From positions 129,084-193,083 of the forward strand of contig JBAZSE010000001.1 of assembly GCA_041662565.1 (NCBI GenBank): a stretch of 64,000 bases of DNA, written 5' to 3'. The DNA comes from Patescibacteria group bacterium (lineage in GTDB: Bacteria > Patescibacteriota > Patescibacteriia > UBA1558 > UBA10009). The notes below the pieces were generated by a model. It was not told where the DNA came from, did no database searches, and was given only the letters and a program-made list of their open reading frames with translations. The position numbers and the translations under genes were made by a program. Below, piece by piece: positions 1-64,000 of this stretch (the first letter of the stretch is position 1; each line of letters opens with the position of its first letter).

Positions 1-3000
1 TGCCGCCGAGTTAGCTAAAAGCGGGCCTGTTGCCGAAACCGTTAGTACCGGAGATATTGTAGCCGATTCTATTGGTATTTTTACCAATACCTTGGCTTCC
101 AAATTATTAAAACAATTATTTGATAAGGGCTTAACCAGCGGCAAACGTGCCCAAAGCACCCTAACCTTTAACTGGGTTAACACTCAAGTTGCCCGAACCC
201 AAGCCACTTCGGTTTTTGCCAATTTAGCCGAGGTTAGTTATTCTTCGGGCCAAGAACGGTTGTTGGAGCCGTTAAGCACTTGCCAAAATCCTTATAACCC
301 CGGCCCTACCGAGTGTGTTTTTAGCCCAAAGCTGGTTGGTGCTATTGAACAGGGTTTAACGGTTAAGGAGGCCTTAGCCAAGGGCCAACTTAGAGCAGCA
401 GGTTTGGTTGGCTACAAAAGCAACGGCAATTTAAGTTGGTTGGATGATTACCCCTACCGTTCGTTGTTAATTATGAGAATCCAGCGGATTTTGCCGGTTG
501 GCTGGGAGCAGGCCGCATTGTATAACCAAAAAGTTTTTAAAGAAGTAACGTTGGGTCAAATTGTAGATTGTTTTGAAGATCCTGCTGATCCGGAAAATCC
601 TAAAAAACCAACCGGTTGTAGGCAGGATATAAATGGCGATAGCTTTATAAATGAAGAGGATTTTAATCCCTATTTTCATTTAATTGATCCTAATTGGGTT
701 TTAAAGGCGCCGGAAAGTTATTGCGTTAAAAAGAGTTTTGGGCCAAACATTGTTAGCAGTGCCAGTGAATGTTTGGAAGATAACGTGGCTGAAACCAGAG
801 ATCCTAATAACAATAATGAGCTTGTTGAAGGACCGGCTTGCGAAACAACTTTGAGCAACCCCGATAAGCCGGTGCAAACCGTAGTCAGGGGTGATGAATA
901 CTGTGCTGACCGTAAAACTTGTTTGGAAGATGATGCTTCCGGCAACTGTACTTCCGGCGAATACGGCTACTGTGTTAAAGAAAAAGAGGTATGGCGTTTC
1001 CCCGGCGGAGAAAGTTGTCAGCCCTACTATAATACCTGCGAAACCTTAAGCAGAAATGCGGACAGTAAAAGTTTTTCTTACTTAAGAAATACGCTTAAAG
1101 AATGTTCTGCTGGCGCTGCCGGCTGTTTATGGTATTCCACTAATCAAACCAAGGCCTCGGGCTCTTGGCAATGGCAAGATGAGGCCAGGGTTTATTTAAA
1201 TGAAAAGGCCTTAAATTGCGGAGCCAATGAAGTTGGCTGTACCCAATTAACCGTTCTTAAGCCCGGCGTTAATACTATATTTAACGGCGATTTTGGTTCT
1301 AGCGAAAATAATTTAACCCCCGATGGCTGGCAAGGAACTAATGGTTGCGCTATTGTTTTGGATTCCGAAGGGAAAAATAATAATGGCTTAAAAATTACGG
1401 CTGCTGGCAATTCTTGTTCGGCTTCAACCATCGGTTTTATCCCGCTTAATTCCAGATTTGGTTATACTTTTGTAGTTTCTTTTAAATCCCCTGATCAAGC
1501 AACAGCGGGGGCCAGTTTGAATTTTTATGAACGCGCCGCAGACAATTCTTTAATCAATAACGCCACTCAAGCCATGAATTTGCCGGACGTAACCGGCCAA
1601 TGGCAAACATACAGTGGAGTTGTTAGTAATATTCCCAGCAACGCCAATTTTGTTAAAGTTAATTTAACAGCCACTGGCAATGGCGATTTGTTTTATGATG
1701 AGGCGCAATTGATCATTAGCCAATCGCCGATTGTTAAGGATCAAGAAATTAATTTTAGCGTTGACCCATCAAGATACCAAATTGATTACAGCCATGATGA
1801 TTCGTATGCCAGAACATTTTTAAAAACCCCGCCCGATTATTTGGCCTGCGAGGGCTATAACCAAGTAGAAAGGCGTTTTGCCACTCAAGAGGCCTGTGAA
1901 ACAAATAGAAAAGTTTGGCGCCAAGATATTAAATTATGCGTTAGCAGCGGCAGCACAAACTGTAATAATTACGCGGCAGTTTGCCAAGCTCAAGAAATCG
2001 GCTGCCAAGGTTATAAGCCCTTAAGTGGCGATCCGGAGGTTTCGGCCGTAGCCGGTGAGGGCGATGTTTGCCCGGCGGTCTGTGTTGGTTTTGAAAGTTT
2101 TTTGCAACAACCCAACTATTTTGATGTGGCCGAAAATGCCAATGTTCAAGCCAGCTACCAAAACTTTATTCCCAATACGGCTGCTGTTTGTTCGGCTAAC
2201 AATAACGGCTGTGAACAGTTTACCAATTTGGACGAAGTAGCCAAAGGCGGCGAGGGCATTGAATACTTTAAGCAGTTTAGACAATGTGTTTCTCCTAATA
2301 ACGCTAACATTAAAACCTATTATACTTGGGAGGGTTCCGATACCACGGGTTATCAGTTAAAGAAATGGGAATTTTTAGGTAGCAGTGTTGATGAGGGCCC
2401 TTGTACCAATATTGGCATGAACAGCGAAGAATGTACGGATACGCAGGATAATATGTTTAGATGCACCCAGGCCGATATTGATAATGGTATTTCGGATTGC
2501 CGGCATTTCTTTAATAAAGATAATGAACCATTCTTTGTTTTGGAAAGCAAGGCCATTACCGCTTCGGTTTCGTGCAGGCCATACCGCCGAACCTCAACCG
2601 GCCAGGTTTATAATGCCGATCCTCGGCCGGGTGATACTTGCCCCGCGGCCGCTAACAACTGCCGTGAGTACAGCGGTAATAGAGGCAACAATGTTAAAAC
2701 CATTTTAACCGATACTTTTGAAAAGAAAACTTTGGGCGATTGGGAAAATATTGTTGGTTCTACTTATGGTTTAATTCCTTCCAACGAAGCGATTTATCAA
2801 GGCGGACATTCTATGCTGGTGGCCACGCCAAACGCCGCTGTTTACTATCCATTAAATAATAAATTGGTTTCTGGACATGAATATTTATTAAGCTTTTGGG
2901 CTAAAAAAGCCAATGGTTCCAAGGTATCGCCAAAAAATAATAATCCGCAGGGCCAAACTGTTGATCTTTTAAATTTCTCTTTAACTAATGATAATTTAAC

Positions 3001-6000
3001 CAATGATTGGACATTATATACTGTTGGCCCGATTTTGTTTACCTCAAATGGCGCCAATCTTGCCAAATTAAAATTCTCCATTGAAGGATTAGGTAATGAT
3101 GAAGTTTATTATTTGGATAATGTTGTCTTAAAAGAATTTACCAACAGCTTTTACGTTATTAAGGATTCTTGGGAAACCGAGCAGGTTTGTAATGATCCAT
3201 ACCCGGGCGCTTACCTTGGGTGCCAGGCCTACACCGATAGGCAAGGCCAGAGCAATAACTACTTTAAGGGCTTTGCCAACTTATGTTCTCCGGCCGCCAT
3301 TGGCTGTGAGGCCTTTATAGATACTCAAAACAATAGCAATTACCAAGCCAGCCATTTATACAGAGTAAACGACCAAGATATTGTTACAGTGGCTAACGAT
3401 CGATTGGTTTACTTGGTTAATGATGTTACCAAGCAATGCAGCGCCGAAAAACAGGGCTGTTCGCTATTAGGTAAACCAACGTTGGATAGGCAAGAAAGTG
3501 AAGCAGGAACAGTTGTTGGTTATAATGATATTTACAAAATTAATAATCCCGATTCATATAGTGCGCATCTTTGCAGTGAGAGCGGATTATTCTGTACAAC
3601 CTTTAAAGGTGAAACCGGCGCTAGCAACCGGTACTATTATGATCCCGAGGCCTTAAGTGGCAATGGCGCCAATATGGTGCAAAGTTGTTACTACGCCAAT
3701 GGCCATTGGTATAAGAGCGGCAGTACCGGAGGCAATGCCGAGCCCTGCCCTGGTTCTTATAACTTCCATATGCTGGCTTCAAACCAAGAGGGCTATAGCA
3801 ACTGGGTCGGGGTTTGCCCGGCCAATCAATCAACTTGTACCGAATTTAGGGATCCCAGCGCATCAATCAACGAAGAAGTTAAACAGTGTGACGCGCAAAT
3901 TTCACCTACCATGTTGGGCACTTGTGTTGTTGGCCAAAATGGAGCGGAAGAACAAAACAATGATGACTATTGCAGTTTGAGCATTAATGGAGTGCGCCAT
4001 AAAGTTTGTAAATTAAATGGTGCTGATCGATGCGCCTACACGGCCAGCGATTGGACGTGTTTGAGCGAGCCAGCCCAGTATAATGATCAGGGTCAGCTTG
4101 AAGCTGGTACTGGCAATTGCCAGGTTAACAACCAAAAAGTTTGTTTTATTCCTTCGGGCAATACCACATCCTGTACCTATTCATTATTATGCAGTTCGGA
4201 TTCTTATTATTATCTGCATAATTCTTTGGATACCACGGCCACCTGCAATACAGTGGATAGGGAAGCGGGTTGTTTACTATTTAACGATACCTTAAACGGC
4301 AATTTAAGTTATAGCAATAAGGGCTCTAATGATGGCGCCGAAGCGAGCGGTTGCGATGCTTGGGAAAATTTTGGTTCAAACAGATATTGCGATGCCAATA
4401 AAATTATTAAAGTTAAAAAAGATAGGCAGTGCGGCGAGTGGCTGGAATGCAAAACCGGTTTTGAACAGCCCAAAGTGGGCAAGAGCGGAGAAAAAGAATT
4501 TGTTTGTTTGGATTTATACCGCTGTTCGCAAAAAGGAACCGGTGATAGGGATTGCGTTAAAATTATTTCCCAAGCAGGCGCTGATACATCTATATATACC
4601 TTACCGGCCGATATTGATAAAATCCGCAACTTATCCGGCTATAGCCATCCGGGCTTAAAATGGAACGATAACATTCAAACAGTTGGCTATGCTTCACCCG
4701 AGGCCATGACCCAAAAAGGCCAGCCCTTGGAAGTGGTTAATGGCGGTTTTGAAACCTACCTTGGCGGTGATCTTTCTAAGCCGGAAGGTTGGAAAACATC
4801 TCATAGGAATGAGGATGAAATTAATTCCAGCTATATTAGTAATGCCTGTTCGGCAAGTTTGGATCAAGATTCTGGCAATGTCCATTCGGGACGATATAGT
4901 TTGCGCTTAAGTTTAATCAGTTTACAGCATCCTGACGGCAATGACGGCAATGTTTATTGCGATTTTAGATCCGATGCCGGTGAAGATAAGTATTATCAGA
5001 TAATAGACAGTAGCAATTATAATTTGTCTTTTTGGGCAAAGAGTGAAAATAATGCCCAAGCAGCGGCTGTAACTTTGGCGTTTTACAATAATAGCAGGTA
5101 TCTTGGAGGTGATGATTTGCGTTTGGATATTATGCCTTCTACCAAATGGCAAAAGTATGTTATCAGTTACGGTAATCTTACTCGTCCGATTCCCAATAGC
5201 GCTAATCAGGCCAGGATCTTCTTTTACAATTATGCCGGCCCGAATTTTAGTGGTGTTTCTAACGGCTCAATTTGGTTTGATGATTTTGCCATAGAACCGG
5301 TGTTGGTTTTGGATGAACGCAATAACATTTCCGTTGCCAAAGATTGCCGCTTGTATCCAACCGAAGAAGCCCCCGCTTGTTCGTATCAAGGTTTATCCAG
5401 CAAATACGAGGGCTGGCAAGGTTATTGCTTAGAGCCGGATCCGGCCAATGCCGAACAATGTTTGCAATGGTATCCTGTTGATTCTTTAATGGGTGATCGC
5501 TTAAGCGTTTTTAGCACCCAAAGCACCATTAGTTACACCGATAGGTCGCCTTTATATTATTGCGCCCAAACAGCGGGGATGTATAATTTTGCTCCTGATT
5601 TACAGGGGAATTATTTAGGTACCGTGGGTTATAAATATCAGCCAATAGTAAATATACAACAAGGCGGTCCTCATGACCAATGTAATGATAATCATGCACT
5701 AGATGGCGGTATGGGGAGTAATTTGAGAATTTGTGTAGATAATGATGCTGATCCAGCTAATAGTAATTTTCCTGTATGGTCGAATTCATGTGGTAGTAAA
5801 GATTCCTCTTTTTGTAACGTAAATCAGCAAGTTTGTGAAGATCAAAATCATATTAATTATTGTAAAGTGAAGGAATCGCAAGGTTGTAAAGATGTTTGTC
5901 CCACGTTAACTCAGGAGGCATGTAGTGCGCATAGGGGATGTGTTTGGAATTATAGTTGTATACGAGTGGAAGACGCAAATCATCATGCATGTATTAATGC

Positions 6001-7657
6001 GCAAAATCAAAACACCTGCGATTATAATTGGCAATACGATGGTTGTGGTTGGGATCAGCCATGTGAATCAAAAACAACAAACGCGATTTGTAGTTCTTTG
6101 AGTCCTAGTCAATGTTTGGCTCCTTGTGTATTTACTAAAACTATAGATAATGGCAACAGCTCTTATTTGTATACTATTCATGATTGGTTAACTTTGGACG
6201 AAATAGGTGCCATTAAATTAGAAATAACTGGAAATTCGGGTAGTGATTTTGGCACAGGCGTTTATTTTAGCGATGTTACGGATCAATTAGATTCAGTGAC
6301 CGCATGGGGCGGTTTTAAGCCGGAAGACCTAAGTAAATATAAAAAAGTTTTTAATGCTTATGATAATTCAACGGGTCAAGGTGGCTATTCAATATTTTTC
6401 TCTTTTGATGAGGACCCTGGAACAAATAATTTGCGTTTACAAAGAGTAGATGTTACGGCGGGTGATTCAGACCAATTCGGAGGTTTTAGTGGCAAATTAT
6501 ATTTTTATTTAAAAGAACAATGCTCCTTAATCGCCCAAGTAGTTAAAACTGAAGGCAATGTGGTAAAAGAAAAAACCTGGCTCGGGCGTTTTAGCGCTTG
6601 GACGGATATGGCCAGCAACGTTTTGGGCTTAAATAAAAAAATCGATCAATCTCCTTACGGCAGTTTTTACGCGCCCAAAAACACCACGCCCGATTATTGG
6701 AGCGAGTTAGGGGCAAATGGTCGTAAAGATGCTCCGGTGTATATTTATAATGGTGGAAGCTTTGATTTTGGCCCTGGCACCCCGCTGGCTTGGTCGGTGC
6801 CCGAAAGATCGGCTTTTATAGCCGGAACGCCTGGTAGAATCTGTGCCTCTTCGGAAAATAAAAGCTTAATTGGCAAAGAATGTAGAACCTCCAGTGATTG
6901 CGGAACCAATGGCGTTTGTAGCGGTATTGGCAAGTATTGCTATAGTGCTCAAGGTATTACCAATGGCAAGGCCTGTAATGGTGATAATGATTGTTCCGTA
7001 ACACAAGGATTTAGATGTGAGAATCCGGAAAATTTGGTCGCTGCGCCGACGCAGAATATGAGCTCGGAAGCTGTAGCTATAAGCCGACTGCAACAATTAT
7101 TTGCCAAGGTTTATGGCGTGTGGCAATGGGATCAAAATGAAGGAATCTATAAAACGTTGGAGATGGATAATTTGGATATTAGCCCCAATAAGCCTGGCGG
7201 CTGGGCTGGTTCTGATTGGCCAAAAGTTGATTCAGCTATTATTACCGATAATATTCTTAATGCCCCGGGCGGCAAAGTAGAACTTAATTTTACCGCCAAT
7301 GGCAGTGTTGATCAGTTGCCTATTGATGGCATTTGGATAAACTGGAATGATGGCAATGTAGATTACTTTAAAGGGCCTTTGGGATATAAGCCCAGCGTTA
7401 GTTCGCCTTATAAGGCCTACCATGTTTATACTTGCCAAACCAATGATCGGGGCGATAGGTGTGTTGCTTGTCTTGGTGCAGGTACTTTAGATGACGGTAG
7501 TTGTTCTTACCCGGCACCAGTGATAACTTTCAAAGATCATTGGGGTTGGTGTTCTTATAATAGTTTTCGAGGCCAGGCCTATGTTGATCAAGGGGTCTGT
7601 AATTCGTTGTTCGGCAAGCAAGCGGATAAAAGCGTTACTATTCAACGTATTCAATAA
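1..7657 (+). CDS. Giant cysteine-rich secreted/surface protein, 5'-partial (more than 2521 aa). Carries several CBM4/9-like (galactose-binding-like) modules and recurring Cys-rich 'hydrophobic-G-C' repeats
   Basis: The frame is open from nt 2 with no stop, so the gene starts upstream of the window (first Met at 92). 'NGDFE/NGGFE ... GW' motifs recur around nt ~1270-1560, ~2700-3130 and ~4740-5300, which is typical of CBM_4_9. Cys content is very high and there is no long hydrophobic core. Confidence 0.7.
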   Translation, partial: AAELAKSGPVAETVSTGDIVADSIGIFTNTLASKLLKQLFDKGLTSGKRAQSTLTFNWVNTQVARTQATSVFANLAEVSYSSGQERLLEPLSTCQNPYNPGPTECVFSPKLVGAIEQGLTVKEALAKGQLRAAGLVGYKSNGNLSWLDDYPYRSLLIMRIQRILPVGWEQAALYNQKVFKEVTLGQIVDCFEDPADPENPKKPTGCRQDINGDSFINEEDFNPYFHLIDPNWVLKAPESYCVKKSFGPNIVSSASECLEDNVAETRDPNNNNELVEGPACETTLSNPDKPVQTVVRGDEYCADRKTCLEDDASGNCTSGEYGYCVKEKEVWRFPGGESCQPYYNTCETLSRNADSKSFSYLRNTLKECSAGAAGCLWYSTNQTKASGSWQWQDEARVYLNEKALNCGANEVGCTQLTVLKPGVNTIFNGDFGSSENNLTPDGWQGTNGCAIVLDSEGKNNNGLKITAAGNSCSASTIGFIPLNSRFGYTFVVSFKSPDQATAGASLNFYERAADNSLINNATQAMNLPDVTGQWQTYSGVVSNIPSNANFVKVNLTATGNGDLFYDEAQLIISQSPIVKDQEINFSVDPSRYQIDYSHDDSYARTFLKTPPDYLACEGYNQVERRFATQEACETNRKVWRQDIKLCVSSGSTNCNNYAAVCQAQEIGCQGYKPLSGDPEVSAVAGEGDVCPAVCVGFESFLQQPNYFDVAENANVQASYQNFIPNTAAVCSANNNGCEQFTNLDEVAKGGEGIEYFKQFRQCVSPNNANIKTYYTWEGSDTTGYQLKKWEFLGSSVDEGPCTNIGMNSEECTDTQDNMFRCTQADIDNGISDCRHFFNKDNEPFFVLESKAITASVSCRPYRRTSTGQVYNADPRPGDTCPAAANNCREYSGNRGNNVKTILTDTFEKKTLGDWENIVGSTYGLIPSNEAIYQGGHSMLVATPNAAVYYPLNNKLVSGHEYLLSFWAKKANGSKVSPKNNNPQGQTVDLLNFSLTNDNLTNDWTLYTVGPILFTSNGANLAKLKFSIEGLGNDEVYYLDNVVLKEFTNSFYVIKDSWETEQVCNDPYPGAYLGCQAYTDRQGQSNNYFKGFANLCSPAAIGCEAFIDTQNNSNYQASHLYRVNDQDIVTVANDRLVYLVNDVTKQCSAEKQGCSLLGKPTLDRQESEAGTVVGYNDIYKINNPDSYSAHLCSESGLFCTTFKGETGASNRYYYDPEALSGNGANMVQSCYYANGHWYKSGSTGGNAEPCPGSYNFHMLASNQEGYSNWVGVCPANQSTCTEFRDPSASINEEVKQCDAQISPTMLGTCVVGQNGAEEQNNDDYCSLSINGVRHKVCKLNGADRCAYTASDWTCLSEPAQYNDQGQLEAGTGNCQVNNQKVCFIPSGNTTSCTYSLLCSSDSYYYLHNSLDTTATCNTVDREAGCLLFNDTLNGNLSYSNKGSNDGAEASGCDAWENFGSNRYCDANKIIKVKKDRQCGEWLECKTGFEQPKVGKSGEKEFVCLDLYRCSQKGTGDRDCVKIISQAGADTSIYTLPADIDKIRNLSGYSHPGLKWNDNIQTVGYASPEAMTQKGQPLEVVNGGFETYLGGDLSKPEGWKTSHRNEDEINSSYISNACSASLDQDSGNVHSGRYSLRLSLISLQHPDGNDGNVYCDFRSDAGEDKYYQIIDSSNYNLSFWAKSENNAQAAAVTLAFYNNSRYLGGDDLRLDIMPSTKWQKYVISYGNLTRPIPNSANQARIFFYNYAGPNFSGVSNGSIWFDDFAIEPVLVLDERNNISVAKDCRLYPTEEAPACSYQGLSSKYEGWQGYCLEPDPANAEQCLQWYPVDSLMGDRLSVFSTQSTISYTDRSPLYYCAQTAGMYNFAPDLQGNYLGTVGYKYQPIVNIQQGGPHDQCNDNHALDGGMGSNLRICVDNDADPANSNFPVWSNSCGSKDSSFCNVNQQVCEDQNHINYCKVKESQGCKDVCPTLTQEACSAHRGCVWNYSCIRVEDANHHACINAQNQNTCDYNWQYDGCGWDQPCESKTTNAICSSLSPSQCLAPCVFTKTIDNGNSSYLYTIHDWLTLDEIGAIKLEITGNSGSDFGTGVYFSDVTDQLDSVTAWGGFKPEDLSKYKKVFNAYDNSTGQGGYSIFFSFDEDPGTNNLRLQRVDVTAGDSDQFGGFSGKLYFYLKEQCSLIAQVVKTEGNVVKEKTWLGRFSAWTDMASNVLGLNKKIDQSPYGSFYAPKNTTPDYWSELGANGRKDAPVYIYNGGSFDFGPGTPLAWSVPERSAFIAGTPGRICASSENKSLIGKECRTSSDCGTNGVCSGIGKYCYSAQGITNGKACNGDNDCSVTQGFRCENPENLVAAPTQNMSSEAVAISRLQQLFAKVYGVWQWDQNEGIYKTLEMDNLDISPNKPGGWAGSDWPKVDSAIITDNILNAPGGKVELNFTANGSVDQLPIDGIWINWNDGNVDYFKGPLGYKPSVSSPYKAYHVYTCQTNDRGDRCVACLGAGTLDDGSCSYPAPVITFKDHWGWCSYNSFRGQAYVDQGVCNSLFGKQADKSVTIQRIQ

Positions 7658-7659
7658 AA

Positions 7660-10600
7660 ATGCCTAATCGTTTTTACAACTTAATTAAAAAAAGTAAAAA
7701 ATGGCCATATATTACGGGCGTGGCGCTATTTTTGCTGATCATTTTGTTATTACCCAATTCAGCAGGCGCGGAAAGTAATGTTATCATGGGTACCTTAATT
7801 TCGTGGGTTGGTTCGGCCATGCTGTTGTTGATTAATTTTTTGGGCACTTGGTTATTGTTGCCATTAATCAATTTGGTTATTTGGATATTCAGTTATAACA
7901 GCTTTTTAACTTCCAATGCCGTGGTGGTTGGCTGGCCCTTGGTTAGGGATTTATCCAATATGTTTTTTGTGGTGATTTTACTATTTATCGCATTTGCCAC
8001 CATTTTAAACATTTCCAATTACAGCTACAAAAATACTTTTTTTAAACTGATCTTAATGGCCATTTTGGTTAATTTTTCCAAAACCATCATGGGCTTTTTT
8101 ATCGATTTTTCGCAAGTGATAATGCTCACATTTGTGAGTGCTTTTAGGGATGCGGCTGCTGTTAATTTGATCCACGCTTTTGGCATTAGGGATATTTTAA
8201 AACTAAACGTTAATGGCGGGGATTTTAGCAATACTCACGCTATTGGCGTGGTAATTTTGGCGGTTATTTTACTAGTGGTAGCCATTGGCTTAATGTTGGC
8301 TTTTGCCGTTATCCTGTTGTGGCGCATTTTAACTTTATGGGTTTTAATTATTTTATCGCCCTTGGCCTTTTTACTTTCTTCCATTCCGGCTGGGCAAAAA
8401 TACGCTTCCGAAATCTGGAGCAAGTTTACCGAACAGCTCGTAACTGGTATTGCTTTGGCATTTTTTACCTGGCTGTTTTTTACCGTTTTAGCCGCCGGAT
8501 ACAGCACGGATCAGCAAAAAATTGATAATAACAGCGTTTTAACCGGCAGTAATCCGGGTGCTGGCCTTACTTCTGACAAAACAGCTTCAATTGCCGGTAC
8601 TGCTCCGATTTCCAATGATGTTGATTGGGAACGCCTGTATACTTTTATCGTAGCTATTGCGTTGTTGTTTTTGGCTTTAGAATACGCCCAAAAAGCCGGT
8701 GGGCATGCGGGCAGTATGGCGGGGAAGATTTCTGGGCACATGTCAAAGATTGGAGCAAAGACGGCTGGCGGTTTTGGTTTGGTTGGGTTAGGAGCGAGAT
8801 CTTTGCCGAAAAAATTTGATCAAGGATTAGTAAGATTTCAAAAAAGCGGAGTTTTGAAAAGATTTGGAATGAAAGGGTTGGGCACCAAGCTTCAAGAAAG
8901 ACCTATTTCTTTAAGACCAACTGTTATTAAAGAAGCGATTGCTAGATATACCAAAGAAAGGGAAAGCCAATATTACACAGGTGTTGCCGAAGGCATGACC
9001 GATAATTTGCTCAAACAATTTGCCGGCAGAAAATCTGATTACGCCGGCATAGCTTATGATTCCAGAGTTAAAGAAAAGGCCCATGAAATAGGTTTGGGAG
9101 GTGAAACTCAGGAGCAGATGAGGGCTTATTTAAAAGAAGATCATTTAGAAAAATATGAAGGAACAGATCAGGACGGCAATAGGGTAACAAAGTATAAGGT
9201 TAAACAAGGTCATGAGGTTGAGGCAGAAGCCATCTTAGAAATTATGACCAAAAATCATGATCTTAATGAAATTTTTAAGGATCAAGATATAGGAGCTGCT
9301 TACAACAATGAATATTCAGCCATTAATGTTAGAGATTTGATTATGGATTTATTTCATGATCAAGGGCATGAGTTTGCCGGCAGGGTAGCAAAAGATGTTG
9401 GTATAGTTGGTTTTGAAAATAAAGATGCTCATTTGTATGGCATGGGTTCAAAAAATGTTAAAACTGGAGAATTTGAAGTTTTTCAGGAAACAACTAGAAA
9501 TGAAGAGGGTGATGAGAGTATTGTAAAAAAAGTTTTTGGCATTAATAAAAAAGAGAATCCGGAGGAATTTAGGAAGAAAATGGATTATGTAAAAGATTTG
9601 CGGCAGCGAGGTGCTCAAGGTGATAAATCGGCTGAAAAGGAATACAGAGGTTTGGTTAGGGATGAATGGAGTGTTTCTCAGGGTGCATTGGCTACCGCTT
9701 TTATGCTTAAAAAAGGTGGCCGCGCCGGATTGGGCAAAATTACTGCTCAGAATATCGTTGATGAAGGAGTTGTTCATGATGAACAGGGTAATGTTCAGGT
9801 TGGCGAAGACGGTGAAACCAGCCGTAGTTTCTTAACTTATAATTTGAATGAAACCGGCAGAGGAATAATTGAAAAAATGGCCGGTGTTATGACTAAAGAA
9901 TTTTCTCATATTATTGATGAAACCAAAATCTATGGTATAAACCCTGCTCTTGATACAATTTTAAAATTTGCCGAAGCCCAAACTTTAGCTTCTGAAAGAG
10001 CTAAGATTATGGATTTTGTGGCCAAAGTCGCTGGTATGGGAGAAAAGGTGCCTAGTGACATTAACGGTGTTAAAATTGATTCATCTCTAATTAAAAAACA
10101 AAGTAATGATTATCTTCAAGATGAGGGCTATAAAAAATTTAAGGAGCAGATTGTTAGGGTTTCCCAGGAATCAAGGTTAATTTCTCAGGGTGATGCGCGG
10201 CATGCAAGAATTGATGAACAAGACGGCAAATGGAAAAGAGATAGGTATTCAGTATTTGCAGAATATGAAAATGAAGATTTAACGCATAAGGCAAATGGTT
10301 CTAATCAGGAGCAATCGAGTTCCAATGCACCATCTACAAATCAGCCAACTATTCAGGCCGCCGTCTTTCAGCCACAATTAGCGAGATTAGATCAGATTAA
10401 TCAAAGATTAGCCACAATAGCTGATAAAATCGGTCAGCCGCCAATTGACGCAGAACGAGCAATTTTGCTTAATGAAAAGAACGGTTTAGAAAAACAAACT
10501 TCTATTTCCGTAACTTCAAATTTGATTAATAATATTATCAGCGGTAATCCTTCCACTTACGGGCCCAATTGGATGAAAGATCGGGCGACCAGGGATTTAT

Positions 10601-10782
10601 TTATCAGGACTTTAGACGAACATTTGCAGCCGATTAAAGATGAGGATGTAAGATTGCATGAAATTACCATGCGCCATCTCCAGGAGAGTTTTAGCACGCT
10701 TGATGACAGGTTTAAGAATTTGATTAATAATGAGGATGCTATGGTTAAATTTATCACTGAGCATAAAAGTGAAAAAAAATAA
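7660..10782 (+). CDS. VirB6/TrbL-like polytopic membrane protein. Signal peptide plus at least 6 TM helices, then a ~700-aa highly charged hydrophilic tail
   Basis: N-terminal signal 'LLLPNSAGA|E' followed by many hydrophobic helices over aa 40-350. The ATG is 2 nt after the upstream stop. It sits in a T4SS context. The VirB6 assignment rests on topology and context, not on a recognised motif. Confidence 0.45.
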   Translation: MPNRFYNLIKKSKKWPYITGVALFLLIILLLPNSAGAESNVIMGTLISWVGSAMLLLINFLGTWLLLPLINLVIWIFSYNSFLTSNAVVVGWPLVRDLSNMFFVVILLFIAFATILNISNYSYKNTFFKLILMAILVNFSKTIMGFFIDFSQVIMLTFVSAFRDAAAVNLIHAFGIRDILKLNVNGGDFSNTHAIGVVILAVILLVVAIGLMLAFAVILLWRILTLWVLIILSPLAFLLSSIPAGQKYASEIWSKFTEQLVTGIALAFFTWLFFTVLAAGYSTDQQKIDNNSVLTGSNPGAGLTSDKTASIAGTAPISNDVDWERLYTFIVAIALLFLALEYAQKAGGHAGSMAGKISGHMSKIGAKTAGGFGLVGLGARSLPKKFDQGLVRFQKSGVLKRFGMKGLGTKLQERPISLRPTVIKEAIARYTKERESQYYTGVAEGMTDNLLKQFAGRKSDYAGIAYDSRVKEKAHEIGLGGETQEQMRAYLKEDHLEKYEGTDQDGNRVTKYKVKQGHEVEAEAILEIMTKNHDLNEIFKDQDIGAAYNNEYSAINVRDLIMDLFHDQGHEFAGRVAKDVGIVGFENKDAHLYGMGSKNVKTGEFEVFQETTRNEEGDESIVKKVFGINKKENPEEFRKKMDYVKDLRQRGAQGDKSAEKEYRGLVRDEWSVSQGALATAFMLKKGGRAGLGKITAQNIVDEGVVHDEQGNVQVGEDGETSRSFLTYNLNETGRGIIEKMAGVMTKEFSHIIDETKIYGINPALDTILKFAEAQTLASERAKIMDFVAKVAGMGEKVPSDINGVKIDSSLIKKQSNDYLQDEGYKKFKEQIVRVSQESRLISQGDARHARIDEQDGKWKRDRYSVFAEYENEDLTHKANGSNQEQSSSNAPSTNQPTIQAAVFQPQLARLDQINQRLATIADKIGQPPIDAERAILLNEKNGLEKQTSISVTSNLINNIISGNPSTYGPNWMKDRATRDLFIRTLDEHLQPIKDEDVRLHEITMRHLQESFSTLDDRFKNLINNEDAMVKFITEHKSEKK

Positions 10783-10785
10783 ATT

Positions 10786-12015
10786 ATGGATTTTCAGGAA
10801 TTCAATAAAGCATACGAAAAGATACTATTAACCGCTGATTCGCAGAAGGCCATGCAGTTATTAACTTTGCTTAATAAAGGCGGATTTAATGTTTCGGCGG
10901 ATAAAGTAGTTATTTTAAAATGGATTGCTTTAGACCGTTTATCTGATCGGGAAATTTTAGAATTATTCCAAAATTATTTTAAAGAAGGTTTAGAGTTGGA
11001 ATTTTATGATTTAAAAGATCAGGTTAGAAATAAATTTCTTACTAGCGTGCCTGAATCCAAGCGTGATGATTATAAAAAAGAAATACTAAAAGCCATTAGC
11101 AATAATCAGCAAAAAATCAGCAGCCAAAATTATTTAACTGGCAATAATCAGTCTGTTGCAAATTCCATTGGCGTTTGGCTTAAAGATTATCTTGTTTTTG
11201 GTGGAGCGGAACCGTTGACCAATATTAAGGAATTAGAGTTTTATAAGTCAAACAAAAATTGGGGCTTATTAAATAATCAACAAAGGGAACAGTTGCGTTT
11301 GATGTTTAACTTAGTTGAATGGCTTAAGCATTCCAATTTTTCTTTACGAGGCGATTCTGAACCGGCATTTTTAAATTATGACGGAGAATATTACGGCATT
11401 ATTGACGGCAGGGTTTATAAGGCAAAAGATTTAATTGATGATTTGTCTTTAAGTTATTTTGCTCAAATTTCTGGAAACCAAAGTAATGCTTTACCAAAAA
11501 CATCGTTTTCCATAAATCCTCAAATTTTACGTTCTCGTTACCAAGAAATTTTAAAGCAATTATTGCCTGCTAACGGCGTTGCAAAAAAACCTGCCAGCCA
11601 TGAACCGGAGGTTTTATTAAACCAGCTTAATAATGATTTGGCCTTACGCGATGCCGGTGCTGTGGTTGCTGATCTGGAAAATTTAATCCAGTTAAAAGGT
11701 TTGTTAAAATTGTTAAAGAGCAAAAACTTTTCCAGTGATTTTATAATTTATTTAGAAGCCCATTTGGGCATGGGGCTTGAAGATCAAGCTACCCGCTTAT
11801 CTCCAGAATCTTTATCTTTATTTTTGCAGTTTTTACTGATTAATAAACTTCAACTTAGTTTGGAGCAGTCGGCAGTTATCGGATTATATTTGGCTAATGT
11901 TTTAGCCAAGCAAAATCAGCGGGAGTTTTTACCCATTGCCTACTGTGATTTATCTTCAAACACCTTTAAATGGCGGGAAGTGATAGGGGAGAATGGGAAG
12001 TTGAAGTTTAAGTAG
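10786..12015 (+). CDS. Hypothetical soluble protein (409 aa), translationally coupled to the VirB6-like gene
   Basis: Long ORF starting 4 nt after the upstream stop. No TM segment and no recognisable motif. Confidence 0.5.
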   Translation: MDFQEFNKAYEKILLTADSQKAMQLLTLLNKGGFNVSADKVVILKWIALDRLSDREILELFQNYFKEGLELEFYDLKDQVRNKFLTSVPESKRDDYKKEILKAISNNQQKISSQNYLTGNNQSVANSIGVWLKDYLVFGGAEPLTNIKELEFYKSNKNWGLLNNQQREQLRLMFNLVEWLKHSNFSLRGDSEPAFLNYDGEYYGIIDGRVYKAKDLIDDLSLSYFAQISGNQSNALPKTSFSINPQILRSRYQEILKQLLPANGVAKKPASHEPEVLLNQLNNDLALRDAGAVVADLENLIQLKGLLKLLKSKNFSSDFIIYLEAHLGMGLEDQATRLSPESLSLFLQFLLINKLQLSLEQSAVIGLYLANVLAKQNQREFLPIAYCDLSSNTFKWREVIGENGKLKFK

Positions 12016-12033
12016 TTTGGTTTAATAGATTTT

Positions 12034-12077
12034 AAAAAACGGATTGCACTGATATTTATCAAGGCAATCCGTTTTTA
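12034..12077. terminator. Bidirectional intrinsic terminator between the convergent hypothetical gene and efp
   Basis: Stem ACGGATTGC / GCAATCCGT around a 16-nt loop. It is flanked by an A-tract on the 5' side and TTTTT on the 3' side. Confidence 0.7.
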
Positions 12078-12094
12078 ATATAAATTGATTTAAT

Positions 12095-12652
12095 TTAAAC
12101 CCTTTCTACGTATTCTTCCGTTTCGGTATTAACTCTGATCATTGTGCCTTGGTTTACAAACAAGGGCACTCGAATTTCCTTACCGGTTTCCAAAACAGCG
12201 GTTTTCATGGCTGCTCCGGCCGTATCGCCCTTAATACCGGGAGGAGCATCAACTACCATTAATTCAACTTTAACCGGCAGTTTAACGCTAACCGGGCGGC
12301 CTTCAAAAATCAGCACATCCACGGTTAAGCCGTCTTTTAAAAACTCCGCGGGAGCGCCGATAACTTCCTTATCCAGTTCAAACTGCTCAAAGGATTCGTT
12401 ATCCATAAAAAAGCACTTATCGCCTTCTTTGTACAAAAAGTTGGCTTTGGCTCTTTCTAAATCAGCTTCTTCGGCTTTATCGCCACCGGCGTAGGTGATT
12501 TCCAAATTTTGCCCGGTAATTAAGTTACGCAGTTTGGTTTTTAAGGTTGCTCCGCCCCTTCCTTGCTTGGCATGCAAAGCCGAAATAACCACATACGGCT
12601 GTCCGTTGTGATTAATAGCGGTTCCCAGTTTAATGTCACTGATACTTAACAT
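12095..12652 (-). CDS. efp: Elongation factor P
   Basis: 185 aa. 'GGATLKTKLRNLITGQ' and the overall EF-P KOW / OB architecture are recognisable. Confidence 0.93.
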   Translation of the reverse strand: MLSISDIKLGTAINHNGQPYVVISALHAKQGRGGATLKTKLRNLITGQNLEITYAGGDKAEEADLERAKANFLYKEGDKCFFMDNESFEQFELDKEVIGAPAEFLKDGLTVDVLIFEGRPVSVKLPVKVELMVVDAPPGIKGDTAGAAMKTAVLETGKEIRVPLFVNQGTMIRVNTETEEYVERV

Positions 12653-12653
12653 A

Positions 12654-12893
12654 TTATTTGGTAGTAAAAGGCAAAAGGGCCATAAAACGGCATCTTTTAA
12701 TGGCTTCGGCCAATGATCTTTGGTGCTTGGAGCAAACGCCGGATCTTCTTCTGGGCACTATTTTGCCGTAAGAAGAAGTAAAGCGCAAAAGTTGTTGGGA
12801 ATTTTTGTAATCAATTTCATCCTGGCCGTTAACGCAAAAATGGCAGTATTTGTCTTTATTGGCCGGGACTTTGGTTTTATTGTTATTGAGCAT
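12654..12893 (-). CDS. rpsR: 30S ribosomal protein S18
   Basis: 'YCHFC ... IDYKN ... LRFTSSYGKIVPRRRSGVCSKHQRSLAEAIKRCRFMALLP' matches the S18 signature. Confidence 0.93.
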   Translation of the reverse strand: MLNNNKTKVPANKDKYCHFCVNGQDEIDYKNSQQLLRFTSSYGKIVPRRRSGVCSKHQRSLAEAIKRCRFMALLPFTTK

Positions 12894-12917
12894 AGAGTAT
12901 TAATTTATAATTTAAGT

Positions 12918-13016
12918 ATTGTCATTTCGAGCGAGGCGTAAGCCGAGTCGAGAAATCTATGTTGTAGAACGAGAGGGATTTCTCCGTTCCGCTATCGCTT
13001 CAGTCGAAATGACAGA
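12918..13016 (-). ncRNA. Structured intergenic element in the ssb-rpsR spacer. Nested stem-loops, possibly a regulatory leader or processing site
   Basis: Outer stem GTCATTTCGA (12921-12930) pairs with TCGAAATGAC (13004-13013). Inner stem GAGAAATC (12950-57) pairs with GATTTCTC (12977-84). A further imperfect hairpin TCGAGCGAGGC / GCCGAGTCGA lies between them. Confidence 0.4.
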
Positions 13017-13028
13017 GAACATTTGAAT

Positions 13029-13511
13029 TTAGAAAGGAATATCTTCCACGTTAATTTCTTCTTCGCTTGAGGCGACCGGCCTGCTGGGAGAAGAATTTTG
13101 GGCATAATCATCAACCGGTGAAGGTTGCGAAGTCGGCGAACCAGCTGGTTCATAATTGCTTCTGCCGCCGCCGGCATTACCGGCCCTATCTAACATAATA
13201 ATGTTATCGGCAATAATTTCACTGCGGTATTTTTTAACGCCTGTTGCCTGATCATCCCAGGATCTGGTTTGCATTCGGCCTTCAACGTAAATTTTAGCGC
13301 CTTTTTTAAGGTATTGGCCGGCAATTTCGGCTAGCTTGCGCCAGGCCACAATGTTATGAAATTCGGCTTTTTCCTGTTTGTTGCCCGCTTGGTCTTTCCA
13401 AACCAAATTGGTTGCCACGGCAAAGCTGGCCACAGTTTGGCCGCCTGGGGTGGTGCGAACTTCCGGATCGCGGGTAATGTTTCCGATAATCATGGCTTTA
13501 TTGAGATCCAT
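13029..13511 (-). CDS. ssb: Single-stranded DNA-binding protein
   Basis: OB-fold N-terminus 'MIIGNITRDPEVRTTPGG', a Gly/Pro/Ser-rich linker and the C-terminal acidic tip 'DDIPF'. Confidence 0.93.
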   Translation of the reverse strand: MDLNKAMIIGNITRDPEVRTTPGGQTVASFAVATNLVWKDQAGNKQEKAEFHNIVAWRKLAEIAGQYLKKGAKIYVEGRMQTRSWDDQATGVKKYRSEIIADNIIMLDRAGNAGGGRSNYEPAGSPTSQPSPVDDYAQNSSPSRPVASSEEEINVEDIPF

Positions 13512-13554
13512 ATTATTAAATCGGTTAATTGTTTAATAGGATAATTGAACTTTA

Positions 13555-14040
13555 TTAAATAACTTTTTCGTCCAAAAGTTCATCAAGTTTTTTATCCAAA
13601 TCCTCCAAACTAATTTTGGGCTTGGCGGTTTTAACCGGCTGGGCCTGTCTGATTTCTTCTTTTTCAGCTTCTTTTTTAACCACTTCTTCTCTGATTTTGC
13701 CGGATTTGATTTTTTCCTGGCGGGCAATTTCGGCCGCAGTTTTAACTTTCTTTTTAATAACCAAATGCCTTAACACATTTTTATTCAGCTTTAAGGCGTT
13801 ATCAATCGCGGTTAAAGAAGCCGGGATCAAATCAAATTCGTAAGAAAAATAAAAGCCATGCTTTAAGTTTTTAATAGCATAGGCCAATTTTTTCCTGCCC
13901 AAATCCAAAACTCTGATGTTTTGGGCGCTGTTTTTTTCCAACAAATTTTTAACTTCCGCTAAAATAGCGGGATGTTCGTTTTCCGAGGCAGTGGCGTTGA
14001 TAATCAACGTTAGCTCGTAATGGGTGGCGTTTTCTTGCAT
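13555..14040 (-). CDS. rpsF: 30S ribosomal protein S6 with a Lys/Glu-rich C-terminal extension
   Basis: The N-terminal ~95 aa read 'HYELTLIIN ... GRKKLAYAI'. Gene order rpsF-ssb-rpsR is conserved. Confidence 0.85.
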   Translation of the reverse strand: MQENATHYELTLIINATASENEHPAILAEVKNLLEKNSAQNIRVLDLGRKKLAYAIKNLKHGFYFSYEFDLIPASLTAIDNALKLNKNVLRHLVIKKKVKTAAEIARQEKIKSGKIREEVVKKEAEKEEIRQAQPVKTAKPKISLEDLDKKLDELLDEKVI

Positions 14041-14260
14041 TTTTATAATGCTCGGCTGAGAAAAATATGGTTAATTTCTCGTCAGCTTGGCTTGATTACC
14101 CCGATTTTATAGAAAATTGGGGGTTTCGATAGATTTCTCTTCCGAAACTCGGTTAATTAAGCAGCAGCTTGCAGGGGTATTGTGGCAGATTGTCGGTCGA
14201 TTGTCAAGAATCAGCCGTTCTATTGCCAATCACCCTAAAAATCAGTAAGATATATCTATT

Positions 14261-15442
14261 ATGCTAAATTCAAATTCCAACAAATACGCCTTTATTTTAG
14301 GCCATGTGCCGGAACTTTCTGGGGCCGAAATTATTAAAGTGTTAGGGAGTCAAAATATCATTTTTGAAACAGTTTTGTCGTCTAAAGATTTTTTATTGGT
14401 TGAAGTAGGTGGGGAATTGGATGTTAAGGCGTTGCAGGAAAGGTTAGGGGGAACGATAAAGATATCACGTATCATGTATCATGTATCACAGGAAGAATTA
14501 GGTGATAAGGTTGAAGAAATAATAGCAGCGAAAAGGCCAAATAACCAAGAACAAAAATTTCAGTTCGGTTTCAGTTTGTATGGAAAAATGGATTTAAAGG
14601 AATTTCAGAATATGGGTTTAGCTCTTAAGAGGAAATTAAAAAACAGCGGAGTTGTTTGTAGGTTTGTTGTTTCTAAAGAAAAAAGTTTATCTTCCGTAAT
14701 TATTATTAAAGAACATCTTATTGGTCAGGGTTTGGATGTGGTAATTATAGAAGACGGTCAAAAGTACTATTTAGGTTACACGGTCGCTGTTCAGGATTTT
14801 AGGGACTATTCGGATCGGGATTTTGGCCGGCCCATGCGGGATAGTAAAAGCGGGATGATACCGCCAAAATTGGCTAAGATAATGCTTAATTTGTCCGGTG
14901 TTAATCCGCTGGCGGTAATTTTGGATCCTTTCTGCGGTTCCGGAACAATTTTGCAAGAGGCCTTGTTGATGGGTTATAAAAATCTGATCGGTTCTGATCT
15001 TTCGATAAAAGCCGTAGATGATACTAAAAATAATTTAAACTGGTTAAAAGCCAAATATAACTTGGATATATCTGGTATTAAAGTTTTAGAATTGGATGTT
15101 AGGAATTTGTCTAAAAAAGTTGTTGCCGAGTCAATTAATGCTATTGTCACGGAGCCGTATTTAGGAGAGGCCAAAAGTTCAAAGCTCAAAACTCAAAACT
15201 TTCTGGCACTAGCCGAGCTTTACATCCAAAGTTTTAAGGAATTTTATAAAGTTTTAAAGCCAAATGGAAAGGTTGTGATGATTTTGCCGATTATTGAAGG
15301 CCAAAAAATGGAGATTTTGGATCAAGTTACAAAAATCGGTTTTACCATGGAAAATTTAAGCGATAATCCCAGAAGTTCCATTGTTTATGGCAGGGAAGGA
15401 ACAAGGGTAGAGCGGGAAATCTTCGTTTTTAAGAAAAAATAA
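14261..15442 (+). CDS. Trm11 / UPF0020-like SAM-dependent RNA (m2G-type) methyltransferase
   Basis: N-terminus 'FILGHVPELSGAEI' is of the Trm11/Trm-G10 type. Motif I 'DPFCGSGT' and motif IV 'TEPYLG' are present. Confidence 0.6.
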   Translation: MLNSNSNKYAFILGHVPELSGAEIIKVLGSQNIIFETVLSSKDFLLVEVGGELDVKALQERLGGTIKISRIMYHVSQEELGDKVEEIIAAKRPNNQEQKFQFGFSLYGKMDLKEFQNMGLALKRKLKNSGVVCRFVVSKEKSLSSVIIIKEHLIGQGLDVVIIEDGQKYYLGYTVAVQDFRDYSDRDFGRPMRDSKSGMIPPKLAKIMLNLSGVNPLAVILDPFCGSGTILQEALLMGYKNLIGSDLSIKAVDDTKNNLNWLKAKYNLDISGIKVLELDVRNLSKKVVAESINAIVTEPYLGEAKSSKLKTQNFLALAELYIQSFKEFYKVLKPNGKVVMILPIIEGQKMEILDQVTKIGFTMENLSDNPRSSIVYGREGTRVEREIFVFKKK

Positions 15443-15443
15443 T

Positions 15444-16913
15444 ATGCCGACTTCTTTTAAAAAGGTTATTCATAAGGTTAGAACGGAAAAATGGTGGCTC
15501 GAAGAATGTCCGACCTCTTTTTTTCTTTTTGATTATATTATGAAAACTTTTGTTTCCGCTGGTCGTTTATTGGGCCGGCCCACGCTTAAACAATCAGTTT
15601 TTATTAATAAAAATAATTTGGGCATGGAGCTGAACCCTTACGATGAAAGGAAAAATAATTTTATAGATATTTATCAGCATGAGCTCAAAACTCAGGGGTA
15701 TTTTAAAAAATTATTTTTACCTTGGTTTAAAATTCGTCAAAATTTGGCAAAACTTAATGATTTAGCTATTAATAAAATTAATGGCTATTCTTCAGTTGAA
15801 CTATTAAGGTTTGCTAAAGAATTTCTTCAATTAGGTTTTGATTCGGTTGTTTATGGAGCGCTATTGGAGTGCGTTGATCCTTTTACCGAAAGTTTACCAA
15901 GAGATTTAAAATTAAGATACAATTTAACCAACGAGCAGGCACGCGATTATTCATCAATTTTATCGATCCCATTAGAAAGAAGTTTTTTAACCCAAGAAAA
16001 ATTGGATTTTTATTCACTTTGTTTGCATAAGCTAACGATCGTACAGTATATAGCAAAATATTATTGGATTAATTCCAACTATCGCCAATCTGGAGAACTA
16101 GAATTAGCTGATTTAAAAAAAAGAATTAAAAATGAATTGAAAATTTTTGGTGGCTCTGCTGGCATTAAAAAAGAAATCAAAAAAACCTTAAGGAACGAAA
16201 AAAAACTATTTTCTGATAAAAAAGCTATTTCTCAAAAACTTAAATTAATTAAGGCAGATAAAAAACTTTTTAAATTACTGGAGATTTTTGGCCATTATAT
16301 TGATTTAAGAAAAGAAAGCATGCTTCGACATACTTATGCCAGAGATAAGTTTTTATTAGAAATTAGCCGTCGAACTAATTATAAGATGGATGATTTAAGT
16401 GATTTGGATGACCAGGAAATTATTAAAGTTATACAAAAAAAACCTGTTAATTGGCGTCAAATCCGTTTAAGGCATAAGCTGTGCGTGGCTTATTATACCC
16501 CCTTTGAACGAAAAATATTTTATGGAAGTGAAGCAAAAAAAATTTATCAAACTTTCATTTTAAGTTTAAAAAGTGATCAATTAAAAGGCATGGTTGCTCA
16601 GCTCTCATCTCGGCTTATTAGAGGCAAAGTTTCTTTAGTTTTAGACATTTTTAAGGATAAATTTAAGCCGGGCAATATTTTAATTACTACTATGACTCGT
16701 CCGGAGTTTATGCCTCTAATGAGGCGAGCTAAAGCGGTGATTACCGATGAGGGAGGTTTAACCTGTCATGCTGCTATTATTTCTCGTGAATTAAAAATCC
16801 CCTGTATTATTGGAGTAAAAAACGCTACTAAAGTTTTAAAAAATAATGATTTTGTGGAGATGGATTTAAAAACAGGAGTAATTAAAAAAATAATCAATGA
16901 AAATAAACATTGA
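15444..16913 (+). CDS. PEP-utilizing-enzyme mobile (phosphohistidine swivel) domain protein, paralog 1 of 5. It has a unique N-terminal domain of about 380 aa
   Basis: C-terminus 'TTMTRPEFMPLMRRAKAVITDEGGLTCHAAIISRELKIPCIIG' is nearly identical to the PpsA / PPDK / rifampin-phosphotransferase His domain, with the catalytic His in 'TCHAAI'. Confidence 0.85.
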   Translation: MPTSFKKVIHKVRTEKWWLEECPTSFFLFDYIMKTFVSAGRLLGRPTLKQSVFINKNNLGMELNPYDERKNNFIDIYQHELKTQGYFKKLFLPWFKIRQNLAKLNDLAINKINGYSSVELLRFAKEFLQLGFDSVVYGALLECVDPFTESLPRDLKLRYNLTNEQARDYSSILSIPLERSFLTQEKLDFYSLCLHKLTIVQYIAKYYWINSNYRQSGELELADLKKRIKNELKIFGGSAGIKKEIKKTLRNEKKLFSDKKAISQKLKLIKADKKLFKLLEIFGHYIDLRKESMLRHTYARDKFLLEISRRTNYKMDDLSDLDDQEIIKVIQKKPVNWRQIRLRHKLCVAYYTPFERKIFYGSEAKKIYQTFILSLKSDQLKGMVAQLSSRLIRGKVSLVLDIFKDKFKPGNILITTMTRPEFMPLMRRAKAVITDEGGLTCHAAIISRELKIPCIIGVKNATKVLKNNDFVEMDLKTGVIKKIINENKH

Positions 16914-18354
16914 TTTAAAGCATGAACTATTTCAGTGGGGTCCGATTGACGCTAAATTGATTTATCCCGATTATTTTAGCTGGTCTTTTGTTAATTACGC
17001 CAAAAAATTTATTAGTTGGTCCGACCTTGTTGGTATTTTTAGTCAGGGCAAGGTAGTTTATTTCGGCGATAATCCTAATTTGAGAGAAAGAGGCAGAAAA
17101 AACTTTTATCGTTATATTCTACCCAATGAACAATTTAAAAAATATTATCAAGAATGGCAAAAATACCTTAAACATTTGATTAAGCTTCAACACAGTATTA
17201 CTCCAAAATATTTGCAGGCGCTGGATAACCATAACCTTAATCAATTATACCAGAAGTGGGTCAGGGCCTATCTTAATTTTTGGACAGTCGGCCTGTTGCC
17301 GGAATTATCTAACTGGGGCACTGAAGAGATTTTAAGTGAACGTTTGCGTCTAATCGTGCCTCAACAATATTTTAGCAAAGTTTTTGAAAAATTATCAGCT
17401 CCGTTAAGTTTGTCATTTTATCAGAGATCAGATTTGGAGTTATTGGCTTTAAGAAAATATTTTAAAAATAAAAAAGAATTTGATAAAAAATTATTCAAGT
17501 TTCAACAAAACCATTTTTGGCAATTAAATAGTTACGGCCATAGCCGTGTTTTACCAGTTGCATATTTTAAACAAGAGTTTTTGAAATATTCATCATCATC
17601 AGCAGCTCAAAAAGTTAGAGGATTAAAATTGTATAGCCAAAGAGTTAAATTGGTCAAGAAAAAAATAATAAAGCAATATCAGCTTGATGGCCAAACTGCT
17701 AAAATTGCCGATCGTTTAAGTTTTTGTGTTTGGTGGCAGGATCTAAGGAAATTTTACATTTTTTGGGCCAATCATTGTATTGATGTTTTTCTTAAAGAAT
17801 TTTCCAAAAGATATAAAGTTAGTTTTTTAGACCTTCATTTTTACAATGCAGAAGAATTATCAAAGTTGTCAGTCCAAGGCTTAAAAATCAATAGTCAGAT
17901 TATTTGGGCAAGAAAAAAATTAGTTGTTTGTCATTATGCAGAAAAAAATAATAAGCTTGATTATATCATTGGTGCTCGAGCAAAAACAATTAAGAAAAAA
18001 TTTACCAATTCAAAAGAAAAGCCTAATAATCTTCAAGAAATAAACGGTTTAACTGTCAGTTTGGGCAAAACAATCAGGGGCAAAGTTAAAATAATTACTT
18101 CGCCAAAAAATATAGGTAAAATGCAGCCAGGCGATATTTTAGTCGCTTCCATGACCAGTCCGGATTATATTGTGGCCATGAAAAAGGCCTTGGCGATTAT
18201 AACTGATGCTGGAGGCATGACGGCTCACGCGGCCATTGTTAGCCGTGAATTAAAAATTCCCTGCATTGTTAACACTAAAATCGCTACTAAAGTATTGCGC
18301 GACGGTGATTTAGTGGAAGTTGATAGTAAACATGGTGTTATTAAAAAATTGTAA
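16897..18354 (+). CDS. PEP-utilizing-enzyme mobile domain protein, paralog 2
   Basis: C-terminus 'MTSPDYIVAMKKALAIITDAGGMTAHAAIVSRELKIPCIV'. It overlaps the upstream gene by 17 nt. Confidence 0.85.
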   Translation: MKINIDLKHELFQWGPIDAKLIYPDYFSWSFVNYAKKFISWSDLVGIFSQGKVVYFGDNPNLRERGRKNFYRYILPNEQFKKYYQEWQKYLKHLIKLQHSITPKYLQALDNHNLNQLYQKWVRAYLNFWTVGLLPELSNWGTEEILSERLRLIVPQQYFSKVFEKLSAPLSLSFYQRSDLELLALRKYFKNKKEFDKKLFKFQQNHFWQLNSYGHSRVLPVAYFKQEFLKYSSSSAAQKVRGLKLYSQRVKLVKKKIIKQYQLDGQTAKIADRLSFCVWWQDLRKFYIFWANHCIDVFLKEFSKRYKVSFLDLHFYNAEELSKLSVQGLKINSQIIWARKKLVVCHYAEKNNKLDYIIGARAKTIKKKFTNSKEKPNNLQEINGLTVSLGKTIRGKVKIITSPKNIGKMQPGDILVASMTSPDYIVAMKKALAIITDAGGMTAHAAIVSRELKIPCIVNTKIATKVLRDGDLVEVDSKHGVIKKL

Positions 18355-18360
18355 GGATAC

Positions 18361-19806
18361 ATGAATCAGGCCAAATTAATAAAAAAAGTTAAATCAACCA
18401 ATTGGTACCGTCAGGGCGGAGGCATTAACATGCTGTATTGTTCTGTACCTTATCGTTCGGGCGCTAAAACTTTTGATTGTCAGATTTTTTTCAAGGGTCA
18501 TAATAATTACGGTTATTTTAATAAAGATAATGAAAGGCGCTTATTAAATTATTTTATTAGACGTCACCTTAAAGATAAGAATTATTTGACTAGTAAAATT
18601 AATCGTTGGCGGGTTTTGGTAAAACATCAACAGTCATTTTTAAGCCAATTGAATGCAATTTACCTCAAAAAGTTAAGTAATGCCGATTTTTTTAATGTTT
18701 ATCGCAAATTTTGTTTGTTCCAACTGGCCTATTGGCAACCGACTTTAATGATTGAATACTCTGATCCTTGGAGCGATAAAATTATTAGTGATTACCTAAC
18801 TAAATATCGACTTAAATTATCGGCTCAAAATTTATCGATTTTGACCGCTCCCAAGCTTTTAACTTTTGCTCAACAGGAAGAGCTAGATCTTTTATCAATT
18901 GTGAAAAATTATCTGGCTCACAGGAATATCAACAGACAATTAGCAAATCACGCAAAAAAATATTCCTGGCAGAGTATTACCTGGCTCAAGGCAAAAATGT
19001 TGTCGCAAGTATATTTTTTAAAGCGCCTAAAAGAGATGGCCAAACTTTCACATCAACAGATTAATGAAAGAATTAGGAATTTAAGCGGTTATTCATTAAA
19101 AATCAATAGATCTAAATCTACGATTGTTTCCAAAAATCATTTAAACAGCAGTCAGGTTGCCTTATTTGATTTTTTTGCATGTTTGTGCGATTGGCGTGAG
19201 GAAAGAAAAAAGTATGGCATGCTTAATAATAAACTGACTGAGAATTTTGCCGAAGAACTGGCTAAGCGGAGCGGCGTGGATAAGCATTTATTGTATTTTT
19301 TGGATGGTTTTGAGATTACTAGTTTACCTAAGATTGTTAAAATGACGGTGGAACTTAAAAAGCGGCAGAGAGCAGTTTTTTACAATTATACTTCCATGGG
19401 AATTTGGCGCTTGGTAGGCCAAGAAGCGGAAAAAATGAATAAGATTTTTGAAAACCGGATTAATTTGAAAAATGAGGAATTACAGGGTTTTATTGCCTGT
19501 CGGGGGATGGCATTTGGCCGGGTTAAAGTTATTATGTCCCACTCTGAATTTAAGAAATTTAAGCCAGGCGATGTTTTAGTTACCCAAATGACCAGGCCAG
19601 AGTTTGTGCCATTGATGAAAAAAGCGGCCGCAATTATTACCGATGAAGGCGGTATTACCTCACATGCCGCGGTAATTTCCAGAGAACTTAATAAGCCCTG
19701 CATTATCGGCACTCAAGTGGCTACCAGTTTATTAAAAGATGGTGATAGGGTAGAAGTGGATGCTAATAAGGGGATTGTAAAATTGTTAGAAAAAGCATTC
19801 CAATGA
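18361..19806 (+). CDS. PEP-utilizing-enzyme mobile domain protein, paralog 3
   Basis: C-terminus 'MTRPEFVPLMKKAAAIITDEGGITSHAAVISRELNKPCIIG'. Confidence 0.85.
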   Translation: MNQAKLIKKVKSTNWYRQGGGINMLYCSVPYRSGAKTFDCQIFFKGHNNYGYFNKDNERRLLNYFIRRHLKDKNYLTSKINRWRVLVKHQQSFLSQLNAIYLKKLSNADFFNVYRKFCLFQLAYWQPTLMIEYSDPWSDKIISDYLTKYRLKLSAQNLSILTAPKLLTFAQQEELDLLSIVKNYLAHRNINRQLANHAKKYSWQSITWLKAKMLSQVYFLKRLKEMAKLSHQQINERIRNLSGYSLKINRSKSTIVSKNHLNSSQVALFDFFACLCDWREERKKYGMLNNKLTENFAEELAKRSGVDKHLLYFLDGFEITSLPKIVKMTVELKKRQRAVFYNYTSMGIWRLVGQEAEKMNKIFENRINLKNEELQGFIACRGMAFGRVKVIMSHSEFKKFKPGDVLVTQMTRPEFVPLMKKAAAIITDEGGITSHAAVISRELNKPCIIGTQVATSLLKDGDRVEVDANKGIVKLLEKAFQ

Positions 19807-19807
19807 T

Positions 19808-21268
19808 ATGAAGAAAATAAAAGAAATTTATTGGGAGCAACTTTATACCAGGCGTTTTAGTATTCATAAACTTGATGTTTTTTTATCGCATATAGGCAAA
19901 GAGCTGAAAAAAAATTTTTCCGCCGATCTGACCAATATTTTAATTATCGGCCAAGGCTTGGAAGCTAAATGGTATTTTGACAAAAATCAATTTAAACGGT
20001 TTGGCGAAAAGGTATTGCGCAAAACAATAAATGATGCAAGAAAAGACGGCAATCACATAAGGGCAATGGTTAACCGAGCTAAGGACGCTCTTAAATCTAT
20101 TTTGAGTTTTAAGCAAATTGATTTTAAAAGTTTAAGCCCAGCTGAATTACTTAGGCATTACCATCATTTTTTACAGGCCGCGGATAGCGCCATTCCGATT
20201 ATTTACGCTCCATTGACGCTTGACAATCAATTATTTGTTTACCTGAAAAAAATATTGGATGGAGTTTATCAAAAGGATCAATCAGAAGCGGTTTTTCATT
20301 TTATAACCCAACCGATTAAGCGTATTCCGATAATTCAACTAGAGATTGATCTTTTAAAATTTTTAAATAAAAATCAGCGATCTAAATTTAGCCATAATAG
20401 TTTGGAGCGATTACGTAAAAAATATCTCTGGTATGGCATGAGTTTTGTTGATAGCCGACCAGCGAAGATCGAGGATTTTATTAAGCTTTTAAAAAAGTAT
20501 AAAAAAAGTCAGTCGCAAGGTAAATTGGCGTTATATCTAAAAGAATCCCAAAAAGTAAGGGTAAAATTCCATAAGATTGTATCTGCTTTTTCGCAGCCGG
20601 ATCGCCGTTTTTTGCGTCTGATAAACCAATATTGTTATTTAATGCAATATCGTGATGTCTGCCGTAGCCTTGTTTTCTATTATGGCCACTTTCTTTATCA
20701 GGAAATTTCCAGAAGATTTGGAATCATTATTAATGATTTAATGTTCTATACCATTGATGAGATGGCCAAGCTTATCGGAACAGGCAAAAGACAGGATAAG
20801 CCGGAAATTCAAAGAAGAAAGAGGCGTTTTATTTATCTAATGATTGATAATCGGGTTAAACTCATTAGTCAGCCTCAAAAGATAAAAAACATCATGACGA
20901 TAATTAATCGGCAGTCTGATAAACCAAGTATTAATAAACACCATAAGTTATTTGGCCACAGTGCCTATCTGGGTAGGGTCCAGGGAAAGGTTAGGATTAT
21001 TAGGATTAACCGCCTGTATCAAGATTTGCTTAGAATCAAAAATGGTGAAATTTTAGTGGCTCATAGCACAAAACCTGATTTTGTGCCGGCAATGAAAAAA
21101 GCGGCGGCAGTTATTACCGATGAAGGCGGAATTACCTGCCACGCGGCGGTTATCAGTCGGGAGCTAAAAATTCCCTGTGTTGTAGGCACTAAAATCGCTA
21201 CTAGGGTTTTTATAACCGGCGATATGGTGGAAGTGGATGCCGACAAAGGCATAGTCAGGAAATTATAA
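19808..21268 (+). CDS. PEP-utilizing-enzyme mobile domain protein, paralog 4
   Basis: C-terminus 'STKPDFVPAMKKAAAVITDEGGITCHAAVISRELKIPCVVG'. The start is 2 nt after the upstream stop. Confidence 0.85.
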   Translation: MKKIKEIYWEQLYTRRFSIHKLDVFLSHIGKELKKNFSADLTNILIIGQGLEAKWYFDKNQFKRFGEKVLRKTINDARKDGNHIRAMVNRAKDALKSILSFKQIDFKSLSPAELLRHYHHFLQAADSAIPIIYAPLTLDNQLFVYLKKILDGVYQKDQSEAVFHFITQPIKRIPIIQLEIDLLKFLNKNQRSKFSHNSLERLRKKYLWYGMSFVDSRPAKIEDFIKLLKKYKKSQSQGKLALYLKESQKVRVKFHKIVSAFSQPDRRFLRLINQYCYLMQYRDVCRSLVFYYGHFLYQEISRRFGIIINDLMFYTIDEMAKLIGTGKRQDKPEIQRRKRRFIYLMIDNRVKLISQPQKIKNIMTIINRQSDKPSINKHHKLFGHSAYLGRVQGKVRIIRINRLYQDLLRIKNGEILVAHSTKPDFVPAMKKAAAVITDEGGITCHAAVISRELKIPCVVGTKIATRVFITGDMVEVDADKGIVRKL

Positions 21269-21318
21269 CACTTATGTCTAAAATTTTATATCTTTGGGAT
21301 TTGGCCGACACATGATTT

Positions 21319-21897
21319 TTGGAAAAATGGAATGCCCAGTTAACTGGTTATGCCACTTTTGATGACTATGCCAAAGCTAAGATAAAAAATCCAACTGACC
21401 CCAGGCAATATGAAAATGCCTTTAAGGAGCCATATATAAATGGAGAAATGTATAATTTGACTTTGGCTGAAGGTTTTAAAGAAGTTTTAACTTGGACCAA
21501 AAACAACGAGGCCTTTACTACCGGCGTTAAAGAGCAAATGGATTGGCGGGCGAGTTATTTAAATCCCAAGGAAGGTTTAGATGTTAGGAGTTTTTTTAAA
21601 AATATAAATACCACTTTTGATTATGCAAAAACCAATATTAAAACCAAGAAAATGTTGATTCAATATTTAAAAAGCAAAATTGACGAAGGTTATAAAACAG
21701 TAGTTTATACCGACGATAAGCTGAAAAATTGCCAGTTATTTAAAGAAGCCATTGATGCGGTTAAGCAACAAGGTTTAAATTTAAATTGCCGGATTTATCA
21801 CATTTTAAATAGTGCCAGTCGTGTTGATAATCAGGGGTGGTATACAGTAATAGGGAACTTGAAAGATTTATTAAAAAGTGAGAAGCTATATTTGTAA
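21319..21897 (+). CDS. Hypothetical protein (192 aa) inside the paralog array. The start codon is uncertain (TTG in the ORF track)
   Basis: ORF only, with no recognisable motif. An ATG at 21312 lies in a different frame and stops quickly. Confidence 0.35.
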   Translation: MEKWNAQLTGYATFDDYAKAKIKNPTDPRQYENAFKEPYINGEMYNLTLAEGFKEVLTWTKNNEAFTTGVKEQMDWRASYLNPKEGLDVRSFFKNINTTFDYAKTNIKTKKMLIQYLKSKIDEGYKTVVYTDDKLKNCQLFKEAIDAVKQQGLNLNCRIYHILNSASRVDNQGWYTVIGNLKDLLKSEKLYL

Positions 21898-21914
21898 CAA
21901 TTAACCATAAGTAT

Positions 21915-23417
21915 ATGTCTGGAGCAGTTACACATTCGGGAAAATGGCGGATTAAGCCCTCTGGCCAACTGCCAATTTTCTTAAGATTTATCATCAATTC
22001 TTCATTTACTAAGGCCAATGCCAATAAAGCAGGGATTAAAACTGCCATGCCTAACCGTACATATTTAAACCACATGATGTATTGGCGAGCCGAGGAATAT
22101 AATGCTTTTGAAGATGAAATTCTCGGTTATATGAAATCAAATAACGGATGGTTTGAAAAATTTTGTAGTCAACAGTTAAAAATTTGTGAGCAAACATACC
22201 AAACGGGCTTGGAGTTGAAAAAAATTGATTGGTCCATTAAAACCAATCAGCAAATAGCCGATATTTTAGAAAAGCTTCTTCAAGAATATCGTGAGCTGAC
22301 TTGCCCGTGGTATACCCAGTATCCTCTGGATGAATATTTTGAAACAATCATTGAGCAGAAATTATCGGAATATATCAAGGCCGATGAACCGGATTTTAGA
22401 AAATGCGTTTTAATTTTTAGCGATCCCAAAGAAATGACCGAGGTGGCGGAAGAACGTTGGCGCCTGATGCAAATGGCAAAGGATTTTTTTGCCGCTAAAG
22501 AAGATCTGGATCATTTATCGGCTTCATCTCAAGCCAAGATTAATAACCATTTAGATAAATTTGCCTATATCAATCGAGGTCTGGCAACAAGCAAACCATA
22601 TTCTTACGATGATATAATTAATCGTTTAAAAGAGGTTAAACATCAATTGGCAAATGGTAAAAAAATTAATGATTTGATTTATGAAGTTTCCGCAGAAAAA
22701 ATAGCGGAAGATTATGCTTGGGCGTTGAAAAAAATCAAGCCCAAGAAGGATTTTAAGAGAATCATTGATTTGGCCAGGTTAAATTCCTATTTCCGAAATC
22801 GTAGGGTTGAGGCCTTTTTTAATGCCGATTACGGCGCTAGTTTTGCTTATGCCGAAGTGGCTAAAAGAAATAATTTTAATCCTGATTGGATTATGGAAAT
22901 TTCCGTTCCGGAAATGATGGCGGCTTTAAAAGAAGGCAAGCCATTGCCCAATGATAAAGAGATGAAAATGCGATTAAAAAACTACGCTATGTTGGTTAGA
23001 AATTCGGAAACAGAATTAATTACCGATCCGCAAAGGATCAAAGACCTGGAAAAGGAGTACTCGGTTGAGGTGGAAGAAGCGGAAGAAATCCAGGGTCGCA
23101 TGGCCTGTTTGGGCGGAATTATCAGGGGCCATGCTAAAATTTGTTTGGATAAATCGGAAATCAGCAAAGTTTTAAGAGGGGATATTTTGGTAGCACAATT
23201 TACCACGCCGGATTTTGTGCCAGCCATGGAAAAAGCCGCGGCCATTGTAGCTGATCAAGGCGGCCTTTCTTCGCACGCGGCCATTGTTTCTCGAGAATTA
23301 GGGGTGCCTTGCGTGATTGCCACTAAAAATGGTACTCGGGTTATTAAGGAAAATGATTTATTGGAAATTAACGGTCAAACTGGATTGGTAAAAATTATTA
23401 AAAGAGCTGATAAGTAA
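21915..23417 (+). CDS. PEP-utilizing-enzyme mobile domain protein, paralog 5
   Basis: C-terminus 'FTTPDFVPAMEKAAAIVADQGGLSSHAAIVSRELGVPCVIA'. Confidence 0.85.
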   Translation: MSGAVTHSGKWRIKPSGQLPIFLRFIINSSFTKANANKAGIKTAMPNRTYLNHMMYWRAEEYNAFEDEILGYMKSNNGWFEKFCSQQLKICEQTYQTGLELKKIDWSIKTNQQIADILEKLLQEYRELTCPWYTQYPLDEYFETIIEQKLSEYIKADEPDFRKCVLIFSDPKEMTEVAEERWRLMQMAKDFFAAKEDLDHLSASSQAKINNHLDKFAYINRGLATSKPYSYDDIINRLKEVKHQLANGKKINDLIYEVSAEKIAEDYAWALKKIKPKKDFKRIIDLARLNSYFRNRRVEAFFNADYGASFAYAEVAKRNNFNPDWIMEISVPEMMAALKEGKPLPNDKEMKMRLKNYAMLVRNSETELITDPQRIKDLEKEYSVEVEEAEEIQGRMACLGGIIRGHAKICLDKSEISKVLRGDILVAQFTTPDFVPAMEKAAAIVADQGGLSSHAAIVSRELGVPCVIATKNGTRVIKENDLLEINGQTGLVKIIKRADK

Positions 23418-23421
23418 TAAT

Positions 23422-24432
23422 ATGGAAAAAGAACAAAATTTAGGCCAAGTAGAACTAGCTAATGAAGCTTCCATTGAGTCCGAAGCAAAGCCACGCTATC
23501 AGATTTATATTACCAGGCATGCCGAACGCCTGCCGTCCGGCGAACTTACTCCGGAAGGCATTGCACACGCCAAGGCCAAAGGCGAGGCCTTTAAAGATGT
23601 GGAAGTGTTAAAGCAATACGCCAGCGATCATCCCAGTGGTCGGGCTTATGAAACTGCCGAAAATATTGGCGGTCAGGCTAATGTAACTTCATTGCAGACC
23701 GACGAGCGTTATAAAACCAGAAAGGTTAAGGGTATTCAGTACGATCAGCTCCCGCCTAACGTTCTTAAAGACGCTAAATTGTTGATTGAGGGAGCGACTT
23801 TGGCTGAAATTTACCAAGAACACGTTGAATTGGCCGCTTTAATCGACGAGGCAATTGCCAATGACACAACGGGCGCGATGATAAAAAAAGACGTCAGCGG
23901 TCAGCCGATGGTGGATATAGAAAAGCTGCCTAAGGATATTCAGTTAAAAATCGGACCAATCAGGCAAAAACATCAAAAAGAGGGTTTTCAACAGGTAATT
24001 GAAAATCCAGAAGCAGTTAATAATTTGGCCAGTGATTTATCGCATCAGCTTATTGAAAAACAAGAAATTTTAGCCAGGTATGCTTCCGGAAGAGAGAAAA
24101 AGAAAGTTACTACTAAAAAAGATGTAGTGATTAATATCAACACTCATGGTTTATTTGCCGAATCATTACTTAAAACAGCGGGTATTTTTGTGCGTGCCGA
24201 CGGTACGGAAATTCACGGAATTGCTGACCTGGATACACCGGAGTTTGGCGGCTATATTCAGCCGGCCGAGTCGATTATTTTGGATTTAGGCATTGATCCT
24301 AATAACACGCCCGAACGCATTCCAGTTATTTTTGAAGGCAGGCAAATAAAAGGGCGTGTTTATCTTGATAAATCAAAATTACAAGCGCTCGATCAAGTCT
24401 ATCGTTTAGCGCATCAGAGTGATAGAGAATAA
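23422..24432 (+). CDS. Hypothetical protein, possibly of the histidine-phosphatase (PGAM-like) superfamily
   Basis: N-terminus 'IYITRHAERLPSGELTPEGIAHAKAKGE' resembles the RHG ... LT ... G core, but the canonical G and N residues are missing. The call is weak. Confidence 0.3.
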   Translation: MEKEQNLGQVELANEASIESEAKPRYQIYITRHAERLPSGELTPEGIAHAKAKGEAFKDVEVLKQYASDHPSGRAYETAENIGGQANVTSLQTDERYKTRKVKGIQYDQLPPNVLKDAKLLIEGATLAEIYQEHVELAALIDEAIANDTTGAMIKKDVSGQPMVDIEKLPKDIQLKIGPIRQKHQKEGFQQVIENPEAVNNLASDLSHQLIEKQEILARYASGREKKKVTTKKDVVININTHGLFAESLLKTAGIFVRADGTEIHGIADLDTPEFGGYIQPAESIILDLGIDPNNTPERIPVIFEGRQIKGRVYLDKSKLQALDQVYRLAHQSDRE

Positions 24433-24474
24433 AAAATCAATAAATTTTTATTAATTTTTGACCGGTTAGAGGAA

Positions 24475-24530
24475 GAACTCTGGCCGGTTTTAAAATATTG
24501 TAAGAAAACCCATTTTTGTGTTATAATTAG
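24475..24530 (+). promoter_or_regulatory. Weak terminator hairpin followed by an extended -10 promoter (TGtTATAAT at 24519-24527). This is upstream of the PPDK_N gene and so upstream of the T4SS operon
   Basis: GACCGG ... CCGGTTTT hairpin at 24468-24490, then 'TGTTATAAT', 28 nt ahead of the ATG at 24556. Confidence 0.5.
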
Positions 24531-24555
24531 TCATGAAATATGGTTTTTAAAAGTT

Positions 24556-25524
24556 ATGAACACCTTTGTTTTACCCTTTTCCAAAATAAATAAAAAAAGC
24601 GTGGCAATAGCCGGAGGCAAAGGCGCTTCGCTCGGAGAAATGACAACCGCAAAACTGCCTGTTCCGCCAGGATTTGTGGTTTTAGCCAGCACTTTTGATC
24701 AGTTTTTAAATAATACCCCTCCGCCAGTTGGGTGTGGGCAGGATTTAAACGTTTATATCGAAGCGGAGTTAAAAAAAGTTAATCATCAGGATGTTAGTTC
24801 GGTTGATAAGGCATCGCATGTTATTCAGGATATGATTCATAAGGCAACGATGCCTGTTTCAATGGCAGAGGCCATTGTTAAAGAGTATAAAAAATTAAAA
24901 ACCAAGTGGGTGGCAGTCCGTTCATCGGCTACTGCGGAGGATTCTTCAATTGCCTCCTGGGCAGGCGAGTTGGACACTTTTTTGTTCATTGACGATAAAC
25001 ATTTGGTAGAAGCGGTAAAAAAATGCTGGGCCAGTTTATTTACTCCACGCGCCATTTTTTACAGGTTTGAAAAAAAATTGCATAAAACAGCGGTGAGTGT
25101 GGCTGTAGTGGTTCAACAAATGGTTGATTCTCAAATTTCCGGCGTGGCTTTTTCGGTCCACCCGGTTACTAAAGACAAAAATCAGCTGATTATTGAAGCC
25201 GGCTACGGTTTGGGTGAAGCTATAGTTTCGGGCACCATTACGCCCGATAGCTATGTAGTCCATAAAAAAGAAGGTACAATTTTGGATATTAATATTTCCA
25301 AGCAGGAAAAACAGATTATTTTAAAAGCAGGGGGGGGTTCGGTTTTAAAACCTGTAGCCAAGTCAATTCAGGAAAAACAAAAATTAACTGGCAAACAAAT
25401 TATTGAATTGGCCGAAATTGTTAAAAAGATAGAAAAACATTACGGCAAACCCCAGGATATAGAATGGGCCTTATTTAAAAATAAATTTTATATATTGCAG
25501 TCCAGACCAATTACTACTCTATGA
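24556..25524 (+). CDS. Stand-alone PEP synthase / PPDK N-terminal ATP-binding (ATP-grasp, PPDK_N) domain protein
   Basis: 'AIAGGKGASLGEM', 'LPVPPGFVV', 'AVRSSATAEDS', 'GVAFSV', 'EAGYGLGEAIVSG' and 'IEKHYGKPQDIEWA' are collinear with the PpsA N-domain. No His or TIM-barrel domain follows. Confidence 0.85.
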   Translation: MNTFVLPFSKINKKSVAIAGGKGASLGEMTTAKLPVPPGFVVLASTFDQFLNNTPPPVGCGQDLNVYIEAELKKVNHQDVSSVDKASHVIQDMIHKATMPVSMAEAIVKEYKKLKTKWVAVRSSATAEDSSIASWAGELDTFLFIDDKHLVEAVKKCWASLFTPRAIFYRFEKKLHKTAVSVAVVVQQMVDSQISGVAFSVHPVTKDKNQLIIEAGYGLGEAIVSGTITPDSYVVHKKEGTILDINISKQEKQIILKAGGGSVLKPVAKSIQEKQKLTGKQIIELAEIVKKIEKHYGKPQDIEWALFKNKFYILQSRPITTL

Positions 25525-26783
25525 CAGCAAATAGTTTACAATCTACTAATGATGAAATCCTGGTTATGGATGAAACCGGCCAGTTTCAGGTTTTATCTAA
25601 TGGCGAGCTAAAACCTTTTAATGGCGCTTCTTATCAAACAATTGGTAATGAAGTTGAGGCGACCGAAGAGAAATTACAGCCGATTTTGCCAATGGATACA
25701 GGTTATGAAGAAAAAATGATCCAGCCCCCGCCTCCTGCTTTATATAAACAAACTTCCAGTTTTTATTTTCATCCCGAAGATGAAGAAGAAGCTGCCAAAC
25801 ATAAAGCCAATATACCGGCATCTGGTCCGCAAAAAAAATATTCTTTGGATAAAATCGTTGCCAAAATAGTTGAAAATTATAAATTAACCTTAACGCCCGA
25901 ATTAAACAACAGATTAAGGTCATTGGTTTACAGTTTTTTGCGCGATCGTCGGAGCGAAGCCGATGCCAAGGGTTTGCTGGAGCGGCCGGTTACCGAAGCC
26001 GGTTTGGATTTTGAAAACGGCTTGGCGGAAAATTTATTGGAATTTTTAAAGGAAATTAAAGGTAAGATTTTAACAGCCGGCGGAATAGTGGTTGACGAAA
26101 ACCAGGAGGCGCCTCAAGTTGCTGTTGGTAATATTTCTTCGGTTTCATTGCCCGAAGTTAAAAAGGCCATGCCTGTTGAACTGCCTAAAGATAAGCCGGT
26201 GGCACCAATCCAGCCGGAAGTAAAAATTGAACTGCCAACAAGCCGGCCAACTCCGATTATTAAAACCGTTTCGGATGCTGTTTCTTTAAATCAAGTTGAA
26301 AGTCGTGTGCCCTATGTAACAGAGCCCTTGGTACAGCGCCAGCCCTTGCCTGATTTGCCAGTTGGGGCTTTTAAGCCGTCTATGCCCATTTACACCAAAA
26401 TGGCTCGGCCCGAAAAGCAAGGCGCCAGCCGGATTAACGATATTAAAAAGGATTATAAGCTGGTTGGGCCGGTAGAAGAGTTATCCATATTAACCTTGGA
26501 AACTTTTAGAAGATTGGGCGCTACTACCCAGGAAAGAGTTCAAAAAATCATGAGCAAAATAGATTTGCTAAGCAAAGATTCTTTGGCTAAAAAATCTTTA
26601 GGAATTTCGGCTTGGCGCACCAGTTCGTTATACAAAATGTATGTTTCTTTGGGGCATGCTAGCATGGAGCATAATTTGGATTTAGCAGGCGTAATTAAAG
26701 AATATTCCGCCCAAGGCCAAGAAATTTTAACCATGGAAGAGTTTAATGCCATTACCGATTTAAATAAGCAATTAAGATTCTAA
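25521..26783 (+). CDS. Hypothetical protein (420 aa) with a Pro-rich central region. It forms ATGA and TAATG overlaps with its neighbours
   Basis: ORF with operon-style overlaps on both sides. No recognisable motif. Confidence 0.5.
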   Translation: MTANSLQSTNDEILVMDETGQFQVLSNGELKPFNGASYQTIGNEVEATEEKLQPILPMDTGYEEKMIQPPPPALYKQTSSFYFHPEDEEEAAKHKANIPASGPQKKYSLDKIVAKIVENYKLTLTPELNNRLRSLVYSFLRDRRSEADAKGLLERPVTEAGLDFENGLAENLLEFLKEIKGKILTAGGIVVDENQEAPQVAVGNISSVSLPEVKKAMPVELPKDKPVAPIQPEVKIELPTSRPTPIIKTVSDAVSLNQVESRVPYVTEPLVQRQPLPDLPVGAFKPSMPIYTKMARPEKQGASRINDIKKDYKLVGPVEELSILTLETFRRLGATTQERVQKIMSKIDLLSKDSLAKKSLGISAWRTSSLYKMYVSLGHASMEHNLDLAGVIKEYSAQGQEILTMEEFNAITDLNKQLRF

Positions 26784-27241
26784 TGCGCCAATTTACCGTT
26801 CCTCAATTTATTGATGTGGAAGATAAAATCATCGGCCCGATTACCGTTAGGCAGTTTGTGATTTTAATTGTCGGCGGGTTGTTTATATTTTTGGAATACA
26901 AGCTTTCCGATATCACCTTTTTTTTATTCATCGGCATCCCAACAGCTTTGCTGTTTGTGATTTTTGCTTTTGTTAAAATTAACGGAGTGCCTTTTCATTA
27001 TTTTTTATTAAATGTCGGCCAAACCTTTAAAAAACCGGCTTTGCGGGTTTGGCAAAGAACCAGTGCTTCATTTCACCGCCAAGAAAAAGCTGATACAAGT
27101 GTTCAAGCGGCCATAGCACCTTATGTTGCCCGCTCTATGGATAAATCCCATCTTTCCGAACTGGCTTTATTAATTGATACCGGTGGTGTTTATCAGGGCG
27201 AAGGCAGGGGCCAGGATGCTAATTTTAAATTGGAAATTTAA
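26783..27241 (+). CDS. PrgI-family (VirB3-like) small membrane protein of a type IV secretion system
   Basis: 'FTVPQFIDVEDKIIGPITVRQF' followed by two TM helices is typical of the PrgI family. It lies immediately upstream of the VirB4 genes. Confidence 0.7.
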   Translation: MRQFTVPQFIDVEDKIIGPITVRQFVILIVGGLFIFLEYKLSDITFFLFIGIPTALLFVIFAFVKINGVPFHYFLLNVGQTFKKPALRVWQRTSASFHRQEKADTSVQAAIAPYVARSMDKSHLSELALLIDTGGVYQGEGRGQDANFKLEI

Positions 27242-27251
27242 ACAAATCGTT

Positions 27252-27935
27252 ATGTCAGAAAATAAAAATATCGGCAGTAAAATAAAAACCCCTACTCAAA
27301 AATATTTGGATATCGCCGAAATTAAAGACGATACGGTTATTTTGCGCGATGGCGGTTTGCGTTCGGTTTTATTGGTTTCTTCCATTAACTTTGCCTTAAA
27401 AGGTGAAGATGAGCAAAATGCCATTATTCAGGCCTATGTTGGCTTTTTAAATTCTTTATCATTTCCCTTGCAGATCGTGATTCAATCCAGGAATTTAAAT
27501 ATTGACGGTTATTTAACCAAACTGGAAACCTTGGAAAAAGAGCAAACCAATCAATTGTTGCGCATGCAAATTGCCGATTATCGGACATTTTTAAAAGAAC
27601 TTTTGGATCTGGGAGAAATTATGACTAAAAAGTTTTACGTGGTGGTGCCTTACAGCGGTTCCAGTAGGGAAAAAAAGAAATTTTGGGAAATGTTTTTGGA
27701 TTTATTCGCTCCGGCTAGAACCATCAGCTTAAGCCAAAAAAAATTCAACCGCTCTCGCGAGGAATTATTCAAGCGTTTGGATTTTGTTATTTCGGGGCTA
27801 TCCAGCATTGGTTTACACGCTGTACCTCTTGATACCCAAAGTTTGATTGAGCTTTTTTACAATACTTATAATCCCGAAGTAGCCGATGCTCAGAAAATGA
27901 CCAATATCAATAAATTAAGAGTAGAAGAGAATTAA
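27252..27935 (+). CDS. Orphan VirB4/PrgJ N-terminal-domain paralog (227 aa). It has no ATPase domain
   Basis: 'LDIAEIKDDTVILRDGGLRSVLLVSSINFALKGEDEQNAIIQAYVGFLNSLSFPLQIVIQ' matches the CagE/TrbE/VirB4 N-domain pattern. The start is taken at the first ATG after the PrgI stop, since the ORF-track start at 27174 overlaps prgI. Confidence 0.55.
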   Translation: MSENKNIGSKIKTPTQKYLDIAEIKDDTVILRDGGLRSVLLVSSINFALKGEDEQNAIIQAYVGFLNSLSFPLQIVIQSRNLNIDGYLTKLETLEKEQTNQLLRMQIADYRTFLKELLDLGEIMTKKFYVVVPYSGSSREKKKFWEMFLDLFAPARTISLSQKKFNRSREELFKRLDFVISGLSSIGLHAVPLDTQSLIELFYNTYNPEVADAQKMTNINKLRVEEN

Positions 27936-28049
27936 TGCAGTAATCCCTTGAATTATGATGTAGGCCTTGAGCGCAGTCGAAAGGCCGATGCTCAAAAGAT
28001 GGCTAATATTACCAAACTACGGGTAGAAGAAAATTAGAAATTAAAAATT

Positions 28050-29912
28050 ATGGCATTTAAACCAACACAACTTACTTCCAACTCTTCGGCCAATCTTGGT
28101 CCGGCCAAACTTAAAGCCCAAGAACAGAGGGAGATTTTAGAAGCGGAAAAAATTTACCGCCAGGGAGTAACTTCGGTTAAAGATTTAATCGCCCCGGCCA
28201 GTTTAAAAGTGGAACCCCGGTTGGTAGAACTTAACGGCAAATATCTTACTACCTTGTTTGCCATTAATTATCCTCGTTACATTAATGTTGGCTGGTTTTC
28301 GCCGATTATTAATTACAGTTCGCCTTTGGATATTTCCATGTTTTTTTACCAGGTAAAAACGGAAATTATTTTAAAGCAATTAAAAAATAAAGTTGGCGGT
28401 TTACAGGCCCAGTTAATGGCTGATTCCGAAAAAGGTGCTCCTAGGGATCCCTTGCGGGAAACCGCTTTAAGGGATATTGAAACTTTGCGGGATGATTTAA
28501 CCCAGGGCACCGAAAGGTTTTTTCAATTTGCATTGTACGTTACCATTTACGCCGATACCAAAGAACAGTTGGAATTGTTGGTGGAAAAAATGGAATCGTT
28601 ATTCGGTTCCAAACTGGTTTATTCCAAGCGGGCACTGTATCAGGCCGAACAGGGTTTTAATTCCTGCTTGCCTTTGGCAAACGATGAATTGCAAATTTCT
28701 TTTAACATGAATTCTTCGCCAGTGGCTTCTTCTTTTCCGTTTATTTCTTCGGAATTAACTTCCAATGACGGTATTTTATATGGCATTAATCGGCATAACA
28801 ACAGTTTGATAATTTTTGACCGATTTAGTTTGCAAAACCCCAATTCTGTGGTGTTTGCCACGGCAGGTGCCGGCAAAAGCTACGCTATTAAGTTGGAAGT
28901 GTTGCGCAGCATGATGATGGGCACCGATGTGATTATTATTGATCCCGAAAGCGAATACAAATATTTGTGCGATGCTGTTGGCGGGGCCTACATTAATATT
29001 TCCCTTAATTCCGAAACCAAGCTTAATCCGTTTGATTTGCCTAAAAATGTTTTGGGCGACGATGCCAAGCCGGCCGATATTATTCGGAGCGCGGTTATAA
29101 CCTTAAAAGGTTTGATTCGGCTGATGCTGGGGGATTTAAGCCACGAAGAGGATTCTTTGGTTGATCGAGCGCTTTTGGAAACTTATGCCAAAAAAGATAT
29201 TACCCCTCAAAGCGATTTAACCAATGTGGAACCGCCGTTAATGAAGGATTTTGAAGAAGTTTTATCGGGCTTGGCCGGTGGCGAATCATTGGTTATGCGT
29301 TTGCGCAAGTATACTACGGGTACTTTTGCCGGCTTGTTTAATAGCCCGACCAATATTGATGTTAAAAACCAGTTGATTTGTTTTTCGGTTAGAGATTTAG
29401 AAGACGAGTTAAAACCCATTGCCATTTATTCCATTGTTAATTACATCTGGACGGTCGTAAGGTCGGAACTTAAAAAAAGGATTTTGGTTATTGATGAGGC
29501 CTGGTGGCTGATGCAACGGGAAGATAGCGCCAAATTTATTTTTGCGCTGGTTAAAAGGTGTCGTAAATATTATTTGGGGGTAACTACCATTACCCAGGAT
29601 GTTAATGACTTTTTAAGTTCACCCTATGGCAAGGCCATCATTACCAACTCCTCGCTGCAATTATTGTTAAAACAATCTCCGGCAGGCATAGAAATGATTA
29701 AAAACACTTTTATGCTAACGGAAGGCGAAAAATACCTGTTATTGGAAGGCAATGTGGGAGAGGGCATCTTTTTTGCCGGCGATAAACATGTGGCCATTTT
29801 GGTTAAGGCCAGCTATACCGAAGATCAGATAATAACTTCCGATCCCAAGCAGTTATTGGAAATTGAAGCTGCTAAAAAAGAGTTTGATGCCAGTTTAACT
29901 AATCAACAATAA
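28050..29912 (+). CDS. virB4: VirB4 / TrbE / PrgJ-type type IV secretion ATPase
   Basis: Walker A 'ATAGAGKSYAIK', 'IIIDPESEY' and 'VIDEAWWLM' (Walker B) follow a VirB4 N-domain. Total length is 620 aa. Confidence 0.88.
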   Translation: MAFKPTQLTSNSSANLGPAKLKAQEQREILEAEKIYRQGVTSVKDLIAPASLKVEPRLVELNGKYLTTLFAINYPRYINVGWFSPIINYSSPLDISMFFYQVKTEIILKQLKNKVGGLQAQLMADSEKGAPRDPLRETALRDIETLRDDLTQGTERFFQFALYVTIYADTKEQLELLVEKMESLFGSKLVYSKRALYQAEQGFNSCLPLANDELQISFNMNSSPVASSFPFISSELTSNDGILYGINRHNNSLIIFDRFSLQNPNSVVFATAGAGKSYAIKLEVLRSMMMGTDVIIIDPESEYKYLCDAVGGAYINISLNSETKLNPFDLPKNVLGDDAKPADIIRSAVITLKGLIRLMLGDLSHEEDSLVDRALLETYAKKDITPQSDLTNVEPPLMKDFEEVLSGLAGGESLVMRLRKYTTGTFAGLFNSPTNIDVKNQLICFSVRDLEDELKPIAIYSIVNYIWTVVRSELKKRILVIDEAWWLMQREDSAKFIFALVKRCRKYYLGVTTITQDVNDFLSSPYGKAIITNSSLQLLLKQSPAGIEMIKNTFMLTEGEKYLLLEGNVGEGIFFAGDKHVAILVKASYTEDQIITSDPKQLLEIEAAKKEFDASLTNQQ

Positions 29913-29913
29913 T

Positions 29914-30492
29914 ATGTCCCGTAAAAAAATTATTATCATTGCCATTTCCGTTTTGGTTTTAGCCGGCTTAGCTGTTGCTTTATTATTAATGGACGGTTCT
30001 TGGTTTGCGCCAAAAGTTGCTCCTGTTAACAATAATAATAACGCTACCACTACCTTGCCTCAGGTAAATAAAGGCGCAATACCTTTGGTGCCAAAAATTA
30101 CCTTAAAACCGCAAGAGCAGGCAGTTAGCACGGTGGCGCGCAATTTTGCCGAACGTTTTGGTAGTTATTCTACCGATAGCCAAATGGTTAATTTGGATGA
30201 GCTGGGCTTGATTTCCACCGCTAAAATGCAAACAACGCTTGTTTTGTTAAAAACGGAATTAAAAAAACAATATGATCCGGCAAAGGGTTTTTACGGCGTT
30301 TCTTCCAGGGCTTTAAAAATAGCTATTAATGATTTGGATGAAAATCAAGGTACGGCACAAGTAACTGTTAGTTTACAGAGGTCGGAACGCAAGGATGGCG
30401 CCGTTGATTATGTTTATTATCAAGATGTTGTGTTATCGTTAGTTAAATCAGGCGATGTTTGGCTGGTTGATAGCGCTAAATGGCAAGAATAA
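29914..30492 (+). CDS. Bitopic membrane protein (N-terminal TM plus a ~150-aa globular domain), possibly VirB8-like
   Basis: A single TM 'IIIIAISVLVLAGLAVALLL' and a compact alpha/beta C-domain. Context only. Confidence 0.3.
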   Translation: MSRKKIIIIAISVLVLAGLAVALLLMDGSWFAPKVAPVNNNNNATTTLPQVNKGAIPLVPKITLKPQEQAVSTVARNFAERFGSYSTDSQMVNLDELGLISTAKMQTTLVLLKTELKKQYDPAKGFYGVSSRALKIAINDLDENQGTAQVTVSLQRSERKDGAVDYVYYQDVVLSLVKSGDVWLVDSAKWQE

Positions 30493-30496
30493 TAAT

Positions 30497-31306
30497 ATGG
30501 CCGTTGCCCGTAAATTAGATCCGAAAGAAGAACAAGAATTAGCCCGTTTGTTGGCAGTGGTAAAAAAGGCAGACAGGAACAAACCTGCCAAAAGATTGGG
30601 TTCATCATCTGGCAATTCCACCAAACCGTTAACTCCCATGAATCCATTGGCTCAATCATCCGGATTTGATTCAGAGAACGACCAAGAAGAAATGGGTGAT
30701 CAAGAAAACACGGATCAATCCCCAGTGGGTGAATCTGAACAAGCAGGGAATCGTCCACAAGGCAGACAAGCAGCAGTTAGATTTGTTAATAATGCTCGGA
30801 ACCTAATTGAAAATAACGATTTGCCTGCTTTTGGTGATAAGAAGTTTAGGGAGGACTATGATAATTTTAAAAAAACCTCATTTGGACTAAAAACGCCTGC
30901 TGGCGCCATTAAAGAAGGTATAAAGCTGGGTTTAAGTTTAAGGCGGGGTTTGGCCGAAGGAGCATTTAGCTCATTTTTACTTATCTTATTGTTGGCCGTG
31001 ATTAAGGACTTATGGGATGTTTTGGATGTATCCACTTTAACAGGCGATATAGTTGGTTTGTTTATCACTACCACTGTGCTGGTGGCTTTATCTTTCCAGG
31101 GCACCTGGTTTAAGCGCTGGCTGATTAAAAAGTATTTAAAAAAATATATTTTGGCGATTTTGGCGGAACTGATTCCCGGGGTGGCTATTTTTCCTACTTT
31201 TACCATTATGGTGTTAATAATTAAATTCCAAAATGATAAAAGAATGGGTCAGCAAAAATTAATGGTAGAAGATTACGAAGAAGAGCTGGCTAAGTTGAAA
31301 GTTTAA
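30497..31306 (+). CDS. Membrane protein with an acidic low-complexity N-terminus and C-terminal TM helices
   Basis: Start taken at the ATG at 30497, because the ORF-track start at 30455 overlaps the upstream gene. Hydrophobic segments run over aa 165-250. Confidence 0.45.
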   Translation: MAVARKLDPKEEQELARLLAVVKKADRNKPAKRLGSSSGNSTKPLTPMNPLAQSSGFDSENDQEEMGDQENTDQSPVGESEQAGNRPQGRQAAVRFVNNARNLIENNDLPAFGDKKFREDYDNFKKTSFGLKTPAGAIKEGIKLGLSLRRGLAEGAFSSFLLILLLAVIKDLWDVLDVSTLTGDIVGLFITTTVLVALSFQGTWFKRWLIKKYLKKYILAILAELIPGVAIFPTFTIMVLIIKFQNDKRMGQQKLMVEDYEEELAKLKV

Positions 31307-31323
31307 GGGGGATGAAGAATAAT

Positions 31324-31361
31324 GAATAAGGAATAATGAATTTTCAAATTATTCCTTATTC
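31324..31361. promoter_or_regulatory. Perfect 14-bp inverted repeat with a 10-nt spacer, plus an extra direct copy of the half-site. Terminator or operator
   Basis: GAATAAGGAATAAT (31324-37), loop gaattttcaa, then ATTATTCCTTATTC (31348-61). It is followed by CTAATTCCTTATTC, which repeats the TTCCTTATTC core. Confidence 0.5.
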
Positions 31362-31382
31362 CTAATTCCTTATTCTATTCAT

Positions 31383-32632
31383 ATGAACGAACGTTTTAAA
31401 AAAATTATCATAGTTATCCTTTTTGCCGCCGCGGTTTTTACCATGGCTTATCTTATTTATTATTATTTTTTTAAGCCGGTCCAACCGGATGTTTTGCCTT
31501 TAAATAATAATCAAAACCAAAATTTCCCAGGGGGCCAGCTTCCGTTGATTAATTCAGGAGATGTGAATCGCATTGGCAATACCAATGTTAACGGGGCGCT
31601 TCCTAGCATCAGCCAATTGCCCGAAGGCGTAATTATTTCCGAAACAGCCACCGGCGGTTATACCCGGGTTAACTCGATTGGTAGTTCAAAACTTATTTCG
31701 CCCCAGCTTAACAGCAGTGGAGGTTTTAATTATTTTAATTCTGCTGAAGGCCGGTTTTATAAAATAGGCGCCGATGGCACAGCTACCCAGCTTACTGCCG
31801 AACGTTTTTACGCTGTGCAAAAAGTAACTTGGTCTCCGGGCGGGGCCAGCGCTGTTTTGGAATATCCCGATGGCTCCAACATTGTTTACGATTTTGCCAA
31901 AAATCAGCAATATAGTTTGCCTAAAGAATTGGAAAATTTTTCTTTTTCTTCCAGCGGAGGCGAACTGGCCGCCTCGGCCATTGGGCAGGGCGAAGAAAAC
32001 AATTGGATAGTAACCGCTAATCCGGATGGCTCCAATATTCAATTTGTGGAACGCTTGGGCGCTAACGCCGATAAGGTGGATATTAATTGGTCTCCCAACG
32101 GCCAAATGGTGGCTATGTACAAAAAAAATGTTGGCACAGACGCGCAAGAATTATTTTTATCGGCCGGAACGAAGAAAATTTTCAATCATTAACCGTTAAT
32201 GGCGGGGGATTTACGGGCAAATGGGCGCCTACAGGCAATAGATTGTTGTACAGCGTTTATCGCCATGATAATGATTTAAAGCCCATTTTACAATCGGTTG
32301 TTGCCGGGGGTGATAATACCGGTTCGAATAATATTGATCTAGGGTTAAACACTTGGCCCAATAAATGTGCTATTGCCAATGATGGTGTTACGGCTTACTG
32401 CGGGGTGCCGGATTATTTGCCAAAAGGCAGCGGCTTGTATCCTGTTTTAGCCAATGATTCCAGTGATATGTTTTATAAAGTTAATTTAGCCACAGGCGAA
32501 AAGTTTTTATTAGCCCAGCCAGTTGGCGAAGCCAGTAGTTATTCGGCTGATAAGGTATTTTTATCTGCCGATGAAAAAACTTTGTATTGGCAGGATGCCA
32601 AATCCGGGCGGATGTATAATATAAAGTTATAG
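31383..32632 (+). pseudogene. TolB-like / PD40 beta-propeller periplasmic protein with an N-terminal TM. It is split by an apparent frameshift near 32120-32175
   Basis: Frame 0 (31383-32192) ends 'NWSPNGQMVAMYKKNVG ... KKIFNH*'. Frame 2 continues 'NEENFQSLTVNGGGFTGKWAPTGNRLLYS' with the same 'WSPxG' repeats. An A8 homopolymer sits at 32121-32128. Confidence 0.55.
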
Positions 32633-32637
32633 TATAA

Positions 32638-33324
32638 TTGTTTATGTCCGATTTAAATCCAAAACAGCTTAATTTATTCATCAAACTGGCTTTGTTAGTT
32701 TTGGTAATTTTTACGATCCTTATTATTGTTCGTTCTTTTTACGGTTCCAAGGCCTTAAAAGATAGCGAAGAATATTTAGCTTCTTTAACTAATGTGGCTG
32801 TGCAAACAAGTGAACCATCCTTAACGGAGCCAATAACCCGGGCCACTGATCCAACTTTAGGCAATGCGGATGCTAAAAATAAAATAGTTGTTTACAGCGA
32901 TTTTCAGTGCCCTTATTGCGCTACCGCCATGCAAGTTTTAGCCCAGCTGTTAAAACAACATCCGATTGATTTATTGATTACTTGGAAGGATTTTCCCAAT
33001 CCCGATCATCCCCAAGCTCAAGGTGCAGCTGTAGTCGCCAGGTGCGCTGCTGCACAAAATAAGTTTTGGGATTTTCATGATTATCTTTATGCCAACCAGG
33101 ATCAACTCGGCCCTTCTTTGTATCCGCAAATCGTCGCTAGTTTAAAAATGGATCTTAATACCTTTAACCAATGCAATGACAATCAAATAGGCCTGCCTTT
33201 GGTTGAAGAAAACTTTACTGAAGCCATGGGCTTGCGTTTAGACGGCACGCCATATTTGTTTGTTAATAACCAAAAATATGTAGGAGCCATTAATGTGGCC
33301 GAATTGGAAAAAATGCTGAAGTGA
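32638..33324 (+). CDS. DsbA-like thiol:disulfide oxidoreductase (thioredoxin fold, CPYC active site) with an N-terminal TM anchor
   Basis: 'VYSDFQCPYCATA' and the downstream 'GTPYLFVNNQ' (cis-Pro region) follow an N-terminal TM helix. Confidence 0.75.
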   Translation: MFMSDLNPKQLNLFIKLALLVLVIFTILIIVRSFYGSKALKDSEEYLASLTNVAVQTSEPSLTEPITRATDPTLGNADAKNKIVVYSDFQCPYCATAMQVLAQLLKQHPIDLLITWKDFPNPDHPQAQGAAVVARCAAAQNKFWDFHDYLYANQDQLGPSLYPQIVASLKMDLNTFNQCNDNQIGLPLVEENFTEAMGLRLDGTPYLFVNNQKYVGAINVAELEKMLK

Positions 33325-33398
33325 GATATAATAGGCATATAACCTAAAGGGTAGATAGTGTATCAATTTTACTCGTTTTACGGCTAAAAACAGCAACT

Positions 33399-35156
33399 AT
33401 GAAATCCACTAAAATCTTATTATTAACTTTTTACTTTCTTGGATTAGGATTCTTAGCTTTGCCTCAAAATGCTATAGCGCAAGACTTAACAGGTCAATGC
33501 TGTGTTTGCATAACTGCCACTGGGGATGTTGTTAATGATACATCCTGCACATTTTATTTAACAGCTGATCAATGTCATGCCAAGAGTACCACTCCTCCCG
33601 ATGTAGGCGAGCAAACAGGAGACATACAAAGGGAGTATACAGCAACAACTTGCAGTTTAGCTGCTTGCTCAAACCCATCATGTCCTGCTTTACCTCAAAA
33701 TCCGCAAGATAGTCAAAGGATTAAACAATCCAATCTAAAATTTATTCCTAATATTTCTATTCCGGGAGCTTCAAAATTTCAACAAGGCGTGGGCACTGAT
33801 GTTACTCAAAGCTTATTGCCCGAGTATATTCAATCTTTGTATAAATTTTTTGTGGGCATTGCGGGAATTTTGGCAGTAGTAATGATTGCCATTGGTGGGT
33901 TAATATGGTTGTTTTCCGGCGGTGATTCCGGAAAAATTACAAAGGCCAAAGAAATAATAGTTGGCGCCATTGTTGGTTTAATTTTGGTTTTAACTTCATA
34001 TTTAATTTTAAATACGATTAATCCCAAGCTGGTCAGTTTTGCACCTTTAGGAGTGTATAAATTTAGTGAATTGCATGTGGGTACTTTTTGCGAGCCAAAC
34101 GAAAGAGTTTTGGTAGATGGCAAGCCAACAGTAGGCAATACTTTAAGATGCGGTCAAAAAGCCACGGTTGAAGGTAGTAATGAATCGTGCTTAGGTTATG
34201 GCTGTCCTAATTATCAAAATGGCGAAGTGTGTTATTTTAATCCAGGTATGCAGGAGGCAAAATGCTTAAGCTGTAATACTACAGATGATGATTTAATGTC
34301 TTTGTATAATATATCTCAAAATGACGCTGGTTGTTCGGCCTTAACGCCGCCTAAAGAGTATCAACCAATTGATCATAAGCAGTTATGTGTTTTTACCGAG
34401 GCTAGTCATGTTGACCCTAATGATGACACTTGTGCCTTAATTGATGTTGATTGTGGTAATGTTAATTCTTGTAGCAGTTATGATGATGCAAAGATAGGGG
34501 ATTTATATTTTGGTCATGGTGTTGGAATAGATTGGGCTGAAAGAAGCCATTTAGAAAGAATTTGTACTAATGACATTAATAATAATCCCAGTAGAACCGG
34601 TATTTGTGAGGCGGAGAATCCTTCTACCGGACAATTTTGGCTGAACGCCAATAAGACCTGTTACATACAAAATGATAGCGATTGCCGAGAAAGAATTGTT
34701 AATCAAGGCGAGCAACAAGTTGTTTCTGGCTGGACATATGATCCTGGTATTCAAGATCAAATGGTTGATGCTTCTGATGATTTAAAACAACTATTAAATT
34801 GTTTAAGGCCTAAATTGGATGAATTTGAAAAACAGCTTAGTCAGCCAGGCAGACCTCTTAAGATCGGTCGGATTTCTTCCATTAGTGACGCTGATTACAT
34901 TGGTAATGTAGGAGCTTGTAAAGTTACACCTAAGCCGGCTAAGTGCGATCATAGTGGAGCTTCATGCCATTATGGAGGAGATCAAAATGACGGTAAATCA
35001 TATGGAGTGGATATTGGCGATGAAGCTAATGGTCAGTATATTGAGCAAGCAGCTTCCGAATGCCAACATGGCTATATGGCTTTAGAGGGTACTCCTGGCC
35101 AACCGGGAGCGCATTATCATATTTCTACAGCTAGTTGTCGCATCCAAGGAGAATAA
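33399..35156 (+). CDS. Cys-rich secreted protein with an internal TrbC/VirB2-like pilin hairpin (two TM helices) and a C-terminal LAS/M15-like metallopeptidase signature
   Basis: Signal peptide present. 'FVGIAGILAVVMIAIGGLIWLFSGGDSGKITKAKEIIVGAIVGLILVLTSY' parallels the pilin domains at 52650 and 54444. The C-terminus carries 'SCHYGGDQNDGKSYGVDI ... AHYHIS', an H-x-n-D ... HxH pattern. Confidence 0.5.
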   Translation: MKSTKILLLTFYFLGLGFLALPQNAIAQDLTGQCCVCITATGDVVNDTSCTFYLTADQCHAKSTTPPDVGEQTGDIQREYTATTCSLAACSNPSCPALPQNPQDSQRIKQSNLKFIPNISIPGASKFQQGVGTDVTQSLLPEYIQSLYKFFVGIAGILAVVMIAIGGLIWLFSGGDSGKITKAKEIIVGAIVGLILVLTSYLILNTINPKLVSFAPLGVYKFSELHVGTFCEPNERVLVDGKPTVGNTLRCGQKATVEGSNESCLGYGCPNYQNGEVCYFNPGMQEAKCLSCNTTDDDLMSLYNISQNDAGCSALTPPKEYQPIDHKQLCVFTEASHVDPNDDTCALIDVDCGNVNSCSSYDDAKIGDLYFGHGVGIDWAERSHLERICTNDINNNPSRTGICEAENPSTGQFWLNANKTCYIQNDSDCRERIVNQGEQQVVSGWTYDPGIQDQMVDASDDLKQLLNCLRPKLDEFEKQLSQPGRPLKIGRISSISDADYIGNVGACKVTPKPAKCDHSGASCHYGGDQNDGKSYGVDIGDEANGQYIEQAASECQHGYMALEGTPGQPGAHYHISTASCRIQGE

Positions 35157-35241
35157 ATTTTATTTTTAAAAATCCTCAATTACTTTATTTTTTGGGGATT
35201 TTTGATTTGCGGAAAAAGCCAAAATCTGTTAATTTTACCCT

Positions 35242-36585
35242 ATGAATTCAACAATCTTTACTTGTTCAAAGTGCGATGGGCAAGCCCTAAAATGGGCTGG
35301 CCGTTGTTTGGAATGCGGTGCCTGGGGTACTCTGACGGAAGGGACAAATAACAAGATACAATCAACAAGGAAAACTCAAAAATCAAATACTAAACCATCA
35401 AACGAGGTGGTGGACTTAACTCAAAACTCAAAACTCAAAACTGGCAATTATCATAAGTTGGTTACCGGTTTTACCGAATTTGATAAGGTGTTGGGAGGCG
35501 GTATTACTCCAGGCAGCTTGATTTTATTGGGTGGAGATCCGGGGGTTGGTAAATCCACCATGGCTTTACAGCTTGCCAGTGGTTTTAAGGAAGAAGTTTT
35601 GTATGTTTCCGCCGAAGAATCAGCCGATCAAGTGTCGGGCCGACTCTCTCGTTTAGTTAAAGGCCAAGGCAGTTTAAAATTTTTAAAAGAAGATGATTTG
35701 GAAACTATTTTAGCCACTATTGAAGATAATCAACCGCAATTGGTAATTATTGATTCCATTCAAACCATTTACTTGGATGAGGTTAAATCTTTAGCCGGCA
35801 GTATTAACCAGCTTAAGGCCTGTACGGTCCGGCTTTTGGAATGCGCCAAAAATAACAATATCAGCATTATTTTAATCGGCCATGTTACTAAAGAAGGCGA
35901 ACTGGCCGGACCTAAAACCACCGAACATTTGGTGGACGTAGTATTATATTTAGAAGGCGATAAATACAAGCAGTATAGATTACTTAGGGCGGCTAAAAAT
36001 CGTTTTGGTTCAACCGATGAAGTGGCTATTTTAGAAATGACTAAAGAGGGCTTAACGGCAGTGGCTAACCCTTCCAAAATATTTTTAGCCGAAAGCCATC
36101 AACAGCCGGGCGCGGTTATTTGCGCCGTCGCCGAGGGCTCGCAGATTTTTTTGGTGGAAGTTCAGGCCTTGGTAAGTAAAACAACTTTTAATTATCCCAA
36201 GCGTTCCAGTTCGGGGTTTGACCAAAAGAGATTGGAATTATTAACCACTATTTTAAGCAAACGAGCTAACATTAATTTGGCTAACTTTGATGTTTATTTA
36301 AATATTGCCGGTGGCTTAACTTTAAAAGAGCCCGCCTTGGATTTGGCTGTTTGCGCCGCGATTAACAGCGCGTATCATGATAAGGTCTGGCCGGCAAAAA
36401 CCGTTATTTTTGGCGAGGTTGGTTTGGCGGGCGAAGTGCGAACTGTGGCCAAAACCAAAGAACGCTTAAAAGAATCTTTAAAGCTTGGGTTTACTAAAAT
36501 TGTTTTACCCTCTTTTGAGGGAGAAATTAAAGGCGTAACGGCAATTAAGGTAAAAGAGGTTAAAGAGATTGCTAAATTATTCTAA
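35242..36585 (+). CDS. radA: DNA repair protein RadA/Sms
   Basis: Zn-finger 'CSKCDGQALKWAGRCLECGAW', Walker A 'GGDPGVGKST', KNRFG motif 'NRFGSTDEVAI' and a Lon-like C-domain. Confidence 0.93.
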   Translation: MNSTIFTCSKCDGQALKWAGRCLECGAWGTLTEGTNNKIQSTRKTQKSNTKPSNEVVDLTQNSKLKTGNYHKLVTGFTEFDKVLGGGITPGSLILLGGDPGVGKSTMALQLASGFKEEVLYVSAEESADQVSGRLSRLVKGQGSLKFLKEDDLETILATIEDNQPQLVIIDSIQTIYLDEVKSLAGSINQLKACTVRLLECAKNNNISIILIGHVTKEGELAGPKTTEHLVDVVLYLEGDKYKQYRLLRAAKNRFGSTDEVAILEMTKEGLTAVANPSKIFLAESHQQPGAVICAVAEGSQIFLVEVQALVSKTTFNYPKRSSSGFDQKRLELLTTILSKRANINLANFDVYLNIAGGLTLKEPALDLAVCAAINSAYHDKVWPAKTVIFGEVGLAGEVRTVAKTKERLKESLKLGFTKIVLPSFEGEIKGVTAIKVKEVKEIAKLF

Positions 36586-38643
36586 ATGAATACCGTGATT
36601 TGTTTTAAATTCAAGCAGTAATTCCGGAAAGTCGCTGGCAATAATTTGAGCGGCTTTTTTTGTTTCTTCAATCAATTGCCAATCATTCCAGGAAGCGATT
36701 TTAAAGGGGTTTAACCAGCCGGATTGCTCTTGGCCGCTAATGTTGCCCATGCCTCTTTGTTTTAAATCTTCTTCAGCCAATTTAAAGCCGTCATAACAGC
36801 CAATTAGCGCGCCTAAACGGTTTAATGATTTTTCGTTATTACTGTTGGAAAATAACAAGCAATAGGATTGATGGGCGCTGCGGTTAACCCGTCCTCTAAA
36901 TTGATGCAATTGAGCCAAGCCAAATCGTTCAGCCGATTCAATAATAATCACGCTGGCATTGGGCACATTAACTCCGACTTCCACTACCGAAGTTGCCACC
37001 AAAATATCAATTTTGCCGTTAGCAAATTCGGCCATAACTTTGTCTTTTTCTTTGGCTTTAAGTTTGCCATGCAACAAACCGATTTTAAGCTGGGGAAAAA
37101 TTTCATCAGCTAAACGTTGGTATTCTTCGGTGGCCGCCTTAACGCCAAGTTTATCGGATTCTTCAATCAGCGGGCAAATGATAAAGGCCTGTCTGCCTTC
37201 TTTAACTTTTTCCAAAATAAATTCGTAAGCCTTATTCCTACCTGCTTGGTTAATCATTTTGGTAATGGGTTTTTTACGGTCCGGAGGCAATTCATTTAGC
37301 ACGCTTAAATCAAGGTCGCCGTATAAAGTTAAAGATAAGGTTCTGGGAATCGGAGTAGCTGTCATGGATAGCAAATGGGGGGTATATTGGGAATTAATGG
37401 ATTTTTCTTTAAGCCCTTTTCTTTGTTTAACACCAAAACGATGCTGTTCATCTATAATTACCAAACCAAGATTGGCAAACATCACAGCTTCTTGGAGCAG
37501 GGCTTGGGTGCCGATAACCAAATGAATTTCGCCCGATTGAATTGTTTTTAACAACTTGCTTTTGGTTAAATTAGAGATAGTTTCATCCTTGGTGTTATAA
37601 ACCTGGGCTTTGCTCCGGCTTAACAGAGCCACATTGCCGTTAATGGGTTTTAACAGTTCTTTCATGGTTAAAAAATGCTGATAAGCCAAAATTTCCGTAG
37701 GTGCCAGCATGGCGGTTTGTAAATTGTTTAGAGCAACATTGGCAATGGCCAAAGCCGCTACCACTGTTTTACCGCTGCCCACATCACCTTCCAGCAACCT
37801 GTTCATGGGTTTATCTTTGCTCATATCGATTAAAATCTGCCAAGCGCCCTTTTTTTGAGCAGTTGTTAATTGGAAATTCAAATTAGCCACCATGGCCTTG
37901 GTTTGATCTTCATTAAATTGAATTGGCAAGGCGCTGCTTTGCTGCCTTTCTTGCTTCATTAAAATATTTTGCAGTTGCAGTTGTAAAAGTTCATCAAATT
38001 TTAACCGTTTGGTTGCTTGTTGCAAATCATTTTGATTATTGGGAAAGTGAATGGCTTTTAAAGCGGGCGATAAATCCATTAAACCATAATTTGATTTGAT
38101 GGTTTTGGGCAGCCAATCGGCAACTTCATCAACAGCCATTAGGGCCTGTTTAATTAAAAACCGCAATTGTTTTGATGTTAACCCTTCGGTTAAAGAATAA
38201 ATCGGCACCAGCCGGCCGGTGTGCGTTTGTTCGCTTTGGGATTTTTCAAAAGCCGGGTTGATAAAATAGGTATTAAATAAATCGCCTTCAACTTTTCCGG
38301 CAAAAGTAACTTCATCCCCGTTTTTTAAGGTCTTGCCAATGTAGGGTTGCCTAAACCAAACTGCTTTAATGGAACCGGTATTATCGCTTAAAAAACATTC
38401 CGTAATCATCATCTTTTTTCGGGGCGATCTTTTGGTGGCTAAAAGTTCAATCTTTCCCTGGACCGTAGCTACCTCTCCTGCCGCCAGCTCATTAATTTTT
38501 TTTAGCCGGGAAAAATCATCATATCGAAAGGGAAAATAATTAAGCAAATCAAAAACGTTAAAAATCCCCAAGGTTTTTAAGCGTGAGGCCACGGTTTTGC
38601 CCACCTTGGTCAGTTCGGCTACCGGAGTATTAAGGTTAATCAT
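36577..38643 (-). CDS. recG: ATP-dependent DNA helicase RecG
   Basis: N-terminal wedge domain, 'GDVGSGKTVVA', 'DEQHRFGV' and a C-terminal helicase domain 'QFRGRVNRS'. Confidence 0.92.
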   Translation of the reverse strand: MINLNTPVAELTKVGKTVASRLKTLGIFNVFDLLNYFPFRYDDFSRLKKINELAAGEVATVQGKIELLATKRSPRKKMMITECFLSDNTGSIKAVWFRQPYIGKTLKNGDEVTFAGKVEGDLFNTYFINPAFEKSQSEQTHTGRLVPIYSLTEGLTSKQLRFLIKQALMAVDEVADWLPKTIKSNYGLMDLSPALKAIHFPNNQNDLQQATKRLKFDELLQLQLQNILMKQERQQSSALPIQFNEDQTKAMVANLNFQLTTAQKKGAWQILIDMSKDKPMNRLLEGDVGSGKTVVAALAIANVALNNLQTAMLAPTEILAYQHFLTMKELLKPINGNVALLSRSKAQVYNTKDETISNLTKSKLLKTIQSGEIHLVIGTQALLQEAVMFANLGLVIIDEQHRFGVKQRKGLKEKSINSQYTPHLLSMTATPIPRTLSLTLYGDLDLSVLNELPPDRKKPITKMINQAGRNKAYEFILEKVKEGRQAFIICPLIEESDKLGVKAATEEYQRLADEIFPQLKIGLLHGKLKAKEKDKVMAEFANGKIDILVATSVVEVGVNVPNASVIIIESAERFGLAQLHQFRGRVNRSAHQSYCLLFSNSNNEKSLNRLGALIGCYDGFKLAEEDLKQRGMGNISGQEQSGWLNPFKIASWNDWQLIEETKKAAQIIASDFPELLLEFKTNHGIHLE

Positions 38644-38758
38644 GGTTTGATTTTATCAGATTTTACTTATAAAAAATAGATGTTCACCCGATGCTTAGTT
38701 GATATTGACAAATAGGCCAAACTGTAATAAAATTCAAACCATCTTCCAGTATAAATGG

Positions 38759-38845
38759 GCCGAAGTGGCGGAATTGGTAGACGCGCACGACTCAAAATCG
38801 TGTGGGCTTACGCTCATGAGAGTTCGATTCTCTCCTTCGGCACCA
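38759..38845 (+). tRNA. tRNA-Leu (anticodon CAA), type II with a long variable arm. 3' CCA is encoded
   Basis: Acceptor GCCGAAG / CTTCGGC, anticodon loop CUCAAAA, T-arm GAGAGTTCGATTCTCTC, 87 nt. The ORF-track CDS start at 38699 runs across this tRNA and is rejected. Confidence 0.85.
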
Positions 38846-39013
38846 CGGGTCATCATTTGCTTCAGGTTCCGTTTTTTGAATGAAATTCAAAAACTTCACC
38901 TTCCGCAAATGTGCCCCTTTCAAAAATCCCTTTCGCTAAAGCTCAAGGGATTTTTGTTTTGGTTATCTGTGATTGAAAGTTTTTCAAAATTTCAGTATAA
39001 TAAGAGCATTAAT

Positions 39014-39787
39014 ATGGCAAGAATAATTTCTATTATCAATCAAAAGGGCGGAGTAGGTAAAACAACCACGGCTATTAATTTAGCCGCCTATTTGGCCGCT
39101 TACGGCAAAAAGGTTATGTTGATTGATATTGATCCTCAAGGCAATGCTTCTTCGGGTTTGGGAGTTGATTACCAAAATTTGGAAAAAGGCATTTATGAAG
39201 TAATGATGCATGATCCAATAACTTTTGAAGATGTTTTGGTTAAAACCAGAATTGATAATTTGCATTTGGCTCCCGCGAATTTGAATTTAGCCGGCGCTAA
39301 CGTGGAACTGGTAAATACCAGTCGGCGGGAATTTCGTTTAAGCGATAATTTACGATCCATTGCCGGCGATTATGATTTTATTTTAATCGATAATCCGCCC
39401 AGCTTGGGCCTACTAACCTTAAACGGCATGGTAGCGGCTGATGAGCTGTTAATCCCTGTCCAGTGCGAATATTTTGCCTTGGAAGGGCTTTCCCAGCTTT
39501 TGTACACCATTAATTTGATTCAAAACAATTTAAAGCCCAATTTAAATATTTTAGGGGCGGTTTTAACCATGTATGATGGCCGAAATGGCTTATCGGAAGC
39601 GGTCTTTAACGAACTTTATCAGCATTTTCCCAGGCGCATTTTTAGGTCCATTATTCCACGCAATGTTAGGTTGGCCGAAGCACCTTCTTACGGGCAAACA
39701 ATTTTGGAATATGATCCCGCCGGCAAGGGAGCTCGTGCTTATGAAAGATTAGCCAGGGAAGTGATTTTATCAAAAGGTAATTTATAA
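39014..39787 (+). CDS. parA: Chromosome partitioning ATPase ParA/Soj
   Basis: 'IISIINQKGGVGKTTTAINLAA' deviant Walker A. Start taken at the ATG at 39014 downstream of the tRNA. Confidence 0.92.
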   Translation: MARIISIINQKGGVGKTTTAINLAAYLAAYGKKVMLIDIDPQGNASSGLGVDYQNLEKGIYEVMMHDPITFEDVLVKTRIDNLHLAPANLNLAGANVELVNTSRREFRLSDNLRSIAGDYDFILIDNPPSLGLLTLNGMVAADELLIPVQCEYFALEGLSQLLYTINLIQNNLKPNLNILGAVLTMYDGRNGLSEAVFNELYQHFPRRIFRSIIPRNVRLAEAPSYGQTILEYDPAGKGARAYERLAREVILSKGNL

Positions 39788-39791
39788 TTTT

Positions 39792-40670
39792 ATGCAAAAA
39801 GGCGGACTGGGAAGGGGGCTTAATTCCCTTATTCCCAATAAATTAATCGCAGAAAATGTTTCAGCCCAAACTTTAGAGCAAGCTTTTGATTTGGACGAAA
39901 GAGTTAGGCAAGTAAAGCTTGCAGATATTACAGCCAATCCTTGGCAGCCACGCAAGCATTTTGATTACGGCGAGCTGGAAGATTTGGTTAATTCCATAAA
40001 AAAACACGGCATTCTTCAGCCATTGATTGTGATTGGTGCTGGCGAGGGAAAGTATCAACTAATTGCCGGAGAACGCCGTTTTAGAGCCGCTCAAATTTTG
40101 GAATTAGCCACTGTGCCTTGTTTAGTGCGCGAAGCTGAAAAGCTGGAGCAGTTAGAACTGGCCTTGGTGGAAAATTTACAACGAGCCGATCTTAACCCAA
40201 TAGAAGAAGCCAGGGCGTACCAGCAACTGATTGATGAATTTAATTTGACTCAAGAAGAAGTTGGCCAAAAGGTGGCCAAAAAAAGAGCCACGATTGCCAA
40301 TAGTTTGCGCTTGTTGGAACTGCCTGCCGAAATTCAAGATGCTTTAAGTGAAAAAAAGTTTTCACCCGGACATGCTAAAATTATTTTGTCGGCTGCAAGT
40401 GCTCCGGAACGCCTAAGATTATTCAAGAAAATTTTAGAATTTAATTTAACCGTCAGGCAAGCCGAGGGCGAAGTAAAAAAAATATCTGTTAGGTCGCACA
40501 ATCGTGTGAGCGGTAAATCATTGGATATCCAGGATAAAGAAGATGCCTTAAGAAAGGCCTTGGGCACCAAAGTGGCCATTAATCAAAAAGGCAACGGCGG
40601 AACCGTTACCTTGGAATATTATTCGGCTGAAGAATTAAATGCCTTAGTGGCCAAGTTGAGCGGGGATTAA
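39792..40670 (+). CDS. parB: Chromosome partitioning protein ParB/Spo0J
   Basis: 'ITANPWQPRKHFD ... LIAGERRFRAAQ' ParB box plus an HTH. Confidence 0.92.
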   Translation: MQKGGLGRGLNSLIPNKLIAENVSAQTLEQAFDLDERVRQVKLADITANPWQPRKHFDYGELEDLVNSIKKHGILQPLIVIGAGEGKYQLIAGERRFRAAQILELATVPCLVREAEKLEQLELALVENLQRADLNPIEEARAYQQLIDEFNLTQEEVGQKVAKKRATIANSLRLLELPAEIQDALSEKKFSPGHAKIILSAASAPERLRLFKKILEFNLTVRQAEGEVKKISVRSHNRVSGKSLDIQDKEDALRKALGTKVAINQKGNGGTVTLEYYSAEELNALVAKLSGD

Positions 40671-40686
40671 ACCTGTACTTTTGCCA

Positions 40687-42159
40687 TTAATTATTTTTGG
40701 AATTAAGCAGCTTACTGATTTTACCTTGTTGTTTTTGCCTTAAAGATTGCCGGATTTTATCTTTAGCCAAGTTGGTTTTAACAAAATTAAGCCAATCTTC
40801 ATTGGGCGTTACCCGGCTTTTATTAATGATAATTTCCACCACATCGCCGCTTTTTAGCTTGGTGTGCAAAGGGGCAATTTGTTCGTTAACAATGGCGCCC
40901 GAACACTTGTCGCCGATATCGGTGTGGATATGGTAAGCAAAATCAACAGCCGTGGCGTTTTCGGGCAAATCAATAACATCGCCTTTAGGGGTAAAAACAA
41001 AAATCCTGTTTTGGAAAATATCCACTTTAACTTCGGCTAAATAAGAATCGTTATCAGCGATTTTTTTTTGAACCTCCAACAGTTTTTTAAGCCATTCGGT
41101 TTTTTCTTTGGTTAGCTTTTTATTATCCAGTTCTTTATAGTGCCAATGAGCGGCCACACCGTATTCTGCCAATTCATGCATTTCTTGATCTCTAATTTGA
41201 AATTCAATGATTTTGCCTTTTTCGGCAAAAACCGTGGTATGTAAAGATTGGTAGCCGTTGGGCTTGGGTTGGGCAATGTAATCTTTAATCCGGCCTTTTA
41301 AGGGCACCCATTGCTTATGGATGATGCCCAAAACGCGATAGCAATCGGCAACGCTTTTGGTAATTACTCTGACGGCGATTAGATCGTAAATTTTATTGAT
41401 ATCCTGATCTTTTTCCAGAAGTTTTTTATAAAGGGAAAAAAGGTGTTTAACCCGGCCATGAAGGGAATTAATGGCAATATTATTTTCCAGCAGTTTTTTT
41501 TGCAAAATCCTTTTGATTTTTTCAATGTATTTTTTTTCAATTTTAAGGCGGTTTTGTGAGGCATTAATGACCCAGGCGTATTCTTTGGGCATAGCATAGG
41601 GAAAAGCCAAATCTTCCAGCGTGCCGCGCATTTCACCCATACCCAAACGATTGGCAATGGGCGCGTAAATTTCTAGGGTTTCCAAAGCCACTCTTTTTCT
41701 TTTATCCGGCCTTAATGAACTTAATGTTTGCAAATTATTTAAACGGTCGCAAAATTTAATGATGATAATCCTGATATCTTCGGCCATGGCAATAAACATC
41801 CGGCGCAAATTTTCGGCATATCTTTCCAAGCCGCGGTATTTTAAAGTGCCCAACTTGGTAATGCCTTCAACCAATTTAGCCACTTCTTTGCCGAATTTTT
41901 TTTTGATATCTTCCAAAGTAAAACTGGTATCTTCGGGCACATCATGAAGCATGCCGGCAATAAGCGTCGGCATATCCATTTTAAATGATGCCAGGTTATA
42001 AGCGGTAGCCAAACAATGCTGGATATAATCCTCGCCGGAAAGCCGTTTTTGGCCGGCATGGGCAATGGCGGCGAATTCGTGGGCTTCCCGCAGAGCTTTT
42101 TCGTCCAGCAAGGGATTATATTCCCTAACTTTATTGATAATGTCTTCTATGGTTATCAT
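40687..42159 (-). CDS. rel: (p)ppGpp synthetase/hydrolase of the RelA/SpoT family (HD, synthetase and TGS domains; no ACT/C-terminal regulatory region)
   Basis: HD motif 'LHDVPEDT', synthetase 'GRVKHLFSLYKKL ... DLIAVRVI', TGS 'VFTPKGDVIDLPENATAVDFAYHIH'. The protein stops about 40 aa after TGS, at 490 aa. Confidence 0.88.
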   Translation of the reverse strand: MITIEDIINKVREYNPLLDEKALREAHEFAAIAHAGQKRLSGEDYIQHCLATAYNLASFKMDMPTLIAGMLHDVPEDTSFTLEDIKKKFGKEVAKLVEGITKLGTLKYRGLERYAENLRRMFIAMAEDIRIIIIKFCDRLNNLQTLSSLRPDKRKRVALETLEIYAPIANRLGMGEMRGTLEDLAFPYAMPKEYAWVINASQNRLKIEKKYIEKIKRILQKKLLENNIAINSLHGRVKHLFSLYKKLLEKDQDINKIYDLIAVRVITKSVADCYRVLGIIHKQWVPLKGRIKDYIAQPKPNGYQSLHTTVFAEKGKIIEFQIRDQEMHELAEYGVAAHWHYKELDNKKLTKEKTEWLKKLLEVQKKIADNDSYLAEVKVDIFQNRIFVFTPKGDVIDLPENATAVDFAYHIHTDIGDKCSGAIVNEQIAPLHTKLKSGDVVEIIINKSRVTPNEDWLNFVKTNLAKDKIRQSLRQKQQGKISKLLNSKNN

Positions 42160-42277
42160 ATGTTAAATAATACAGTTATTGTAATTATAAAAGCGATTCT
42201 AGTCAAACCAAGAAAACAAAAAAATCAAGAAACAAATTTATCATCAATCGTTTTCTTGATTTATTGATTTTTTGGTA

Positions 42278-43540
42278 TTAAACGCTATTTCGTTTTTTAA
42301 GAATTTGTTCTTCGCTGATCCAATGGGTTCTAAGTTCTCCGGCCAAAAAAAAGGAGCCGGTAATAATCAAGCAATCGGTCGGCTTGATTTTTTTGAGTGC
42401 GGTATTTAAAGCTTGCCAAGGATCGGTATGGGTAGAAATTTTAATTTGTTTGCTAGAATCCAATTGCTTGGCTGTATCCTGTAAAATTTTTAGATCAGTT
42501 GATTTGCGGCTGGGCAATAAAAATCTGGTGAAGAGTAAATTTTTAGCCAAAGGGATAATTTCTTTAAGGGAATTTTTACAAGCTTTATCCTGGGCCAGGC
42601 CAAAAATTACCCAGCATTTTTTTGGGTAAAGCGCTTGAATTTTTTCCCGCAAAAATTTTAACTTGGCCGGATTGTGCGATCCATCAACAATAACTAAGGG
42701 TTTGGTTTGCAAAATTTCCACTCTGGCCGGCAATCTAAGTTGAGCCAATCCTTGTTTAATAAATTTCTCTTGAATTTTTAAATAATTGGCAATGCTGATG
42801 GCCAAATTTTCATCAGGCAGTTTTTGGGGCAAAACGGCCTTAAAGGGCACGTTTAATTTTTGGCATTTTTGGGCCAAAAGGCCGTTTATTTTTTTATTAT
42901 TTTCGGTTGTAAAAAATACCGCGCCCTTTTTAATAATACCCGCTTTATCCAAGGCAATTTTGGTTAAAGTTCTGCCTAAAATTTCCTGATGATCGTAACC
43001 GATGTTGGTAATGGCGCAAACCAATGGGTGTTTAACAATATTGGTAGCATCGTGCTTGCCGCCCAAACCGGCCTCTAAAATAACATAACGGCAACGTTGT
43101 TTTTTAAAATATAAAAAAGCCATGGCCAGCAAGGTTTCAAAATATGAGGGTTGGCCGTAGGGCGAAACCAAAGCCGCTTGGTTTAAATAAGGTTTAATTT
43201 GATCGGTTAAATCAACCAGTTCAGCGGGCGCGATGTATTTTTGATTCACTTTGATTCTTTCAATAGTGGTAGTGGTATGCGGCGAATAGTAAGAACCCAC
43301 TTTAAATCCGGCGGCCAATAACATTTGGTGCAACAAATGAGTGGTAGTGCCTTTGCCGGCTGTTCCGGCTATGTGAATGATCTTGTAAGATTTTTCGGGA
43401 TGGTTAAGTTTTTCCAACAGCCAGTTTAATCTTTTTAAATAAAAAGAGCGGCCTTTGGTTTGGCCTAAATAATCCCTGATTGGCAAATTAAAAAGCGATT
43501 CTAAAAATTTAACCGCTTGCTGGTATTTAGTAAAATCCAT
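42278..43540 (-). CDS. folC: Folylpolyglutamate synthase / dihydrofolate synthase (Mur ligase family)
   Basis: 'IHIAGTAGKGTT' P-loop, Mur-ligase middle and C-domains, about 420 aa. Confidence 0.75.
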   Translation of the reverse strand: MDFTKYQQAVKFLESLFNLPIRDYLGQTKGRSFYLKRLNWLLEKLNHPEKSYKIIHIAGTAGKGTTTHLLHQMLLAAGFKVGSYYSPHTTTTIERIKVNQKYIAPAELVDLTDQIKPYLNQAALVSPYGQPSYFETLLAMAFLYFKKQRCRYVILEAGLGGKHDATNIVKHPLVCAITNIGYDHQEILGRTLTKIALDKAGIIKKGAVFFTTENNKKINGLLAQKCQKLNVPFKAVLPQKLPDENLAISIANYLKIQEKFIKQGLAQLRLPARVEILQTKPLVIVDGSHNPAKLKFLREKIQALYPKKCWVIFGLAQDKACKNSLKEIIPLAKNLLFTRFLLPSRKSTDLKILQDTAKQLDSSKQIKISTHTDPWQALNTALKKIKPTDCLIITGSFFLAGELRTHWISEEQILKKRNSV

Positions 43541-43555
43541 CGTTGTTAAATATTT

Positions 43556-44188
43556 TTAAGAAGCGATTTTTTCCTTGCCCCTTAATAATTTAATGCCTAA
43601 GTAACTTAATGGGGTATAAAGCACGCCCATACCGAATTTAAACAACCACCAGGGAATAACCATTAAGATAATGGTTTTAACAGGGTAAACTCCGGCAAAA
43701 GCAATGGTAAACCAAATGGCGCTATCCAACAGCTGGCCCCATAAATTAGACAAGTTGGATCTAAGCCAAAAATATTTTCCGCCAAGTTTGGCTTTTAAGA
43801 AAAAGAAAGAAAATACATCTTGGTATTCGCCAATAATAAATGCCACCAACGAAGCCAGAGCAAACCTAAACGATAAGCTGAAAATTTGGTTATAAGCCTC
43901 TGCTTGGTAAAAATCCGGCGAGGCCGGCATAACATTGCCGATTAAATTAAAGAACAAATAAACTATCAAGCTAAATAGCCCCATGGACACGAATTTTTTA
44001 GCCATAATTTTGCCGTAAACTTCACCAATCACATCGGTCATTAAAAAAACAATGGGAAAGGCAAAAATGGCCGCCGAAAGGTGCGTGCCAAAAATAAAGG
44101 GCATGAGCTTGATGCCTATGGTATTGGAGGCAAAAAGGGCGGTTAAGTAAAGAGTTAAAGCAATAAAGATTTTTTTATCCGTCAGCAT
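43556..44188 (-). CDS. YhhQ/DUF165-family membrane transporter (putative queuosine-precursor transporter)
   Basis: Six TM helices. 'TDVIGEVYGK' and the overall YhhQ-like layout. Confidence 0.55.
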   Translation of the reverse strand: MLTDKKIFIALTLYLTALFASNTIGIKLMPFIFGTHLSAAIFAFPIVFLMTDVIGEVYGKIMAKKFVSMGLFSLIVYLFFNLIGNVMPASPDFYQAEAYNQIFSLSFRFALASLVAFIIGEYQDVFSFFFLKAKLGGKYFWLRSNLSNLWGQLLDSAIWFTIAFAGVYPVKTIILMVIPWWLFKFGMGVLYTPLSYLGIKLLRGKEKIAS

Positions 44189-44219
44189 GATTTTTTATGT
44201 TAATATTGATTTATTGGGT

Positions 44220-44342
44220 AATTTCAGGTAAAAAATTATTTTTACTTGCTCATATAACTCGCTTGCCCGATTGCGCCTACGGCTTATCGGGCTGCACTCA
44301 AACAGATATTCGCTTCGTTAAAATATTTTTTTACCTGAAATT
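44220..44342 (-). promoter_or_regulatory. Long inverted repeat enclosing an internal hairpin, in the 5' leader of the YhhQ-like gene / 3' of dprA
   Basis: AATTTCAGGTAAAAAA (44220-35) pairs with TTTTTTACCTGAAATT (44327-42). The inner hairpin is GCCCGAT (44265-71) / ATCGGGC (44286-92). Confidence 0.45.
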
Positions 44343-44350
44343 GTGATGAT

Positions 44351-45445
44351 TTATATTTTGATGTAAATTTGGCCACCAAGGTTTTTTATTAGGCCTTTAA
44401 TCTCCAGTTGGATTAGCAAACCATTAACTAAAGATGTCTCTAGATTACAGTTTTCTATGATTTTGTCAATGTGGATAGGGCTAAAGCTTAAAAGTTGATA
44501 AATTATTTTTTCCTCTTGATTAAGGCCAATTACGGTTTTTTCTAAGATTGGATTTTGTTCTAAGCAAGGAGCGGTTAAATTAAAAAGTTCCAAAATATCA
44601 TTAGCGCCAGTAACCACTTTGGCACCGTTTTTAATTAAATTATTAACGCCAACCGAATTTGGGGTATTGATGTTTTGAGGCACCACCAAAACCTCCCTAT
44701 TTTGCTCCAAAGACGAGCTGGCTGTTATTAAAGCGCCGGATTTTTGGGCCGCTTCAATAATTAACGATGCTTTAGCAAGGCCTGAAATAATCCTATTGCG
44801 TCGGGGAAAACTATAAGGCATTGCAACAGAGGCGGGCGGGTTTTCGGAAATTAATAAACCTCCTTGTTCCAAAATTTTTTTTGCTAAATTAACATTAGCT
44901 TGGGGATACAAATATTCCCAAGACAGACCAGAGCCAACTACGGCAATGGTTTGTCCTCCATTAGCTAAAGCCAACTGATGAGCCAACTGATCAACCCCAA
45001 ATGCCAGGCCGGAAATAATAACCACGCCCTGGGTTATGGCTGGTGCTAAAATATTCGGCATAATGGCCGTGGCATAGTTAGAAATTTTTCTAGAACCCAC
45101 AACCGCCAAGGTTAAAGGATTATTGGTCAGTTTAAGATTGCCTCTGTAATAAAAAAGCACCGGAGGATCAAAAATCTCTTTTAGCAATGGCGGATAATCA
45201 GCTTCAAAAACAGAACAAACGGCAATTCCTTGATCAACTATTTTTTTAACCTCTAAATCCGGATCAAGATTTTTTTTGGCGTTAAGTAGTAGGGTAATAA
45301 TTTTATCAGGCACGCTTTTATTTTTTAAATCTAAAAAAGAGGCCGAATACAAAATTTCCGACGAGCCAAAAAGATCAATTAGTTTTTTAAGAGTAGCAGG
45401 GCCAAGGCCGTCTACCTGGCTTAACGCCAAAAGATATTTGTCCAT
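44351..45445 (-). CDS. dprA: DNA processing protein DprA (Smf)
   Basis: 'LAVVGSRKIS ... GLAFGVDQLAHQ ... AVVGSGL' Rossmann-like DprA core. Confidence 0.9.
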   Translation of the reverse strand: MDKYLLALSQVDGLGPATLKKLIDLFGSSEILYSASFLDLKNKSVPDKIITLLLNAKKNLDPDLEVKKIVDQGIAVCSVFEADYPPLLKEIFDPPVLFYYRGNLKLTNNPLTLAVVGSRKISNYATAIMPNILAPAITQGVVIISGLAFGVDQLAHQLALANGGQTIAVVGSGLSWEYLYPQANVNLAKKILEQGGLLISENPPASVAMPYSFPRRNRIISGLAKASLIIEAAQKSGALITASSSLEQNREVLVVPQNINTPNSVGVNNLIKNGAKVVTGANDILELFNLTAPCLEQNPILEKTVIGLNQEEKIIYQLLSFSPIHIDKIIENCNLETSLVNGLLIQLEIKGLIKNLGGQIYIKI

Positions 45446-45540
45446 AAATCGCTTTTCAGTTGATTATGCGACAATCTTAATTTATTTATTTCTTGCAGTC
45501 AAGGTCTTGACAGCTGGCTAATTTTTGTTAAGATGGAGTA

Positions 45541-45766
45541 TCGTAATTTGCCTATTTGTGGGGCTAAATCGAGCAAATTAAGCTTAAGCTTCTATTTGCC
45601 AGCGGCCAAACCCCGGGTTGCCCTCCTAGCCCTGGGGCTGTAGCCACCAAGTTAAGTTCTAAGCCCTTGTGGCTTTAGTGCTTACGCTGGCAGGTAGTAT
45701 CTTGCGCTAAATTAAAATAAAAGAAACCGAGCTCGCTCGGTTTCTTTTATTGTTGCAATCAAGCGC
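45541..45766 (+). ncRNA. Candidate structured small RNA of unidentified family. It has its own sigma70-like promoter and ends at the bidirectional terminator
   Basis: -35 TTGACA (45507-12), 16-nt spacer, -10 TAAGAT (45529-34). GC-rich internal stems: CTATTTGCCAGCG / CGCTGGCAGGTAG, CCCCGGG / CCTGGGG and GCCACCAAG / CTTGTGGC. No ORF is present. Strand is uncertain. Confidence 0.45.
45713..45755. terminator. Bidirectional intrinsic terminator downstream of pth
   Basis: GAAACCGAG - CTCG - CTCGGTTTC hairpin flanked by an A-tract and TTTTATTGTTG. Confidence 0.8.
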
Positions 45767-45779
45767 CTTAATCTACAAA

Positions 45780-46346
45780 TTAATTATATTTATTCATCAC
45801 CTTATCCATGGGTTCGGCCAGTAACATGGCAGCGGCATTAGTAGTATCGGCTAAGGATTGTTTGATTTTATTTTTTTCCAAAAAGCCAAATTTTTGCAAA
45901 ACAAATTTTTCCAGCTCAATTTTACCGGGATGATTTTCGGCAATGCCGATCCTAAATCTGATAAAGTTTTTAACACCCAAACATTCAATAATTGATTTAA
46001 GGCCGTTATGTCCGCCGGCGCTTTCAAATTGGCCAATCCTGATTTTTCCCAAAGGCAAATCCACATCATCGTAAATAACCCAAATATCTTCGGGCTTAAT
46101 TTTAAAATAAGCCACAATAGCTTGAATCGCTTCTCCCGAAGCATTCATAAAAGTTTGCGGTTTAGCTAAAATTATTTTTTGGCCGTTCGTTTCCAATTCC
46201 GAAATTTCCGCTTTAAATTTTTTATTTAAGCTAAAATTAGGCGCGTGCCAATTTGCCTGCAGTGCATCTAACGCCATAAAGCCGGTGTTATGGCGGGTTT
46301 TAAGGTAATCTTTGCCGGGGTTGCCCAGGCCGATAATCAATTTCAT
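45780..46346 (-). CDS. pth: Peptidyl-tRNA hydrolase
   Basis: 'KLIIGLGNPGKDYLKTRHNTGF' signature. Confidence 0.93.
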   Translation of the reverse strand: MKLIIGLGNPGKDYLKTRHNTGFMALDALQANWHAPNFSLNKKFKAEISELETNGQKIILAKPQTFMNASGEAIQAIVAYFKIKPEDIWVIYDDVDLPLGKIRIGQFESAGGHNGLKSIIECLGVKNFIRFRIGIAENHPGKIELEKFVLQKFGFLEKNKIKQSLADTTNAAAMLLAEPMDKVMNKYN

Positions 46347-46351
46347 AGTTT

Positions 46352-47680
46352 TTACAGCTTTATTCTTCTTACCCTAAGTATAACAGGCGTACCTAAAAAG
46401 CCAAATTTTTCCCGTAACTGATTTTCCATAAATCTGAAATAAGAAAAATGAATATCAGAGGCAAAATCTTTGATGATTTCAAATTCTGGCGGATTTATTC
46501 TGGTTTGCTTAAGCCCTAAAATGCGAGGATGATTAGTGCCCTTGCCCCGCGAGGGAGCGTGTTTTTTAATAATGTTTTTTAAGAATTTATCCAAGGCGTT
46601 CTCTGTAATTTCGCGTGAGCGTTCCTGATAAATTTCTTTAGTTAATTCCAGAATCTTTTTAACTCTTTGGCTTTCTTTGGCCGAGGTAAATAAAATAGGG
46701 GCGTAAGCCAAGTAGGGGAAAAACCGGCGGTAGTAATCGGTAAATTTATTTATGGTGGCGACGTTTTTATCATCAACGGTATCCCATTTGTTGGCAATGA
46801 TAATTAGGCTTTTTTTGGCATCCAAAATAATTTCCGACAAATGCTGATCTTGCTTGCCCAAGGGCTTATCCACTTCGGTAACCAGCAAAACCACATCGGC
46901 TCTATGAATGGTATCCACGGCTTTATCTACGCTGTATTTTTCCAAACGATCGTTGATATGGCTTTTTTTTCTAATGCCGGCCGTGTCTATTAATAGGTAG
47001 TTGTTGCCTTGATAAGTAAATTCCATATCCTGGGGATCGCGCGTGGTGTAGGGAATGGGCGAAACAATAACACGTTCGCTGTCGGTAATGGCATTTAATA
47101 AAGATGATTTGCCAACATTGGGCTTACCGATTATGGCAATTTTGATTATTTTTTCATCCAGCATCGGGGCTTTAGCTTTTTTATTTAATTTGGTTTGAAT
47201 CACATCCAGCAAGTCGCCCGTGCCGCTGCCATTGGTTGCGCTAACCGGCTGAGGAACGCCCAAGCCCAAACGATAATAGTCGGCTAGGTTTTTTCTGGTT
47301 GCTGGATTGTCTGCTTTATTTATCACCACCAAAACAGGTTTTTTGCTTTTTCTTAAAATTTTAGCCACTTCGTTATCTTGGGGCATTAAGCCGTCTTTAG
47401 CTGAAAGCATAAACAGCACTAAATCCGCTTCAGCTAAGGCAAACTTGCTTTGTTTAATAACATCTTCGGTAAAATGTTTTTCGTGAACAATATCCAATCC
47501 TCCCGTATCAATCAAAGTAAAATTTAAACCGCGCCAAGAAACCAAACCATAATTGCGGTCTCGCGTTGTTCCGGCTACGGTGGAAATAATGGCTTTTTTT
47601 TGTTCGGTTAAGCGATTAAACAAAGTTGATTTGCCAACGTTGGCTCGGCCGATTAAAGCGATTTTAGGCAGTTTGTCCAT
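46352..47680 (-). CDS. der: Ribosome-biogenesis GTPase Der (EngA), with two GTPase domains and a KH-like domain
   Basis: 'IALIGRANVGKSTLFN' and 'IAIIGKPNVGKSSLLN' Walker A motifs, followed by a KH-like C-domain. Confidence 0.92.
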   Translation of the reverse strand: MDKLPKIALIGRANVGKSTLFNRLTEQKKAIISTVAGTTRDRNYGLVSWRGLNFTLIDTGGLDIVHEKHFTEDVIKQSKFALAEADLVLFMLSAKDGLMPQDNEVAKILRKSKKPVLVVINKADNPATRKNLADYYRLGLGVPQPVSATNGSGTGDLLDVIQTKLNKKAKAPMLDEKIIKIAIIGKPNVGKSSLLNAITDSERVIVSPIPYTTRDPQDMEFTYQGNNYLLIDTAGIRKKSHINDRLEKYSVDKAVDTIHRADVVLLVTEVDKPLGKQDQHLSEIILDAKKSLIIIANKWDTVDDKNVATINKFTDYYRRFFPYLAYAPILFTSAKESQRVKKILELTKEIYQERSREITENALDKFLKNIIKKHAPSRGKGTNHPRILGLKQTRINPPEFEIIKDFASDIHFSYFRFMENQLREKFGFLGTPVILRVRRIKL

Positions 47681-47699
47681 GAAAATGATTTGTTAAAAA

Positions 47700-49349
47700 T
47701 TATTGAGCCAAGGGTGCGGTTGAAGTTGCTAGTTGGGGAGTGGAAGTGGTAGTGATAACGGGTTTTTCTTCCGGCAGTTTAAAAGAATCGGCATAGTCGG
47801 TGCCTAAAATAATTAAAAAGTCAGGTGTTTTGCCGTCATCTATTGCAGCAGTATTGGTATTATTAGCGTTAATTTCGGCTTGCGTTGAGGCAGGCAAATC
47901 TTGAGGCAAGGATTTGGCAACATAGGCGTTAAGTTCCGCCTTAAGCCATTTAAGGGAATTATTTTTTTGGCCGTTGGTTAAATCATAAATAACGGTCCGT
48001 TCATAATCCTGGGTGGCGGCGTTGCCGTATTTAACTATTTTATAGCCAAGTTTTTCTAAAGCCACCGTTGTCCAATAGGCCAAACCATCCTGGGGCGTGC
48101 CGTTTTGAATGGCAATTTTAGCCGCTTCTTCTTTAATTTTGCCGGTATTAAAAATATTTTTAAATTGCCTGGACAAAGAATCAAAGTTGCCGTCTTTGGG
48201 CTGTAAAATCCAGGCGCCATCCGAACTAAAACCCGGTTCCAATATGCTATCGGGCGCATCATCCAAAGTTAAACGGTAAATTTTACTTTCATCGGTATTT
48301 TTTAGCATTTGGGAAATTTTTAAGGCCTGCCAAACCGACAGATTGGTTTCCAACGAACTGCCCAACAATTCTTTGATAGCCGAAAGCTTGGTAGGTGAGA
48401 GCAAAGTGGAAAATTTAAACAGCTTATCTTTAACGGCTTGCAGGATTAATTGCTGTCGCCTGCTTCTGGCAAAGTCCGAACCTTCAAAGTTATTGCCATG
48501 CCGGCTGCGGGCAAAAATTAAAGCTGTTTTGCCGTCCATTGTTTGCTCGCCGGCTGTAAAACTTACCGTGTGGGTTTTATAATCATCGGTCGGATAAAGA
48601 TTATCGGTAAAAGCAACCGGCACATTAACGTTAATCCCGCCGATTTCATCGATAAATTTTTCAAAGCCGTCAAAGGTTACCAGGCCAAAGTAATGGATGG
48701 GCAAATCAAAATTGTTTTCCAAAGTTTGGATAAAATAACGCGCCGCCTGATCTTTATTTTGGCTTCGGCCCAAAGCGTAAATGGAATTTATTTTTGGCCA
48801 TTGGCCGTCTTTAAGCTTAATAACCATATCGCGGGGGATCGAAAGCAGGCCAACTTCGCCGGTAGAGGGTTTTAAGCTGATGATAATAATGGTATCCGTT
48901 AAGTATGGGCCATCGTGGCCTTCGCCGCCAACACCCAAAGCCAATAAATTAATTCTGTCTTGCAGCTCGCCATCCACTCTTTTATCGCTCGAGGTAATCA
49001 AGTAGGCCAATTGGGCAAAAGGATTAAATTTAGCCAAGCCCGCTATATTGCCACCGCTCGGAGAAAAAAGCTTTTCGGATAAATACATGACTCCGGAAAT
49101 TATAATAATCAAAGAAGTGATCAAAATTATTTTAGCAATCGTGTATTTTTTTTCGCTGTAATTTGAATTTTTGTCAAAACGGAATTTAGGCCTGGTTAAA
49201 ATTCCTGGTTTTTCTTCAATAGTATTTTGTTGTTCTATTGGGTCCGAAGCAACAGGAGGTTGGTTAATTAAAAAATTAATCCGGCTGGATGGTCGGTAAA
49301 CTTTATTGTTTTTGGGCAGAATTCTTTTTAAGCCGTCAAGCGGAGACAT
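47700..49349 (-). CDS. LytR-CpsA-Psr (LCP) family cell-envelope protein with an N-terminal TM
   Basis: 'NLLALGVGGEGHDGPYLTDTIIIISL ... LLSIPRDM' LCP core, TM near aa 80-100, and a LytR_C-like tail. Confidence 0.8.
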   Translation of the reverse strand: MSPLDGLKRILPKNNKVYRPSSRINFLINQPPVASDPIEQQNTIEEKPGILTRPKFRFDKNSNYSEKKYTIAKIILITSLIIIISGVMYLSEKLFSPSGGNIAGLAKFNPFAQLAYLITSSDKRVDGELQDRINLLALGVGGEGHDGPYLTDTIIIISLKPSTGEVGLLSIPRDMVIKLKDGQWPKINSIYALGRSQNKDQAARYFIQTLENNFDLPIHYFGLVTFDGFEKFIDEIGGINVNVPVAFTDNLYPTDDYKTHTVSFTAGEQTMDGKTALIFARSRHGNNFEGSDFARSRRQQLILQAVKDKLFKFSTLLSPTKLSAIKELLGSSLETNLSVWQALKISQMLKNTDESKIYRLTLDDAPDSILEPGFSSDGAWILQPKDGNFDSLSRQFKNIFNTGKIKEEAAKIAIQNGTPQDGLAYWTTVALEKLGYKIVKYGNAATQDYERTVIYDLTNGQKNNSLKWLKAELNAYVAKSLPQDLPASTQAEINANNTNTAAIDDGKTPDFLIILGTDYADSFKLPEEKPVITTTSTPQLATSTAPLAQ

Positions 49350-49519
49350 GTGAATTTTATAGGGAATAAATAATAAGTAATTTTGAATTAAGATGGGTCT
49401 ATTATAATGGGAATTAGGTGTTTAGTCAATCAATGGTGCACTACCCTTGATTTTAATGATTTTGGCTGTTATAATAGCTGTAATTTACTTTAAATATAAG
49501 GTATTTTAAGAATAAGGAT

Positions 49520-49596
49520 GCGTAGCTCAGCTGGTTAGAGCGCTGCATTCACATTGCAGAGGTCAGAGGTTCGATCCCTCTCGCGTCCACCACGCT
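49520..49596 (+). tRNA. tRNA-Val (anticodon CAC). CCA is encoded
   Basis: Acceptor GGATGCG / CGCGTCC (one G-U pair), D-arm GCTCAGCTGGTTAGAGC, anticodon loop TTCACAT, T-arm AGAGGTTCGATCCCTCT, 77 nt. Confidence 0.8.
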
Positions 49597-49723
49597 TAGC
49601 GTGGTGGAAGTCGCGCTAAGCGCGACACCATCGAGCTTAGCTCGACACCACACGTCTTTGCTTTATATAGCGTTTTCTGTTACATTGTTAGATAGTTTAT
49701 CTTCATAATTCAATATTTTTTTC

Positions 49724-50365
49724 ATGAACATTCTTGATTTAAGGCAGCCAGAAGAACAAGAGCCAACAGAGCCCGTTGAGCCAACTGGTTATAATCAAAT
49801 TGCCCCTCGCCATGGCTTTAAAGAATATTTTTTTGAAATAGTAAAAATCATCATTTTTTCCTTGGCCATCATCGTACCGGTTAGAATGTTCGTTGTTCAG
49901 CCGTTTATTGTGGAAGGCGATTCCATGTTGCCTAATTTCCATGACGGCGAATACTTGATTGTTGATGAAATAAGCTATCGCTTTACCGCACCGGTTAGGG
50001 GAGAGGTAGTGATTTTCCATCCACCGCTTTCGCCAAAAACCTATTACATCAAAAGAATCATGGGTTTGCCCAATGAAACGGTGGAATTAAAAGACGGCAA
50101 TATTTATATTTATAATGCCCAGTTTCCCCAAGGCCAATTGGTTGATGAATCCGCCTACTTAACCAATGATAAGGTTAATGAAACCAGCCGGGTGGAATTA
50201 AAAGACGGTCAATATTTTGTGATGGGGGATAACCGTAATAATAGCTTGGATTCCAGGCGCATCGGCCCCATTACCATGAAAAATATCAAAGGCCGGGCTT
50301 TAATTAGGGCTTTTCCTTTTAACAAATTTACTTTATTTAAAGCACCCCAAAATATTTTACCTTAA
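49724..50365 (+). CDS. lepB: Signal peptidase I (S26)
   Basis: 'VEGDSMLPN', 'YIKRIMGLPNE' and 'GDNRNNSLDSR' boxes with an N-terminal TM. Confidence 0.9.
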   Translation: MNILDLRQPEEQEPTEPVEPTGYNQIAPRHGFKEYFFEIVKIIIFSLAIIVPVRMFVVQPFIVEGDSMLPNFHDGEYLIVDEISYRFTAPVRGEVVIFHPPLSPKTYYIKRIMGLPNETVELKDGNIYIYNAQFPQGQLVDESAYLTNDKVNETSRVELKDGQYFVMGDNRNNSLDSRRIGPITMKNIKGRALIRAFPFNKFTLFKAPQNILP

Positions 50366-51684
50366 TGAATACACCTAAAAAAGAATTCAAAAAAAAGAAA
50401 TCCTTACAACTCGTTCGTGGCATGAAAGATATTTTGCCCGAAGAACAGCGTTATTGGGATTTTTGTCGCGATTTGGTTGATAAATTGGCCCGGGCTCATG
50501 GTTTTGAAAGAATCGATACGCCGGTGTTGGAATTTACCGAACTTTTTGTGCGGGCGGTTGGCCAAGTAACCGATATTGTGGAAAAAGAAATGTATTCCTT
50601 TGTTGATCAAGGGGATGATCATTTGGCTTTGCGCCCCGAAGGCACGGCCGGTGTGGTTAGATCATACATTGAACACGGCATGTTAAATTTGCCCCAGCCG
50701 GTAAAGCTGTATTATTTTGCTCCCATGTTTAGGCGTGATAAGCCCCAGGCCGGCAGATACCGCCAGCATTTTCAATTCGGTTTTGAAATAATCGGCGAAG
50801 CCGAGGCCGTGGTTGATGCCCAGGTTATTTTAATCGCTTACAAAATTTATCAAGCCATAAATTTGCCGGTTAATATTCAAATCAACAGTATTGGCTGCCC
50901 TTCTTGTAGGCCGGAATACGAAAACGAACTTAAAGATTATTTAAAAAAGCAAAAAAACAAGTTAAGTGAAATTTCCCAGGCGCGTTTGATTAAAAATCCT
51001 ATGCGGGTTTTGGATTCCAAAGAAAAAGAAGATGCCGAAATTATCGCCGAAGCTCCCCAACAGATTGATTTTTTGTGCGAAAATTGCCGCAACCACTTTA
51101 CTCAAGTTTTGGAATATTTGGATGAATTGGAAGTTCCTTATTCTTTAAATCCCACTATCGTGCGGGGTTTGGATTATTATACCCGCACTGCTTTTGAAAT
51201 TTGGGCCGGCACCGAAGAAGGCGGCAGACAAAGCGCTCTTGGAGGCGGTGGCCGTTATGATGGCTTAGTGGAACAGTTGGGCGGTAACCCCACGCCGGCT
51301 GTTGGTTTTGCTTGCGGAGTAGAGCGTTTTGTTTCGCAAATCAAAGAAACCGATTTTAAAGTTCCTGATCGTTTGCGCCCGGAGATTTTTTTGGCGCAAT
51401 TAGGCATTGAGGCCCGAAAAAAGGTCTTGGCTTTGTTTGAAGATTTGCAGGCCGCCGGTATTAAAGTGGTGGAAAATTTTTCCAAAAGCGGGCTTAAGCC
51501 CCAATTGGAAATGGCCAATAAACTGGGGGTAAAATTCACCATGATTTTAGGGCAAAAGGAAATTATAGACGATACCATCATGATTCGGGATATGGAAAAC
51601 GGTATACAGGAAGTGGTTGATTTCCATAAAGCCGTGGCGGAAATTAAAAAGCGCTTGGAAAAATCAGTGGTGAGTGATAAATAA
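50365..51684 (+). CDS. hisS: Histidyl-tRNA synthetase
   Basis: 'VRGMKDILP', 'LRPEGTAGVVRS' and 'YYTRTAFEI' class II motifs plus the anticodon-binding domain. TAATG overlap with lepB. Confidence 0.93.
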   Translation: MNTPKKEFKKKKSLQLVRGMKDILPEEQRYWDFCRDLVDKLARAHGFERIDTPVLEFTELFVRAVGQVTDIVEKEMYSFVDQGDDHLALRPEGTAGVVRSYIEHGMLNLPQPVKLYYFAPMFRRDKPQAGRYRQHFQFGFEIIGEAEAVVDAQVILIAYKIYQAINLPVNIQINSIGCPSCRPEYENELKDYLKKQKNKLSEISQARLIKNPMRVLDSKEKEDAEIIAEAPQQIDFLCENCRNHFTQVLEYLDELEVPYSLNPTIVRGLDYYTRTAFEIWAGTEEGGRQSALGGGGRYDGLVEQLGGNPTPAVGFACGVERFVSQIKETDFKVPDRLRPEIFLAQLGIEARKKVLALFEDLQAAGIKVVENFSKSGLKPQLEMANKLGVKFTMILGQKEIIDDTIMIRDMENGIQEVVDFHKAVAEIKKRLEKSVVSDK

Positions 51685-51738
51685 TATAATTATTTAAGTA
51701 GCTTTTAAACTGAGCGGTGCCCCTCGGCAAGCTCGGGA

Positions 51739-51823
51739 CAAATAGTTTTCAGCAAAGCTGAAAACTATTTGACTATTATTTTTAAATATGTTATTACTAT
51801 ATAAGAATATAGTAATAATTTTT
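51739..51823. promoter_or_regulatory. hisS terminator hairpin, then a perfect 12-bp palindrome and a third copy of the half-site, in the rpsU promoter region
   Basis: Terminator stem AAATAGTTTTCAGC / GCTGAAAACTATTT (51740-70). Palindrome TTATTACTATAT-aaga-ATATAGTAATAA (51791-51818). ATTACTATATA recurs at 51831. A strong SD AAGGAAGGTGA precedes rpsU. Confidence 0.5.
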
Positions 51824-51869
51824 TGTAAAGATTACTATATAAATCTTAAAGAAAGGAAGGTGAGTTATC

Positions 51870-52130
51870 ATGTTGGAAGTAAAAAAGAAAGATAATGAAA
51901 ATTTTGAATCGCTAATCAGGCGTTTTACCAGAAAAACCATTCAGAGCGGCAAGTTGATTCAAGCCAAAAAAATCAGGTTTCACCAAAAACCCATTAGCAA
52001 AGTGGCCACAAAAGCCAAGGCTATTAGGCGTGGCGAACTTAGAAAAGAGCGCGAATACTTAAGAAAAATCGGCAAACTTGATGATTTATTGGAAAAAAAC
52101 AGCCGCCGGGGCTTTAAAGGTAGAAAATAA
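51870..52130 (+). CDS. rpsU: 30S ribosomal protein S21 with a basic C-terminal extension
   Basis: 'ENFESLIRRFTRKTIQSGKLIQAKKIRFHQKP' matches S21, and there is a strong RBS. Confidence 0.8.
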   Translation: MLEVKKKDNENFESLIRRFTRKTIQSGKLIQAKKIRFHQKPISKVATKAKAIRRGELRKEREYLRKIGKLDDLLEKNSRRGFKGRK

Positions 52131-52165
52131 CGCCTTGTTCAGTATTCAACTTCTAAAGAAATATT

Positions 52166-52609
52166 ATGTCTAATTTATCGGCTCGTTTGGAAGAGGATTT
52201 TACCATTGCCCTTAAAAGTAAAGATGCGATTAAAGTTGGCGCTTTGCGTTTATTGAAAGCGGCCTTAAAAAACGAGCAAATTCAAAAAAAAGCCGAATTG
52301 CTTGATGAAGATATAGTCAAGGTTTTGCGGCGCGAACTTAAAGCCAGGCAGGATTCTATAACCAGCTATTTGGCTGCCAACAGGCAGGATTTAGTTGCTC
52401 AAGAACAACTGGAAGCCGATTTAATAAGCGCTTATTTGCCGGCAGAAATGCCTGAAGAAGAGTTGAGTAAAATAATTGATAAGATATTGTCTGAAAACAG
52501 TTTTACGGCCAAAGATTTTGGTCAAGTCATGAAATTGGTTATGGCTCAAACCAAAGGCAATGCCTCGGGTAATGCCATTAGCGCTTTGGTTAAAAAAGCG
52601 CTTAAATAA
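52166..52609 (+). CDS. GatB/YqeY-domain protein
   Basis: 'LLKAALKNEQIQKK ... LRRELKARQDSI ... ISAYLP' YqeY pattern, 147 aa. Confidence 0.8.
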   Translation: MSNLSARLEEDFTIALKSKDAIKVGALRLLKAALKNEQIQKKAELLDEDIVKVLRRELKARQDSITSYLAANRQDLVAQEQLEADLISAYLPAEMPEEELSKIIDKILSENSFTAKDFGQVMKLVMAQTKGNASGNAISALVKKALK

Positions 52610-52649
52610 GTTAATTTGATTTAAGTTAAAAAGCGAAAACAGCAACCCC

Positions 52650-54431
52650 ATGCTATTTAGAGCTTTTAATCGGAATATTAAAACAGCTACTTTACTAACA
52701 AGTATGGTTATTTTAGTAGCTGTTTTTGTTTTGCCAATACTGGCTTTAGCCCAAACTTCTTTAGGATTTGAACCCGTTGGATCAACAGGTTTGGGAACCC
52801 GTGATCTTAAAGATATCATCATCCTGATTATTAAAATCTTTTTGGGCTTTTTAGGCATTATTGCCGTTGGCTTAATTATCTGGGGCGGTTATACCTGGAT
52901 GACTTCCGGCGGAGAAGAAGACAAAATTTCCGAAGGCAAAAAGATCATTACCAACGCCGTTATTGGCTTGGTTATTATTTTATCTTCTTACGCGATTGTG
53001 CTATTTGTTGTGAGCAAATTTGATGTTGCCAATCAGCCGGGAGGAAATGTGCCTAACAGAGATCGGCGTGAATTTGATGTTAATATCGGAGCTTTTGGCG
53101 GCGGAATTTTAAGGAGCGTTTACCCGGAGCCGGGCGATCGGGATGTGCCCAGAAACGCCATGATCATGGTTAGCTTTAAAGAAAGAATGGATATCTCTTC
53201 CATTATTGAAAGCAATAATCAGCCGGTTGCTTGCGCCAACTTGCCCGAAAATATAACTTGCGGTTATTTAAAAGAATTTACTTTGCCCGATGAATCAGTT
53301 GTGCCGGCAGTTAAAATCATCAATCAAAATGATGATTCAAATTGGCTTTTGGCTAATCAAGTGGTGGTAACTACCGTTGACCGCCAAAATTTTGTTTTTA
53401 ATCCCGCTCCGCTTTTGGGTTCGGCGGATGGAGAGACCGCTTATTCGGTTAATCTTTCGGAGAGGATATTAAAAGATAATGGCCAGGCGGCTTTTTATTC
53501 CGGCGGCTATACTTGGTCGTTTGAAGTCAGTAATGTTTCGGATGTAACCGGGCCTCGAGTGGAAAGCGTATTGCCTAAGGCCGGTTCCACGGTAGCCAAA
53601 AATGCGGTTATTCAAATAAATTTTAATGAGGCCTTAAGCTTAATTTCCGCCACCGGGCATTCAACCGGTAATCCGGGTGAGGCATTTAATAACTTGTTAA
53701 TTAGCTATATCAATGATCAAGAAGCTCCGCAATATTTAAGTGGAGAATTTACCATCAGCAACAGGTTTAGAACAATAGAATTTTTACCCGATCAGGCCTG
53801 CACGGTTGATGGCCAAGAAGTTAGGGCAAATTCTTGTGGGGTTGCGCCAAAGTGTTTGCCAGCCAGCCAAATTATCACTATTTTAGCCAAAGCCGCCACG
53901 GTTAATGAAGCAGGCGAAACCGTAGATTTATTTTCCGGTTTAACCGATGCTTCCGGCAATTCATTGGATGGCAATGCCAATGGTGATTCTCAAGGCCAGC
54001 CAACTGATAATTTTACTTCAAGTTTTAATACTAATAACGAATTGGATTTAACTCCGCCGGTTATTGAAAACATTACTCCGGATCAGGGTTCGGCTAACTC
54101 CCCTAAAAACAGCAGGATTAATGCCGGTTTTAGTGAACAATTAAGAAGCAGTACCGTTAACAGCGATAATTTTAAGGTTTACAAATTTGCTTGCGACGGA
54201 CCTGCTTTCCCCGAGCAGTTAAGCTGTTATCCCGAAGGCGGTTTTAATGTTTATAAGGAAAATAGGGAAAATAAAACCAAAGCGATTTTAAGAACTTACT
54301 ATCCGTATCTGGATCCTTTAACCGTTTATAATCCCAGGTTAACAGCCGGCATCCAAGATTTGTATCAAAACTGTTTTAATCCGGCAACCGGCCCATGCGC
54401 AGAGGGGCAAGTGAGTCCAGGTTGCAGATAA
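52650..54431 (+). CDS. Surface protein with an N-terminal VirB2/TrbC-like pilin domain fused to three Big_5 (SbsA-type Ig-like) domains
   Basis: Signal peptide plus a two-helix hairpin 'IIAVGLIIWGGYTWMTSGGEEDKISEGKKIITNAVIGLVIILSSY'. Big_5-like 'SVYPEPGDRDVPRNAMIMVSFKERMD', 'VESVLPKAGSTVAKNAVIQINFNEAL' and 'IENITPDQGSANSPKNSRINAGFSEQL'. Confidence 0.7.
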   Translation: MLFRAFNRNIKTATLLTSMVILVAVFVLPILALAQTSLGFEPVGSTGLGTRDLKDIIILIIKIFLGFLGIIAVGLIIWGGYTWMTSGGEEDKISEGKKIITNAVIGLVIILSSYAIVLFVVSKFDVANQPGGNVPNRDRREFDVNIGAFGGGILRSVYPEPGDRDVPRNAMIMVSFKERMDISSIIESNNQPVACANLPENITCGYLKEFTLPDESVVPAVKIINQNDDSNWLLANQVVVTTVDRQNFVFNPAPLLGSADGETAYSVNLSERILKDNGQAAFYSGGYTWSFEVSNVSDVTGPRVESVLPKAGSTVAKNAVIQINFNEALSLISATGHSTGNPGEAFNNLLISYINDQEAPQYLSGEFTISNRFRTIEFLPDQACTVDGQEVRANSCGVAPKCLPASQIITILAKAATVNEAGETVDLFSGLTDASGNSLDGNANGDSQGQPTDNFTSSFNTNNELDLTPPVIENITPDQGSANSPKNSRINAGFSEQLRSSTVNSDNFKVYKFACDGPAFPEQLSCYPEGGFNVYKENRENKTKAILRTYYPYLDPLTVYNPRLTAGIQDLYQNCFNPATGPCAEGQVSPGCR

Positions 54432-54443
54432 TATTTTTAAACA

Positions 54444-57400
54444 ATGTTTTTAAAACAAAAATCAGCAATCATTTTAGCGGGGCTCTTCCTAATCATACTG
54501 GGCGTTTTGGTTATTCCTCAATTATCCTTAGCCCAAACCTCTTTAGGGTTTGAACCTGTTGGATCAACCGGTTTGGGAACTCGCGATCTTAAGGATATTA
54601 TCATCCTGATTATTAAAATCTTTTTGGGCTTTTTAGGCATAATTGCCGTTGGCTTAATTATCTGGGGCGGTTACACTTGGATGACTTCCGGCGGAGAAGA
54701 AGACAAAATTTCCGAAGGCAAAAAGATCATTACCAACGCTGTTATCGGCTTGATTATTATCTTATCTTCCTACGCGATTGTGTTATTTGTTGTTAGTAGA
54801 TTTAGTCCTGCCACTCTTAATTCCGGTAATATTAATGTTAATGAAGATAATGGCAATGGAGGCAATGGTGATGGCGGAAATAATGCTATTTTTAGAGTTA
54901 CTAACCTTCGGCCGCGCGGTAATTTAAGAATCCGCAATGTGGTTGTTCAGGCCTCATTTAATAAGGTTATCAATCCGGTTTTAATCGGCGAGAATAATGT
55001 TTTAACCAATCAACAGGCCATTAAGTTAGAAAGAGCCAATGCCAATGGCGGTTTTGAAAGGGTTGAAGGCAGTTTAACCATTGATCCTAATAACCATCAA
55101 CGGGTTTTATTTACTCCCAACTCTACTTGCCCCGAACCAAACCAGAATTTATTCTGTTTAAATTATGACGAAAATAATCCAGATTTAAACAGGTATAAAA
55201 TTACGGTGGAAAATGATCCGGCAATTTCTTTGCGGAGTGTCGGGGGATTAGCCGTTAGCTGTGTTGCCAATAGTTGTAGTGCGGAATTTACTGTAGGCGG
55301 TATTGTTGATACGCAAAACCCGGAAGTGAATTTTACCGAAGCCATTAACAGGGCTAATAATCATTTGGCTTTAAATAATAATGTAATTTTATCTCTTGAT
55401 GAAGCGTATCAATTATTAGCTCGGGCTACTGATGATGGCGGTTTAAGTGGAGTTGATTTTTATATTGTCAATGAATTTTTATCTTTTAGCGAACCTGCCG
55501 AAGAAGAAATTTTGGATTTTGTTGCCCAGGCCCAATGGGCCACCAACGGCTTGGAGTCAGGTACATTACAATTGGGCGCCAGGGCCTATGATTTAGCCGG
55601 CCAACAATCTGGTTTGGAGCAAGTAACTGTTCGCCTAAGGCCGGCTTATTGCTTTAATAACCAATTGGACGAACAACAAGGAGAAACCGCGGTTGATTGT
55701 GGCGGTTCTTGCGGGGCTTGCGATGGCGGAAGTTGTGGCGCCATAGTAGAAAATCAATGCACCCAACCGGATAACAGTTCTTGCGCTTCCAATGTTTGCA
55801 ATGTTGAATCCTGTTTGTGCCAAGGGGGCCCAAGAATTATAGCTGTTAATCCTGGTAATGGGGCTATTGGTAATTGGATTACCATAACTGGCAGAAATTT
55901 TGGTGATCAAGTCGGGCGGATTTATCTTGGAGAAACGGAAGCCCATTTGCCACCGAGGAATTTTTGCCCCACTACCTGGTCCAATGAGCAAATTATTATT
56001 GAATTGCCGGTTGGGATATCCGTCGGCAATGGCCAAATCAGAGTTGTTACCAGTGATGGCTTAATGAGCAACCAAACCGATTTTTTGGTTAACAATGTTG
56101 AGCGCCCCGGTTTATGCGCTCTTAGCCAACAGTCAGGTAGATTTGGCGATCGTTTGAATTTAGTTGGTTATCAGTTTGGTAATTTAGCGGACCAAAATAT
56201 TTCTAAAGATGTTTATTTTGGACAGGTTGAACAAAATTTTTCTTTAAGCAATCAGAGCTGGCGAACGGTTATTGGCCGAGGAATTATTTCCGGTAATTTA
56301 CCTAATTTAAGCGCTGGGCAAACTTCGGTTAAAATCAGGGTTAATGGCCAAGATAGCAATGCTTTGCCATTTACAATTTTGGGCGAACAAAATGTTCCGC
56401 GGATTACAGATTTTGAGCCCAAATTTGGCAATGCCGGAGAATATATAAATATTTACGGTTCGGGTTTTGGCGAATATAGAGAAGGGCAATCTTTAGTTAC
56501 TTTTGCCCAAAACGTTTCCGGCAGTTTTGATTTTCCTGACGAATGCCGGGCTGGTAATTCTTTTTGGCAAGACGGTCATATTATTGTTAAAGTGCCCGAA
56601 GGGGCATCAGACGGCATTTTTAAGGTGATAACCTTTGATCAGCAGCAAGTTGAGGCGCCAGCCAGTTTTGATTTTCAAGCCGAAGCCGAACTGACTCCGG
56701 GCATCTGTAGTTTGTATCCCCGGGAAGGTTTGGTAGGTTCGGTTTTTGATGTGGCGGGAGAATATTTTAATAACGGAATTTTAAAACTAGGTGAACTTGA
56801 TTTAAATGTTGAACCCGATAACGCCCAGAGGCATTTTAATAATGTAAGAGTTCCGGTGGGAGCGCAGTCGGGTCAAGTTAAAGTTGTCAGAGGGGATTTG
56901 GTCAGTAATGCTCTTGATTTTATAGTGACTCCTGCTGTTGGTCAGGAACCGCAAGAACCCAATGGTTATTATCAATGGCAATTTACCACTTGTGATAATT
57001 GCTTGGTGCCCGAAGTGGTAGAAAGCCAAAGCTGTCAGCTTGGCTTGGCTTCGCCTACGCCCAGAAAAAACAGCCAGGGTAATTTTGTTGATACTTTAAT
57101 TTCCGCCGCTTTTAATACGGATATGAACAATGATTCATTTGATCTTGGTGCAACCGTAGTTATTAGTTATTGTGGTAACGGGCAAGAACCGGCTAATTGT
57201 TCGCAGTTGGATAATTTAAACGGTAATTTTAATTTCGCCGAAACCAATACTGGCGAAAATTTCACTTTGGCTTTAACCAATCCGCTTAATACTTCAAGTT
57301 GGTATCGGGTAGTTTTGCAGAATTTAACAAGCCAAGCGGAAAATTTGCCTTTGGCAGAATCTTATATTTGGAATTTTAAAACCAAAGATGATAACAGTTC

Positions 57401-60400
57401 TTGCCAAATTACCAATGTGGGCGTTAATCCCAGACAACGTTTGATTAGCAATAATTCGCCTGTTTATGTAAATGACAATATTAAATATCAAGCCAATGCT
57501 TATAATTTGGAAAACTGCAATATTTGCCCGGATCGTTTTACTTGGTCTTGGGATTCTTCCAATCAAGATAAAGCCCAAATAGATAAAGCTTCCCATATTA
57601 ACCAAAGCATGTTGCAAGCTAAAGCGGTAACGGAAATTTCGGCTGTGATAACCGCTACGGCCCAAGATAACCAAGAACATAGCGCCACCGGCCAAGCCAG
57701 TTTGGATATTGTGCCCAAGGATTTTAGCATTTTATCGGATGCTTCCTGCCTTAATAAACCGCAAAGCCCAAGCCCGGCGCCATCATTTACCAAGACCTGT
57801 TTAAACGCTAAAATTTCCGTGCAGTTTGATTCTTTAATGCCGGATAGCTTGCTTGGCGGCGCTCCCTTAACTTTAACGCAAACAGCCGCTAACGTTACCG
57901 TGCCTTTGGTTTTGGAAAGCGGTCTTTATTATGAAGTAGGCGGACGCCATGGCTTAAGAGGTTTAGTGGCTTCGCCCGAACAAAATTTGTTGCCAAACAC
58001 TTGGTATGAGGTTGCTGTTAATCCTAATTTAAAAAATCTTGCCGGCGGCTGGCTGGTGGGCAAAACCAGCTGGCAATTTAAAACCAAAGCCAGTAATGAA
58101 CTTTGCCAGTTTGATAAAATTTTGGTTAATCCTGCTTCGGCCGTTTTGCAAATAAATGCCAATCAAAATTATACTGCCCAAACATTGGATGGCGCTTCTT
58201 GCCAATTGTTAAAAAATCCAGAAGATTTGCGTTTTTCGTGGCGAGTGGAAAATGAGGCCATTGCCAGTATTGCTCCCGGCAATCAAAATCAAGCTGTAGT
58301 TAATGCCAAAGAAATTGGTGAAACTTATATCCGCGCCACAGCCGCTGGCAAAGAAAATAGCGGAGAAAACGGCCGTTTAAGAGTTAATAATAATGAAGTA
58401 GAAGGCCCTGTTGATTTAACCATTACCAGGCATCAGCCAATAGGCGAACTGGTTTGCCCCAATGCTTTGGTACAAGTGCGGTTTAATTTAGAGCTTAATT
58501 CGGCAACATTAACCGAGGCTAATTTTACGGTTTTAGCCACCAGCCAGGCCTGCCCCAATGGCTGCCCTGTCCGCACTCAAATTACCGCCAATCAAAATAA
58601 AACAGTAGTTAATTTATTGCCAGCTTTAAATGCCAATTGGGATCAAGGTACGGTTTATACGGTTAAGGTTCATGGGGGCGAAGCCGGAATTAAGGCCAAA
58701 ACAGGAGAATCGTTAAATAATACCGGCTGTTCTCAAGGAATGGCTTGGGAAGATGGCCAAAGTTGCAATTGGTCGTTTACCACTAAAAATGATATTTGCC
58801 AGCCAAAACAGGTGGTTGTAGAACCGGCAACGGCAACAATAAATGCCGGCAGTACCCAGGATTGGTTGGGTTCAGTTTTAGCTCAAGATGGCACTTTATT
58901 GATGGATAAAATCGACAGTTGGGTTTCAGGCGATGATCGTTTTGCCGATGTTACCCAGTCGGTAGACGATAAATCACTGGCAGTTTCTACCGGCAAAGCT
59001 GAAGGCCAGGCAATTATAACCGCTTCCATTGGACAAATTAAAGGCCTTGCCATTTTAACCGTGAATGATTTATTAAACGGCCCTCATATTTTAAGTAACA
59101 TCCCCATTGATGGGGCAACCCAAGTTTGCCGCAATGCTTTAGTTAAAGTTGAGTTTGATAAATTGCTAGATGTTAAAACAGTTAATGCAAATACTTTTAA
59201 AATAGAATATCAATCGCCTCAACAATTTAACGGTTGCAGCCAGGTAGCGGTAAATAAAAAATTGCCAACTTTGTGGCCTACTCAAGGGTTTATTGGTAGA
59301 TTATTTAACAACCTGGTTGCCGATGCCTTTAATTGGTTGAAAGATAAATTGTTTAGCAGGGTCAGCGCTGCTGTTTATTGGTGCCCGGTATCGGGCCAGT
59401 GGTTAAGTGAAAATTATCAAGGCCAAACAGCGGTCCATTTTTCCTTAAGCAAAGAAATGGAAAAAAACACCTTGGTTCGGGTAACGGTGAGGGGAGGAGT
59501 AGCCGGTGTTAAAGCCACCAATGGTTTGCCTTTGTCTGGAGAACTTAATGAGCAGGGAAATTACAGTTATCAGTTTACTGCCGGAGAAGATGTTTGTAAT
59601 TTGGCTTTTGTAACTGTGTCGGCAAACCAAGTTTCGGGTGCTTCAGATTGGACTTTTATCACCAGTTTTGATAATCAAACTGATAATAATTTAAATGATG
59701 GCGCAACTTTTGATACGATTTCTGATCGGGATAAAAAATATCAGGCCGCCGGTTTTAGTTCGGCCGGCGAATTGTTAGTGCCAATTGCCGGCTTGGCTGG
59801 CCATGATTGGAGTTGGGAATGGCAAACTTCGGATAACAGCGTGGCTTCATTATTGGCTACCCAAGATGACTTTTTAGTGGTGGGAGCTAATAATAAAAAT
59901 GGCGAAGCCAACATTACGGCCATTGCCAAGTATCCCGAAAATTATCCTAAAAAATCTTTATCTGCTGTTGGACGGGCTGTTGTTGATTTATGCGTTAATC
60001 CTTGGAATCCTGCCGGTCAACAAGGAACAGACGTCAAATTTACCGATCAGACCTATAATTTTTCCATAAAGTATTGCCGGGATAATGGAGCGGTGGGTCT
60101 TGAAGATGATTTGCCGACACTTGGTTTGCCGCAGGCCATTGAACATAATGCCAACGATCCGGCTAAAGATGATTTAAAGAGAGAATATTTAATTCCGGTG
60201 CCTACAACCGGCGATGTGGTTGGTTTAAGGATTTATACCAATGACTCCCATTTATCGCCCTTGGCCTGGTATCAAAAAAACATTACCGTTAAGGGTAGGC
60301 CTAATGCCGGCACGGTTGATGGTTATCAATCCATTACCGATGGCCGAACTGTTTATGTGGCCGCGGCTAACGCTCATATTGGTCAAAATTTATTGGGCTT

Positions 60401-63400
60401 TAATTCTCAAATTAACCGCAGTTTGGCTAATTTGCCTGTTAAAACCTATAAAGCAGATAATTTTTGGAGCCATGCCGCTGGCCTGGTTGCCAGTTTGTTT
60501 ACGCCTGCCAAAGCTGCAGTTGCTCCAGGGAATAATAATGGTAATGCTTTAAATGCCTTAAATTTTGCGCAAAATCTAAAGCAATTGGAGAATTTAAACA
60601 ATCAGCTTTATCAGGGCTCATTAACAGCTCAAGAGCAAGCGGATTTTCGCCAAAATTTAAATGATTTCAACCAAAATTATAACAGGCAAGAACTGCTTAA
60701 TGCTGGGGTTGATCAAAATCAGCTTAACGCTTTTGAGGCCAATTTAAATAATTTAAATCAAGGTTTTAATCAGCAGAATAACAATCAAAACAACTTTGAT
60801 GATAATTATTTAAATGATCAAATTAATAATATTGATTGGGCCTTTACCAATATTTATCTGCTTTCTTATAACCAAAACGCCAATCCGGCAACTTTGGAAA
60901 TAGTTAAGCGTTTGCTAGACAATTGGAATTTTAATACCAACATCAATAATCCCGTACTTAAAGATAAGCTCATTAGGGATACGATTCGTTTAGCCGATCT
61001 AACAGCTGTTGCGGGCAGTTTGGATAGTTATCAATCTTCCCACGGAGCCAAGTATCCGACTCTTTCGGCTGGCACTTTTTTAAGCGGCCGAACCAATAGC
61101 AAGTGGCCTTCTTGGAATCAAGGTTTGGCTTCCGAATTAAAATCAGGCGGACTGCCGGTTGATCCGATTAATAAATTCAACCAATGTATTGTTTGTACCG
61201 AACCGCAATTATTAAATTCCGGTTTTGAAGAAAATGAGAATTTTAATGACCAATCGGCTTGGAGAAAAGTTGGCGAAGAAAGAGTAGGAGATCAAATTGC
61301 GGTAACGCAAAATCAAAATCAATCATATATTAAAGAAGGCAATTCTTCATTATCAATTTTAGCCCCCAGTGCGCGAGGAGGCGTAGCCCAATCAGTCAAT
61401 TTACTGCCTAACACCACTTATGAACTAAGTGCCTGGGTTTATCTTGTTTCTGGCCGGGCACACCTAACCTTTAATGGGGCGGATTACGGCAATGAATGGT
61501 TAAGCCCGCCGGATAAAACCGGCTGGGTCATGCTTAAAAATCGGTTGGTAACCAATGCTTTTGCCGGCAACGGCCAAAACGGCACTGATAACTTTATTTT
61601 TATCCGCTCGCACGAAGGCGGAGCCCAATTTTATGTTGATCAAGTAAATATTCAAACTCAAGGCGGTAATTGCGGTTATGACAGAGAAACATGTTGGAAT
61701 CCTAATGCCAACCAAAGCCAGGGCGCTTTTGCTTGCGATGCCGAATCCTATTTTTATTCCTATCAAAGCTTGGGTCAAAGCAACTACCTCTTGGCCGCCA
61801 AAATGGAAACAACCGCTGATTGGCGTGGCGGACAGTTAAACAATCATTTTCGTTTGGATATTGAAAAAGTTTTAGGTTGCACTACCCAAGCCGTTGGCGG
61901 CTACTGCGGGGATGCCCAAATTAATGATCAAGAACAATGCGAACCGGGTATGAGTTACAATTATTGCCCAGGTGGGCATAATTGGAATAGTCCGCTGGTG
62001 CTGGGTTGTTATGAAATGGGAACGCCCAAACAGTGTACTTGGGTAAATCCCGATGATGATGTTAATTTTTCGTGTTATGGCTTAAGCCCAGAAGAATGTT
62101 GCGGCGGTTATTGCGGGGATGGCATTTTAAATACCCAAGAGGCCGGTTACGCCAATTTGGCTCTTGATGAAGAATGTGATATTTCCGCCAGAGGCAATGA
62201 AGGTTTTGCCAAGGGCGCGCGTGTAGGTAGTGCTGATGATAATCAATATGCTTGTAGCCAAAATTGTAAGGATGTTGGCGGTTGGTGCGGTGATGGCCGG
62301 GTACAAAGCGTTTATGGAGAAAACTGTGATGGTTCGGCTGCTGGCTGGGCCTGTACTGGCGGAGGCGTGCCAAGCTGTTCAGCCCAGAGTTGCCAAATAT
62401 CTTGTAATAGAGGTGATCCTTACCAAGGCCAATGCAATGATGGCATTAAACAGCCCCAGGAATTTTGCGACGGCCAGATTGGAGTTGGTGCTAATGAAAT
62501 TTGCAATAATACTTGTAGCGATTCCATTTGCGTTGATGGATATAGAAAATGCGGCGATACTTGTGTAGCGATAGATGTTAATAATTGTGCCAGTTGCGGT
62601 AATCAATGCGCTGACCCTGCAAGCGGCAATGGCCGAGCACAGTGCCGAGAATTTGATCATGAATATCCTTCTTGCGGCGTAGTTTGCTATAATGGTTTTC
62701 ATCTGGATGGCGGCAGGTGCTTGCCCGATGCGGTTTGTGGTAATGATATTATTGAAGAAAACGAGGCCTGCGATGACGGCAATCATAATGGCAGTAATAA
62801 TTATTGCAAGAGGGATTGTTCCGGTTTTGATTTGGGTAACAGGATTTTCTTGGATAATTTTGATGATGGCGGTGTTTGGGCTGTGCCGGGCGGGCAAACT
62901 TGGGTAGCCAGAGAACATGGAGCTTTTGAAGAGGCCATTTGGTCGGTTGTTGATTTGGCAAATGACAGCAATCCATATACTTTGCAAGGAACCAACCAAA
63001 CCGACGGTGATCCTGCTTGTGGAAATTCCGAAAGATGGTATTTAAAATCTTTAGTGCCGGCTAGTTTTAATAACCAAAATGTGACAATTGTTTCCAGAAT
63101 TAAAATTAAACCCGGCAACCCCAATACTTTGATTTTAGGCAATTATACTTATAATCAAAACAATCCCGGTCAAGAATCCGCTTATGCATTGTGGGCTAAT
63201 TACCGAGGCACTCATCGGTTAAGTTTGATTAAAGTTAACCGCATGGATAGGCCGTTAAATGATGAAGGGCTGGTAACTCTTTTGGATAATTTTGGCGCCG
63301 GCCAAGCAATCCCAACCGATGAATGGTACTGGCTGGCCTTAAAAATAACCCATAACGGCAATAACGCAACCATTAACTATATTGATTGGCAGGATGGCCA

Positions 63401-63542
63401 AGCCATGCCAGATGTGGCAGATTGGCATGAAGCCGGTGATAATAATAACAATGCTTTAACCGGCGGAACTTTTGGCTTAGCCGTTTGGGGTGACTGCTCA
63501 ACCAGCTGGTATGATGATTTTCAAGTTTATCAGAATCAATAA
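54444..63542 (+). CDS. Giant (3032 aa) multidomain surface protein. N-terminal VirB2/TrbC-like pilin domain, then Big_5, four IPT/TIG, Big_2, an Asn/Gln-rich region, CBM4/9-like, Myxococcus-type Cys-rich repeats and a C-terminal LamG/ConA-like domain
   Basis: The N-terminal ~115 aa are about 90% identical to the 52650 gene. IPT runs over ~55825-56950 ('GPRIIAVNPGNGAIGNWITITGRNFG', etc.). Big_2 runs over ~58100-59080. N/Q-rich region over 60530-60960. 'NSGFEENENF ... AW ... YELSAWVY' (CBM) near 61200-61640. 'CGDGxxxxxExCD' repeats over 62100-62830. A jelly-roll tail over 62850-63540. Confidence 0.75.
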   Translation: MFLKQKSAIILAGLFLIILGVLVIPQLSLAQTSLGFEPVGSTGLGTRDLKDIIILIIKIFLGFLGIIAVGLIIWGGYTWMTSGGEEDKISEGKKIITNAVIGLIIILSSYAIVLFVVSRFSPATLNSGNINVNEDNGNGGNGDGGNNAIFRVTNLRPRGNLRIRNVVVQASFNKVINPVLIGENNVLTNQQAIKLERANANGGFERVEGSLTIDPNNHQRVLFTPNSTCPEPNQNLFCLNYDENNPDLNRYKITVENDPAISLRSVGGLAVSCVANSCSAEFTVGGIVDTQNPEVNFTEAINRANNHLALNNNVILSLDEAYQLLARATDDGGLSGVDFYIVNEFLSFSEPAEEEILDFVAQAQWATNGLESGTLQLGARAYDLAGQQSGLEQVTVRLRPAYCFNNQLDEQQGETAVDCGGSCGACDGGSCGAIVENQCTQPDNSSCASNVCNVESCLCQGGPRIIAVNPGNGAIGNWITITGRNFGDQVGRIYLGETEAHLPPRNFCPTTWSNEQIIIELPVGISVGNGQIRVVTSDGLMSNQTDFLVNNVERPGLCALSQQSGRFGDRLNLVGYQFGNLADQNISKDVYFGQVEQNFSLSNQSWRTVIGRGIISGNLPNLSAGQTSVKIRVNGQDSNALPFTILGEQNVPRITDFEPKFGNAGEYINIYGSGFGEYREGQSLVTFAQNVSGSFDFPDECRAGNSFWQDGHIIVKVPEGASDGIFKVITFDQQQVEAPASFDFQAEAELTPGICSLYPREGLVGSVFDVAGEYFNNGILKLGELDLNVEPDNAQRHFNNVRVPVGAQSGQVKVVRGDLVSNALDFIVTPAVGQEPQEPNGYYQWQFTTCDNCLVPEVVESQSCQLGLASPTPRKNSQGNFVDTLISAAFNTDMNNDSFDLGATVVISYCGNGQEPANCSQLDNLNGNFNFAETNTGENFTLALTNPLNTSSWYRVVLQNLTSQAENLPLAESYIWNFKTKDDNSSCQITNVGVNPRQRLISNNSPVYVNDNIKYQANAYNLENCNICPDRFTWSWDSSNQDKAQIDKASHINQSMLQAKAVTEISAVITATAQDNQEHSATGQASLDIVPKDFSILSDASCLNKPQSPSPAPSFTKTCLNAKISVQFDSLMPDSLLGGAPLTLTQTAANVTVPLVLESGLYYEVGGRHGLRGLVASPEQNLLPNTWYEVAVNPNLKNLAGGWLVGKTSWQFKTKASNELCQFDKILVNPASAVLQINANQNYTAQTLDGASCQLLKNPEDLRFSWRVENEAIASIAPGNQNQAVVNAKEIGETYIRATAAGKENSGENGRLRVNNNEVEGPVDLTITRHQPIGELVCPNALVQVRFNLELNSATLTEANFTVLATSQACPNGCPVRTQITANQNKTVVNLLPALNANWDQGTVYTVKVHGGEAGIKAKTGESLNNTGCSQGMAWEDGQSCNWSFTTKNDICQPKQVVVEPATATINAGSTQDWLGSVLAQDGTLLMDKIDSWVSGDDRFADVTQSVDDKSLAVSTGKAEGQAIITASIGQIKGLAILTVNDLLNGPHILSNIPIDGATQVCRNALVKVEFDKLLDVKTVNANTFKIEYQSPQQFNGCSQVAVNKKLPTLWPTQGFIGRLFNNLVADAFNWLKDKLFSRVSAAVYWCPVSGQWLSENYQGQTAVHFSLSKEMEKNTLVRVTVRGGVAGVKATNGLPLSGELNEQGNYSYQFTAGEDVCNLAFVTVSANQVSGASDWTFITSFDNQTDNNLNDGATFDTISDRDKKYQAAGFSSAGELLVPIAGLAGHDWSWEWQTSDNSVASLLATQDDFLVVGANNKNGEANITAIAKYPENYPKKSLSAVGRAVVDLCVNPWNPAGQQGTDVKFTDQTYNFSIKYCRDNGAVGLEDDLPTLGLPQAIEHNANDPAKDDLKREYLIPVPTTGDVVGLRIYTNDSHLSPLAWYQKNITVKGRPNAGTVDGYQSITDGRTVYVAAANAHIGQNLLGFNSQINRSLANLPVKTYKADNFWSHAAGLVASLFTPAKAAVAPGNNNGNALNALNFAQNLKQLENLNNQLYQGSLTAQEQADFRQNLNDFNQNYNRQELLNAGVDQNQLNAFEANLNNLNQGFNQQNNNQNNFDDNYLNDQINNIDWAFTNIYLLSYNQNANPATLEIVKRLLDNWNFNTNINNPVLKDKLIRDTIRLADLTAVAGSLDSYQSSHGAKYPTLSAGTFLSGRTNSKWPSWNQGLASELKSGGLPVDPINKFNQCIVCTEPQLLNSGFEENENFNDQSAWRKVGEERVGDQIAVTQNQNQSYIKEGNSSLSILAPSARGGVAQSVNLLPNTTYELSAWVYLVSGRAHLTFNGADYGNEWLSPPDKTGWVMLKNRLVTNAFAGNGQNGTDNFIFIRSHEGGAQFYVDQVNIQTQGGNCGYDRETCWNPNANQSQGAFACDAESYFYSYQSLGQSNYLLAAKMETTADWRGGQLNNHFRLDIEKVLGCTTQAVGGYCGDAQINDQEQCEPGMSYNYCPGGHNWNSPLVLGCYEMGTPKQCTWVNPDDDVNFSCYGLSPEECCGGYCGDGILNTQEAGYANLALDEECDISARGNEGFAKGARVGSADDNQYACSQNCKDVGGWCGDGRVQSVYGENCDGSAAGWACTGGGVPSCSAQSCQISCNRGDPYQGQCNDGIKQPQEFCDGQIGVGANEICNNTCSDSICVDGYRKCGDTCVAIDVNNCASCGNQCADPASGNGRAQCREFDHEYPSCGVVCYNGFHLDGGRCLPDAVCGNDIIEENEACDDGNHNGSNNYCKRDCSGFDLGNRIFLDNFDDGGVWAVPGGQTWVAREHGAFEEAIWSVVDLANDSNPYTLQGTNQTDGDPACGNSERWYLKSLVPASFNNQNVTIVSRIKIKPGNPNTLILGNYTYNQNNPGQESAYALWANYRGTHRLSLIKVNRMDRPLNDEGLVTLLDNFGAGQAIPTDEWYWLALKITHNGNNATINYIDWQDGQAMPDVADWHEAGDNNNNALTGGTFGLAVWGDCSTSWYDDFQVYQNQ

Positions 63543-63660
63543 TTGTGGTATAATAAACAGAGAATTTCGAATACTGAATTCTGAATTTCGATTAAATTTT
63601 GAAATTAGAAATTTTGAATTCTTAATTCATTCCAAATACAAAATTAAACATTAAACCCTT
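63543..63660 (+). promoter_or_regulatory. Extended -10 promoter (TGgTATAAT, 63546-63554) followed by an AT-rich leader with repeated GAATTTCGA / AAATTTTGAA motifs
   Basis: 'ttgTGGTATAATaaac' directly after the giant gene's stop. Direct repeats 'gaatttcgaata ... gaatttcgatta' and 'aaattttgaaatt ... gaaattttgaatt'. Confidence 0.4.
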
Positions 63661-64000
63661 ATGTTTGATCCTAAAACAATTTCCAAAGCCCCTAATTTGG
63701 TGGATGGTATAGGCGTGGAGCCAATGGCGCCTGTTCTTCCTTCAATGCCTTCAACTCAAGCTGCGGCAGGAACCGAAGATATTTTTGCCGAGGCCGATCC
63801 AACAGCAAATATGTCCGCCTTAAAGCCAAAAATCAATCCAATCAACGCTTCTGCTCCGGTGTATTCTGCTGCCCCGCCTGAACCTTTAATGCAATTGCCC
63901 GATGACGCAGAAGAAGAAGGCGAGGGACATAAAAAGTTTTTCTTTATCGGATTAATTATCTTATTGGCCATACTCGCGGCCGGAGGTTATTTTGTCTATG
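63661..64000 (+). CDS. Hypothetical Pro/Ala-rich protein with a TM helix, 3'-partial (runs off the window end)
   Basis: ATG at 63661. 113 codons without a stop, ending in 'KKFFFIGLIILLAILAAGGYFVY'. Confidence 0.45.
   Translation, partial: MFDPKTISKAPNLVDGIGVEPMAPVLPSMPSTQAAAGTEDIFAEADPTANMSALKPKINPINASAPVYSAAPPEPLMQLPDDAEEEGEGHKKFFFIGLIILLAILAAGGYFVY

Follow-up and report, generated by a model that had tools for sequence, protein, structure and literature searches.

Patescibacteria are believed to live on host cells to which they attach, and the locus examined here raises the question of whether a giant cysteine-rich protein, encoded next to genes of a type IV secretion system (T4SS)-like apparatus, could serve that attachment. 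The locus lies at the left end of a 64,000-nucleotide stretch (contig JBAZSE010000001.1, positions 129,084 to 193,083), which we call the window. A reading made from the sequence alone had taken the giant for a carbohydrate-binding host-attachment or fibre protein. We set out below what the protein contains, how its genomic neighborhood is conserved, and how far these observations carry that reading.

A giant exported protein truncated by the window edge

Frame 2 of the window is open from base 2 to a TAA at positions 7655–7657, a run of 2551 codons; the 2521-residue open reading frame listed previously is the same open frame started at its first TTG. The earlier description of a 5′-truncated product of more than 2521 residues was correct as to the truncation, and its size can now be given exactly. 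The gene (2..7657, + strand) carries codons 294–2844 and the stop codon of a 2844-residue protein, whose full-length form is P0001 (locus L001) from a Patescibacteria metagenome-assembled genome. The window translation and P0001 differ at one residue, and the full residue number is the window residue number plus 293; unless stated otherwise, full numbering is used below.

The 293 codons outside the window include a Sec signal peptide. The N-terminus of P0001, MINKKKISIFFLTAVFLFVLANFLFVFNQALAQA, has the expected arrangement of a KKK stretch, a hydrophobic core, and AQA. A hydrophobic N-terminal segment is present in 108 of 111 family members and is followed by A-x-A in 74 of them, and none of the 111 has a second transmembrane segment, a C-terminal transmembrane segment, or an LPxTG motif. 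Upstream extension of the gene thus yields an exported N-terminus with no cytoplasmic domain. The pilin module that the sequence-only reading had thought possible at the true N-terminus is absent, as residues 1–420 gave no Pfam match at E ≤ 5. A signal peptidase gene is found at window position 49724. From these features and the modules described next, the giant is predicted to be a secreted surface protein with three sugar-binding-type modules, belonging to a family of ultra-small Patescibacteria that carries no name.

Three modules of the CBM4/9 type

The pattern NG(D/G)F(G/E)...GW...SF(W/K)(A/S)K occurs three times, at window residues 428/493, approximately 905/963, and 1580/1675, and had been read as marking three CBM4/9-like modules. 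This proposal is borne out by profile searches and by structure prediction. Against Pfam CBM_4_9 (PF02018), the whole protein scored 38.4 bits (E 1.9e-9), well over the curated cutoff of 25.9; taken singly, module A scored 24.4 bits, just under the cutoff, module B 26.9 bits, and module C 10.9 bits, which fails alone.

Module A (1256..1738, + strand; residues 712–872; Pfam E 4.2e-5) is modeled as all-β with a pLDDT of 77–90, and the AlphaFold model that holds it matched CBM16, CBM22, and CBM4 structures in Foldseek with E 4.5e-8 and a target TM score of 0.74–0.77. For module B (2684..3127, + strand; residues 1188–1335), the family profile (A7) matched solved chains in the PDB, namely CBM22 (4xup, E 3.9e-9) and CBM4 (1gui, E 2.3e-4). 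Module C (4718..5308, + strand; residues 1866–2062) carries insertions; hhalign aligned it to module B with 81% probability (E 1.2e-5), and the model holding it (pLDDT 73–91) matched CBM4-2 (1k42, E 5.5e-7) and CBM16 (target TM 0.68–0.72), its best BFVD matches being phage CenC-like CBM domains. Over both models, target TM scores against CBM16, CBM4, and CBM22 span 0.63–0.77; as the Foldseek output came without query ranges, the assignment of these matches to modules A and C rests on length and on the all-β prediction. The β-jelly-roll fold is therefore seen through models for A and C and through the profile match for B, and the conclusion that all three regions behave as CBM4/9-superfamily modules is supported. 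The best 50 Foldseek matches are all binding-type jelly rolls, and iota toxin Ib and Cry toxins are also matched through their binding domains. CBM-type jelly rolls elsewhere, in toxins and phage tail proteins, serve as protein-binding or structural modules too, which speaks against a glycan-binding reading.

Cysteines and conserved domains between the modules

The sequence-only reading had described hundreds of cysteines in a recurring “GC” repeat. The cysteine enrichment is real, at 4.2% compared with 0.95% pooled over 29 neighboring genes, but the full protein has 110 cysteines, of which 108 fall within the window. The “GC” dipeptide was rejected as the repeat, being observed 14 times against 9.2 expected; what recurs is C-x6-C, with 13 occurrences against 4.3 ± 2.0 in shuffled sequences, six of them in the form C-x5-G-C. 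Family alignments show many of the cysteines to be invariant, and the number of cysteines is even in 94 of 111 family members. A DsbA-like thioredoxin encoded at 32638..33324 (+ strand; Pfam Thioredoxin_4, E 1.2e-23; DSBA, E 4e-14) is, by its sequence, a candidate oxidase for the disulfides of exported cysteine-rich proteins.

The family is defined by a conserved N-terminal domain (residues about 95–545; alignments A1, A3, and A8), of which the window holds the C-terminal part, residues 294–545 (2..757, + strand). Its profile matched nothing in the PDB, Pfam, or PHROGs. In the 150 best of 2014 library matches, the start of the domain falls in roughly the first 250 residues, and the majority of the proteins are 2300–3800 residues long. 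Structure models were built from alignments of 27 rows; 38% of the N-terminal model is of low confidence (pTM 0.30), and an α-helical subdomain at residues 380–530 is modeled confidently (pLDDT 70–88), with R452, P458, W461, and E462 invariant.

The remaining regions alternate with the three modules. Linker 1 (758..1255, + strand; residues 546–711) has invariant cysteines and the C-x6-C hairpin motifs CQPYYNTC, CSAGAAGC, and CGANEVGC, and is modeled with low confidence. A second cysteine-rich linker and a β-rich domain follow module A (1739..2683, + strand). This domain, at residues 1000–1185, is the most conserved of the family, with the motif VGCE(E/Q)FTNLDEVA.GGEG.EY...YYTWEGSD..GYQLK, a pLDDT of 77–91 over most of its length, and invariant residues that include C1023, C1030, E1044, C1055, W1069, and Q1078. 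Cysteine-rich region 3 (3128..4717, + strand; residues 1336–1865) contains more C-x6-C motifs and a modeled β domain at residues 1704–1814, and is conserved in part and variable in part. After module C, at 5309..6172 (+ strand), a conserved cysteine motif block (residues 2063–2150; consensus CRLYP...GW.GYCLE.DP...CLQWYPVD) gives way to a hypervariable cysteine-rich stretch (residues 2151–2350; window 5573–6172), across which BLAST coverage drops from 93 to 2–3 of 119 homologues. The protein ends in β-rich domains (6173..7654, + strand; residues 2351–2844; pLDDT 64–91), among them small Cys-knot-like repeats and, last of all, a domain marked by the motif W..WGDG...H.Y.

Beyond CBM_4_9, searches of the whole protein against the PDB, NCBIfam, and Pfam found no family, and none of the sequence and profile searches against Pfam, NCBIfam, PHROGs, or the PDB detected a catalytic family. 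Some other family members carry lineage-specific dockerin, laminin-G-type, or PA14 Pfam domains; dockerin type I (PF00404), present in a subset of the family according to precomputed Pfam annotations, is absent from P0001 by Pfam. The family occurs in 411 species genomes and, at 50% identity, falls into at least 1119 clusters.

A conserved gene block with a VirB6-like neighbor

The giant gene stands in a tight operon whose order is a small bitopic membrane protein with TSP3 repeats (278 residues; L001 2606–3442), the giant, a VirB6-like protein, and a soluble 409-residue protein, with gaps of 17, 2, and 3 nt. As had been reported, the giant lies directly upstream of the VirB6-like gene, its stop codon ending at 7657 and the next start codon falling at 7660. 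Terminator- or promoter-like sites show no excess within the block. The fourth gene (10786..12015, + strand) encodes a protein with no transmembrane segment and no Pfam match, homologous to a 448-residue gene product that follows the VirB6-like gene in L003, the locus of one relative.

The VirB6/TrbL-like label of the neighbor (7660..10782, + strand; 1040 residues) gains indirect support from its orthologues. Its hydropathy profile shows about eight to nine hydrophobic segments in the first 345 residues and then a hydrophilic tail of approximately 700 residues, and TrbL (PF04610) is the sole Pfam family matched by its orthologues, weakly, in 2 of 5 and 6 of 47 cases (best E 4.6e-6); the protein of the window itself, however, has no TrbL match, and the family profile found no match in the PDB.

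The block is common to all five loci examined first. In species-representative loci, the giant is followed on its own strand by a VirB6-like gene in 37 of 41 when counted within 2.5 kb, and in 23 of 55 by a stricter criterion of 400 nt; in many loci, a membrane protein of approximately 200 residues or small inserted genes separate it from the giant. The small membrane protein gene precedes the giant in 65 of 71 such loci, and leuS, sua5, and ksgA lie upstream of the block in all loci examined. This synteny beside ksgA, sua5, and leuS fits a core envelope gene equally well.

Position relative to the T4SS-like cluster

In L003, PrgI, a TraC-like gene, and VirB4 form one contiguous stretch with the giant/VirB6 block. 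In the window, the rest of the T4SS-like cluster is displaced to 25521..29912 (+ strand), where Pfam identifies PrgI (VirB3-like) and a VirB4-like ATPase (TraG P-loop) in the order 420-residue gene, PrgI, 253-residue gene, and VirB4-like ATPase. The 420-residue protein is homologous (E 5e-49) to the product of the L003 gene that sits between the giant/VirB6 block and PrgI, and the 409- and 420-residue genes of the window are thus the homologues of the two linking genes of L003. The 13.5 kb of housekeeping and other genes that intervene between the block and PrgI/VirB4 in the window count against a contact arm of the apparatus. Neither VirB4 nor PrgI turned up in the 80 genome loci, whose flanks end about 3 kb past the giant, too short a distance to judge the presence of either. 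The statement that the giant, together with a 3032-residue protein, frames the T4SS region is accordingly true in a loose sense, but PrgI and the VirB4-like gene start 19 kb downstream, beyond housekeeping genes.

A relaxase or coupling protein is for the most part missing from the T4SS-like system of Patescibacteria, and a survey published in 2025 detected no adhesin associated with that system (PMC12102498). The system is essential, with its function unknown, in the one patescibacterial species that is genetically tractable (PMC11665869). In that setting, the S. epibionticum gene SEML1_0013, annotated TrbL/VirB6 and of similar size (3267 nt), is scored as essential at two of three Tn-seq time points; the gene table shows no giant beside it (PMC10633639, supplement), which weighs against a contact-arm role, S. 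epibionticum being the one species with genetics.

Proposed role and alternatives

Because the giant is almost always found just upstream of a VirB6-like gene, it is a candidate for the host-contact arm of a secretion machine. The chances seem to us evenly balanced that it works as a glycan-binding arm of the T4SS-like apparatus of Patescibacteria, exported by Sec and stiffened by disulfides. Under this proposal, Sec would export the 2844-residue protein, the signal peptide would be cleaved after AQA33, and the mature protein would be extracellular. About 55 disulfides, probably made with the nearby DsbA-like oxidoreductase, would make of it a stiff, extended stalk of modules, along which the three CBM4/9/16/22-type jelly-roll modules would be spaced, with the hypervariable stretch near the C-terminal domains. 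With neither a covalent nor a membrane anchor, the giant would dock through its family-defining N-terminal domain onto the membrane partners encoded in the block, while the CBM modules would bind glycans of the host cell envelope and the whole would serve the apparatus as its arm for contact or adhesion. What the analysis establishes is the export signal, the folds of the domains, the pattern of cysteines, the arrangement of the operon, and its synteny; disulfide bonds, docking on the VirB6-like protein, glycan binding, contact with a host, and a part in secretion belong to the proposal. That it may be a carbohydrate-binding host-attachment or fibre protein, as the sequence-only reading had it, is a reasonable inference.

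The same observations can be read in other ways. One is that the giant serves a general structural purpose in the cell envelope or in association with the S-layer, that its CBM-type modules bind the wall polymers of its own cell, and that its gene stands beside the VirB6-like gene because envelope genes are expressed together rather than through a T4SS function. The housekeeping neighborhood, the size of a family that appears to be vertically conserved, and the lack of an anchor, by which the giant must bind something on the producing cell, all suit this explanation. We nevertheless consider it unlikely, since the downstream neighbor is so regularly a VirB6-like gene in particular, the L003 block runs on into PrgI and VirB4, and the hypervariable region and lineage-specific dockerin, laminin-G-type, and PA14 domains look more like partner recognition.

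A giant glycan- or wall-degrading enzyme, in which an orphan domain is an unrecognized catalytic domain targeted by the CBMs for VirB1-like wall opening or for attack on the host wall, seems quite improbable. In CAZy practice, a CBM is by definition a module attached to a carbohydrate-active enzyme, some family members have dockerins, and invariant acidic residues occur in the confidently modeled orphan domains (E462 and D596 in the N-terminal domain, E1044 at residues 1000–1185); against this stand the failure of every profile search to return a catalytic family and the binding-type nature of the best 50 Foldseek matches, behind which weaker domain matches could be hidden. Released, toxin-like cargo would likewise have a signal peptide and no anchor, and the iota toxin Ib and Cry toxin matches would fit an effector that is exported by Sec, passes to or with the T4SS-like system, and binds host glycans as the binding components of AB toxins do; the toxin of Bordetella pertussis is a precedent for Sec-then-T4SS export. 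We regard this as very unlikely, as no toxic or enzymatic domain was detected, the 2-nt spacing to a membrane component gene suggests that expression is coupled, as it would be for parts assembled into one structure, and an 8.5-kb gene is a large expense for a product that diffuses away, given a genome in which the largest contig measures 0.8 Mb.

Returning to the contact arm, a broader version of the proposal is one that we advance only tentatively and would sooner doubt than rely on: the family may be the missing T4SS adhesin or contact arm in the sampled lineages of Komeili-, Falkow-, and Paceibacter type, a separately exported, disulfide-rich stalk of approximately 2800 residues whose orphan N-terminal domain would sit on the VirB6-like channel protein and whose three CBM-type modules and hypervariable region would select the host envelope. 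If true, this architecture would be new to every T4SS described. The family offers a concrete, testable candidate for how Patescibacteria hold and choose their hosts, and its three defined binding modules could be screened against glycans to predict the hosts of uncultivated lineages.

Comparison with known systems

The modules share with CBM4, CBM9, CBM16, and CBM22 the profile match, the predicted jelly-roll fold, and the N-terminal (N)GxFE and central Y.LSFWAK strands. They differ in having no recognizable glycoside hydrolase attached and in being embedded in a 2844-residue disulfide-rich protein, and module C is very divergent. The PrgB-type adhesins of Gram-positive MPF-FATA conjugative T4SSs are likewise large secreted surface proteins associated with a monoderm-type T4SS-like cluster and, like the role proposed here, hold the partner; the giant shows no sequence homology to them, has no LPxTG sortase anchor, and carries another domain set, Pfam finding no PrgB or antigen I/II-type domain in it, with CBM_4_9 as the only match.

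Within the window, the 3032-residue protein (54444–63542) is also a giant on the same strand, near T4SS-like genes, cysteine-rich (2.8%), and with a weak CBM_4_9-type match. Its N-terminal T4SS_pilin module and its TIG and Big_5 (Ig-like) domains set it apart from the 2844-residue giant, with its plain signal peptide and orphan N-terminal domain, and a paralogous relationship between the two was rejected (best BLASTP E 0.028). T4SS_pilin (PF18895) is matched in the window by this protein and by proteins of 593 and 585 residues.

Other CPR and ultra-small bacteria, such as Vampirococcus lugosii, also have very large surface proteins, which carry interaction domains and have been proposed to act in host recognition and attachment; they differ in their WD40, PKD, integrin, or fibronectin domains and inferred membrane localization, and the accessible part of that report describes no conserved VirB6 linkage (PMC8080830). 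Should the T4SS link prove incidental, the protein described here would be one more ordinary giant surface protein, of a sort familiar from CPR bacteria. The extended VirB6 paralogues of Rickettsiales, such as Anaplasma VirB6-4 (4322 residues), are giant polypeptides functionally tied to VirB6 as well; in these, VirB6 and its extension form a single polypeptide, whereas the patescibacterial giant is a separate protein with its own Sec signal, encoded upstream of the VirB6-like gene (PMC7648143).

Results

The giant Cys-rich gene occupies window positions 2-7657 on the + strand, where frame 2 stays open from base 2 to a TAA at 7655-7657 (2551 codons). A homology search recovered the full-length product, P0001, a 2844-aa 'hypothetical protein WCV73_03905' from a Patescibacteria MAG (809-kb contig). 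Because the window copy corresponds to residues 294-2844 of P0001, with one substitution (R1691S), the sequence-only reading of a 5′-truncated protein of more than 2521 aa was correct; 293 residues are missing from the window. The base responsible for the Arg-to-Ser change, at window 4193, is the sole difference over 17.6 kb from Logan contig L001, the locus with the full-length giant, and the two therefore represent near-identical strains or assemblies.

Upstream extension revealed a Sec signal peptide rather than a cytoplasmic N-terminus: in the sequence MINKKKISIFFLTAVFLFVLANFLFVFNQALAQA/ADPL, a hydrophobic core of 21 residues follows a basic n-region and precedes an A-x-A site. A pilin module, which had been envisaged there, is absent, as residues 1-420 match no Pfam family, T4SS_pilin included, even at E ≤ 5. 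By hydropathy, P0001 has no membrane segment besides the N-terminal one. Among 111 long family members, 108 have an N-terminal hydrophobic segment, followed by A-x-A in 74, and none has an LPxTG motif, a C-terminal TM, or an internal TM.

The proposal of CBM4/9-like modules was borne out for all three regions. Pfam CBM_4_9 matched the whole of P0001 significantly (E 1.9e-9, 38.4 bits; cutoff 25.9), and taken alone, modules A (full-length residues 712-872), B (1188-1335), and C (1866-2062) scored 24.4, 26.9, and 10.9 bits. A nine-sequence profile of module B matched solved CBM22 and CBM4 domains (4xup, E 3.9e-9; 1gui, E 2.3e-4), and hhalign related module C to module B with 81% probability (E 1.2e-5). 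Two AlphaFold2 models, built from 27-row family alignments, had modest overall confidence (pLDDT 61 and 63; pTM 0.30 and 0.57) and confident all-beta stretches at 712-870 and 1864-2084 (pLDDT 73-91). For both models, the top Foldseek matches in the PDB were CBM16, CBM22, and CBM4 (E 4.5e-8 and 5.5e-7; target TM 0.63-0.77); with viral models as targets, CenC-like CBMs from minor tail proteins of phages ranked first. Because of these Pfam, profile, hhalign, and Foldseek matches, we assign all three modules, by sequence and/or predicted fold, to the CBM4/9 jelly-roll superfamily, with putative sugar binding.

The first description of this gene was largely right except for its cysteines, reported as hundreds in a recurring 'GC' repeat. 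By our count, the window portion has 108 (4.2%) and P0001 has 110; GC dipeptides number 14, with 9.2 expected. The enrichment itself is real, the pooled content of the 29 other window genes being 0.95%; the window's other Cys-rich products are pilin-domain proteins (5.1% and 2.8% Cys). C-x6-C is present in 13 copies, six of them C-x5-G-C, versus 4.3 ± 2.0 in shuffles. Many of the cysteines are invariant in 27-53 homologues, down to ~30% identity, and 94 of 111 family members have an even Cys count, suggesting that practically every cysteine is paired. At 32638-33324, among the T4SS-like genes, is a gene for a DsbA-like thioredoxin. Three proteins with an N-terminal T4SS_pilin domain (585 aa with 5.1% Cys, 593 aa, and 3032 aa) are encoded in the 52650-63542 region and at 32638-35156. 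The 3032-aa protein, likewise a giant (54444-63542, +), also contains TIG and Big_5 domains and matches CBM_4_9 weakly; it was rejected as a paralogue of the giant at 2-7657. In this genome, a high Cys content is characteristic of the exported T4SS-linked proteins.

A first search returned 285 homologues of 2300-3600 aa, and all those with organism names are Patescibacteria. By Pfam, many carry CBM_4_9, and some carry dockerin, laminin-G-type, or PA14 domains. BLAST coverage delineates a conserved core (aa 100-1550), conserved islands (1700-1850 and 2050-2150), and a hypervariable stretch (2150-2450) followed by a conserved C-terminus. Searched against a library of 1.84 billion proteins, a profile built on the N-terminal domain (alignment A8, aa 95-545) matched 2014 cluster representatives, with E ≤ 1e-30 for 1119 of these; the domain matched nothing in PDB, Pfam, or PHROGs. 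In the best 150 of the 2014, the domain begins within the first ~250 residues, and most proteins have 2300-3800 aa. Relatives occur in 411 genomes (scan of one genome per species), the informative names being Komeili-, Falkow-, Buchanan-, Kerfeld-, and Kuenenbacteria, Parcubacteria, and Paceibacter. Many family-bearing contigs from TPA MAG assemblies, including loci L007, L010, L012, and L014, are titled 'uncultured Gammaproteobacteria bacterium'; one is titled 'Alphaproteobacteria' and another, of 1650 bp, 'Zixiibacteriota'. As every other informatively named family record is of Patescibacteria lineage, these labels look like placeholders or mis-binning, not true occurrence outside the phylum.

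In L001, the gene order is sua5, ksgA, a 278-aa protein, the giant, a VirB6-like 1040-aa protein (window 7660-10782, +), a 409-aa protein, and then convergent efp-rpsR-ssb-rpsF. The gaps inside the four-gene block are 17, 2, and 3 nt, and the 2-nt spacing upstream of the VirB6-like gene agrees with the sequence-only reading. Promoter- and terminator-like sites are not over-represented between 7400 and 12300. The block opens with a gene that lies immediately 5′ of the window (L001 2606-3442). Its product is a bitopic protein carrying a single TM segment and bacterial TSP3 calcium-binding repeats; a ~35-aa C-terminal repeat is present in two copies, LTPDQIRSILLSAGVAEADLKNVDDTALQQMYQEVL and ITPDQLRALLIDQGASAEDVKDLSDTDLQALWNQVL. 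A gene for this type of small membrane protein precedes the giant in 65 of 71 species-level loci, and its product could anchor the giant. In the 1040-aa protein, ~8-9 hydrophobic segments fall within the first 345 residues and precede a hydrophilic tail of 700 aa. The protein has no Pfam match of its own; its orthologues match TrbL/VirB6 only (2/5 and 6/47, best E 4.6e-6).

The block recurs in four more loci, with giants 28-40% identical, and a VirB6-like gene lies ≤2.5 kb downstream of the giant on the same strand in 37 of the 41 species-level loci that have sufficient sequence. Many relatives have between the two genes a ~200-aa protein with hydrophobic segments and the motif LIYINMHVFLRWVFP..FCKLGEEW (L014 16601-17206, L016 10778-11428, L017 11927-12511, L047 17919-18554, and others), a gene absent from the window. 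Small inserted genes are found there in some loci, e.g. L011 18581-19231 and L030 18065-18493.

In a relative's locus, L003, the block is directly continued by a 365-aa gene, followed by PrgI, a TraC-like gene, and a VirB4-like ATPase. The two genes that make the link there, which adjoin each other (19666-22504 compared), have homologues in the window, encoding its 409-aa and 420-aa proteins (E 4e-10 and 5e-49, respectively). Since the two L003 genes link the giant/VirB6 block to PrgI/VirB4, a once-contiguous T4SS-like cluster appears, judging from this one relative, to have been split by ~13.5 kb (12016-25520) in this genome. In the intervening stretch are efp, ssb, and rpsF, together with genes for a methyltransferase, a PPDK_N protein, and six PEP-utilizers paralogues. 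The tandem paralogues (15444-25524; 481-500 aa) share a C-terminal PEP-utilizers swivel phosphohistidine domain (E 1e-24 to 1e-26), and their N-terminal parts, of ~400 aa, gave no significant match in Pfam. The array is broken at 21319 by a 192-aa ORF; after the array come a His_Phos_1-like protein and a PPDK_N ATP-grasp protein that stands alone (E 1.7e-96); in loci L002 and L004, PEP-utilizers genes likewise follow the giant/VirB6 block. The arrangement resembles a PEP-synthase-like or phosphotransferase system in split form, with many swivel-domain proteins to a single ATP-grasp partner.

That the two giants frame the T4SS region is only loosely true, because housekeeping genes make up the remainder of the window between the pilin genes (radA, recG, parAB, relA/spoT, dprA, der, lytR, lepB, hisS). 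parA and parB lie at 38699-40670, ~10 kb from the T4SS-like genes. Patescibacterial T4SS genes are often near dnaA, the replication origin (2025 survey, PMC12102498); no origin is visible in the window, where cumulative GC skew climbs throughout without reversal.

Discussion

The export signal, folds, cysteine pattern, and synteny of the giant are directly evident, and the earlier interpretation of a carbohydrate-binding host-attachment or fibre protein is partly supported. The most likely reading, to which we give about even credence, is a Sec-exported disulfide stalk held by partner proteins. The giant would be cleaved after AQA33 and oxidised into a rigid, disulfide-rich stalk, which the flanking membrane partners would hold on the cell via the orphan N-terminal domain. 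Binding to glycans of the host-cell envelope, and positioning of the T4SS-like translocon, would fall to the three CBM-type modules together with the hypervariable stretch. Docking, glycan binding, and host contact are the parts of this scheme that we infer.

A general envelope or S-layer protein, the next most plausible identity, seems unlikely. We consider it slightly less probable still that the giant degrades cell walls or glycans through a catalytic domain that has gone unrecognised; Pfam, NCBIfam, and PDB sequence searches detected in it no glycoside hydrolase and no other catalytic family. Released toxin-like cargo is the least probable of these identities.

A 2025 survey of patescibacterial T4SSs found VirB4, PrgI/VirB3, VirB6, and VirB2-like pilins and detected no adhesins such as PrgB (PMC12102498). 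The T4SS cluster SEML1_0006-0019 has been described as essential in Southlakia epibionticum; it includes a 3267-nt gene that is annotated as TrbL/VirB6-like and scored as essential at two of the three time points (PMC10633639 and supplement). No giant adjoins this gene in the gene table (PMC10633639 supplement). The literature searched, with incomplete coverage, yielded no description of the giant family or of its VirB6 linkage. The giant belongs to an already known class, the giant modular surface proteins of CPR bacteria, for which a role in host attachment is proposed in other CPR bacteria (PMC8080830). Its linkage to the VirB6-like gene is conserved and apparently undescribed.

What the first reader, a model, noticed from the sequence alone, without database searches (positions are those of the whole stretch)
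14261..25524. Split PEP-synthase / rifampin-phosphotransferase-like system: five tandem phosphohistidine-swivel paralogs plus a separate ATP-grasp (PPDK_N) protein
Five consecutive, tightly coupled genes (15444, 16897, 18361, 19808, 21915) each encode a divergent ~380-aa N-terminal region. That region is fused to a nearly canonical C-terminal PEP-utilizing-enzyme mobile domain carrying the catalytic His ('GG-T-HAA-I/V-SRE ... PC'). None carries the ATP-binding domain. A stand-alone PpsA-type ATP-binding N-domain gene (24556-25524), collinear with the PpsA N-terminus, follows behind its own extended -10 promoter. No PEP/pyruvate TIM-barrel domain is encoded anywhere nearby. [substrate-binding domain]-[His domain] with the ATP-binding domain supplied elsewhere is the domain order of rifampin phosphotransferases and water dikinases, here split into separate polypeptides. 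One shared ATP-binding domain could therefore charge five alternative His carriers with different acceptor specificities. The array follows a Trm11-like methyltransferase and precedes a possible histidine-phosphatase-like protein. The ATP-binding gene is the first cistron of the T4SS-like operon. I am not aware of such an arrangement having been described
Basis: partly seen in the sequence, partly recalled or inferred. Interest (0 to 1): 0.85.

Follow-up and report, generated by a model that had tools for sequence, protein, structure and literature searches.

The report
One ATP-charger, five swivel-kinase modules
A tiny symbiotic (Patescibacteria) bacterium encodes one ATP-binding kinase subunit and five different phosphate-carrying acceptor subunits. 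This is a split, one-to-many version of the rifampin-phosphotransferase type of enzyme, it is widespread in ultra-small bacteria and archaea, it is routinely mislabelled "PEP synthase", and its substrates are unknown.

Summary
Five co-directional genes (15444-23417) each encode a roughly 380-aa N-domain plus a PF00391 phosphohistidine swivel domain. A separate 322-aa PPDK_N ATP-grasp gene lies at 24556-25524. None of the 36 window ORFs scanned has a TIM-barrel domain.

The N-domains are not decayed ATP-grasp domains. They are homologous to each other. A confident model of paralog 5 aligns over 404 residues only with Listeria rifampin phosphotransferase (RIF-binding plus swivel domains).

The split itself is already known, as 1:1 pairs (HpeHI, CreHI, phenylphosphate synthase PpsAB). 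I found no description of three things:
- One ATP-grasp gene per locus (never two) beside 1-10 swivel domains in 31 of 79 related loci, in arrays of up to 12.
- Natural polyproteins with one ATP-grasp domain and up to six acceptor modules.
- Near-restriction to CPR bacteria and DPANN archaea, with cross-domain exchange.

The acceptors are unknown. Embedded or fused HAD phosphatases, a nucleotidyltransferase and phosphotransacetylase point to small-molecule phosphate esters.

Verdict: a real new variant of a known kind. The mechanism is inferred, not shown.

The parts
14261..15442 (+). UPF0020/Trm11-like SAM methyltransferase. It is the first gene of the tightly packed operon (1-nt gap to paralog 1). 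It is a neighbour only in the closest relatives and is not part of the conserved system.
   Evidence: PF01170 E 4e-15 and PF01555 E 2e-9. TIGR01177 E 2e-29 but below its cut-off. An orthologue with the same position is found only in L030 and L105/L106, 59% identical in L105.
15444..16913 (+). Acceptor subunit S1: RIF-binding-like N-domain plus phosphohistidine swivel domain (His442, codon 16767-16769).
   Evidence: PF00391 E 8e-25. NCBIfam RPH-type profiles match residues 243-481. Motif GGLTCHAA; YIDLRK aligns to RPH Y665-K670. It has no orthologue in the close relative L105.
16897..18354 (+). Acceptor subunit S2 (His444, codon 18226-18228).
   Evidence: PF00391 E 6e-26. Its orthologue in L105 is 72% identical. 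N-domain orthologues occur in Patescibacteria (L027, 324 bits) and in a Nanoarchaeota single-cell genome (L017, 242 bits).
18361..19806 (+). Acceptor subunit S3 (His435, codon 19663-19665). It keeps an Arg-Glu pair (WREERK) at the position of RPH R666-E667.
   Evidence: PF00391 E 6e-26. RPH profile NF041857 matches residues 307-476. Alignment to 5fbs.
19808..21268 (+). Acceptor subunit S4 (His445, codon 21140-21142).
   Evidence: PF00391 E 4e-26. Its N-domain is a singleton among 200 N-domains at 30% identity or more.
21275..21897 (+). HAD-fold gene ('X192') interrupted by an in-frame TGA at 21314-21316. Intact relatives read KTLYLWDLAxTLF, which is HAD motif I with Asp+2 replaced by Ala.
21915..23417 (+). 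Acceptor subunit S5 (His454, codon 23274-23276), the conserved member of the array.
23422..24432 (+). Divergent histidine-phosphatase-superfamily protein (HP), a conserved partner of S5.
   Evidence: PF00300 E 2e-6. Family-invariant T31 R32 H33 E35 R36 ... H242 E247. The profile hits the PGM-like structure 3r7a at E 7.5e-5. It follows S5 orthologues, or the HAD gene next to them, in L006, L015, L027, L039 and L105; in L003 it lies upstream.
24498..24527 (+). Promoter-like site with an extended -10 (TTGTAA-18-TATAAT, TG upstream) in the 123-nt gap before the ATP-grasp gene.
   Evidence: 10 of 12 matches, TG present. Site counts in the region are not above shuffles, so this is weak evidence.
24556..25524 (+). 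Stand-alone ATP-grasp (PPDK_N) 'charging' subunit, translationally coupled (4-nt overlap) to the first gene of the chromosomal T4SS cluster.
   Evidence: PF01326 E 1.7e-96. It aligns residues 1-322 to RPH-Lm 1-316 (E 5e-59) and matches the HpeI crystal 9GOJ (E 4.6e-49). K22, R117, T136 and E297 are conserved. It is the most conserved gene of the locus against L105, at 86%.

Best explanation
The locus encodes a two-component, rifampin-phosphotransferase (RPH)-type dikinase built one-to-many.

Proposed cycle:
1. The 322-aa ATP-grasp protein (24556-25524) binds ATP.
2. The C-terminal swivel domain of any of the five acceptor proteins docks on it, and its catalytic His is charged. AMP and Pi are released.
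3. The swivel domain returns to its own roughly 380-aa RIF-binding-like N-domain. There a basic/acidic segment aligned to RPH R666-E667-K670 positions the phosphoryl group, which passes to a bound small-molecule hydroxyl.

The five N-domains are only 14-24% identical to each other, while the swivel domains are 43-55% identical. I therefore read them as five acceptor specificities sharing one charger.

My preferred biological reading is as follows. In these metabolically reduced episymbionts the modules phosphorylate a panel of scavenged or foreign small molecules. For at least some modules the product is a phosphate ester that is processed further by a nucleotidyltransferase, HAD or His-phosphatase-family enzymes, or phosphotransacetylase.

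Shown here: the domain architecture, the folds, the conserved catalytic residues, the gene stoichiometry and the natural fusions.
Inferred: phosphotransfer in trans, the AMP + Pi stoichiometry, one charger serving all five proteins, and the nature of the acceptors.
For: - Architecture.
- Sequence: the profile of the five paralogs matches RPH residues 602-866, including the R666-E667-K670 segment.
- N-domains: they are mutually homologous.
- ATP-grasp: it is collinear with RPH residues 1-316 and with HpeI (9GOJ). It keeps K22, R117, T136 and E297, the residues mutated in PMC4844700.
- Biochemical precedent: HpeHI, CreHI and PpsAB need both components, and the His-to-Gln variant of HpeH is dead.
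- One-to-many stoichiometry: in 79 related loci there are 296 swivel domains (up to 12 per locus). ATP-grasp genes number 0 or 1 per locus, never 2.
- Fusions: L057 joins one ATP-grasp to six modules, L060 to four, and P0203 to three. The ATP-grasp domain can be N-terminal, internal (P0214) or C-terminal (P0341).
- Conservation: the ATP-grasp gene is the most conserved gene of the locus against a close relative (86%), while array membership differs. Swivel domains average 49% identity against 19% for N-domains. About 95% of swivel domains in the loci keep the His motif.
- Small-molecule context: HAD fused to an S5 orthologue (P0028); a cytidylyl/adenylyltransferase fused to a module (L031); phosphotransacetylase fused between modules (P0199); and HAD, PTA, acetyltransferase and nucleotidyltransferase genes embedded in arrays.
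Against: - No biochemical data exist for any member of this subfamily.
- The ATP-grasp gene is separated from the array by a 123-nt gap with a promoter-like site and is coupled to T4SS genes instead.
- 48 of 79 loci, including 12 of the 26 with five or more swivels, show no ATP-grasp gene within the fetched DNA. Some of these are cut by contig ends.
- The residue at the RPH R666 position is Ile in S1 and Gln in S2.
- The swivel motif is PEP-synthase-like (Thr at -2), unlike HpeH and RPH. Another donor or a form of regulation therefore cannot be excluded.
- The acceptor class is unknown, and the context genes point in more than one direction.
Confidence: 0.7

Rival explanations
1. Same machinery, used as a resistance or detoxification battery. 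Each module inactivates a different antibiotic or host- or competitor-made toxin by phosphorylation, as RPH does with rifamycins.
For: - The closest solved structure is an antibiotic kinase.
- Stogios et al. place RPH in a wide family of small-molecule dikinases, some of which act on antibiotics.
- Array content turns over between close relatives.
- Arrays sometimes embed families typical of drug modification: a Vat/CatB-like hexapeptide acetyltransferase, APH, Pol-beta nucleotidyltransferases and a metallo-beta-lactamase-fold protein.
- CPR resistome surveys list rph-like hits.
Against: - S5 is 58-81% identical across many lineages and is always accompanied by phosphatase-family genes, which looks like metabolism rather than resistance.
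- Fusions to a nucleotidyltransferase, HAD and PTA imply that the phosphate ester is used further rather than discarded.
- Rifampin-binding residues were not examined and no drug is implicated.
Confidence: 0.2
2. The acceptor proteins are not charged by the neighbouring ATP-grasp protein. They take phosphate from another donor (PEP, acetyl phosphate or a phosphorylated metabolite) and act as phosphotransferases or mutase-like enzymes. The ATP-grasp protein would serve only S5, or have a T4SS-related role.
For: - HpeH alone catalysed phosphotransfer from 4-phosphoacetophenone to acetovanillone.
- Many arrays have no ATP-grasp gene within the fetched DNA.
- Phosphotransacetylase, which makes acetyl phosphate, is embedded in four arrays and fused into P0199.
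- The ATP-grasp gene here begins a separate, T4SS-coupled transcription unit.
Against: - Covalent fusions of one ATP-grasp domain with 2-6 modules argue for direct charging.
- In relatives the ATP-grasp gene overlaps or abuts array genes (L006, L027, L016, L046).
- T4SS coupling is seen only in the closest relatives.
Confidence: 0.1
3. The proteins form a protein-level phosphorelay or regulatory system (PTS-like). The swivel His~P is passed to protein targets or controls transcription, rather than to small molecules.
For: - The swivel domain is shared with PTS enzyme I.
- Two relatives carry an N-terminal XRE-type HTH fused to a module (L011, L063).
- TrmB-type regulators flank arrays in 10 loci.
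- The X192 HAD-fold family lacks the Asp+2 general acid, which might stabilise an aspartyl-phosphate.
Against: - The N-domain fold is that of a small-molecule-binding domain.
- No HPr- or EIIA-like partners were found among array-embedded genes.
- HTH fusions are rare.
Confidence: 0.05
4. The genes are duplicated, decaying fragments of ppsA.
For: Databases name them 'PEP synthase/PPDK' or 'PEP-utilizing enzyme'. The neighbouring X192 gene carries an in-frame stop.
Against: - All five ORFs are intact and keep the catalytic motif.
- The N-domains are not PPDK_N. They are a distinct fold with 2,346 clusters at E <= 1e-10.
- S5 and S2 have conserved orthologues.
- For 180 of 195 N-domains the closest relative is in another genome, so these are old subfamilies and not recent debris.
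Confidence: 0.01

Closest known systems
Two-component small-molecule dikinases HpeHI (Rhodococcus), CreHI (Corynebacterium) and phenylphosphate synthase PpsAB (Thauera/Aromatoleum)
   Same: The ATP-grasp and the [RIF-binding-like domain + His swivel] are separate polypeptides encoded side by side. The window's ATP-grasp matches the HpeI crystal 9GOJ (E 4.6e-49). As for HpeH, RPH is the only solved structure spanning the acceptor protein. The catalytic His is essential in HpeH.
   Different: The known systems are 1:1 pairs for phenolic catabolism in free-living bacteria. HpeH is 71 kDa and has Met at -2 of the His. PRK08296-type profiles, with which I compared the window proteins, match them only over the swivel region; that these profiles represent the PpsA/HpeH type is my assumption. 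Here there is one ATP-grasp for five acceptors (up to 10 beside one ATP-grasp and up to 12 swivel domains per locus elsewhere). The acceptors are about 56 kDa with a PpsA-type GGxT[SC]H motif. There are also multi-module polyproteins, and the hosts are CPR/DPANN.
Rifampin phosphotransferase (RPH-Lm; PDB 5FBS/5FBT/5HV1)
   Different: RPH is one chain with one acceptor domain. Identity is only 16%. The RIF-binding-like domain here is about 50 residues shorter. R666 is replaced in S1 and S2. There is no evidence for rifamycin as substrate.
PEP synthase (PpsA) / pyruvate phosphate dikinase
   Same: The best sequence matches for both the swivel (8a8e, E 4e-44) and the ATP-grasp (8a8e, E 4e-68) are PpsA. 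The regulatory-type Thr at -2 of the His is kept.
   Different: There is no PEP/pyruvate TIM-barrel domain (PF02896) in any of these proteins or nearby. A RIF-binding-like domain takes its place. The 'PEP synthase' annotation is therefore wrong as a statement of function.
Prodigiosin/undecylprodigiosin ligases PigC/RedH/HapC and glucan water dikinase
   Same: They belong to the same ATP-grasp plus swivel-His superfamily with a non-TIM acceptor domain. NCBIfam PigC/RedH profiles hit both components.
   Different: They are single-chain enzymes of secondary metabolism or starch phosphorylation, with different acceptor domains and domain orders.
PTS enzyme I to HPr to multiple EII branches (analogy only)
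   Same: It works like a hub: one energy-coupling protein feeds phosphate through a His carrier to many substrate-specific acceptors. It shares the swivel fold.
   Different: In the PTS the donor is PEP rather than ATP, the specificity modules are membrane transporters, and there is no RIF-binding-like domain.

Membership tests
Two-component RPH-type small-molecule dikinase (HpeHI/CreHI/PpsAB type) | A stand-alone ATP-grasp (PPDK_N) component with intact ATP-site residues | tested here: met
   PF01326 E 1.7e-96. End-to-end alignment to RPH residues 1-316 with K22, R117, T136 and E297 conserved. 9GOJ (HpeI) E 4.6e-49.
Two-component RPH-type small-molecule dikinase (HpeHI/CreHI/PpsAB type) | A separate component made of a RIF-binding-like domain followed by a C-terminal swivel domain with the catalytic His | tested here: met
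Two-component RPH-type small-molecule dikinase (HpeHI/CreHI/PpsAB type) | The genes for the two components are adjacent or co-operonic | tested here: met
   Both are on the same strand. The ATP-grasp gene lies one gene and 123 nt after S5. In relatives it directly abuts or overlaps array genes (L006, L016, L027, L046) and is fused to them in others.
Two-component RPH-type small-molecule dikinase (HpeHI/CreHI/PpsAB type) | Both components are required for ATP-dependent phosphorylation, with AMP + Pi as products (dikinase chemistry) | not testable with these tools
   This needs purified proteins and labelled ATP.
Two-component RPH-type small-molecule dikinase (HpeHI/CreHI/PpsAB type) | Close sequence kinship of the acceptor component with HpeH/CreH/PpsA (about 45% identity among those three) | tested here: inconclusive
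   PRK08296-type profiles match only the last 100-165 residues of the window proteins. Single-chain RPH-type profiles (PRK06241, NF041857) reach 170-250 residues. I assumed that PRK08296 represents the PpsA/HpeH type. No HpeH/CreH/PpsA sequence was compared directly, so this test is indirect. The result points to a separate subfamily.
Rifampin phosphotransferase (RPH) proper | A single chain with the order ATP-grasp, RIF-binding domain, swivel | tested here: not met
   The ATP-grasp is a separate gene.
Rifampin phosphotransferase (RPH) proper | The Arg666-Glu667 dyad essential for the second phosphotransfer | tested here: inconclusive
   The aligned residues are I-D (S1), Q-D (S2), R-E (S3), R-D (S4) and R-N (S5). 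A further Arg or Lys lies 2-3 residues on in all five.
PEP synthase / PPDK | A C-terminal PEP/pyruvate-binding TIM-barrel domain (PF02896) | tested here: not met
   No PF02896 hit in the six proteins or in 30 other window ORFs.
HAD superfamily (for 21275-21897, X192) | A Rossmann-like HAD core with motif I DxDxT, motif II S/T, motif III K and motif IV DD | tested here: inconclusive
Histidine phosphatase superfamily, branch 1 (for 23422-24432) | An RHG-type motif with the nucleophilic His, plus a second catalytic His | tested here: met
   TRHAER (R32, H33) and THG (H242) are invariant in 30 family members. Overall similarity is weak: PF00300 E 2e-6 and 3r7a E 7.5e-5.
Known anti-phage defence systems (PADLOC) | A match to a defence-system protein model | tested here: not met
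   No hits for the five paralogs, HP or the ATP-grasp, apart from one marginal Cas1b match for S3 (E 7e-4). Only the methyltransferase matches generic MTase/mad2 models.

The most novel reading that the evidence does not exclude
CPR bacteria and DPANN archaea share, and exchange across the domain boundary, a combinatorial kinase platform. One ATP-grasp charger serves a plug-in library of thousands of acceptor modules, encoded as arrays or as polyproteins with up to six modules. On this reading the platform is a main route by which these reduced episymbionts trap and activate scavenged metabolites. It may also include chemistry new to the family, for example modules coupled to phosphotransacetylase that make or use acyl phosphates.
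Probability: 0.25. Interest if true: 0.85.

Novelty: new variant of a known kind. Interest (0 to 1): 0.7.

Why it matters
1. These genes are annotated as "PEP synthase/PPDK" or "PEP-utilizing enzyme" in CPR and DPANN genomes. They lack the pyruvate-binding domain, so metabolic reconstructions that count them as gluconeogenic enzymes are probably wrong. Jaffe et al. 2020 already needed extra domain checks for PEP synthase hits in CPR.

2. The family is large: 2,346 clusters at 50% identity match the N-domain profile at E <= 1e-10. It is concentrated in the two radiations of ultra-small symbionts and is exchanged between them. It is therefore a candidate lifestyle trait of organisms whose physiology is largely unknown.

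3. One charger with many acceptor modules, including natural multi-module polyproteins, extends the recently defined two-component dikinase class. It could also serve as a modular scaffold for engineered phosphorylation.

4. The substrates can be tested directly with recombinant proteins.

Tried and rejected
- Degenerate PPDK_N N-domains: rejected. There is no PF01326 signal, and both fold and profile match the RPH RIF-binding domain.
- Conjugative or mobile-element context, suggested by the T4SS genes: rejected. The window is chromosomal core, with EF-P, S6, SSB, RadA, RecG, ParAB, RelA/SpoT, DprA, Der and HisRS. It fits the chromosomal T4SS context described for ABY1-class Patescibacteria.
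- Defence system: no PADLOC match apart from one marginal Cas1b hit for S3 (E 7e-4).
- Riboswitch or other RNA element in the intergenic regions: no Rfam hit at E <= 1 in 13500-27500.
- Phage origin: IMG/VR holds only swivel-only matches (query residues 335-487), none with the N-domain.
- Recent tandem duplication or rapid in-place diversification: rejected. Only 11 of 195 N-domains have their best relative in the same locus.
- X192 as a relative of the HAD domain fused in P0028: BLAST found nothing. The HAD fold of X192 was shown by modelling instead.
- Foldseek against AFDB50 was not available.
- Literature searches for a description of the arrays in CPR/DPANN found none. That library lacks most subscription journals, so absence is not proven.
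- Reverse operation to make ATP from AMP + Pi and a phosphorylated metabolite: judged unlikely on thermodynamic grounds for anything weaker than PEP. This is my own estimate from standard free energies, not a tool result.

Full report
**1. The observation**

Eight + strand genes are packed with gaps of -17 to +17 nt:
- a methyltransferase (14261-15442)
- S1 (15444-16913), S2 (16897-18354), S3 (18361-19806) and S4 (19808-21268)
- S5 (21915-23417)
- a phosphatase-like gene (23422-24432)

A 123-nt gap follows. Then comes the ATP-grasp gene (24556-25524), which overlaps the next gene by 4 nt.

Pfam finds one C-terminal PF00391 swivel domain in each of S1-S5 (E 5e-24 to 4e-26) and nothing significant in their first 380 or so residues. 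It finds a full PF01326 domain in the 322-aa protein (E 1.7e-96). All five keep GG[LMI][TS][CAS]HAA..SRE..PC, with the His at 442, 444, 435, 445 and 454. No PF02896 TIM-barrel domain was found in any of 36 window ORFs scanned. The TTGTAA-18-TATAAT site with an upstream TG exists at 24498-24527. Promoter-like sites are not enriched over shuffles in this region, so it counts for little.

**2. Where this is**

The window is chromosomal core DNA of a Patescibacteria (CPR) bacterium. The exact proteins occur in a MAG named "Patescibacteria group bacterium" on an 809-kb contig.

Neighbours are EF-P, SSB and S6 upstream. Downstream lie a chromosomal T4SS cluster (PrgI, VirB4-like ATPase, T4SS pilin, DsbA-like protein) and then RadA, RecG, ParA/ParB, RelA/SpoT, DprA, Der and HisRS. 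T4SS genes next to recG and radA is the context reported for the ABY1 class (PMC12102498). This is not a plasmid or a conjugative element.

**3. What the proteins are**

*N-domains.* They are homologous to each other (pairwise phmmer E down to 8e-20, forming a connected network). They are very divergent, at a mean of 19% identity, while the swivel domains average 49%.

A profile of the five proteins matches Listeria rifampin phosphotransferase (RPH) over residues 602-866. That stretch is the last third of its RIF-binding domain plus the swivel.

*Catalytic segment.* Arg666-Glu667 (with Lys670) is essential for the second phosphotransfer in RPH (PMC4844700). It aligns to YIDLRK, WQDLRK, WREERK, YRDVCR and FRNRRV in S1-S5. 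The acidic or amide residue and at least one basic residue are kept in all five. The first Arg is kept only in S3-S5.

*ATP-grasp protein.* It aligns end to end with RPH residues 1-316 (E 5e-59) and with the HpeI crystal structure 9GOJ (E 4.6e-49). It keeps K22, R117, T136 and E297.

The proteins are not PEP synthases either, although databases name them so.

**4. What is already known**

Splitting this enzyme type into an ATP-grasp protein and a [RIF-binding-like + swivel] protein has been described. Examples are phenylphosphate synthase PpsAB, CreHI, and the recently characterised HpeHI. [quoted passage not shown] There both components are needed, the His-to-Gln variant is inactive, and HpeH alone can pass phosphate between substrates. 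These are 1:1 pairs in aromatic catabolism.

**5. What seems not to be described**

A degenerate-pattern scan of one genome per species returned more than 594 relatives. I looked at the best 79 loci.

*Taxonomy.* By record title, 30 are CPR/Patescibacteria and 31 are DPANN or unclassified archaea. Most of the other 18 are automated third-party (TPA) bins labelled Gammaproteobacteria, Methanosarcinales and the like. At least one of those labels is wrong: L030, labelled Gammaproteobacteria, shares the window's Patescibacteria synteny down to the T4SS genes.

*Stoichiometry.* These loci hold 296 swivel domains, with a median of 3 and a maximum of 12 per locus, nearly always on one strand. ATP-grasp genes number 0 or 1 per locus and never 2. 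In the 31 loci that have one, 1 to 10 swivels accompany it. About 95% of swivel domains keep the His motif.

*Fusions.* Uninterrupted ORFs join one ATP-grasp domain to several modules. L057 (2969 aa) has six, L060 has four, and L005, L041, L055 and L058 have two. Independent gene calls in the protein libraries show the same thing. The ATP-grasp domain is N-terminal in P0203 and P0280, internal in P0214 and C-terminal in P0341. A charger that can sit anywhere in the chain fits swivel domains that reach it in trans.

*Family size.* The N-domain profile finds 3,873 clusters at E <= 1e-3 and 2,346 at E <= 1e-10, among 1.84 billion representatives clustered at 50% identity.

*Viruses.* Viral contigs contain only swivel-only matches.

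*Literature.* Searches found no account of these arrays. A CPR resistome survey merely lists rph-like hits. Jaffe et al. mention needing extra domain checks for PEP synthase hits in CPR.

**6. How the arrays evolve**

Array members are old, distinct subfamilies and not recent tandem copies. For 180 of 195 N-domains the best relative lies in another genome; for only 11 it lies in the same array. Best hits often cross the bacteria/archaea boundary, reaching 56% identity over 377 residues between a Patescibacteria locus and a Woesearchaeota locus. Two hundred N-domains fall into 133 clusters at 35% identity or more.

A close relative, L105 (GCA_040960375.1), has the same flanks and shares these genes:

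| Gene | Identity to the window |
|---|---|
| ATP-grasp | 86% |
| HP | 83% |
| S5 | 81% |
| S2 | 72% |
| X192 | 70% |
| Methyltransferase | 59% |

L105 lacks S1, S3 and S4. In their place it carries a different 527-aa paralog, a Fic-domain gene and two small unknown ORFs. The locus therefore has a conserved core and a variable set of modules. The charger is its most conserved gene, as expected for a hub that must fit many partners.

**7. Clues to the acceptors**

S5 forms a highly conserved orthologue group: most of the 120 listed clusters are 58-81% identical. Its partners recur:
- X192, close to S5 and usually upstream of it.
- An ordinary HAD hydrolase directly downstream. The window lacks it. 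In P0028 it is fused to the S5 orthologue.
- The His-phosphatase-like protein HP, usually just downstream.

Elsewhere:
- A module is fused to an N-terminal cytidylyl/adenylyltransferase domain (L031). That enzyme class acts on phosphate esters and is paired with a kinase in HldE, RibF and NadR (the pairing is from my own knowledge).
- Two modules carry an XRE-type HTH.
- A complete phosphotransacetylase domain sits between modules in P0199 (E 4e-60 to 1td9). PTA genes are embedded in four arrays.

Among 76 same-strand genes embedded in arrays, the recurrent families are HAD (6), PTA (3), hexapeptide acetyltransferase (3) and Pol-beta-type nucleotidyltransferase (3). Single cases include lumazine synthase, flavokinase, isochorismatase, NUDIX, APH and a metallo-beta-lactamase-fold protein.

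This mixture fits small-molecule substrates. It does not decide between salvage or activation of metabolites and modification of foreign compounds.

**8. Mechanism proposed**

By homology with RPH, PpsAB and HpeHI:
1. The ATP-grasp protein binds ATP.
2. The swivel His of any of S1-S5 is charged, releasing AMP and Pi.
3. The swivel returns to its own N-domain.
4. The phosphoryl group passes to a bound hydroxyl compound.

Shown here are the architecture, the folds, the catalytic residues, the 1-to-many gene stoichiometry, the fusions and the conservation pattern. Inferred are trans-phosphorylation, the products, the sharing of one charger by all five proteins, and the substrates.

Three points count against a simple picture:
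- The ATP-grasp gene here heads a separate unit coupled to T4SS genes. That arrangement is seen only in the nearest relatives (L030, L105, L106).
- Many arrays show no ATP-grasp gene within the DNA fetched.
- The PpsA-type Thr before the His hints at a regulation or donor chemistry not seen in HpeH.

**9. Verdict**

The system belongs, by architecture and fold, to the two-component RPH-type dikinases. It forms its own subfamily and a new organisational variant, with one charger and many modules, in arrays and in polyproteins. It is characteristic of CPR and DPANN. Substrates and physiological role are open.

Noticed in passing
window 21275-21897 (TGA at 21314-21316): The small gene between paralogs 4 and 5 is a HAD-fold gene cut by an in-frame TGA inside motif I (MSKILYLWDLADT*FLEKWN). 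Relatives are intact (most 202-214 aa) and carry D-x-A-x-T instead of DxDxT. A 99%-identical 192-aa gene call exists in another assembly (P0180), so the stop is probably real. It could be a pseudogene, an N-terminally truncated protein or a read-through product.
   Followed up: yes
P0199 (1836 aa); L001:3-647, L009:11242-12231, L017:1899-2888, L021:9102-10112: A complete phosphotransacetylase domain (E 4e-60 to PDB 1td9) is fused between dikinase acceptor modules in one polyprotein. PTA genes also sit inside four arrays. This suggests a link between some modules and acetyl- or acyl-phosphate metabolism that I cannot explain.
   Followed up: partly
L031:9285-11216; L011:9311-11092; L063:2670-4418; P0028: Acceptor modules occur fused to other domains: an N-terminal cytidylyl/adenylyltransferase domain (Taylorbacteria), an XRE-type HTH domain (two cases) and a C-terminal HAD phosphatase (an S5 orthologue).
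   Followed up: partly
L105:3927-9313 (GCA_040960375.1), compared with window 15444-21268: A close relative with identical flanks has a different array: S2 and S5 orthologues plus an unrelated 527-aa paralog, a Fic-domain gene and two unknown ORFs of 191 and 204 aa. It has no S1, S3 or S4. In L030 the S1-like gene is broken into fragments (4535-4921 and 4989-5240).
   Followed up: partly
L012, L013, L018, L019, L020, L024, L030, L047, L053, L058, L063, L064, L066: Third-party (TPA) MAG records labelled 'uncultured Gammaproteobacteria', 'Methanosarcinales', 'Pseudomonadales' or 'Bdellovibrionales' carry this CPR/DPANN-type array. L030 shares the window's Patescibacteria synteny including PrgI, so at least that label looks unreliable.
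   Followed up: partly
window 24556-27241: The ATP-grasp gene overlaps the next gene (25521-26783, 420 aa, no family hit) by 4 nt. That gene overlaps PrgI (26783-27241) by 1 nt. The dikinase charger is therefore translationally coupled to the chromosomal T4SS cluster. The same order is seen in L030 and L105/L106 only.
   Followed up: partly
window 92-7657, 7660-10782, 54444-63542: Three giant ORFs (2521, 1040 and 3032 aa) are almost without recognisable domains. The first has one CBM_4_9 hit, and the 3032-aa ORF has no match to any solved structure. Two proteins with T4SS-pilin domains (33399-35156, and 52650-54431 with a Big_5 domain) lie nearby. They may be cell-surface or host-interaction proteins.
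   Followed up: no
window 38699-39787 and 38759-38845: The mechanical ORF call for ParA starts at a TTG that overlaps tRNA-Leu(CAA). The ParA domain begins at residue 108, so the true start must lie downstream of the tRNA.
   Followed up: no
window 12653-13028 (minus strand): The gap between EF-P and SSB probably holds ribosomal protein S18, which is 76 aa in the syntenic relative L105 and falls below the ORF length cut-off I used.
   Followed up: no
L001-L079 generally: TrmB-family transcriptional regulators (PF01978) flank arrays in 10 of 79 loci, often on the opposite strand and sometimes twice per locus.
   Followed up: no

Follow-up and report, generated by a model that had tools for sequence, protein, structure and literature searches.

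The 64,000-nucleotide window, the whole stretch of DNA analysed here, comes from a Komeilibacteria-like (ABY1-class) Patescibacteria chromosome on which two distinct gene modules probably meet, a type IV secretion system (T4SS; module 1) and, abutting it, a kinase system (module 2). The joint reading that we favour, and think reasonably likely, is that a conserved non-conjugative T4SS lies beside a split system like rifampin phosphotransferase (RPH), and that the adjacency of the PPDK_N gene to the T4SS is inherited gene order. A chromosomal non-conjugative T4SS cluster of this kind has previously been published for ultra-small Patescibacteria (Quinonero-Coronel 2025; Wang 2023), and the locus is largely ordinary, the odd part being the relation of PPDK_N to its neighbour at the head of the cluster. 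All of the ORFs named in a sequence-only reading of this DNA are present on the plus strand, at or near where it had placed them; the features below are on that strand unless stated.

The VirB4 ATPase (28050..29912; NCBIfam, Pfam) corresponds to the C-terminal three quarters of canonical VirB4. It matches NCBIfam conju_CD1110 at 9.7e-106 over positions 175-733 of 752, its 354.8 bits exceeding the 325-bit cutoff, and Pfam P-loop_TraG at 1.3e-29, with Walker A ATAGAGKS and Walker B ILVIDE. The Walker-motif protein, which the sequence-only reading had allowed might miss the VirB4 profiles, is thus a bona fide VirB4 (CD1110-type, 1e-105, above cutoff). Relatives with 70-78% identity are found in more than 561 species. 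The gene before it (27252..27935) encodes a TrsD/TraC-like protein, equivalent to the VirB4 N-terminal domain in a gene of its own (NCBIfam VirB4_plasma positions 72-240, 4.8e-10; TrsD 6.5e-7), the homologs of which bear PF26593 TraC-like; it is an independent ORF of ~226 aa in about 78 of the 81 related T4SS loci compared for gene order. It had been taken for a VirB4 N-domain paralog, which is rejected, since ORF 27174-27935 covers positions 72-240 and 25-127 of the VirB4 models and the following ORF positions 288-889 and 175-733, so that the two are complementary and not paralogs. Between them, a degenerate copy of the TrsD-like gene's final 53 nt (27984..28036, 79% identical to 27882-27934 in local alignment) explains the long spacer of 114 nt, for which the median in relatives is 13 nt.

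The leading conserved gene of the T4SS core is h420 (25521..26783), encoding a cytoplasmic, Patescibacteria-specific protein of 420 aa in which a disordered Pro-rich linker connects two helical domains, at aa 105-200 and aa 315-420. It shares a TAATG, a 1 nt overlap, with the gene for a membrane protein of 2 TM segments by hydropathy (26783..27241), the proposed PrgI/VirB3-like identity of which is borne out by a Pfam PrgI match of 4.2e-9. The gene 1 nt beyond VirB4 (29914..30492), previously described as encoding a bitopic protein, specifies one in which a linker joins an N-terminal TM helix to an NTF2-like domain. Its AF2 model (pLDDT 83) finds CagV, the PrgL VirB8 domain, TraE, VirB8, and TrwG in a Foldseek search of the PDB (E 1e-5 to 1e-3, probability 1.0), and as modelled the protein has the VirB8 fold; a VirB8-like protein is found in 75 of the 81 loci. 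The next gene (30497..31306) encodes a membrane protein of 269 aa, placed by hydropathy and start codon, with an acidic disordered N-terminal part and then 3-4 C-terminal TM segments. Family profile searches with this protein gave no match, and a similar-sized protein is at the equivalent position in three loci (L081-L083). The hairpin reported after it is present (31309..31376; RNAfold -24.1 kcal/mol), being A/U-rich with a 14 bp inner stem and no clear T-run. Two long gene overlaps were artefacts of over-extended ORF starts, the likely true starts being ATG 27252, ATG 30497, and ATG 32644.

Three further genes complete this run. The first (31383..32632) had been drawn as a beta-propeller ORF, where there is indeed a gene, although it is a single one broken by a 1 nt deletion: tblastn of intact homologs of 412-415 aa, which are one ORF in relatives, changes frame near 32146-32158. 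Once repaired, it encodes a membrane-anchored TolB/PD40-like repeat protein with an N-terminal TM segment and a weak TolB propeller match (1.7e-4, far below cutoff). The DsbA assignment of the second (32644..33324) agrees with Pfam matches to Thioredoxin_4 (1.2e-23) and DSBA (4e-14) and with a CPYC motif; it is a thiol-disulfide oxidoreductase anchored by a TM segment. The third (33399..35156) encodes a VirB2-like pilin-domain fusion with a signal-like N-terminus, a T4SS_pilin domain (Pfam, 1.8e-11) that spans aa 139-206 and has 2 TM segments, and an ectodomain rich in Cys (30 residues). Of its earlier description as a pilin-like LAS-peptidase, the pilin domain stands, but the peptidase comes from a motif alone and has no profile support. 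At the C-terminal end (aa ~440-581) is a conserved Cys/His domain in which H524, D538, H572, and H574 as well as Cys residues are invariant; this domain has 193 cluster representatives, and 66 of the 80 sampled also carry T4SS_pilin. The Cys content of the pilin fusions is 4.4%, against a background of 0.47%, which, with the invariant Cys residues, favours a link to DsbA. Two other proteins start with T4SS_pilin by Pfam, encoded at 52650-54431 (with Big_5) and 54444-63542 (3032 aa; Big_5, TIG, CBM_4_9); the two share 62% identity over their N-terminal 180 aa, and they are probably surface proteins related to the same T4SS. The transcription unit likely ends at a terminator-like hairpin after the pilin-fusion gene (35166..35205; RNAfold, 14 bp stem, U-rich 3' arm), beyond which are RadA (35242..36585; Pfam, a conserved neighbour) and the adjoining RecG (36577-38643, minus strand; Pfam), found in 37 and 40 of the related loci, respectively.

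The genes proposed as an operon at 24556-35156 are there, but the conserved locus is larger and also takes in 92-12015. This begins with a giant protein of the 'c13' family (92..7657; Pfam CBM_4_9, 1.8e-9), which runs to the window edge without an in-frame stop upstream, so that its 2521 aa are a minimum; BLASTP matches it to c13 proteins of 17 related loci, where c13 sits upstream of the T4SS core. A membrane protein of 1040 aa follows (7660..10782; hydropathy, position); its first 345 aa are predicted to cross the membrane about 8 times, and a hydrophilic part of ~700 aa comes after them. It has no match in Pfam, NCBIfam, or PADLOC, while its residues 4-500 share 30-43% identity (E 1e-47 to 1e-70) with large proteins upstream of h420 genes in about 35 loci; topology and position make it a candidate polytopic (VirB6/ConG-like) channel subunit. 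Next is a distal h420 paralog of 409 aa (10786..12015), which BLASTP clusters with 25521-26783. In most loci the order is large TM protein, h420a, h420b, PrgI, with the distal and proximal h420 copies adjacent. Most relatives have their homologs of 92-12015 immediately upstream of h420, and here about 13.5 kb lies between the two, from which comparison this stretch appears to be a part of the conserved T4SS locus moved away by rearrangement.

The core order h420-PrgI-TrsD-VirB4-VirB8like is kept in 80 loci from different species, in which VirB4 is 70-78% identical. No ORF in the window matches the VirD4/T4CP, relaxase, or VirB11 families in profile searches, as had been noted, and the proposed non-conjugative T4SS-like apparatus is supported, with a genuine VirB4 and conjugation functions absent from the window. 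Module 1 (25521-35156 and the displaced 92-12015) is best read as a non-conjugative T4SS that is conserved in the lineage and derives from the MPF-FATA type of Gram-positive bacteria. VirB3, VirB4, VirB8, and polytopic proteins such as 7660-10782 would form a membrane complex inserting or extruding the pilin-domain proteins, the many cysteines of which DsbA would oxidise, and the surface structure would mediate host-cell contact or delivery, not plasmid transfer. Pilin export and a role in host contact are suggested here by analogy with work on the Saccharibacteria, a distant relative.

Module 2 (15444-25524) shows homology, domain by domain, to all three parts of RPH. Five PEP-utilizers (PU) paralogs of ~485 aa (15444-16913, 16897-18354, 18361-19806, 19808-21268, and 21915-23417), with a 192 aa ORF within the block (21319-21897), each carry a C-terminal PEP-utilizers swivel-His domain (Pfam, 4.8e-24 to 3.8e-26). 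NCBIfam RPH-like models match them through the C-terminal 170-250 positions, and the family profile aligns with RPH structures 5hv2/5fbs over chain residues 521-878; for the N-terminal ~165 aa no match was detected. By sequence, the PU paralogs appear to correspond to RPH minus the ATP-grasp domain, and not to T4SS proteins. After a histidine-phosphatase-superfamily gene (23422..24432; Pfam His_Phos_1, 2.3e-6), the like of which, or HAD or acylphosphatase genes, accompanies the module in other genomes, comes a stand-alone PPDK_N ATP-grasp protein of 322 aa (24556..25524; Pfam, 1.7e-96). It covers positions 1-315 of the PEP-synthase and RPH models, and its best 120 database relatives are all of 310-342 aa with PF01326 as the sole domain, which identifies it, as judged from these matches, as the ATP-binding subunit of a split RPH/PEP-synthase-like system. 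PPDK_N would charge the swivel histidine of the five divergent substrate-binding PU paralogs, with phosphatases encoded alongside.

Whether PPDK_N belongs to the T4SS depends upon its two sides. It would be a genuine member of the operon if, alone or with the PU paralogs, it phosphorylated a T4SS component, a secreted substrate, or a small molecule, kinase expression being deliberately coupled to the secretion genes, which we consider unlikely. The claim that PPDK_N heads the operon is partly supported, by a terminator-like hairpin (24460..24491; RNAfold, sequence; 12 bp stem, 6 nt loop, then TTTT; -31.9 kcal/mol for the spacer in total), which in this genome divides PPDK_N from the remainder of module 2, and by the order PPDK_N to h420 in 13 genomes, in several of which opposite-strand genes are upstream, so that PPDK_N is often first of a co-directional run. 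The promoter reported at about 24520 has a counterpart in the promoter-like site TTGTAA-18-TGTTATAAT, with a TG-extended TATAAT (24498..24527; consensus scan), which is a consensus match (10/12, with the TG) of a sort barely above chance, at 47 in the region against 42 expected. The ATGA shared by PPDK_N and h420, a 4 nt overlap, is real, as is the TAATG reported with it, but the overlap from which translational coupling was drawn is not conserved, the gap being 26-151 nt in the closest relatives. On the side of a link to the T4SS, the gap is -26 to +151 nt in 12 of the 13 genomes (in the other, L056, the h420 start is uncertain), and 6 of the 13 have a tight junction, of -26 to +10 nt. PPDK_N is upstream of the T4SS in 11 of 62 informative VirB4 loci and absent in 51. 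The junction is patchy, occurring in at least 4 places on an unbootstrapped NJ tree of VirB4, interspersed with loci without it; a random neighbour would not usually persist to this extent, which counts against PPDK_N being simply a kinase-module neighbour, as do the opposite-strand genes that lie between PPDK_N and the PU genes in at least 5 genomes.

The constant companions of PPDK_N are nevertheless PU paralogs and phosphatases. PEP-utilizers genes (1-7) are present in 15 of 16 PPDK_N contexts, most of which also have genes for HAD, His_Phos, or acylphosphatase proteins; the contig of the sixteenth (L081) ends about 1.6 kb upstream, too close to tell. This company suffices to account for the presence of PPDK_N and argues against its being a T4SS component. 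Indeed, five other Patescibacteria genomes carry the PPDK_N/PU/phosphatase module with no T4SS genes nearby, where what comes after PPDK_N is a PU gene (4 cases; in L085 a PU5 ortholog of 65% identity directly 3') or Rrf2/SOD/Suf genes (L086). Nor does h420 resemble the PU proteins (hhalign probability 0.2%) or have a conserved histidine. PPDK_N is best read as the last gene of module 2, probably cotranscribed with the T4SS core, its place before h420 being inherited gene order rather than T4SS function.

There are two other readings of module 1. The apparatus might take up or export DNA, as ComB does in Helicobacter and Ced in the Sulfolobales, and be functionally tied to the adjacent recombination genes instead of serving as a protein or pilus system, given that RadA directly downstream and RecG alongside are kept in around half of the loci related to this one, that DprA is 9 kb away, that comF/recG/radA adjoin the T4SS in ABY1 (PMC12102498), and that VirB4 weakly matches CedB (3e-13) and CedD (6e-5), far below cutoffs. 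This seems quite improbable, as such similarity to CedB is generic to the VirB4/HerA ATPase core, many related loci lack the RadA/RecG adjacency, there is a terminator-like hairpin between the pilin gene and radA, and a coupling protein, relaxase, ComEC, and DNA-binding component are absent from the cluster, the absence of these proteins being taken by the Saccharibacteria authors as evidence away from DNA transport (PMC10633639). It is very improbable indeed that these genes are the remains of a mobile element, an integrative conjugative element (ICE) in decay, and not a core cellular system. The nearest curated families of VirB4 are the ICE/conjugative ATPases CD1110 and Mbov_0397, and there are one frameshifted gene and one duplicated gene tail; yet the same order is found in those more than 561 species-level genomes, GC is 0.39-0.41 throughout the region without a break, and integrase, relaxase, T4CP, and flanking repeats are absent. 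The flanking genes are conserved housekeeping ones (EF-P, S6, SSB, RadA, RecG, ParAB; Pfam), and the genes are essential in a related class (PMC10633639).

The conserved non-conjugative T4SS most resembles in its description that of the ABY1 class, which adjoins comF/recG/radA (Quinonero-Coronel 2025, Microb Genom, PMC12102498). Both have a VirB4 of a clade related to MPF-FATA, a TrsD-like protein adjoining it, PrgI/VirB3, and VirB2-like pilins near virB4, with no relaxase or T4CP nearby, and both are chromosomal, beside recG/radA; VirB8-like proteins, detected chiefly in ABY1, are present here too. Unmentioned there are the PPDK_N/PEP-utilizers neighbour, DsbA, the h420 family, the TolB-like protein, and the pilin-ectodomain fusions, and the arrangement differs in that the upstream part of the locus has here moved by about 13.5 kb. 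In Southlakia epibionticum (Saccharibacteria), the T4SS and the pilin genes in its cluster are essential, and a role at the epibiont-host interface has been proposed (Wang 2023, Cell, PMC10633639). That system shares Gram-positive-like subunits, cluster pilins, and the lack of a recognisable coupling protein or relaxase, but differs in class, gene order, and accessory genes, having separate pilin arrays and peptidase/lysozyme genes where here there are pilin-ectodomain fusions, DsbA, and the TolB-like protein.

The Trs system of pGO1/pSK41, Prg of pCF10, and CTn2/CD1110-type ICEs likewise have a VirB4 (TrsE/PrgJ/CD1110 type), TrsD, and PrgI/TrsC, and a VirB8-fold protein is common to the Gram-positive conjugative T4SSs (PrgL, 7aed) and this cluster. 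Those systems are on mobile elements and have a relaxase, T4CP, and VirB1-type hydrolase, the conjugation-specific parts being absent from the window, while VirB2-like pilins are found in this cluster and not in them. The kinase module, like RPH (PDB 5FBS, 5HV1-3) and the PEP-synthase-like PigC/RedH, has ATP-grasp (PPDK_N), substrate-binding, and swivel phosphohistidine parts; unlike in RPH, the ATP-grasp part is a separate protein and the remainder is spread over 5 divergent paralogs, where other genomes have 2-7, and phosphatases are linked to them.

All of the ORFs that the sequence-only reading named in this operon are present on the + strand, with the ATGA and TAATG overlaps that it described. 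The Walker-motif protein encoded at 28050–29912 (Walker A ATAGAGKS, Walker B ILVIDE) is VirB4 by profile, its match to the CD1110-type NCBIfam model conju_CD1110 (9.7e-106, 354.8 bits) being above the curated cutoff of 325 bits, and it also matches VirB4_plasma, TraC, VirB4_CagE, and P-loop_TraG. Beside virB4 is a PrgI/VirB3-like protein with two transmembrane segments (Pfam PrgI 4.2e-9, 37.3 bits against a 27-bit cutoff). The CDS at 27252–27935 had been taken for an orphan paralog of the VirB4 N-domain. It does match the N-domain, covering positions 72–240 of 894 (VirB4_plasma) and 25–127 of 752 in two VirB4 models, but virB4 itself covers positions 288–889 and 175–733 of the same models. The two CDSs thus match complementary, non-overlapping parts of VirB4, and the paralog interpretation is rejected in favor of a TrsD-family protein. 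The match to NCBIfam TrsD (6.5e-7), like that to VirB4_plasma, is under the whole-protein cutoff, and the homologs carry the TraC-like PF26593. The split of the N-terminal part from VirB4 is ancestral: an ORF of ~226 aa precedes a VirB4 of ~630 aa in about 78 of 81 loci.

The bitopic protein encoded at 29914–30492 (192 aa) has no match by sequence search, and only a fold search was able to place it. The AF2 model built with 23 homologs (pLDDT 83) has a transmembrane helix followed by an NTF2-like domain, with best PDB matches to CagV, the VirB8 domain of PrgL, TraE, VirB8 of A. tumefaciens, and TrwG (E 1e-5 to 1e-3, probability 1.0), so that it is predicted to have the VirB8 fold. Two membrane proteins, 7660–10782 with ~8 transmembrane segments and 30497–31306 with 3–4, are VirB6-like candidates by topology and position, without a family match. 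The DsbA call is borne out by Thioredoxin_4 (1.2e-23) and a CPYC site. Profile searches of the ORFs in the 64-kb window found no relaxase, coupling protein (VirD4/TcpA), or VirB11, in agreement with the sequence-only reading.

Over-extended ORFs account for the long overlaps at 27174 and 30455; starts at ATG 27252, ATG 30497, and ATG 32644 yield proteins of the lengths found in relatives. The spacer between the TrsD-like gene and virB4 is 114 nt here against ~13 nt in relatives, and within it 27984–28036 is a 53-nt tandem duplicate, 79% identical, of the 3' end of the TrsD-like gene (27882–27934), which still encodes ...ADAQKMANITKLRVEEN*. A 12-bp hairpin followed by TTTT (24460–24491) is present between the His-phosphatase gene and PPDK_N, the stand-alone ATP-grasp gene at 24556–25524, with a promoter-like site carrying a TG-extended -10 (24498–24527) downstream of it. 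A second hairpin is at 31309–31376, and a terminator-like hairpin (35166–35205) is 3' of the pilin gene. Upstream of PPDK_N, Rfam searches found neither a riboswitch nor any other RNA element; the only matches in the window are two tRNAs. One of these, tRNA-Leu(CAA) at 38759–38845, falls within the 5' end of a long TTG-initiated ParA ORF (38699–39787), and the start of ParA must therefore be downstream of the tRNA.

With one genome scanned per species, at least 561 loci with VirB4 relatives were found, from which the best 80 (70–78% identity) were kept. Nearly all of these 80 share the core order h420-PrgI-TrsD-VirB4-VirB8-like, h420 being the first core gene (25521–26783 in the window). The genes that commonly come next are those for a membrane protein, a pilin fusion, the TolB-like protein, DsbA, a second pilin fusion, and RadA, with RecG on the opposite strand. 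In most loci the region upstream of the core encodes a giant protein and a large polytopic membrane protein, together with a second paralog of h420. The homologs of these in the window (92–7657, 7660–10782, and 10786–12015) are ~13.5 kb from h420, the intervening sequence being occupied by the opposite-strand EF-P, S18, SSB, and S6 genes, a methyltransferase gene, and the kinase genes discussed below. The giant protein of 92–7657, a 2521-aa ORF with a CBM_4_9 domain and 11 Cys in its first 200 aa, has no in-frame stop up to the edge of the window and is therefore longer than the window shows.

The window has a GC content of ~40% without a compositional break. Housekeeping genes (EF-P, S18, SSB, S6, RadA, RecG, ParA/ParB, RelA, DprA, Der, and HisRS) are spread over its whole length, h420 is identical to the NCBI MAG protein WCV73_03985, with Candidatus Komeilibacteria as the nearest named relatives, and the relatives of VirB4 are in Falkowbacteria, Kerfeldbacteria, and unclassified Patescibacteria; the window thus derives from the chromosome of an ABY1-class Patescibacterium. 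The possibility of a mobile element was rejected on conservation, composition, and the absence of mobility genes. In some relatives small ORFs of ~120 aa, forming one BLASTP cluster (c9), recur between the T4SS genes (L010, L034, L006, L017, L076, and other loci) in up to 5 copies per locus, a pattern suggestive of a small gene that is mobile or repeated; c9 is not present in the window's cluster.

The proposed beta-propeller gene is one gene that appears as two ORFs, 31383–32192 and 32087–32632, since intact homologs of 412–415 aa align over both. The frame switches near 32146–32158 through a 1-nt deletion in an A/T-rich stretch, which may be an assembly error or mark a real pseudogene. The assignment as a propeller is weak: repeated W/F-SP-x-G motifs are seen, the TolB profile matches 31383–32632 at 1.7e-4 (20.7 bits against a 343-bit cutoff), and Pfam propeller matches reach only E~0.2.

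The pilin-like domain proposed for the last gene (33399–35156) is confirmed by Pfam T4SS_pilin (1.8e-11), which matches two further CDSs, 52650–54431 and 54444–63542. The first encodes a 593-aa Big_5 protein and the second a 3032-aa giant with Big_5, TIG, and CBM_4_9 domains; both start with the VirB2-like domain, and their N-termini are 62% identical over 180 aa. The pilin domains appear to be N-terminal anchor or export modules of very large surface proteins. The protein of 33399–35156 has 30 cysteines, and in related pilin fusions the mean Cys content is 4.4%, compared with 0.47% over all proteins encoded in these loci, which provides a rationale for the adjacent DsbA.

The proposed peptidase part of the fusion fares less well. 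The C-terminal ~140 aa are a domain found in 193 cluster representatives, together with T4SS_pilin in 66 of 80 sampled. H524, D538, H572, and H574 are invariant, and the motif order SCHYGG..AVDFG...HxH, compatible with LAS enzymes, is invariant over 80 homologs. Pfam gave no match at E<=10, and the Pfam tally over the 80 homologs was negative as well; a profile search of the PDB gave no sequence match, and an hhalign comparison with the M15 domain that related pilin fusions carry gave a probability of 0.06%. Because no profile method ties the domain to the M15 or LAS families, a LAS peptidase remains a motif-level suggestion. At the same position in one related locus (L083) there is a pilin fusion with a genuine Peptidase_M15 domain (1.3e-8).

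The 420-aa product of h420 is cytoplasmic, with two confidently predicted helical domains joined by a disordered Pro-rich linker, and has no significant profile or fold match, its two-helical-domain fold being unmatched in the PDB. The family is mostly present as two adjacent paralogs upstream of PrgI (10786–12015 and 25521–26783 in the window), and family-wide conservation is confined to the C-terminal ~125 aa.

Immediately 5' of h420 in the window is PPDK_N (Pfam 1.7e-96), as had been recognized. All three parts of an enzyme like rifampin phosphotransferase (RPH) or PEP synthase are present, split over genes: PPDK_N, the ATP-grasp part, aligns to positions 1–315 of the RPH/PEP-synthase models, and the profile of the PEP-utilizers (PU) family aligns to chain residues 521–878 of RPH structures, the distal substrate-binding and swivel His domains. 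H454 in the swivel domain of one paralog, PU5, is invariant in 24 sequences. The PU paralogs appear to be ancient and functionally distinct, since those in the window are 20–26% identical among themselves but orthologs of PU5 elsewhere are 61–65% identical, one of them lying directly after PPDK_N (L085). This split system (15444–25524 in the window; L082–L091), in which one stand-alone ATP-grasp protein accompanies arrays of 2–7 divergent PU paralogs and linked HAD, His_Phos, or acylphosphatase genes, is conserved across many Patescibacteria. PADLOC found no match of PPDK_N or PU to a defence system. In L088 (873–3907) an AbiEii gene and a PhdYeFM/ParE toxin-antitoxin pair are interspersed in the PEP-utilizers array upstream of PPDK_N.

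The coupling of PPDK_N to the T4SS genes had been considered unexpected. The overlap is real, co-transcription with h420 is plausible in this genome, and the gene order is recurrent. Among the 80 loci anchored on VirB4 (the best 80 of at least 561) PPDK_N is immediately 5' of h420 in 7, and the two genes are likewise adjacent in all three Komeilibacteria-like contigs to which h420 led and in 2 of 8 further contigs found through PPDK_N. The gap is -26, -4, 0, +2, +9, or +10 nt in six genomes and 26–151 nt in six others, the h420 start in L056 being uncertain. Genes on the opposite strand lie between PPDK_N and the PU genes in at least five genomes. Loci with PPDK_N occur in at least four places on the VirB4 NJ tree, interleaved with loci without it; the 62 informative loci comprise 51 without PPDK_N and 11 with it (10 from the automatic count and L023, where tblastn places PPDK_N at the contig edge).

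These observations speak for linkage of PPDK_N to the T4SS; a functional tie is judged unlikely. Of the 16 PPDK_N contexts, 15 have from one to seven PU swivel-domain genes, in most cases alongside a HAD, His_Phos_1, or acylphosphatase gene, and in the exception (L081) the contig stops about 1.6 kb upstream. Five genomes have PPDK_N (62–66% identical) with no T4SS genes nearby, and there it is followed by a PU gene (four) or by Rrf2/SOD/Suf genes (L086). PPDK_N and PU match different parts of RPH-type enzymes. h420 has neither similarity to PU proteins nor a conserved histidine. The simplest reading is that PPDK_N is part of the split RPH-like kinase system, which in some ABY1 lineages has one half of the T4SS neighbourhood on either side of it. 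The gene-order feature is real, and most likely reflects a separate kinase module as neighbour.

The kinase module, for which no description was found in the literature searched, is the most interesting lead. A ~0.8-Mb genome devotes about 9 kb to one ATP-grasp subunit, five paralogs that correspond to the substrate and swivel domains of RPH, and one phosphatase. Should the paralogs phosphorylate different molecules, whether antibiotics or compounds derived from the host, this would bear on the survival of epibionts on their hosts, and the recurrent place of the module in front of the T4SS would be worth testing. That this widely conserved and undescribed module is wired into the Komeilibacteria-like T4SS operon and acts on what the T4SS handles is a long shot; it could, for example, phosphorylate small molecules or proteins that pass between the bacterium and its host cell, thereby activating or detoxifying them.

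On established T4SS biology, the parts present here, conserved as they are and accompanied by no conjugation genes in the window, would work as follows. VirB4, with its TrsD-like N-domain in trans, would dock on PrgI/VirB3 and, with the VirB8-like scaffold and the polytopic proteins, form a translocon in the cytoplasmic membrane. Its likely clients are VirB2-type pilin domains, including that at the start of the 3032-aa giant, which would bear variable, disulfide-rich ectodomains, oxidised by DsbA, to the surface. The function is probably contact with a host cell or delivery to it; a DNA-related role, at which the RadA, RecG, and DprA neighbours hint, is less likely.

The description as a non-conjugative T4SS-like apparatus is right, but such a system has already been published, and this copy adds little: the system has been catalogued in about 2,400 genomes of Patescibacteria, and in one cultured Saccharibacterium it is essential. 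Useful for the annotation of ABY1 genomes are the VirB8 fold of the bitopic protein, the Cys-rich ectodomains fused to pilin domains and paired with DsbA, the conserved cytoplasmic two-domain h420, often in two copies, at the head of the core, and the large polytopic and giant proteins that share the conserved neighbourhood. The Saccharibacterial version, Gram-positive-like and with pilins but without a coupling protein and relaxase, is essential for epibiotic growth (Wang et al. 2023, PMC10633639). Across Patescibacteria, Quinonero-Coronel et al. 2025 (PMC12102498) described this T4SS, whose VirB4 proteins form a sister clade to MPF-FATA and are most often accompanied by TrsD. It has PrgI/VirB3, VirB2-like pilins, and few VirB8 homologs, almost all in ABY1, with relaxases almost absent, T4CP genes far off, and an association with comF/recG/radA in ABY1. 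The T4SS in the window resembles that system in its VirB4, TrsD-like protein, PrgI/VirB3, VirB8-fold protein, VirB2-like pilin, and radA and recG neighbours.
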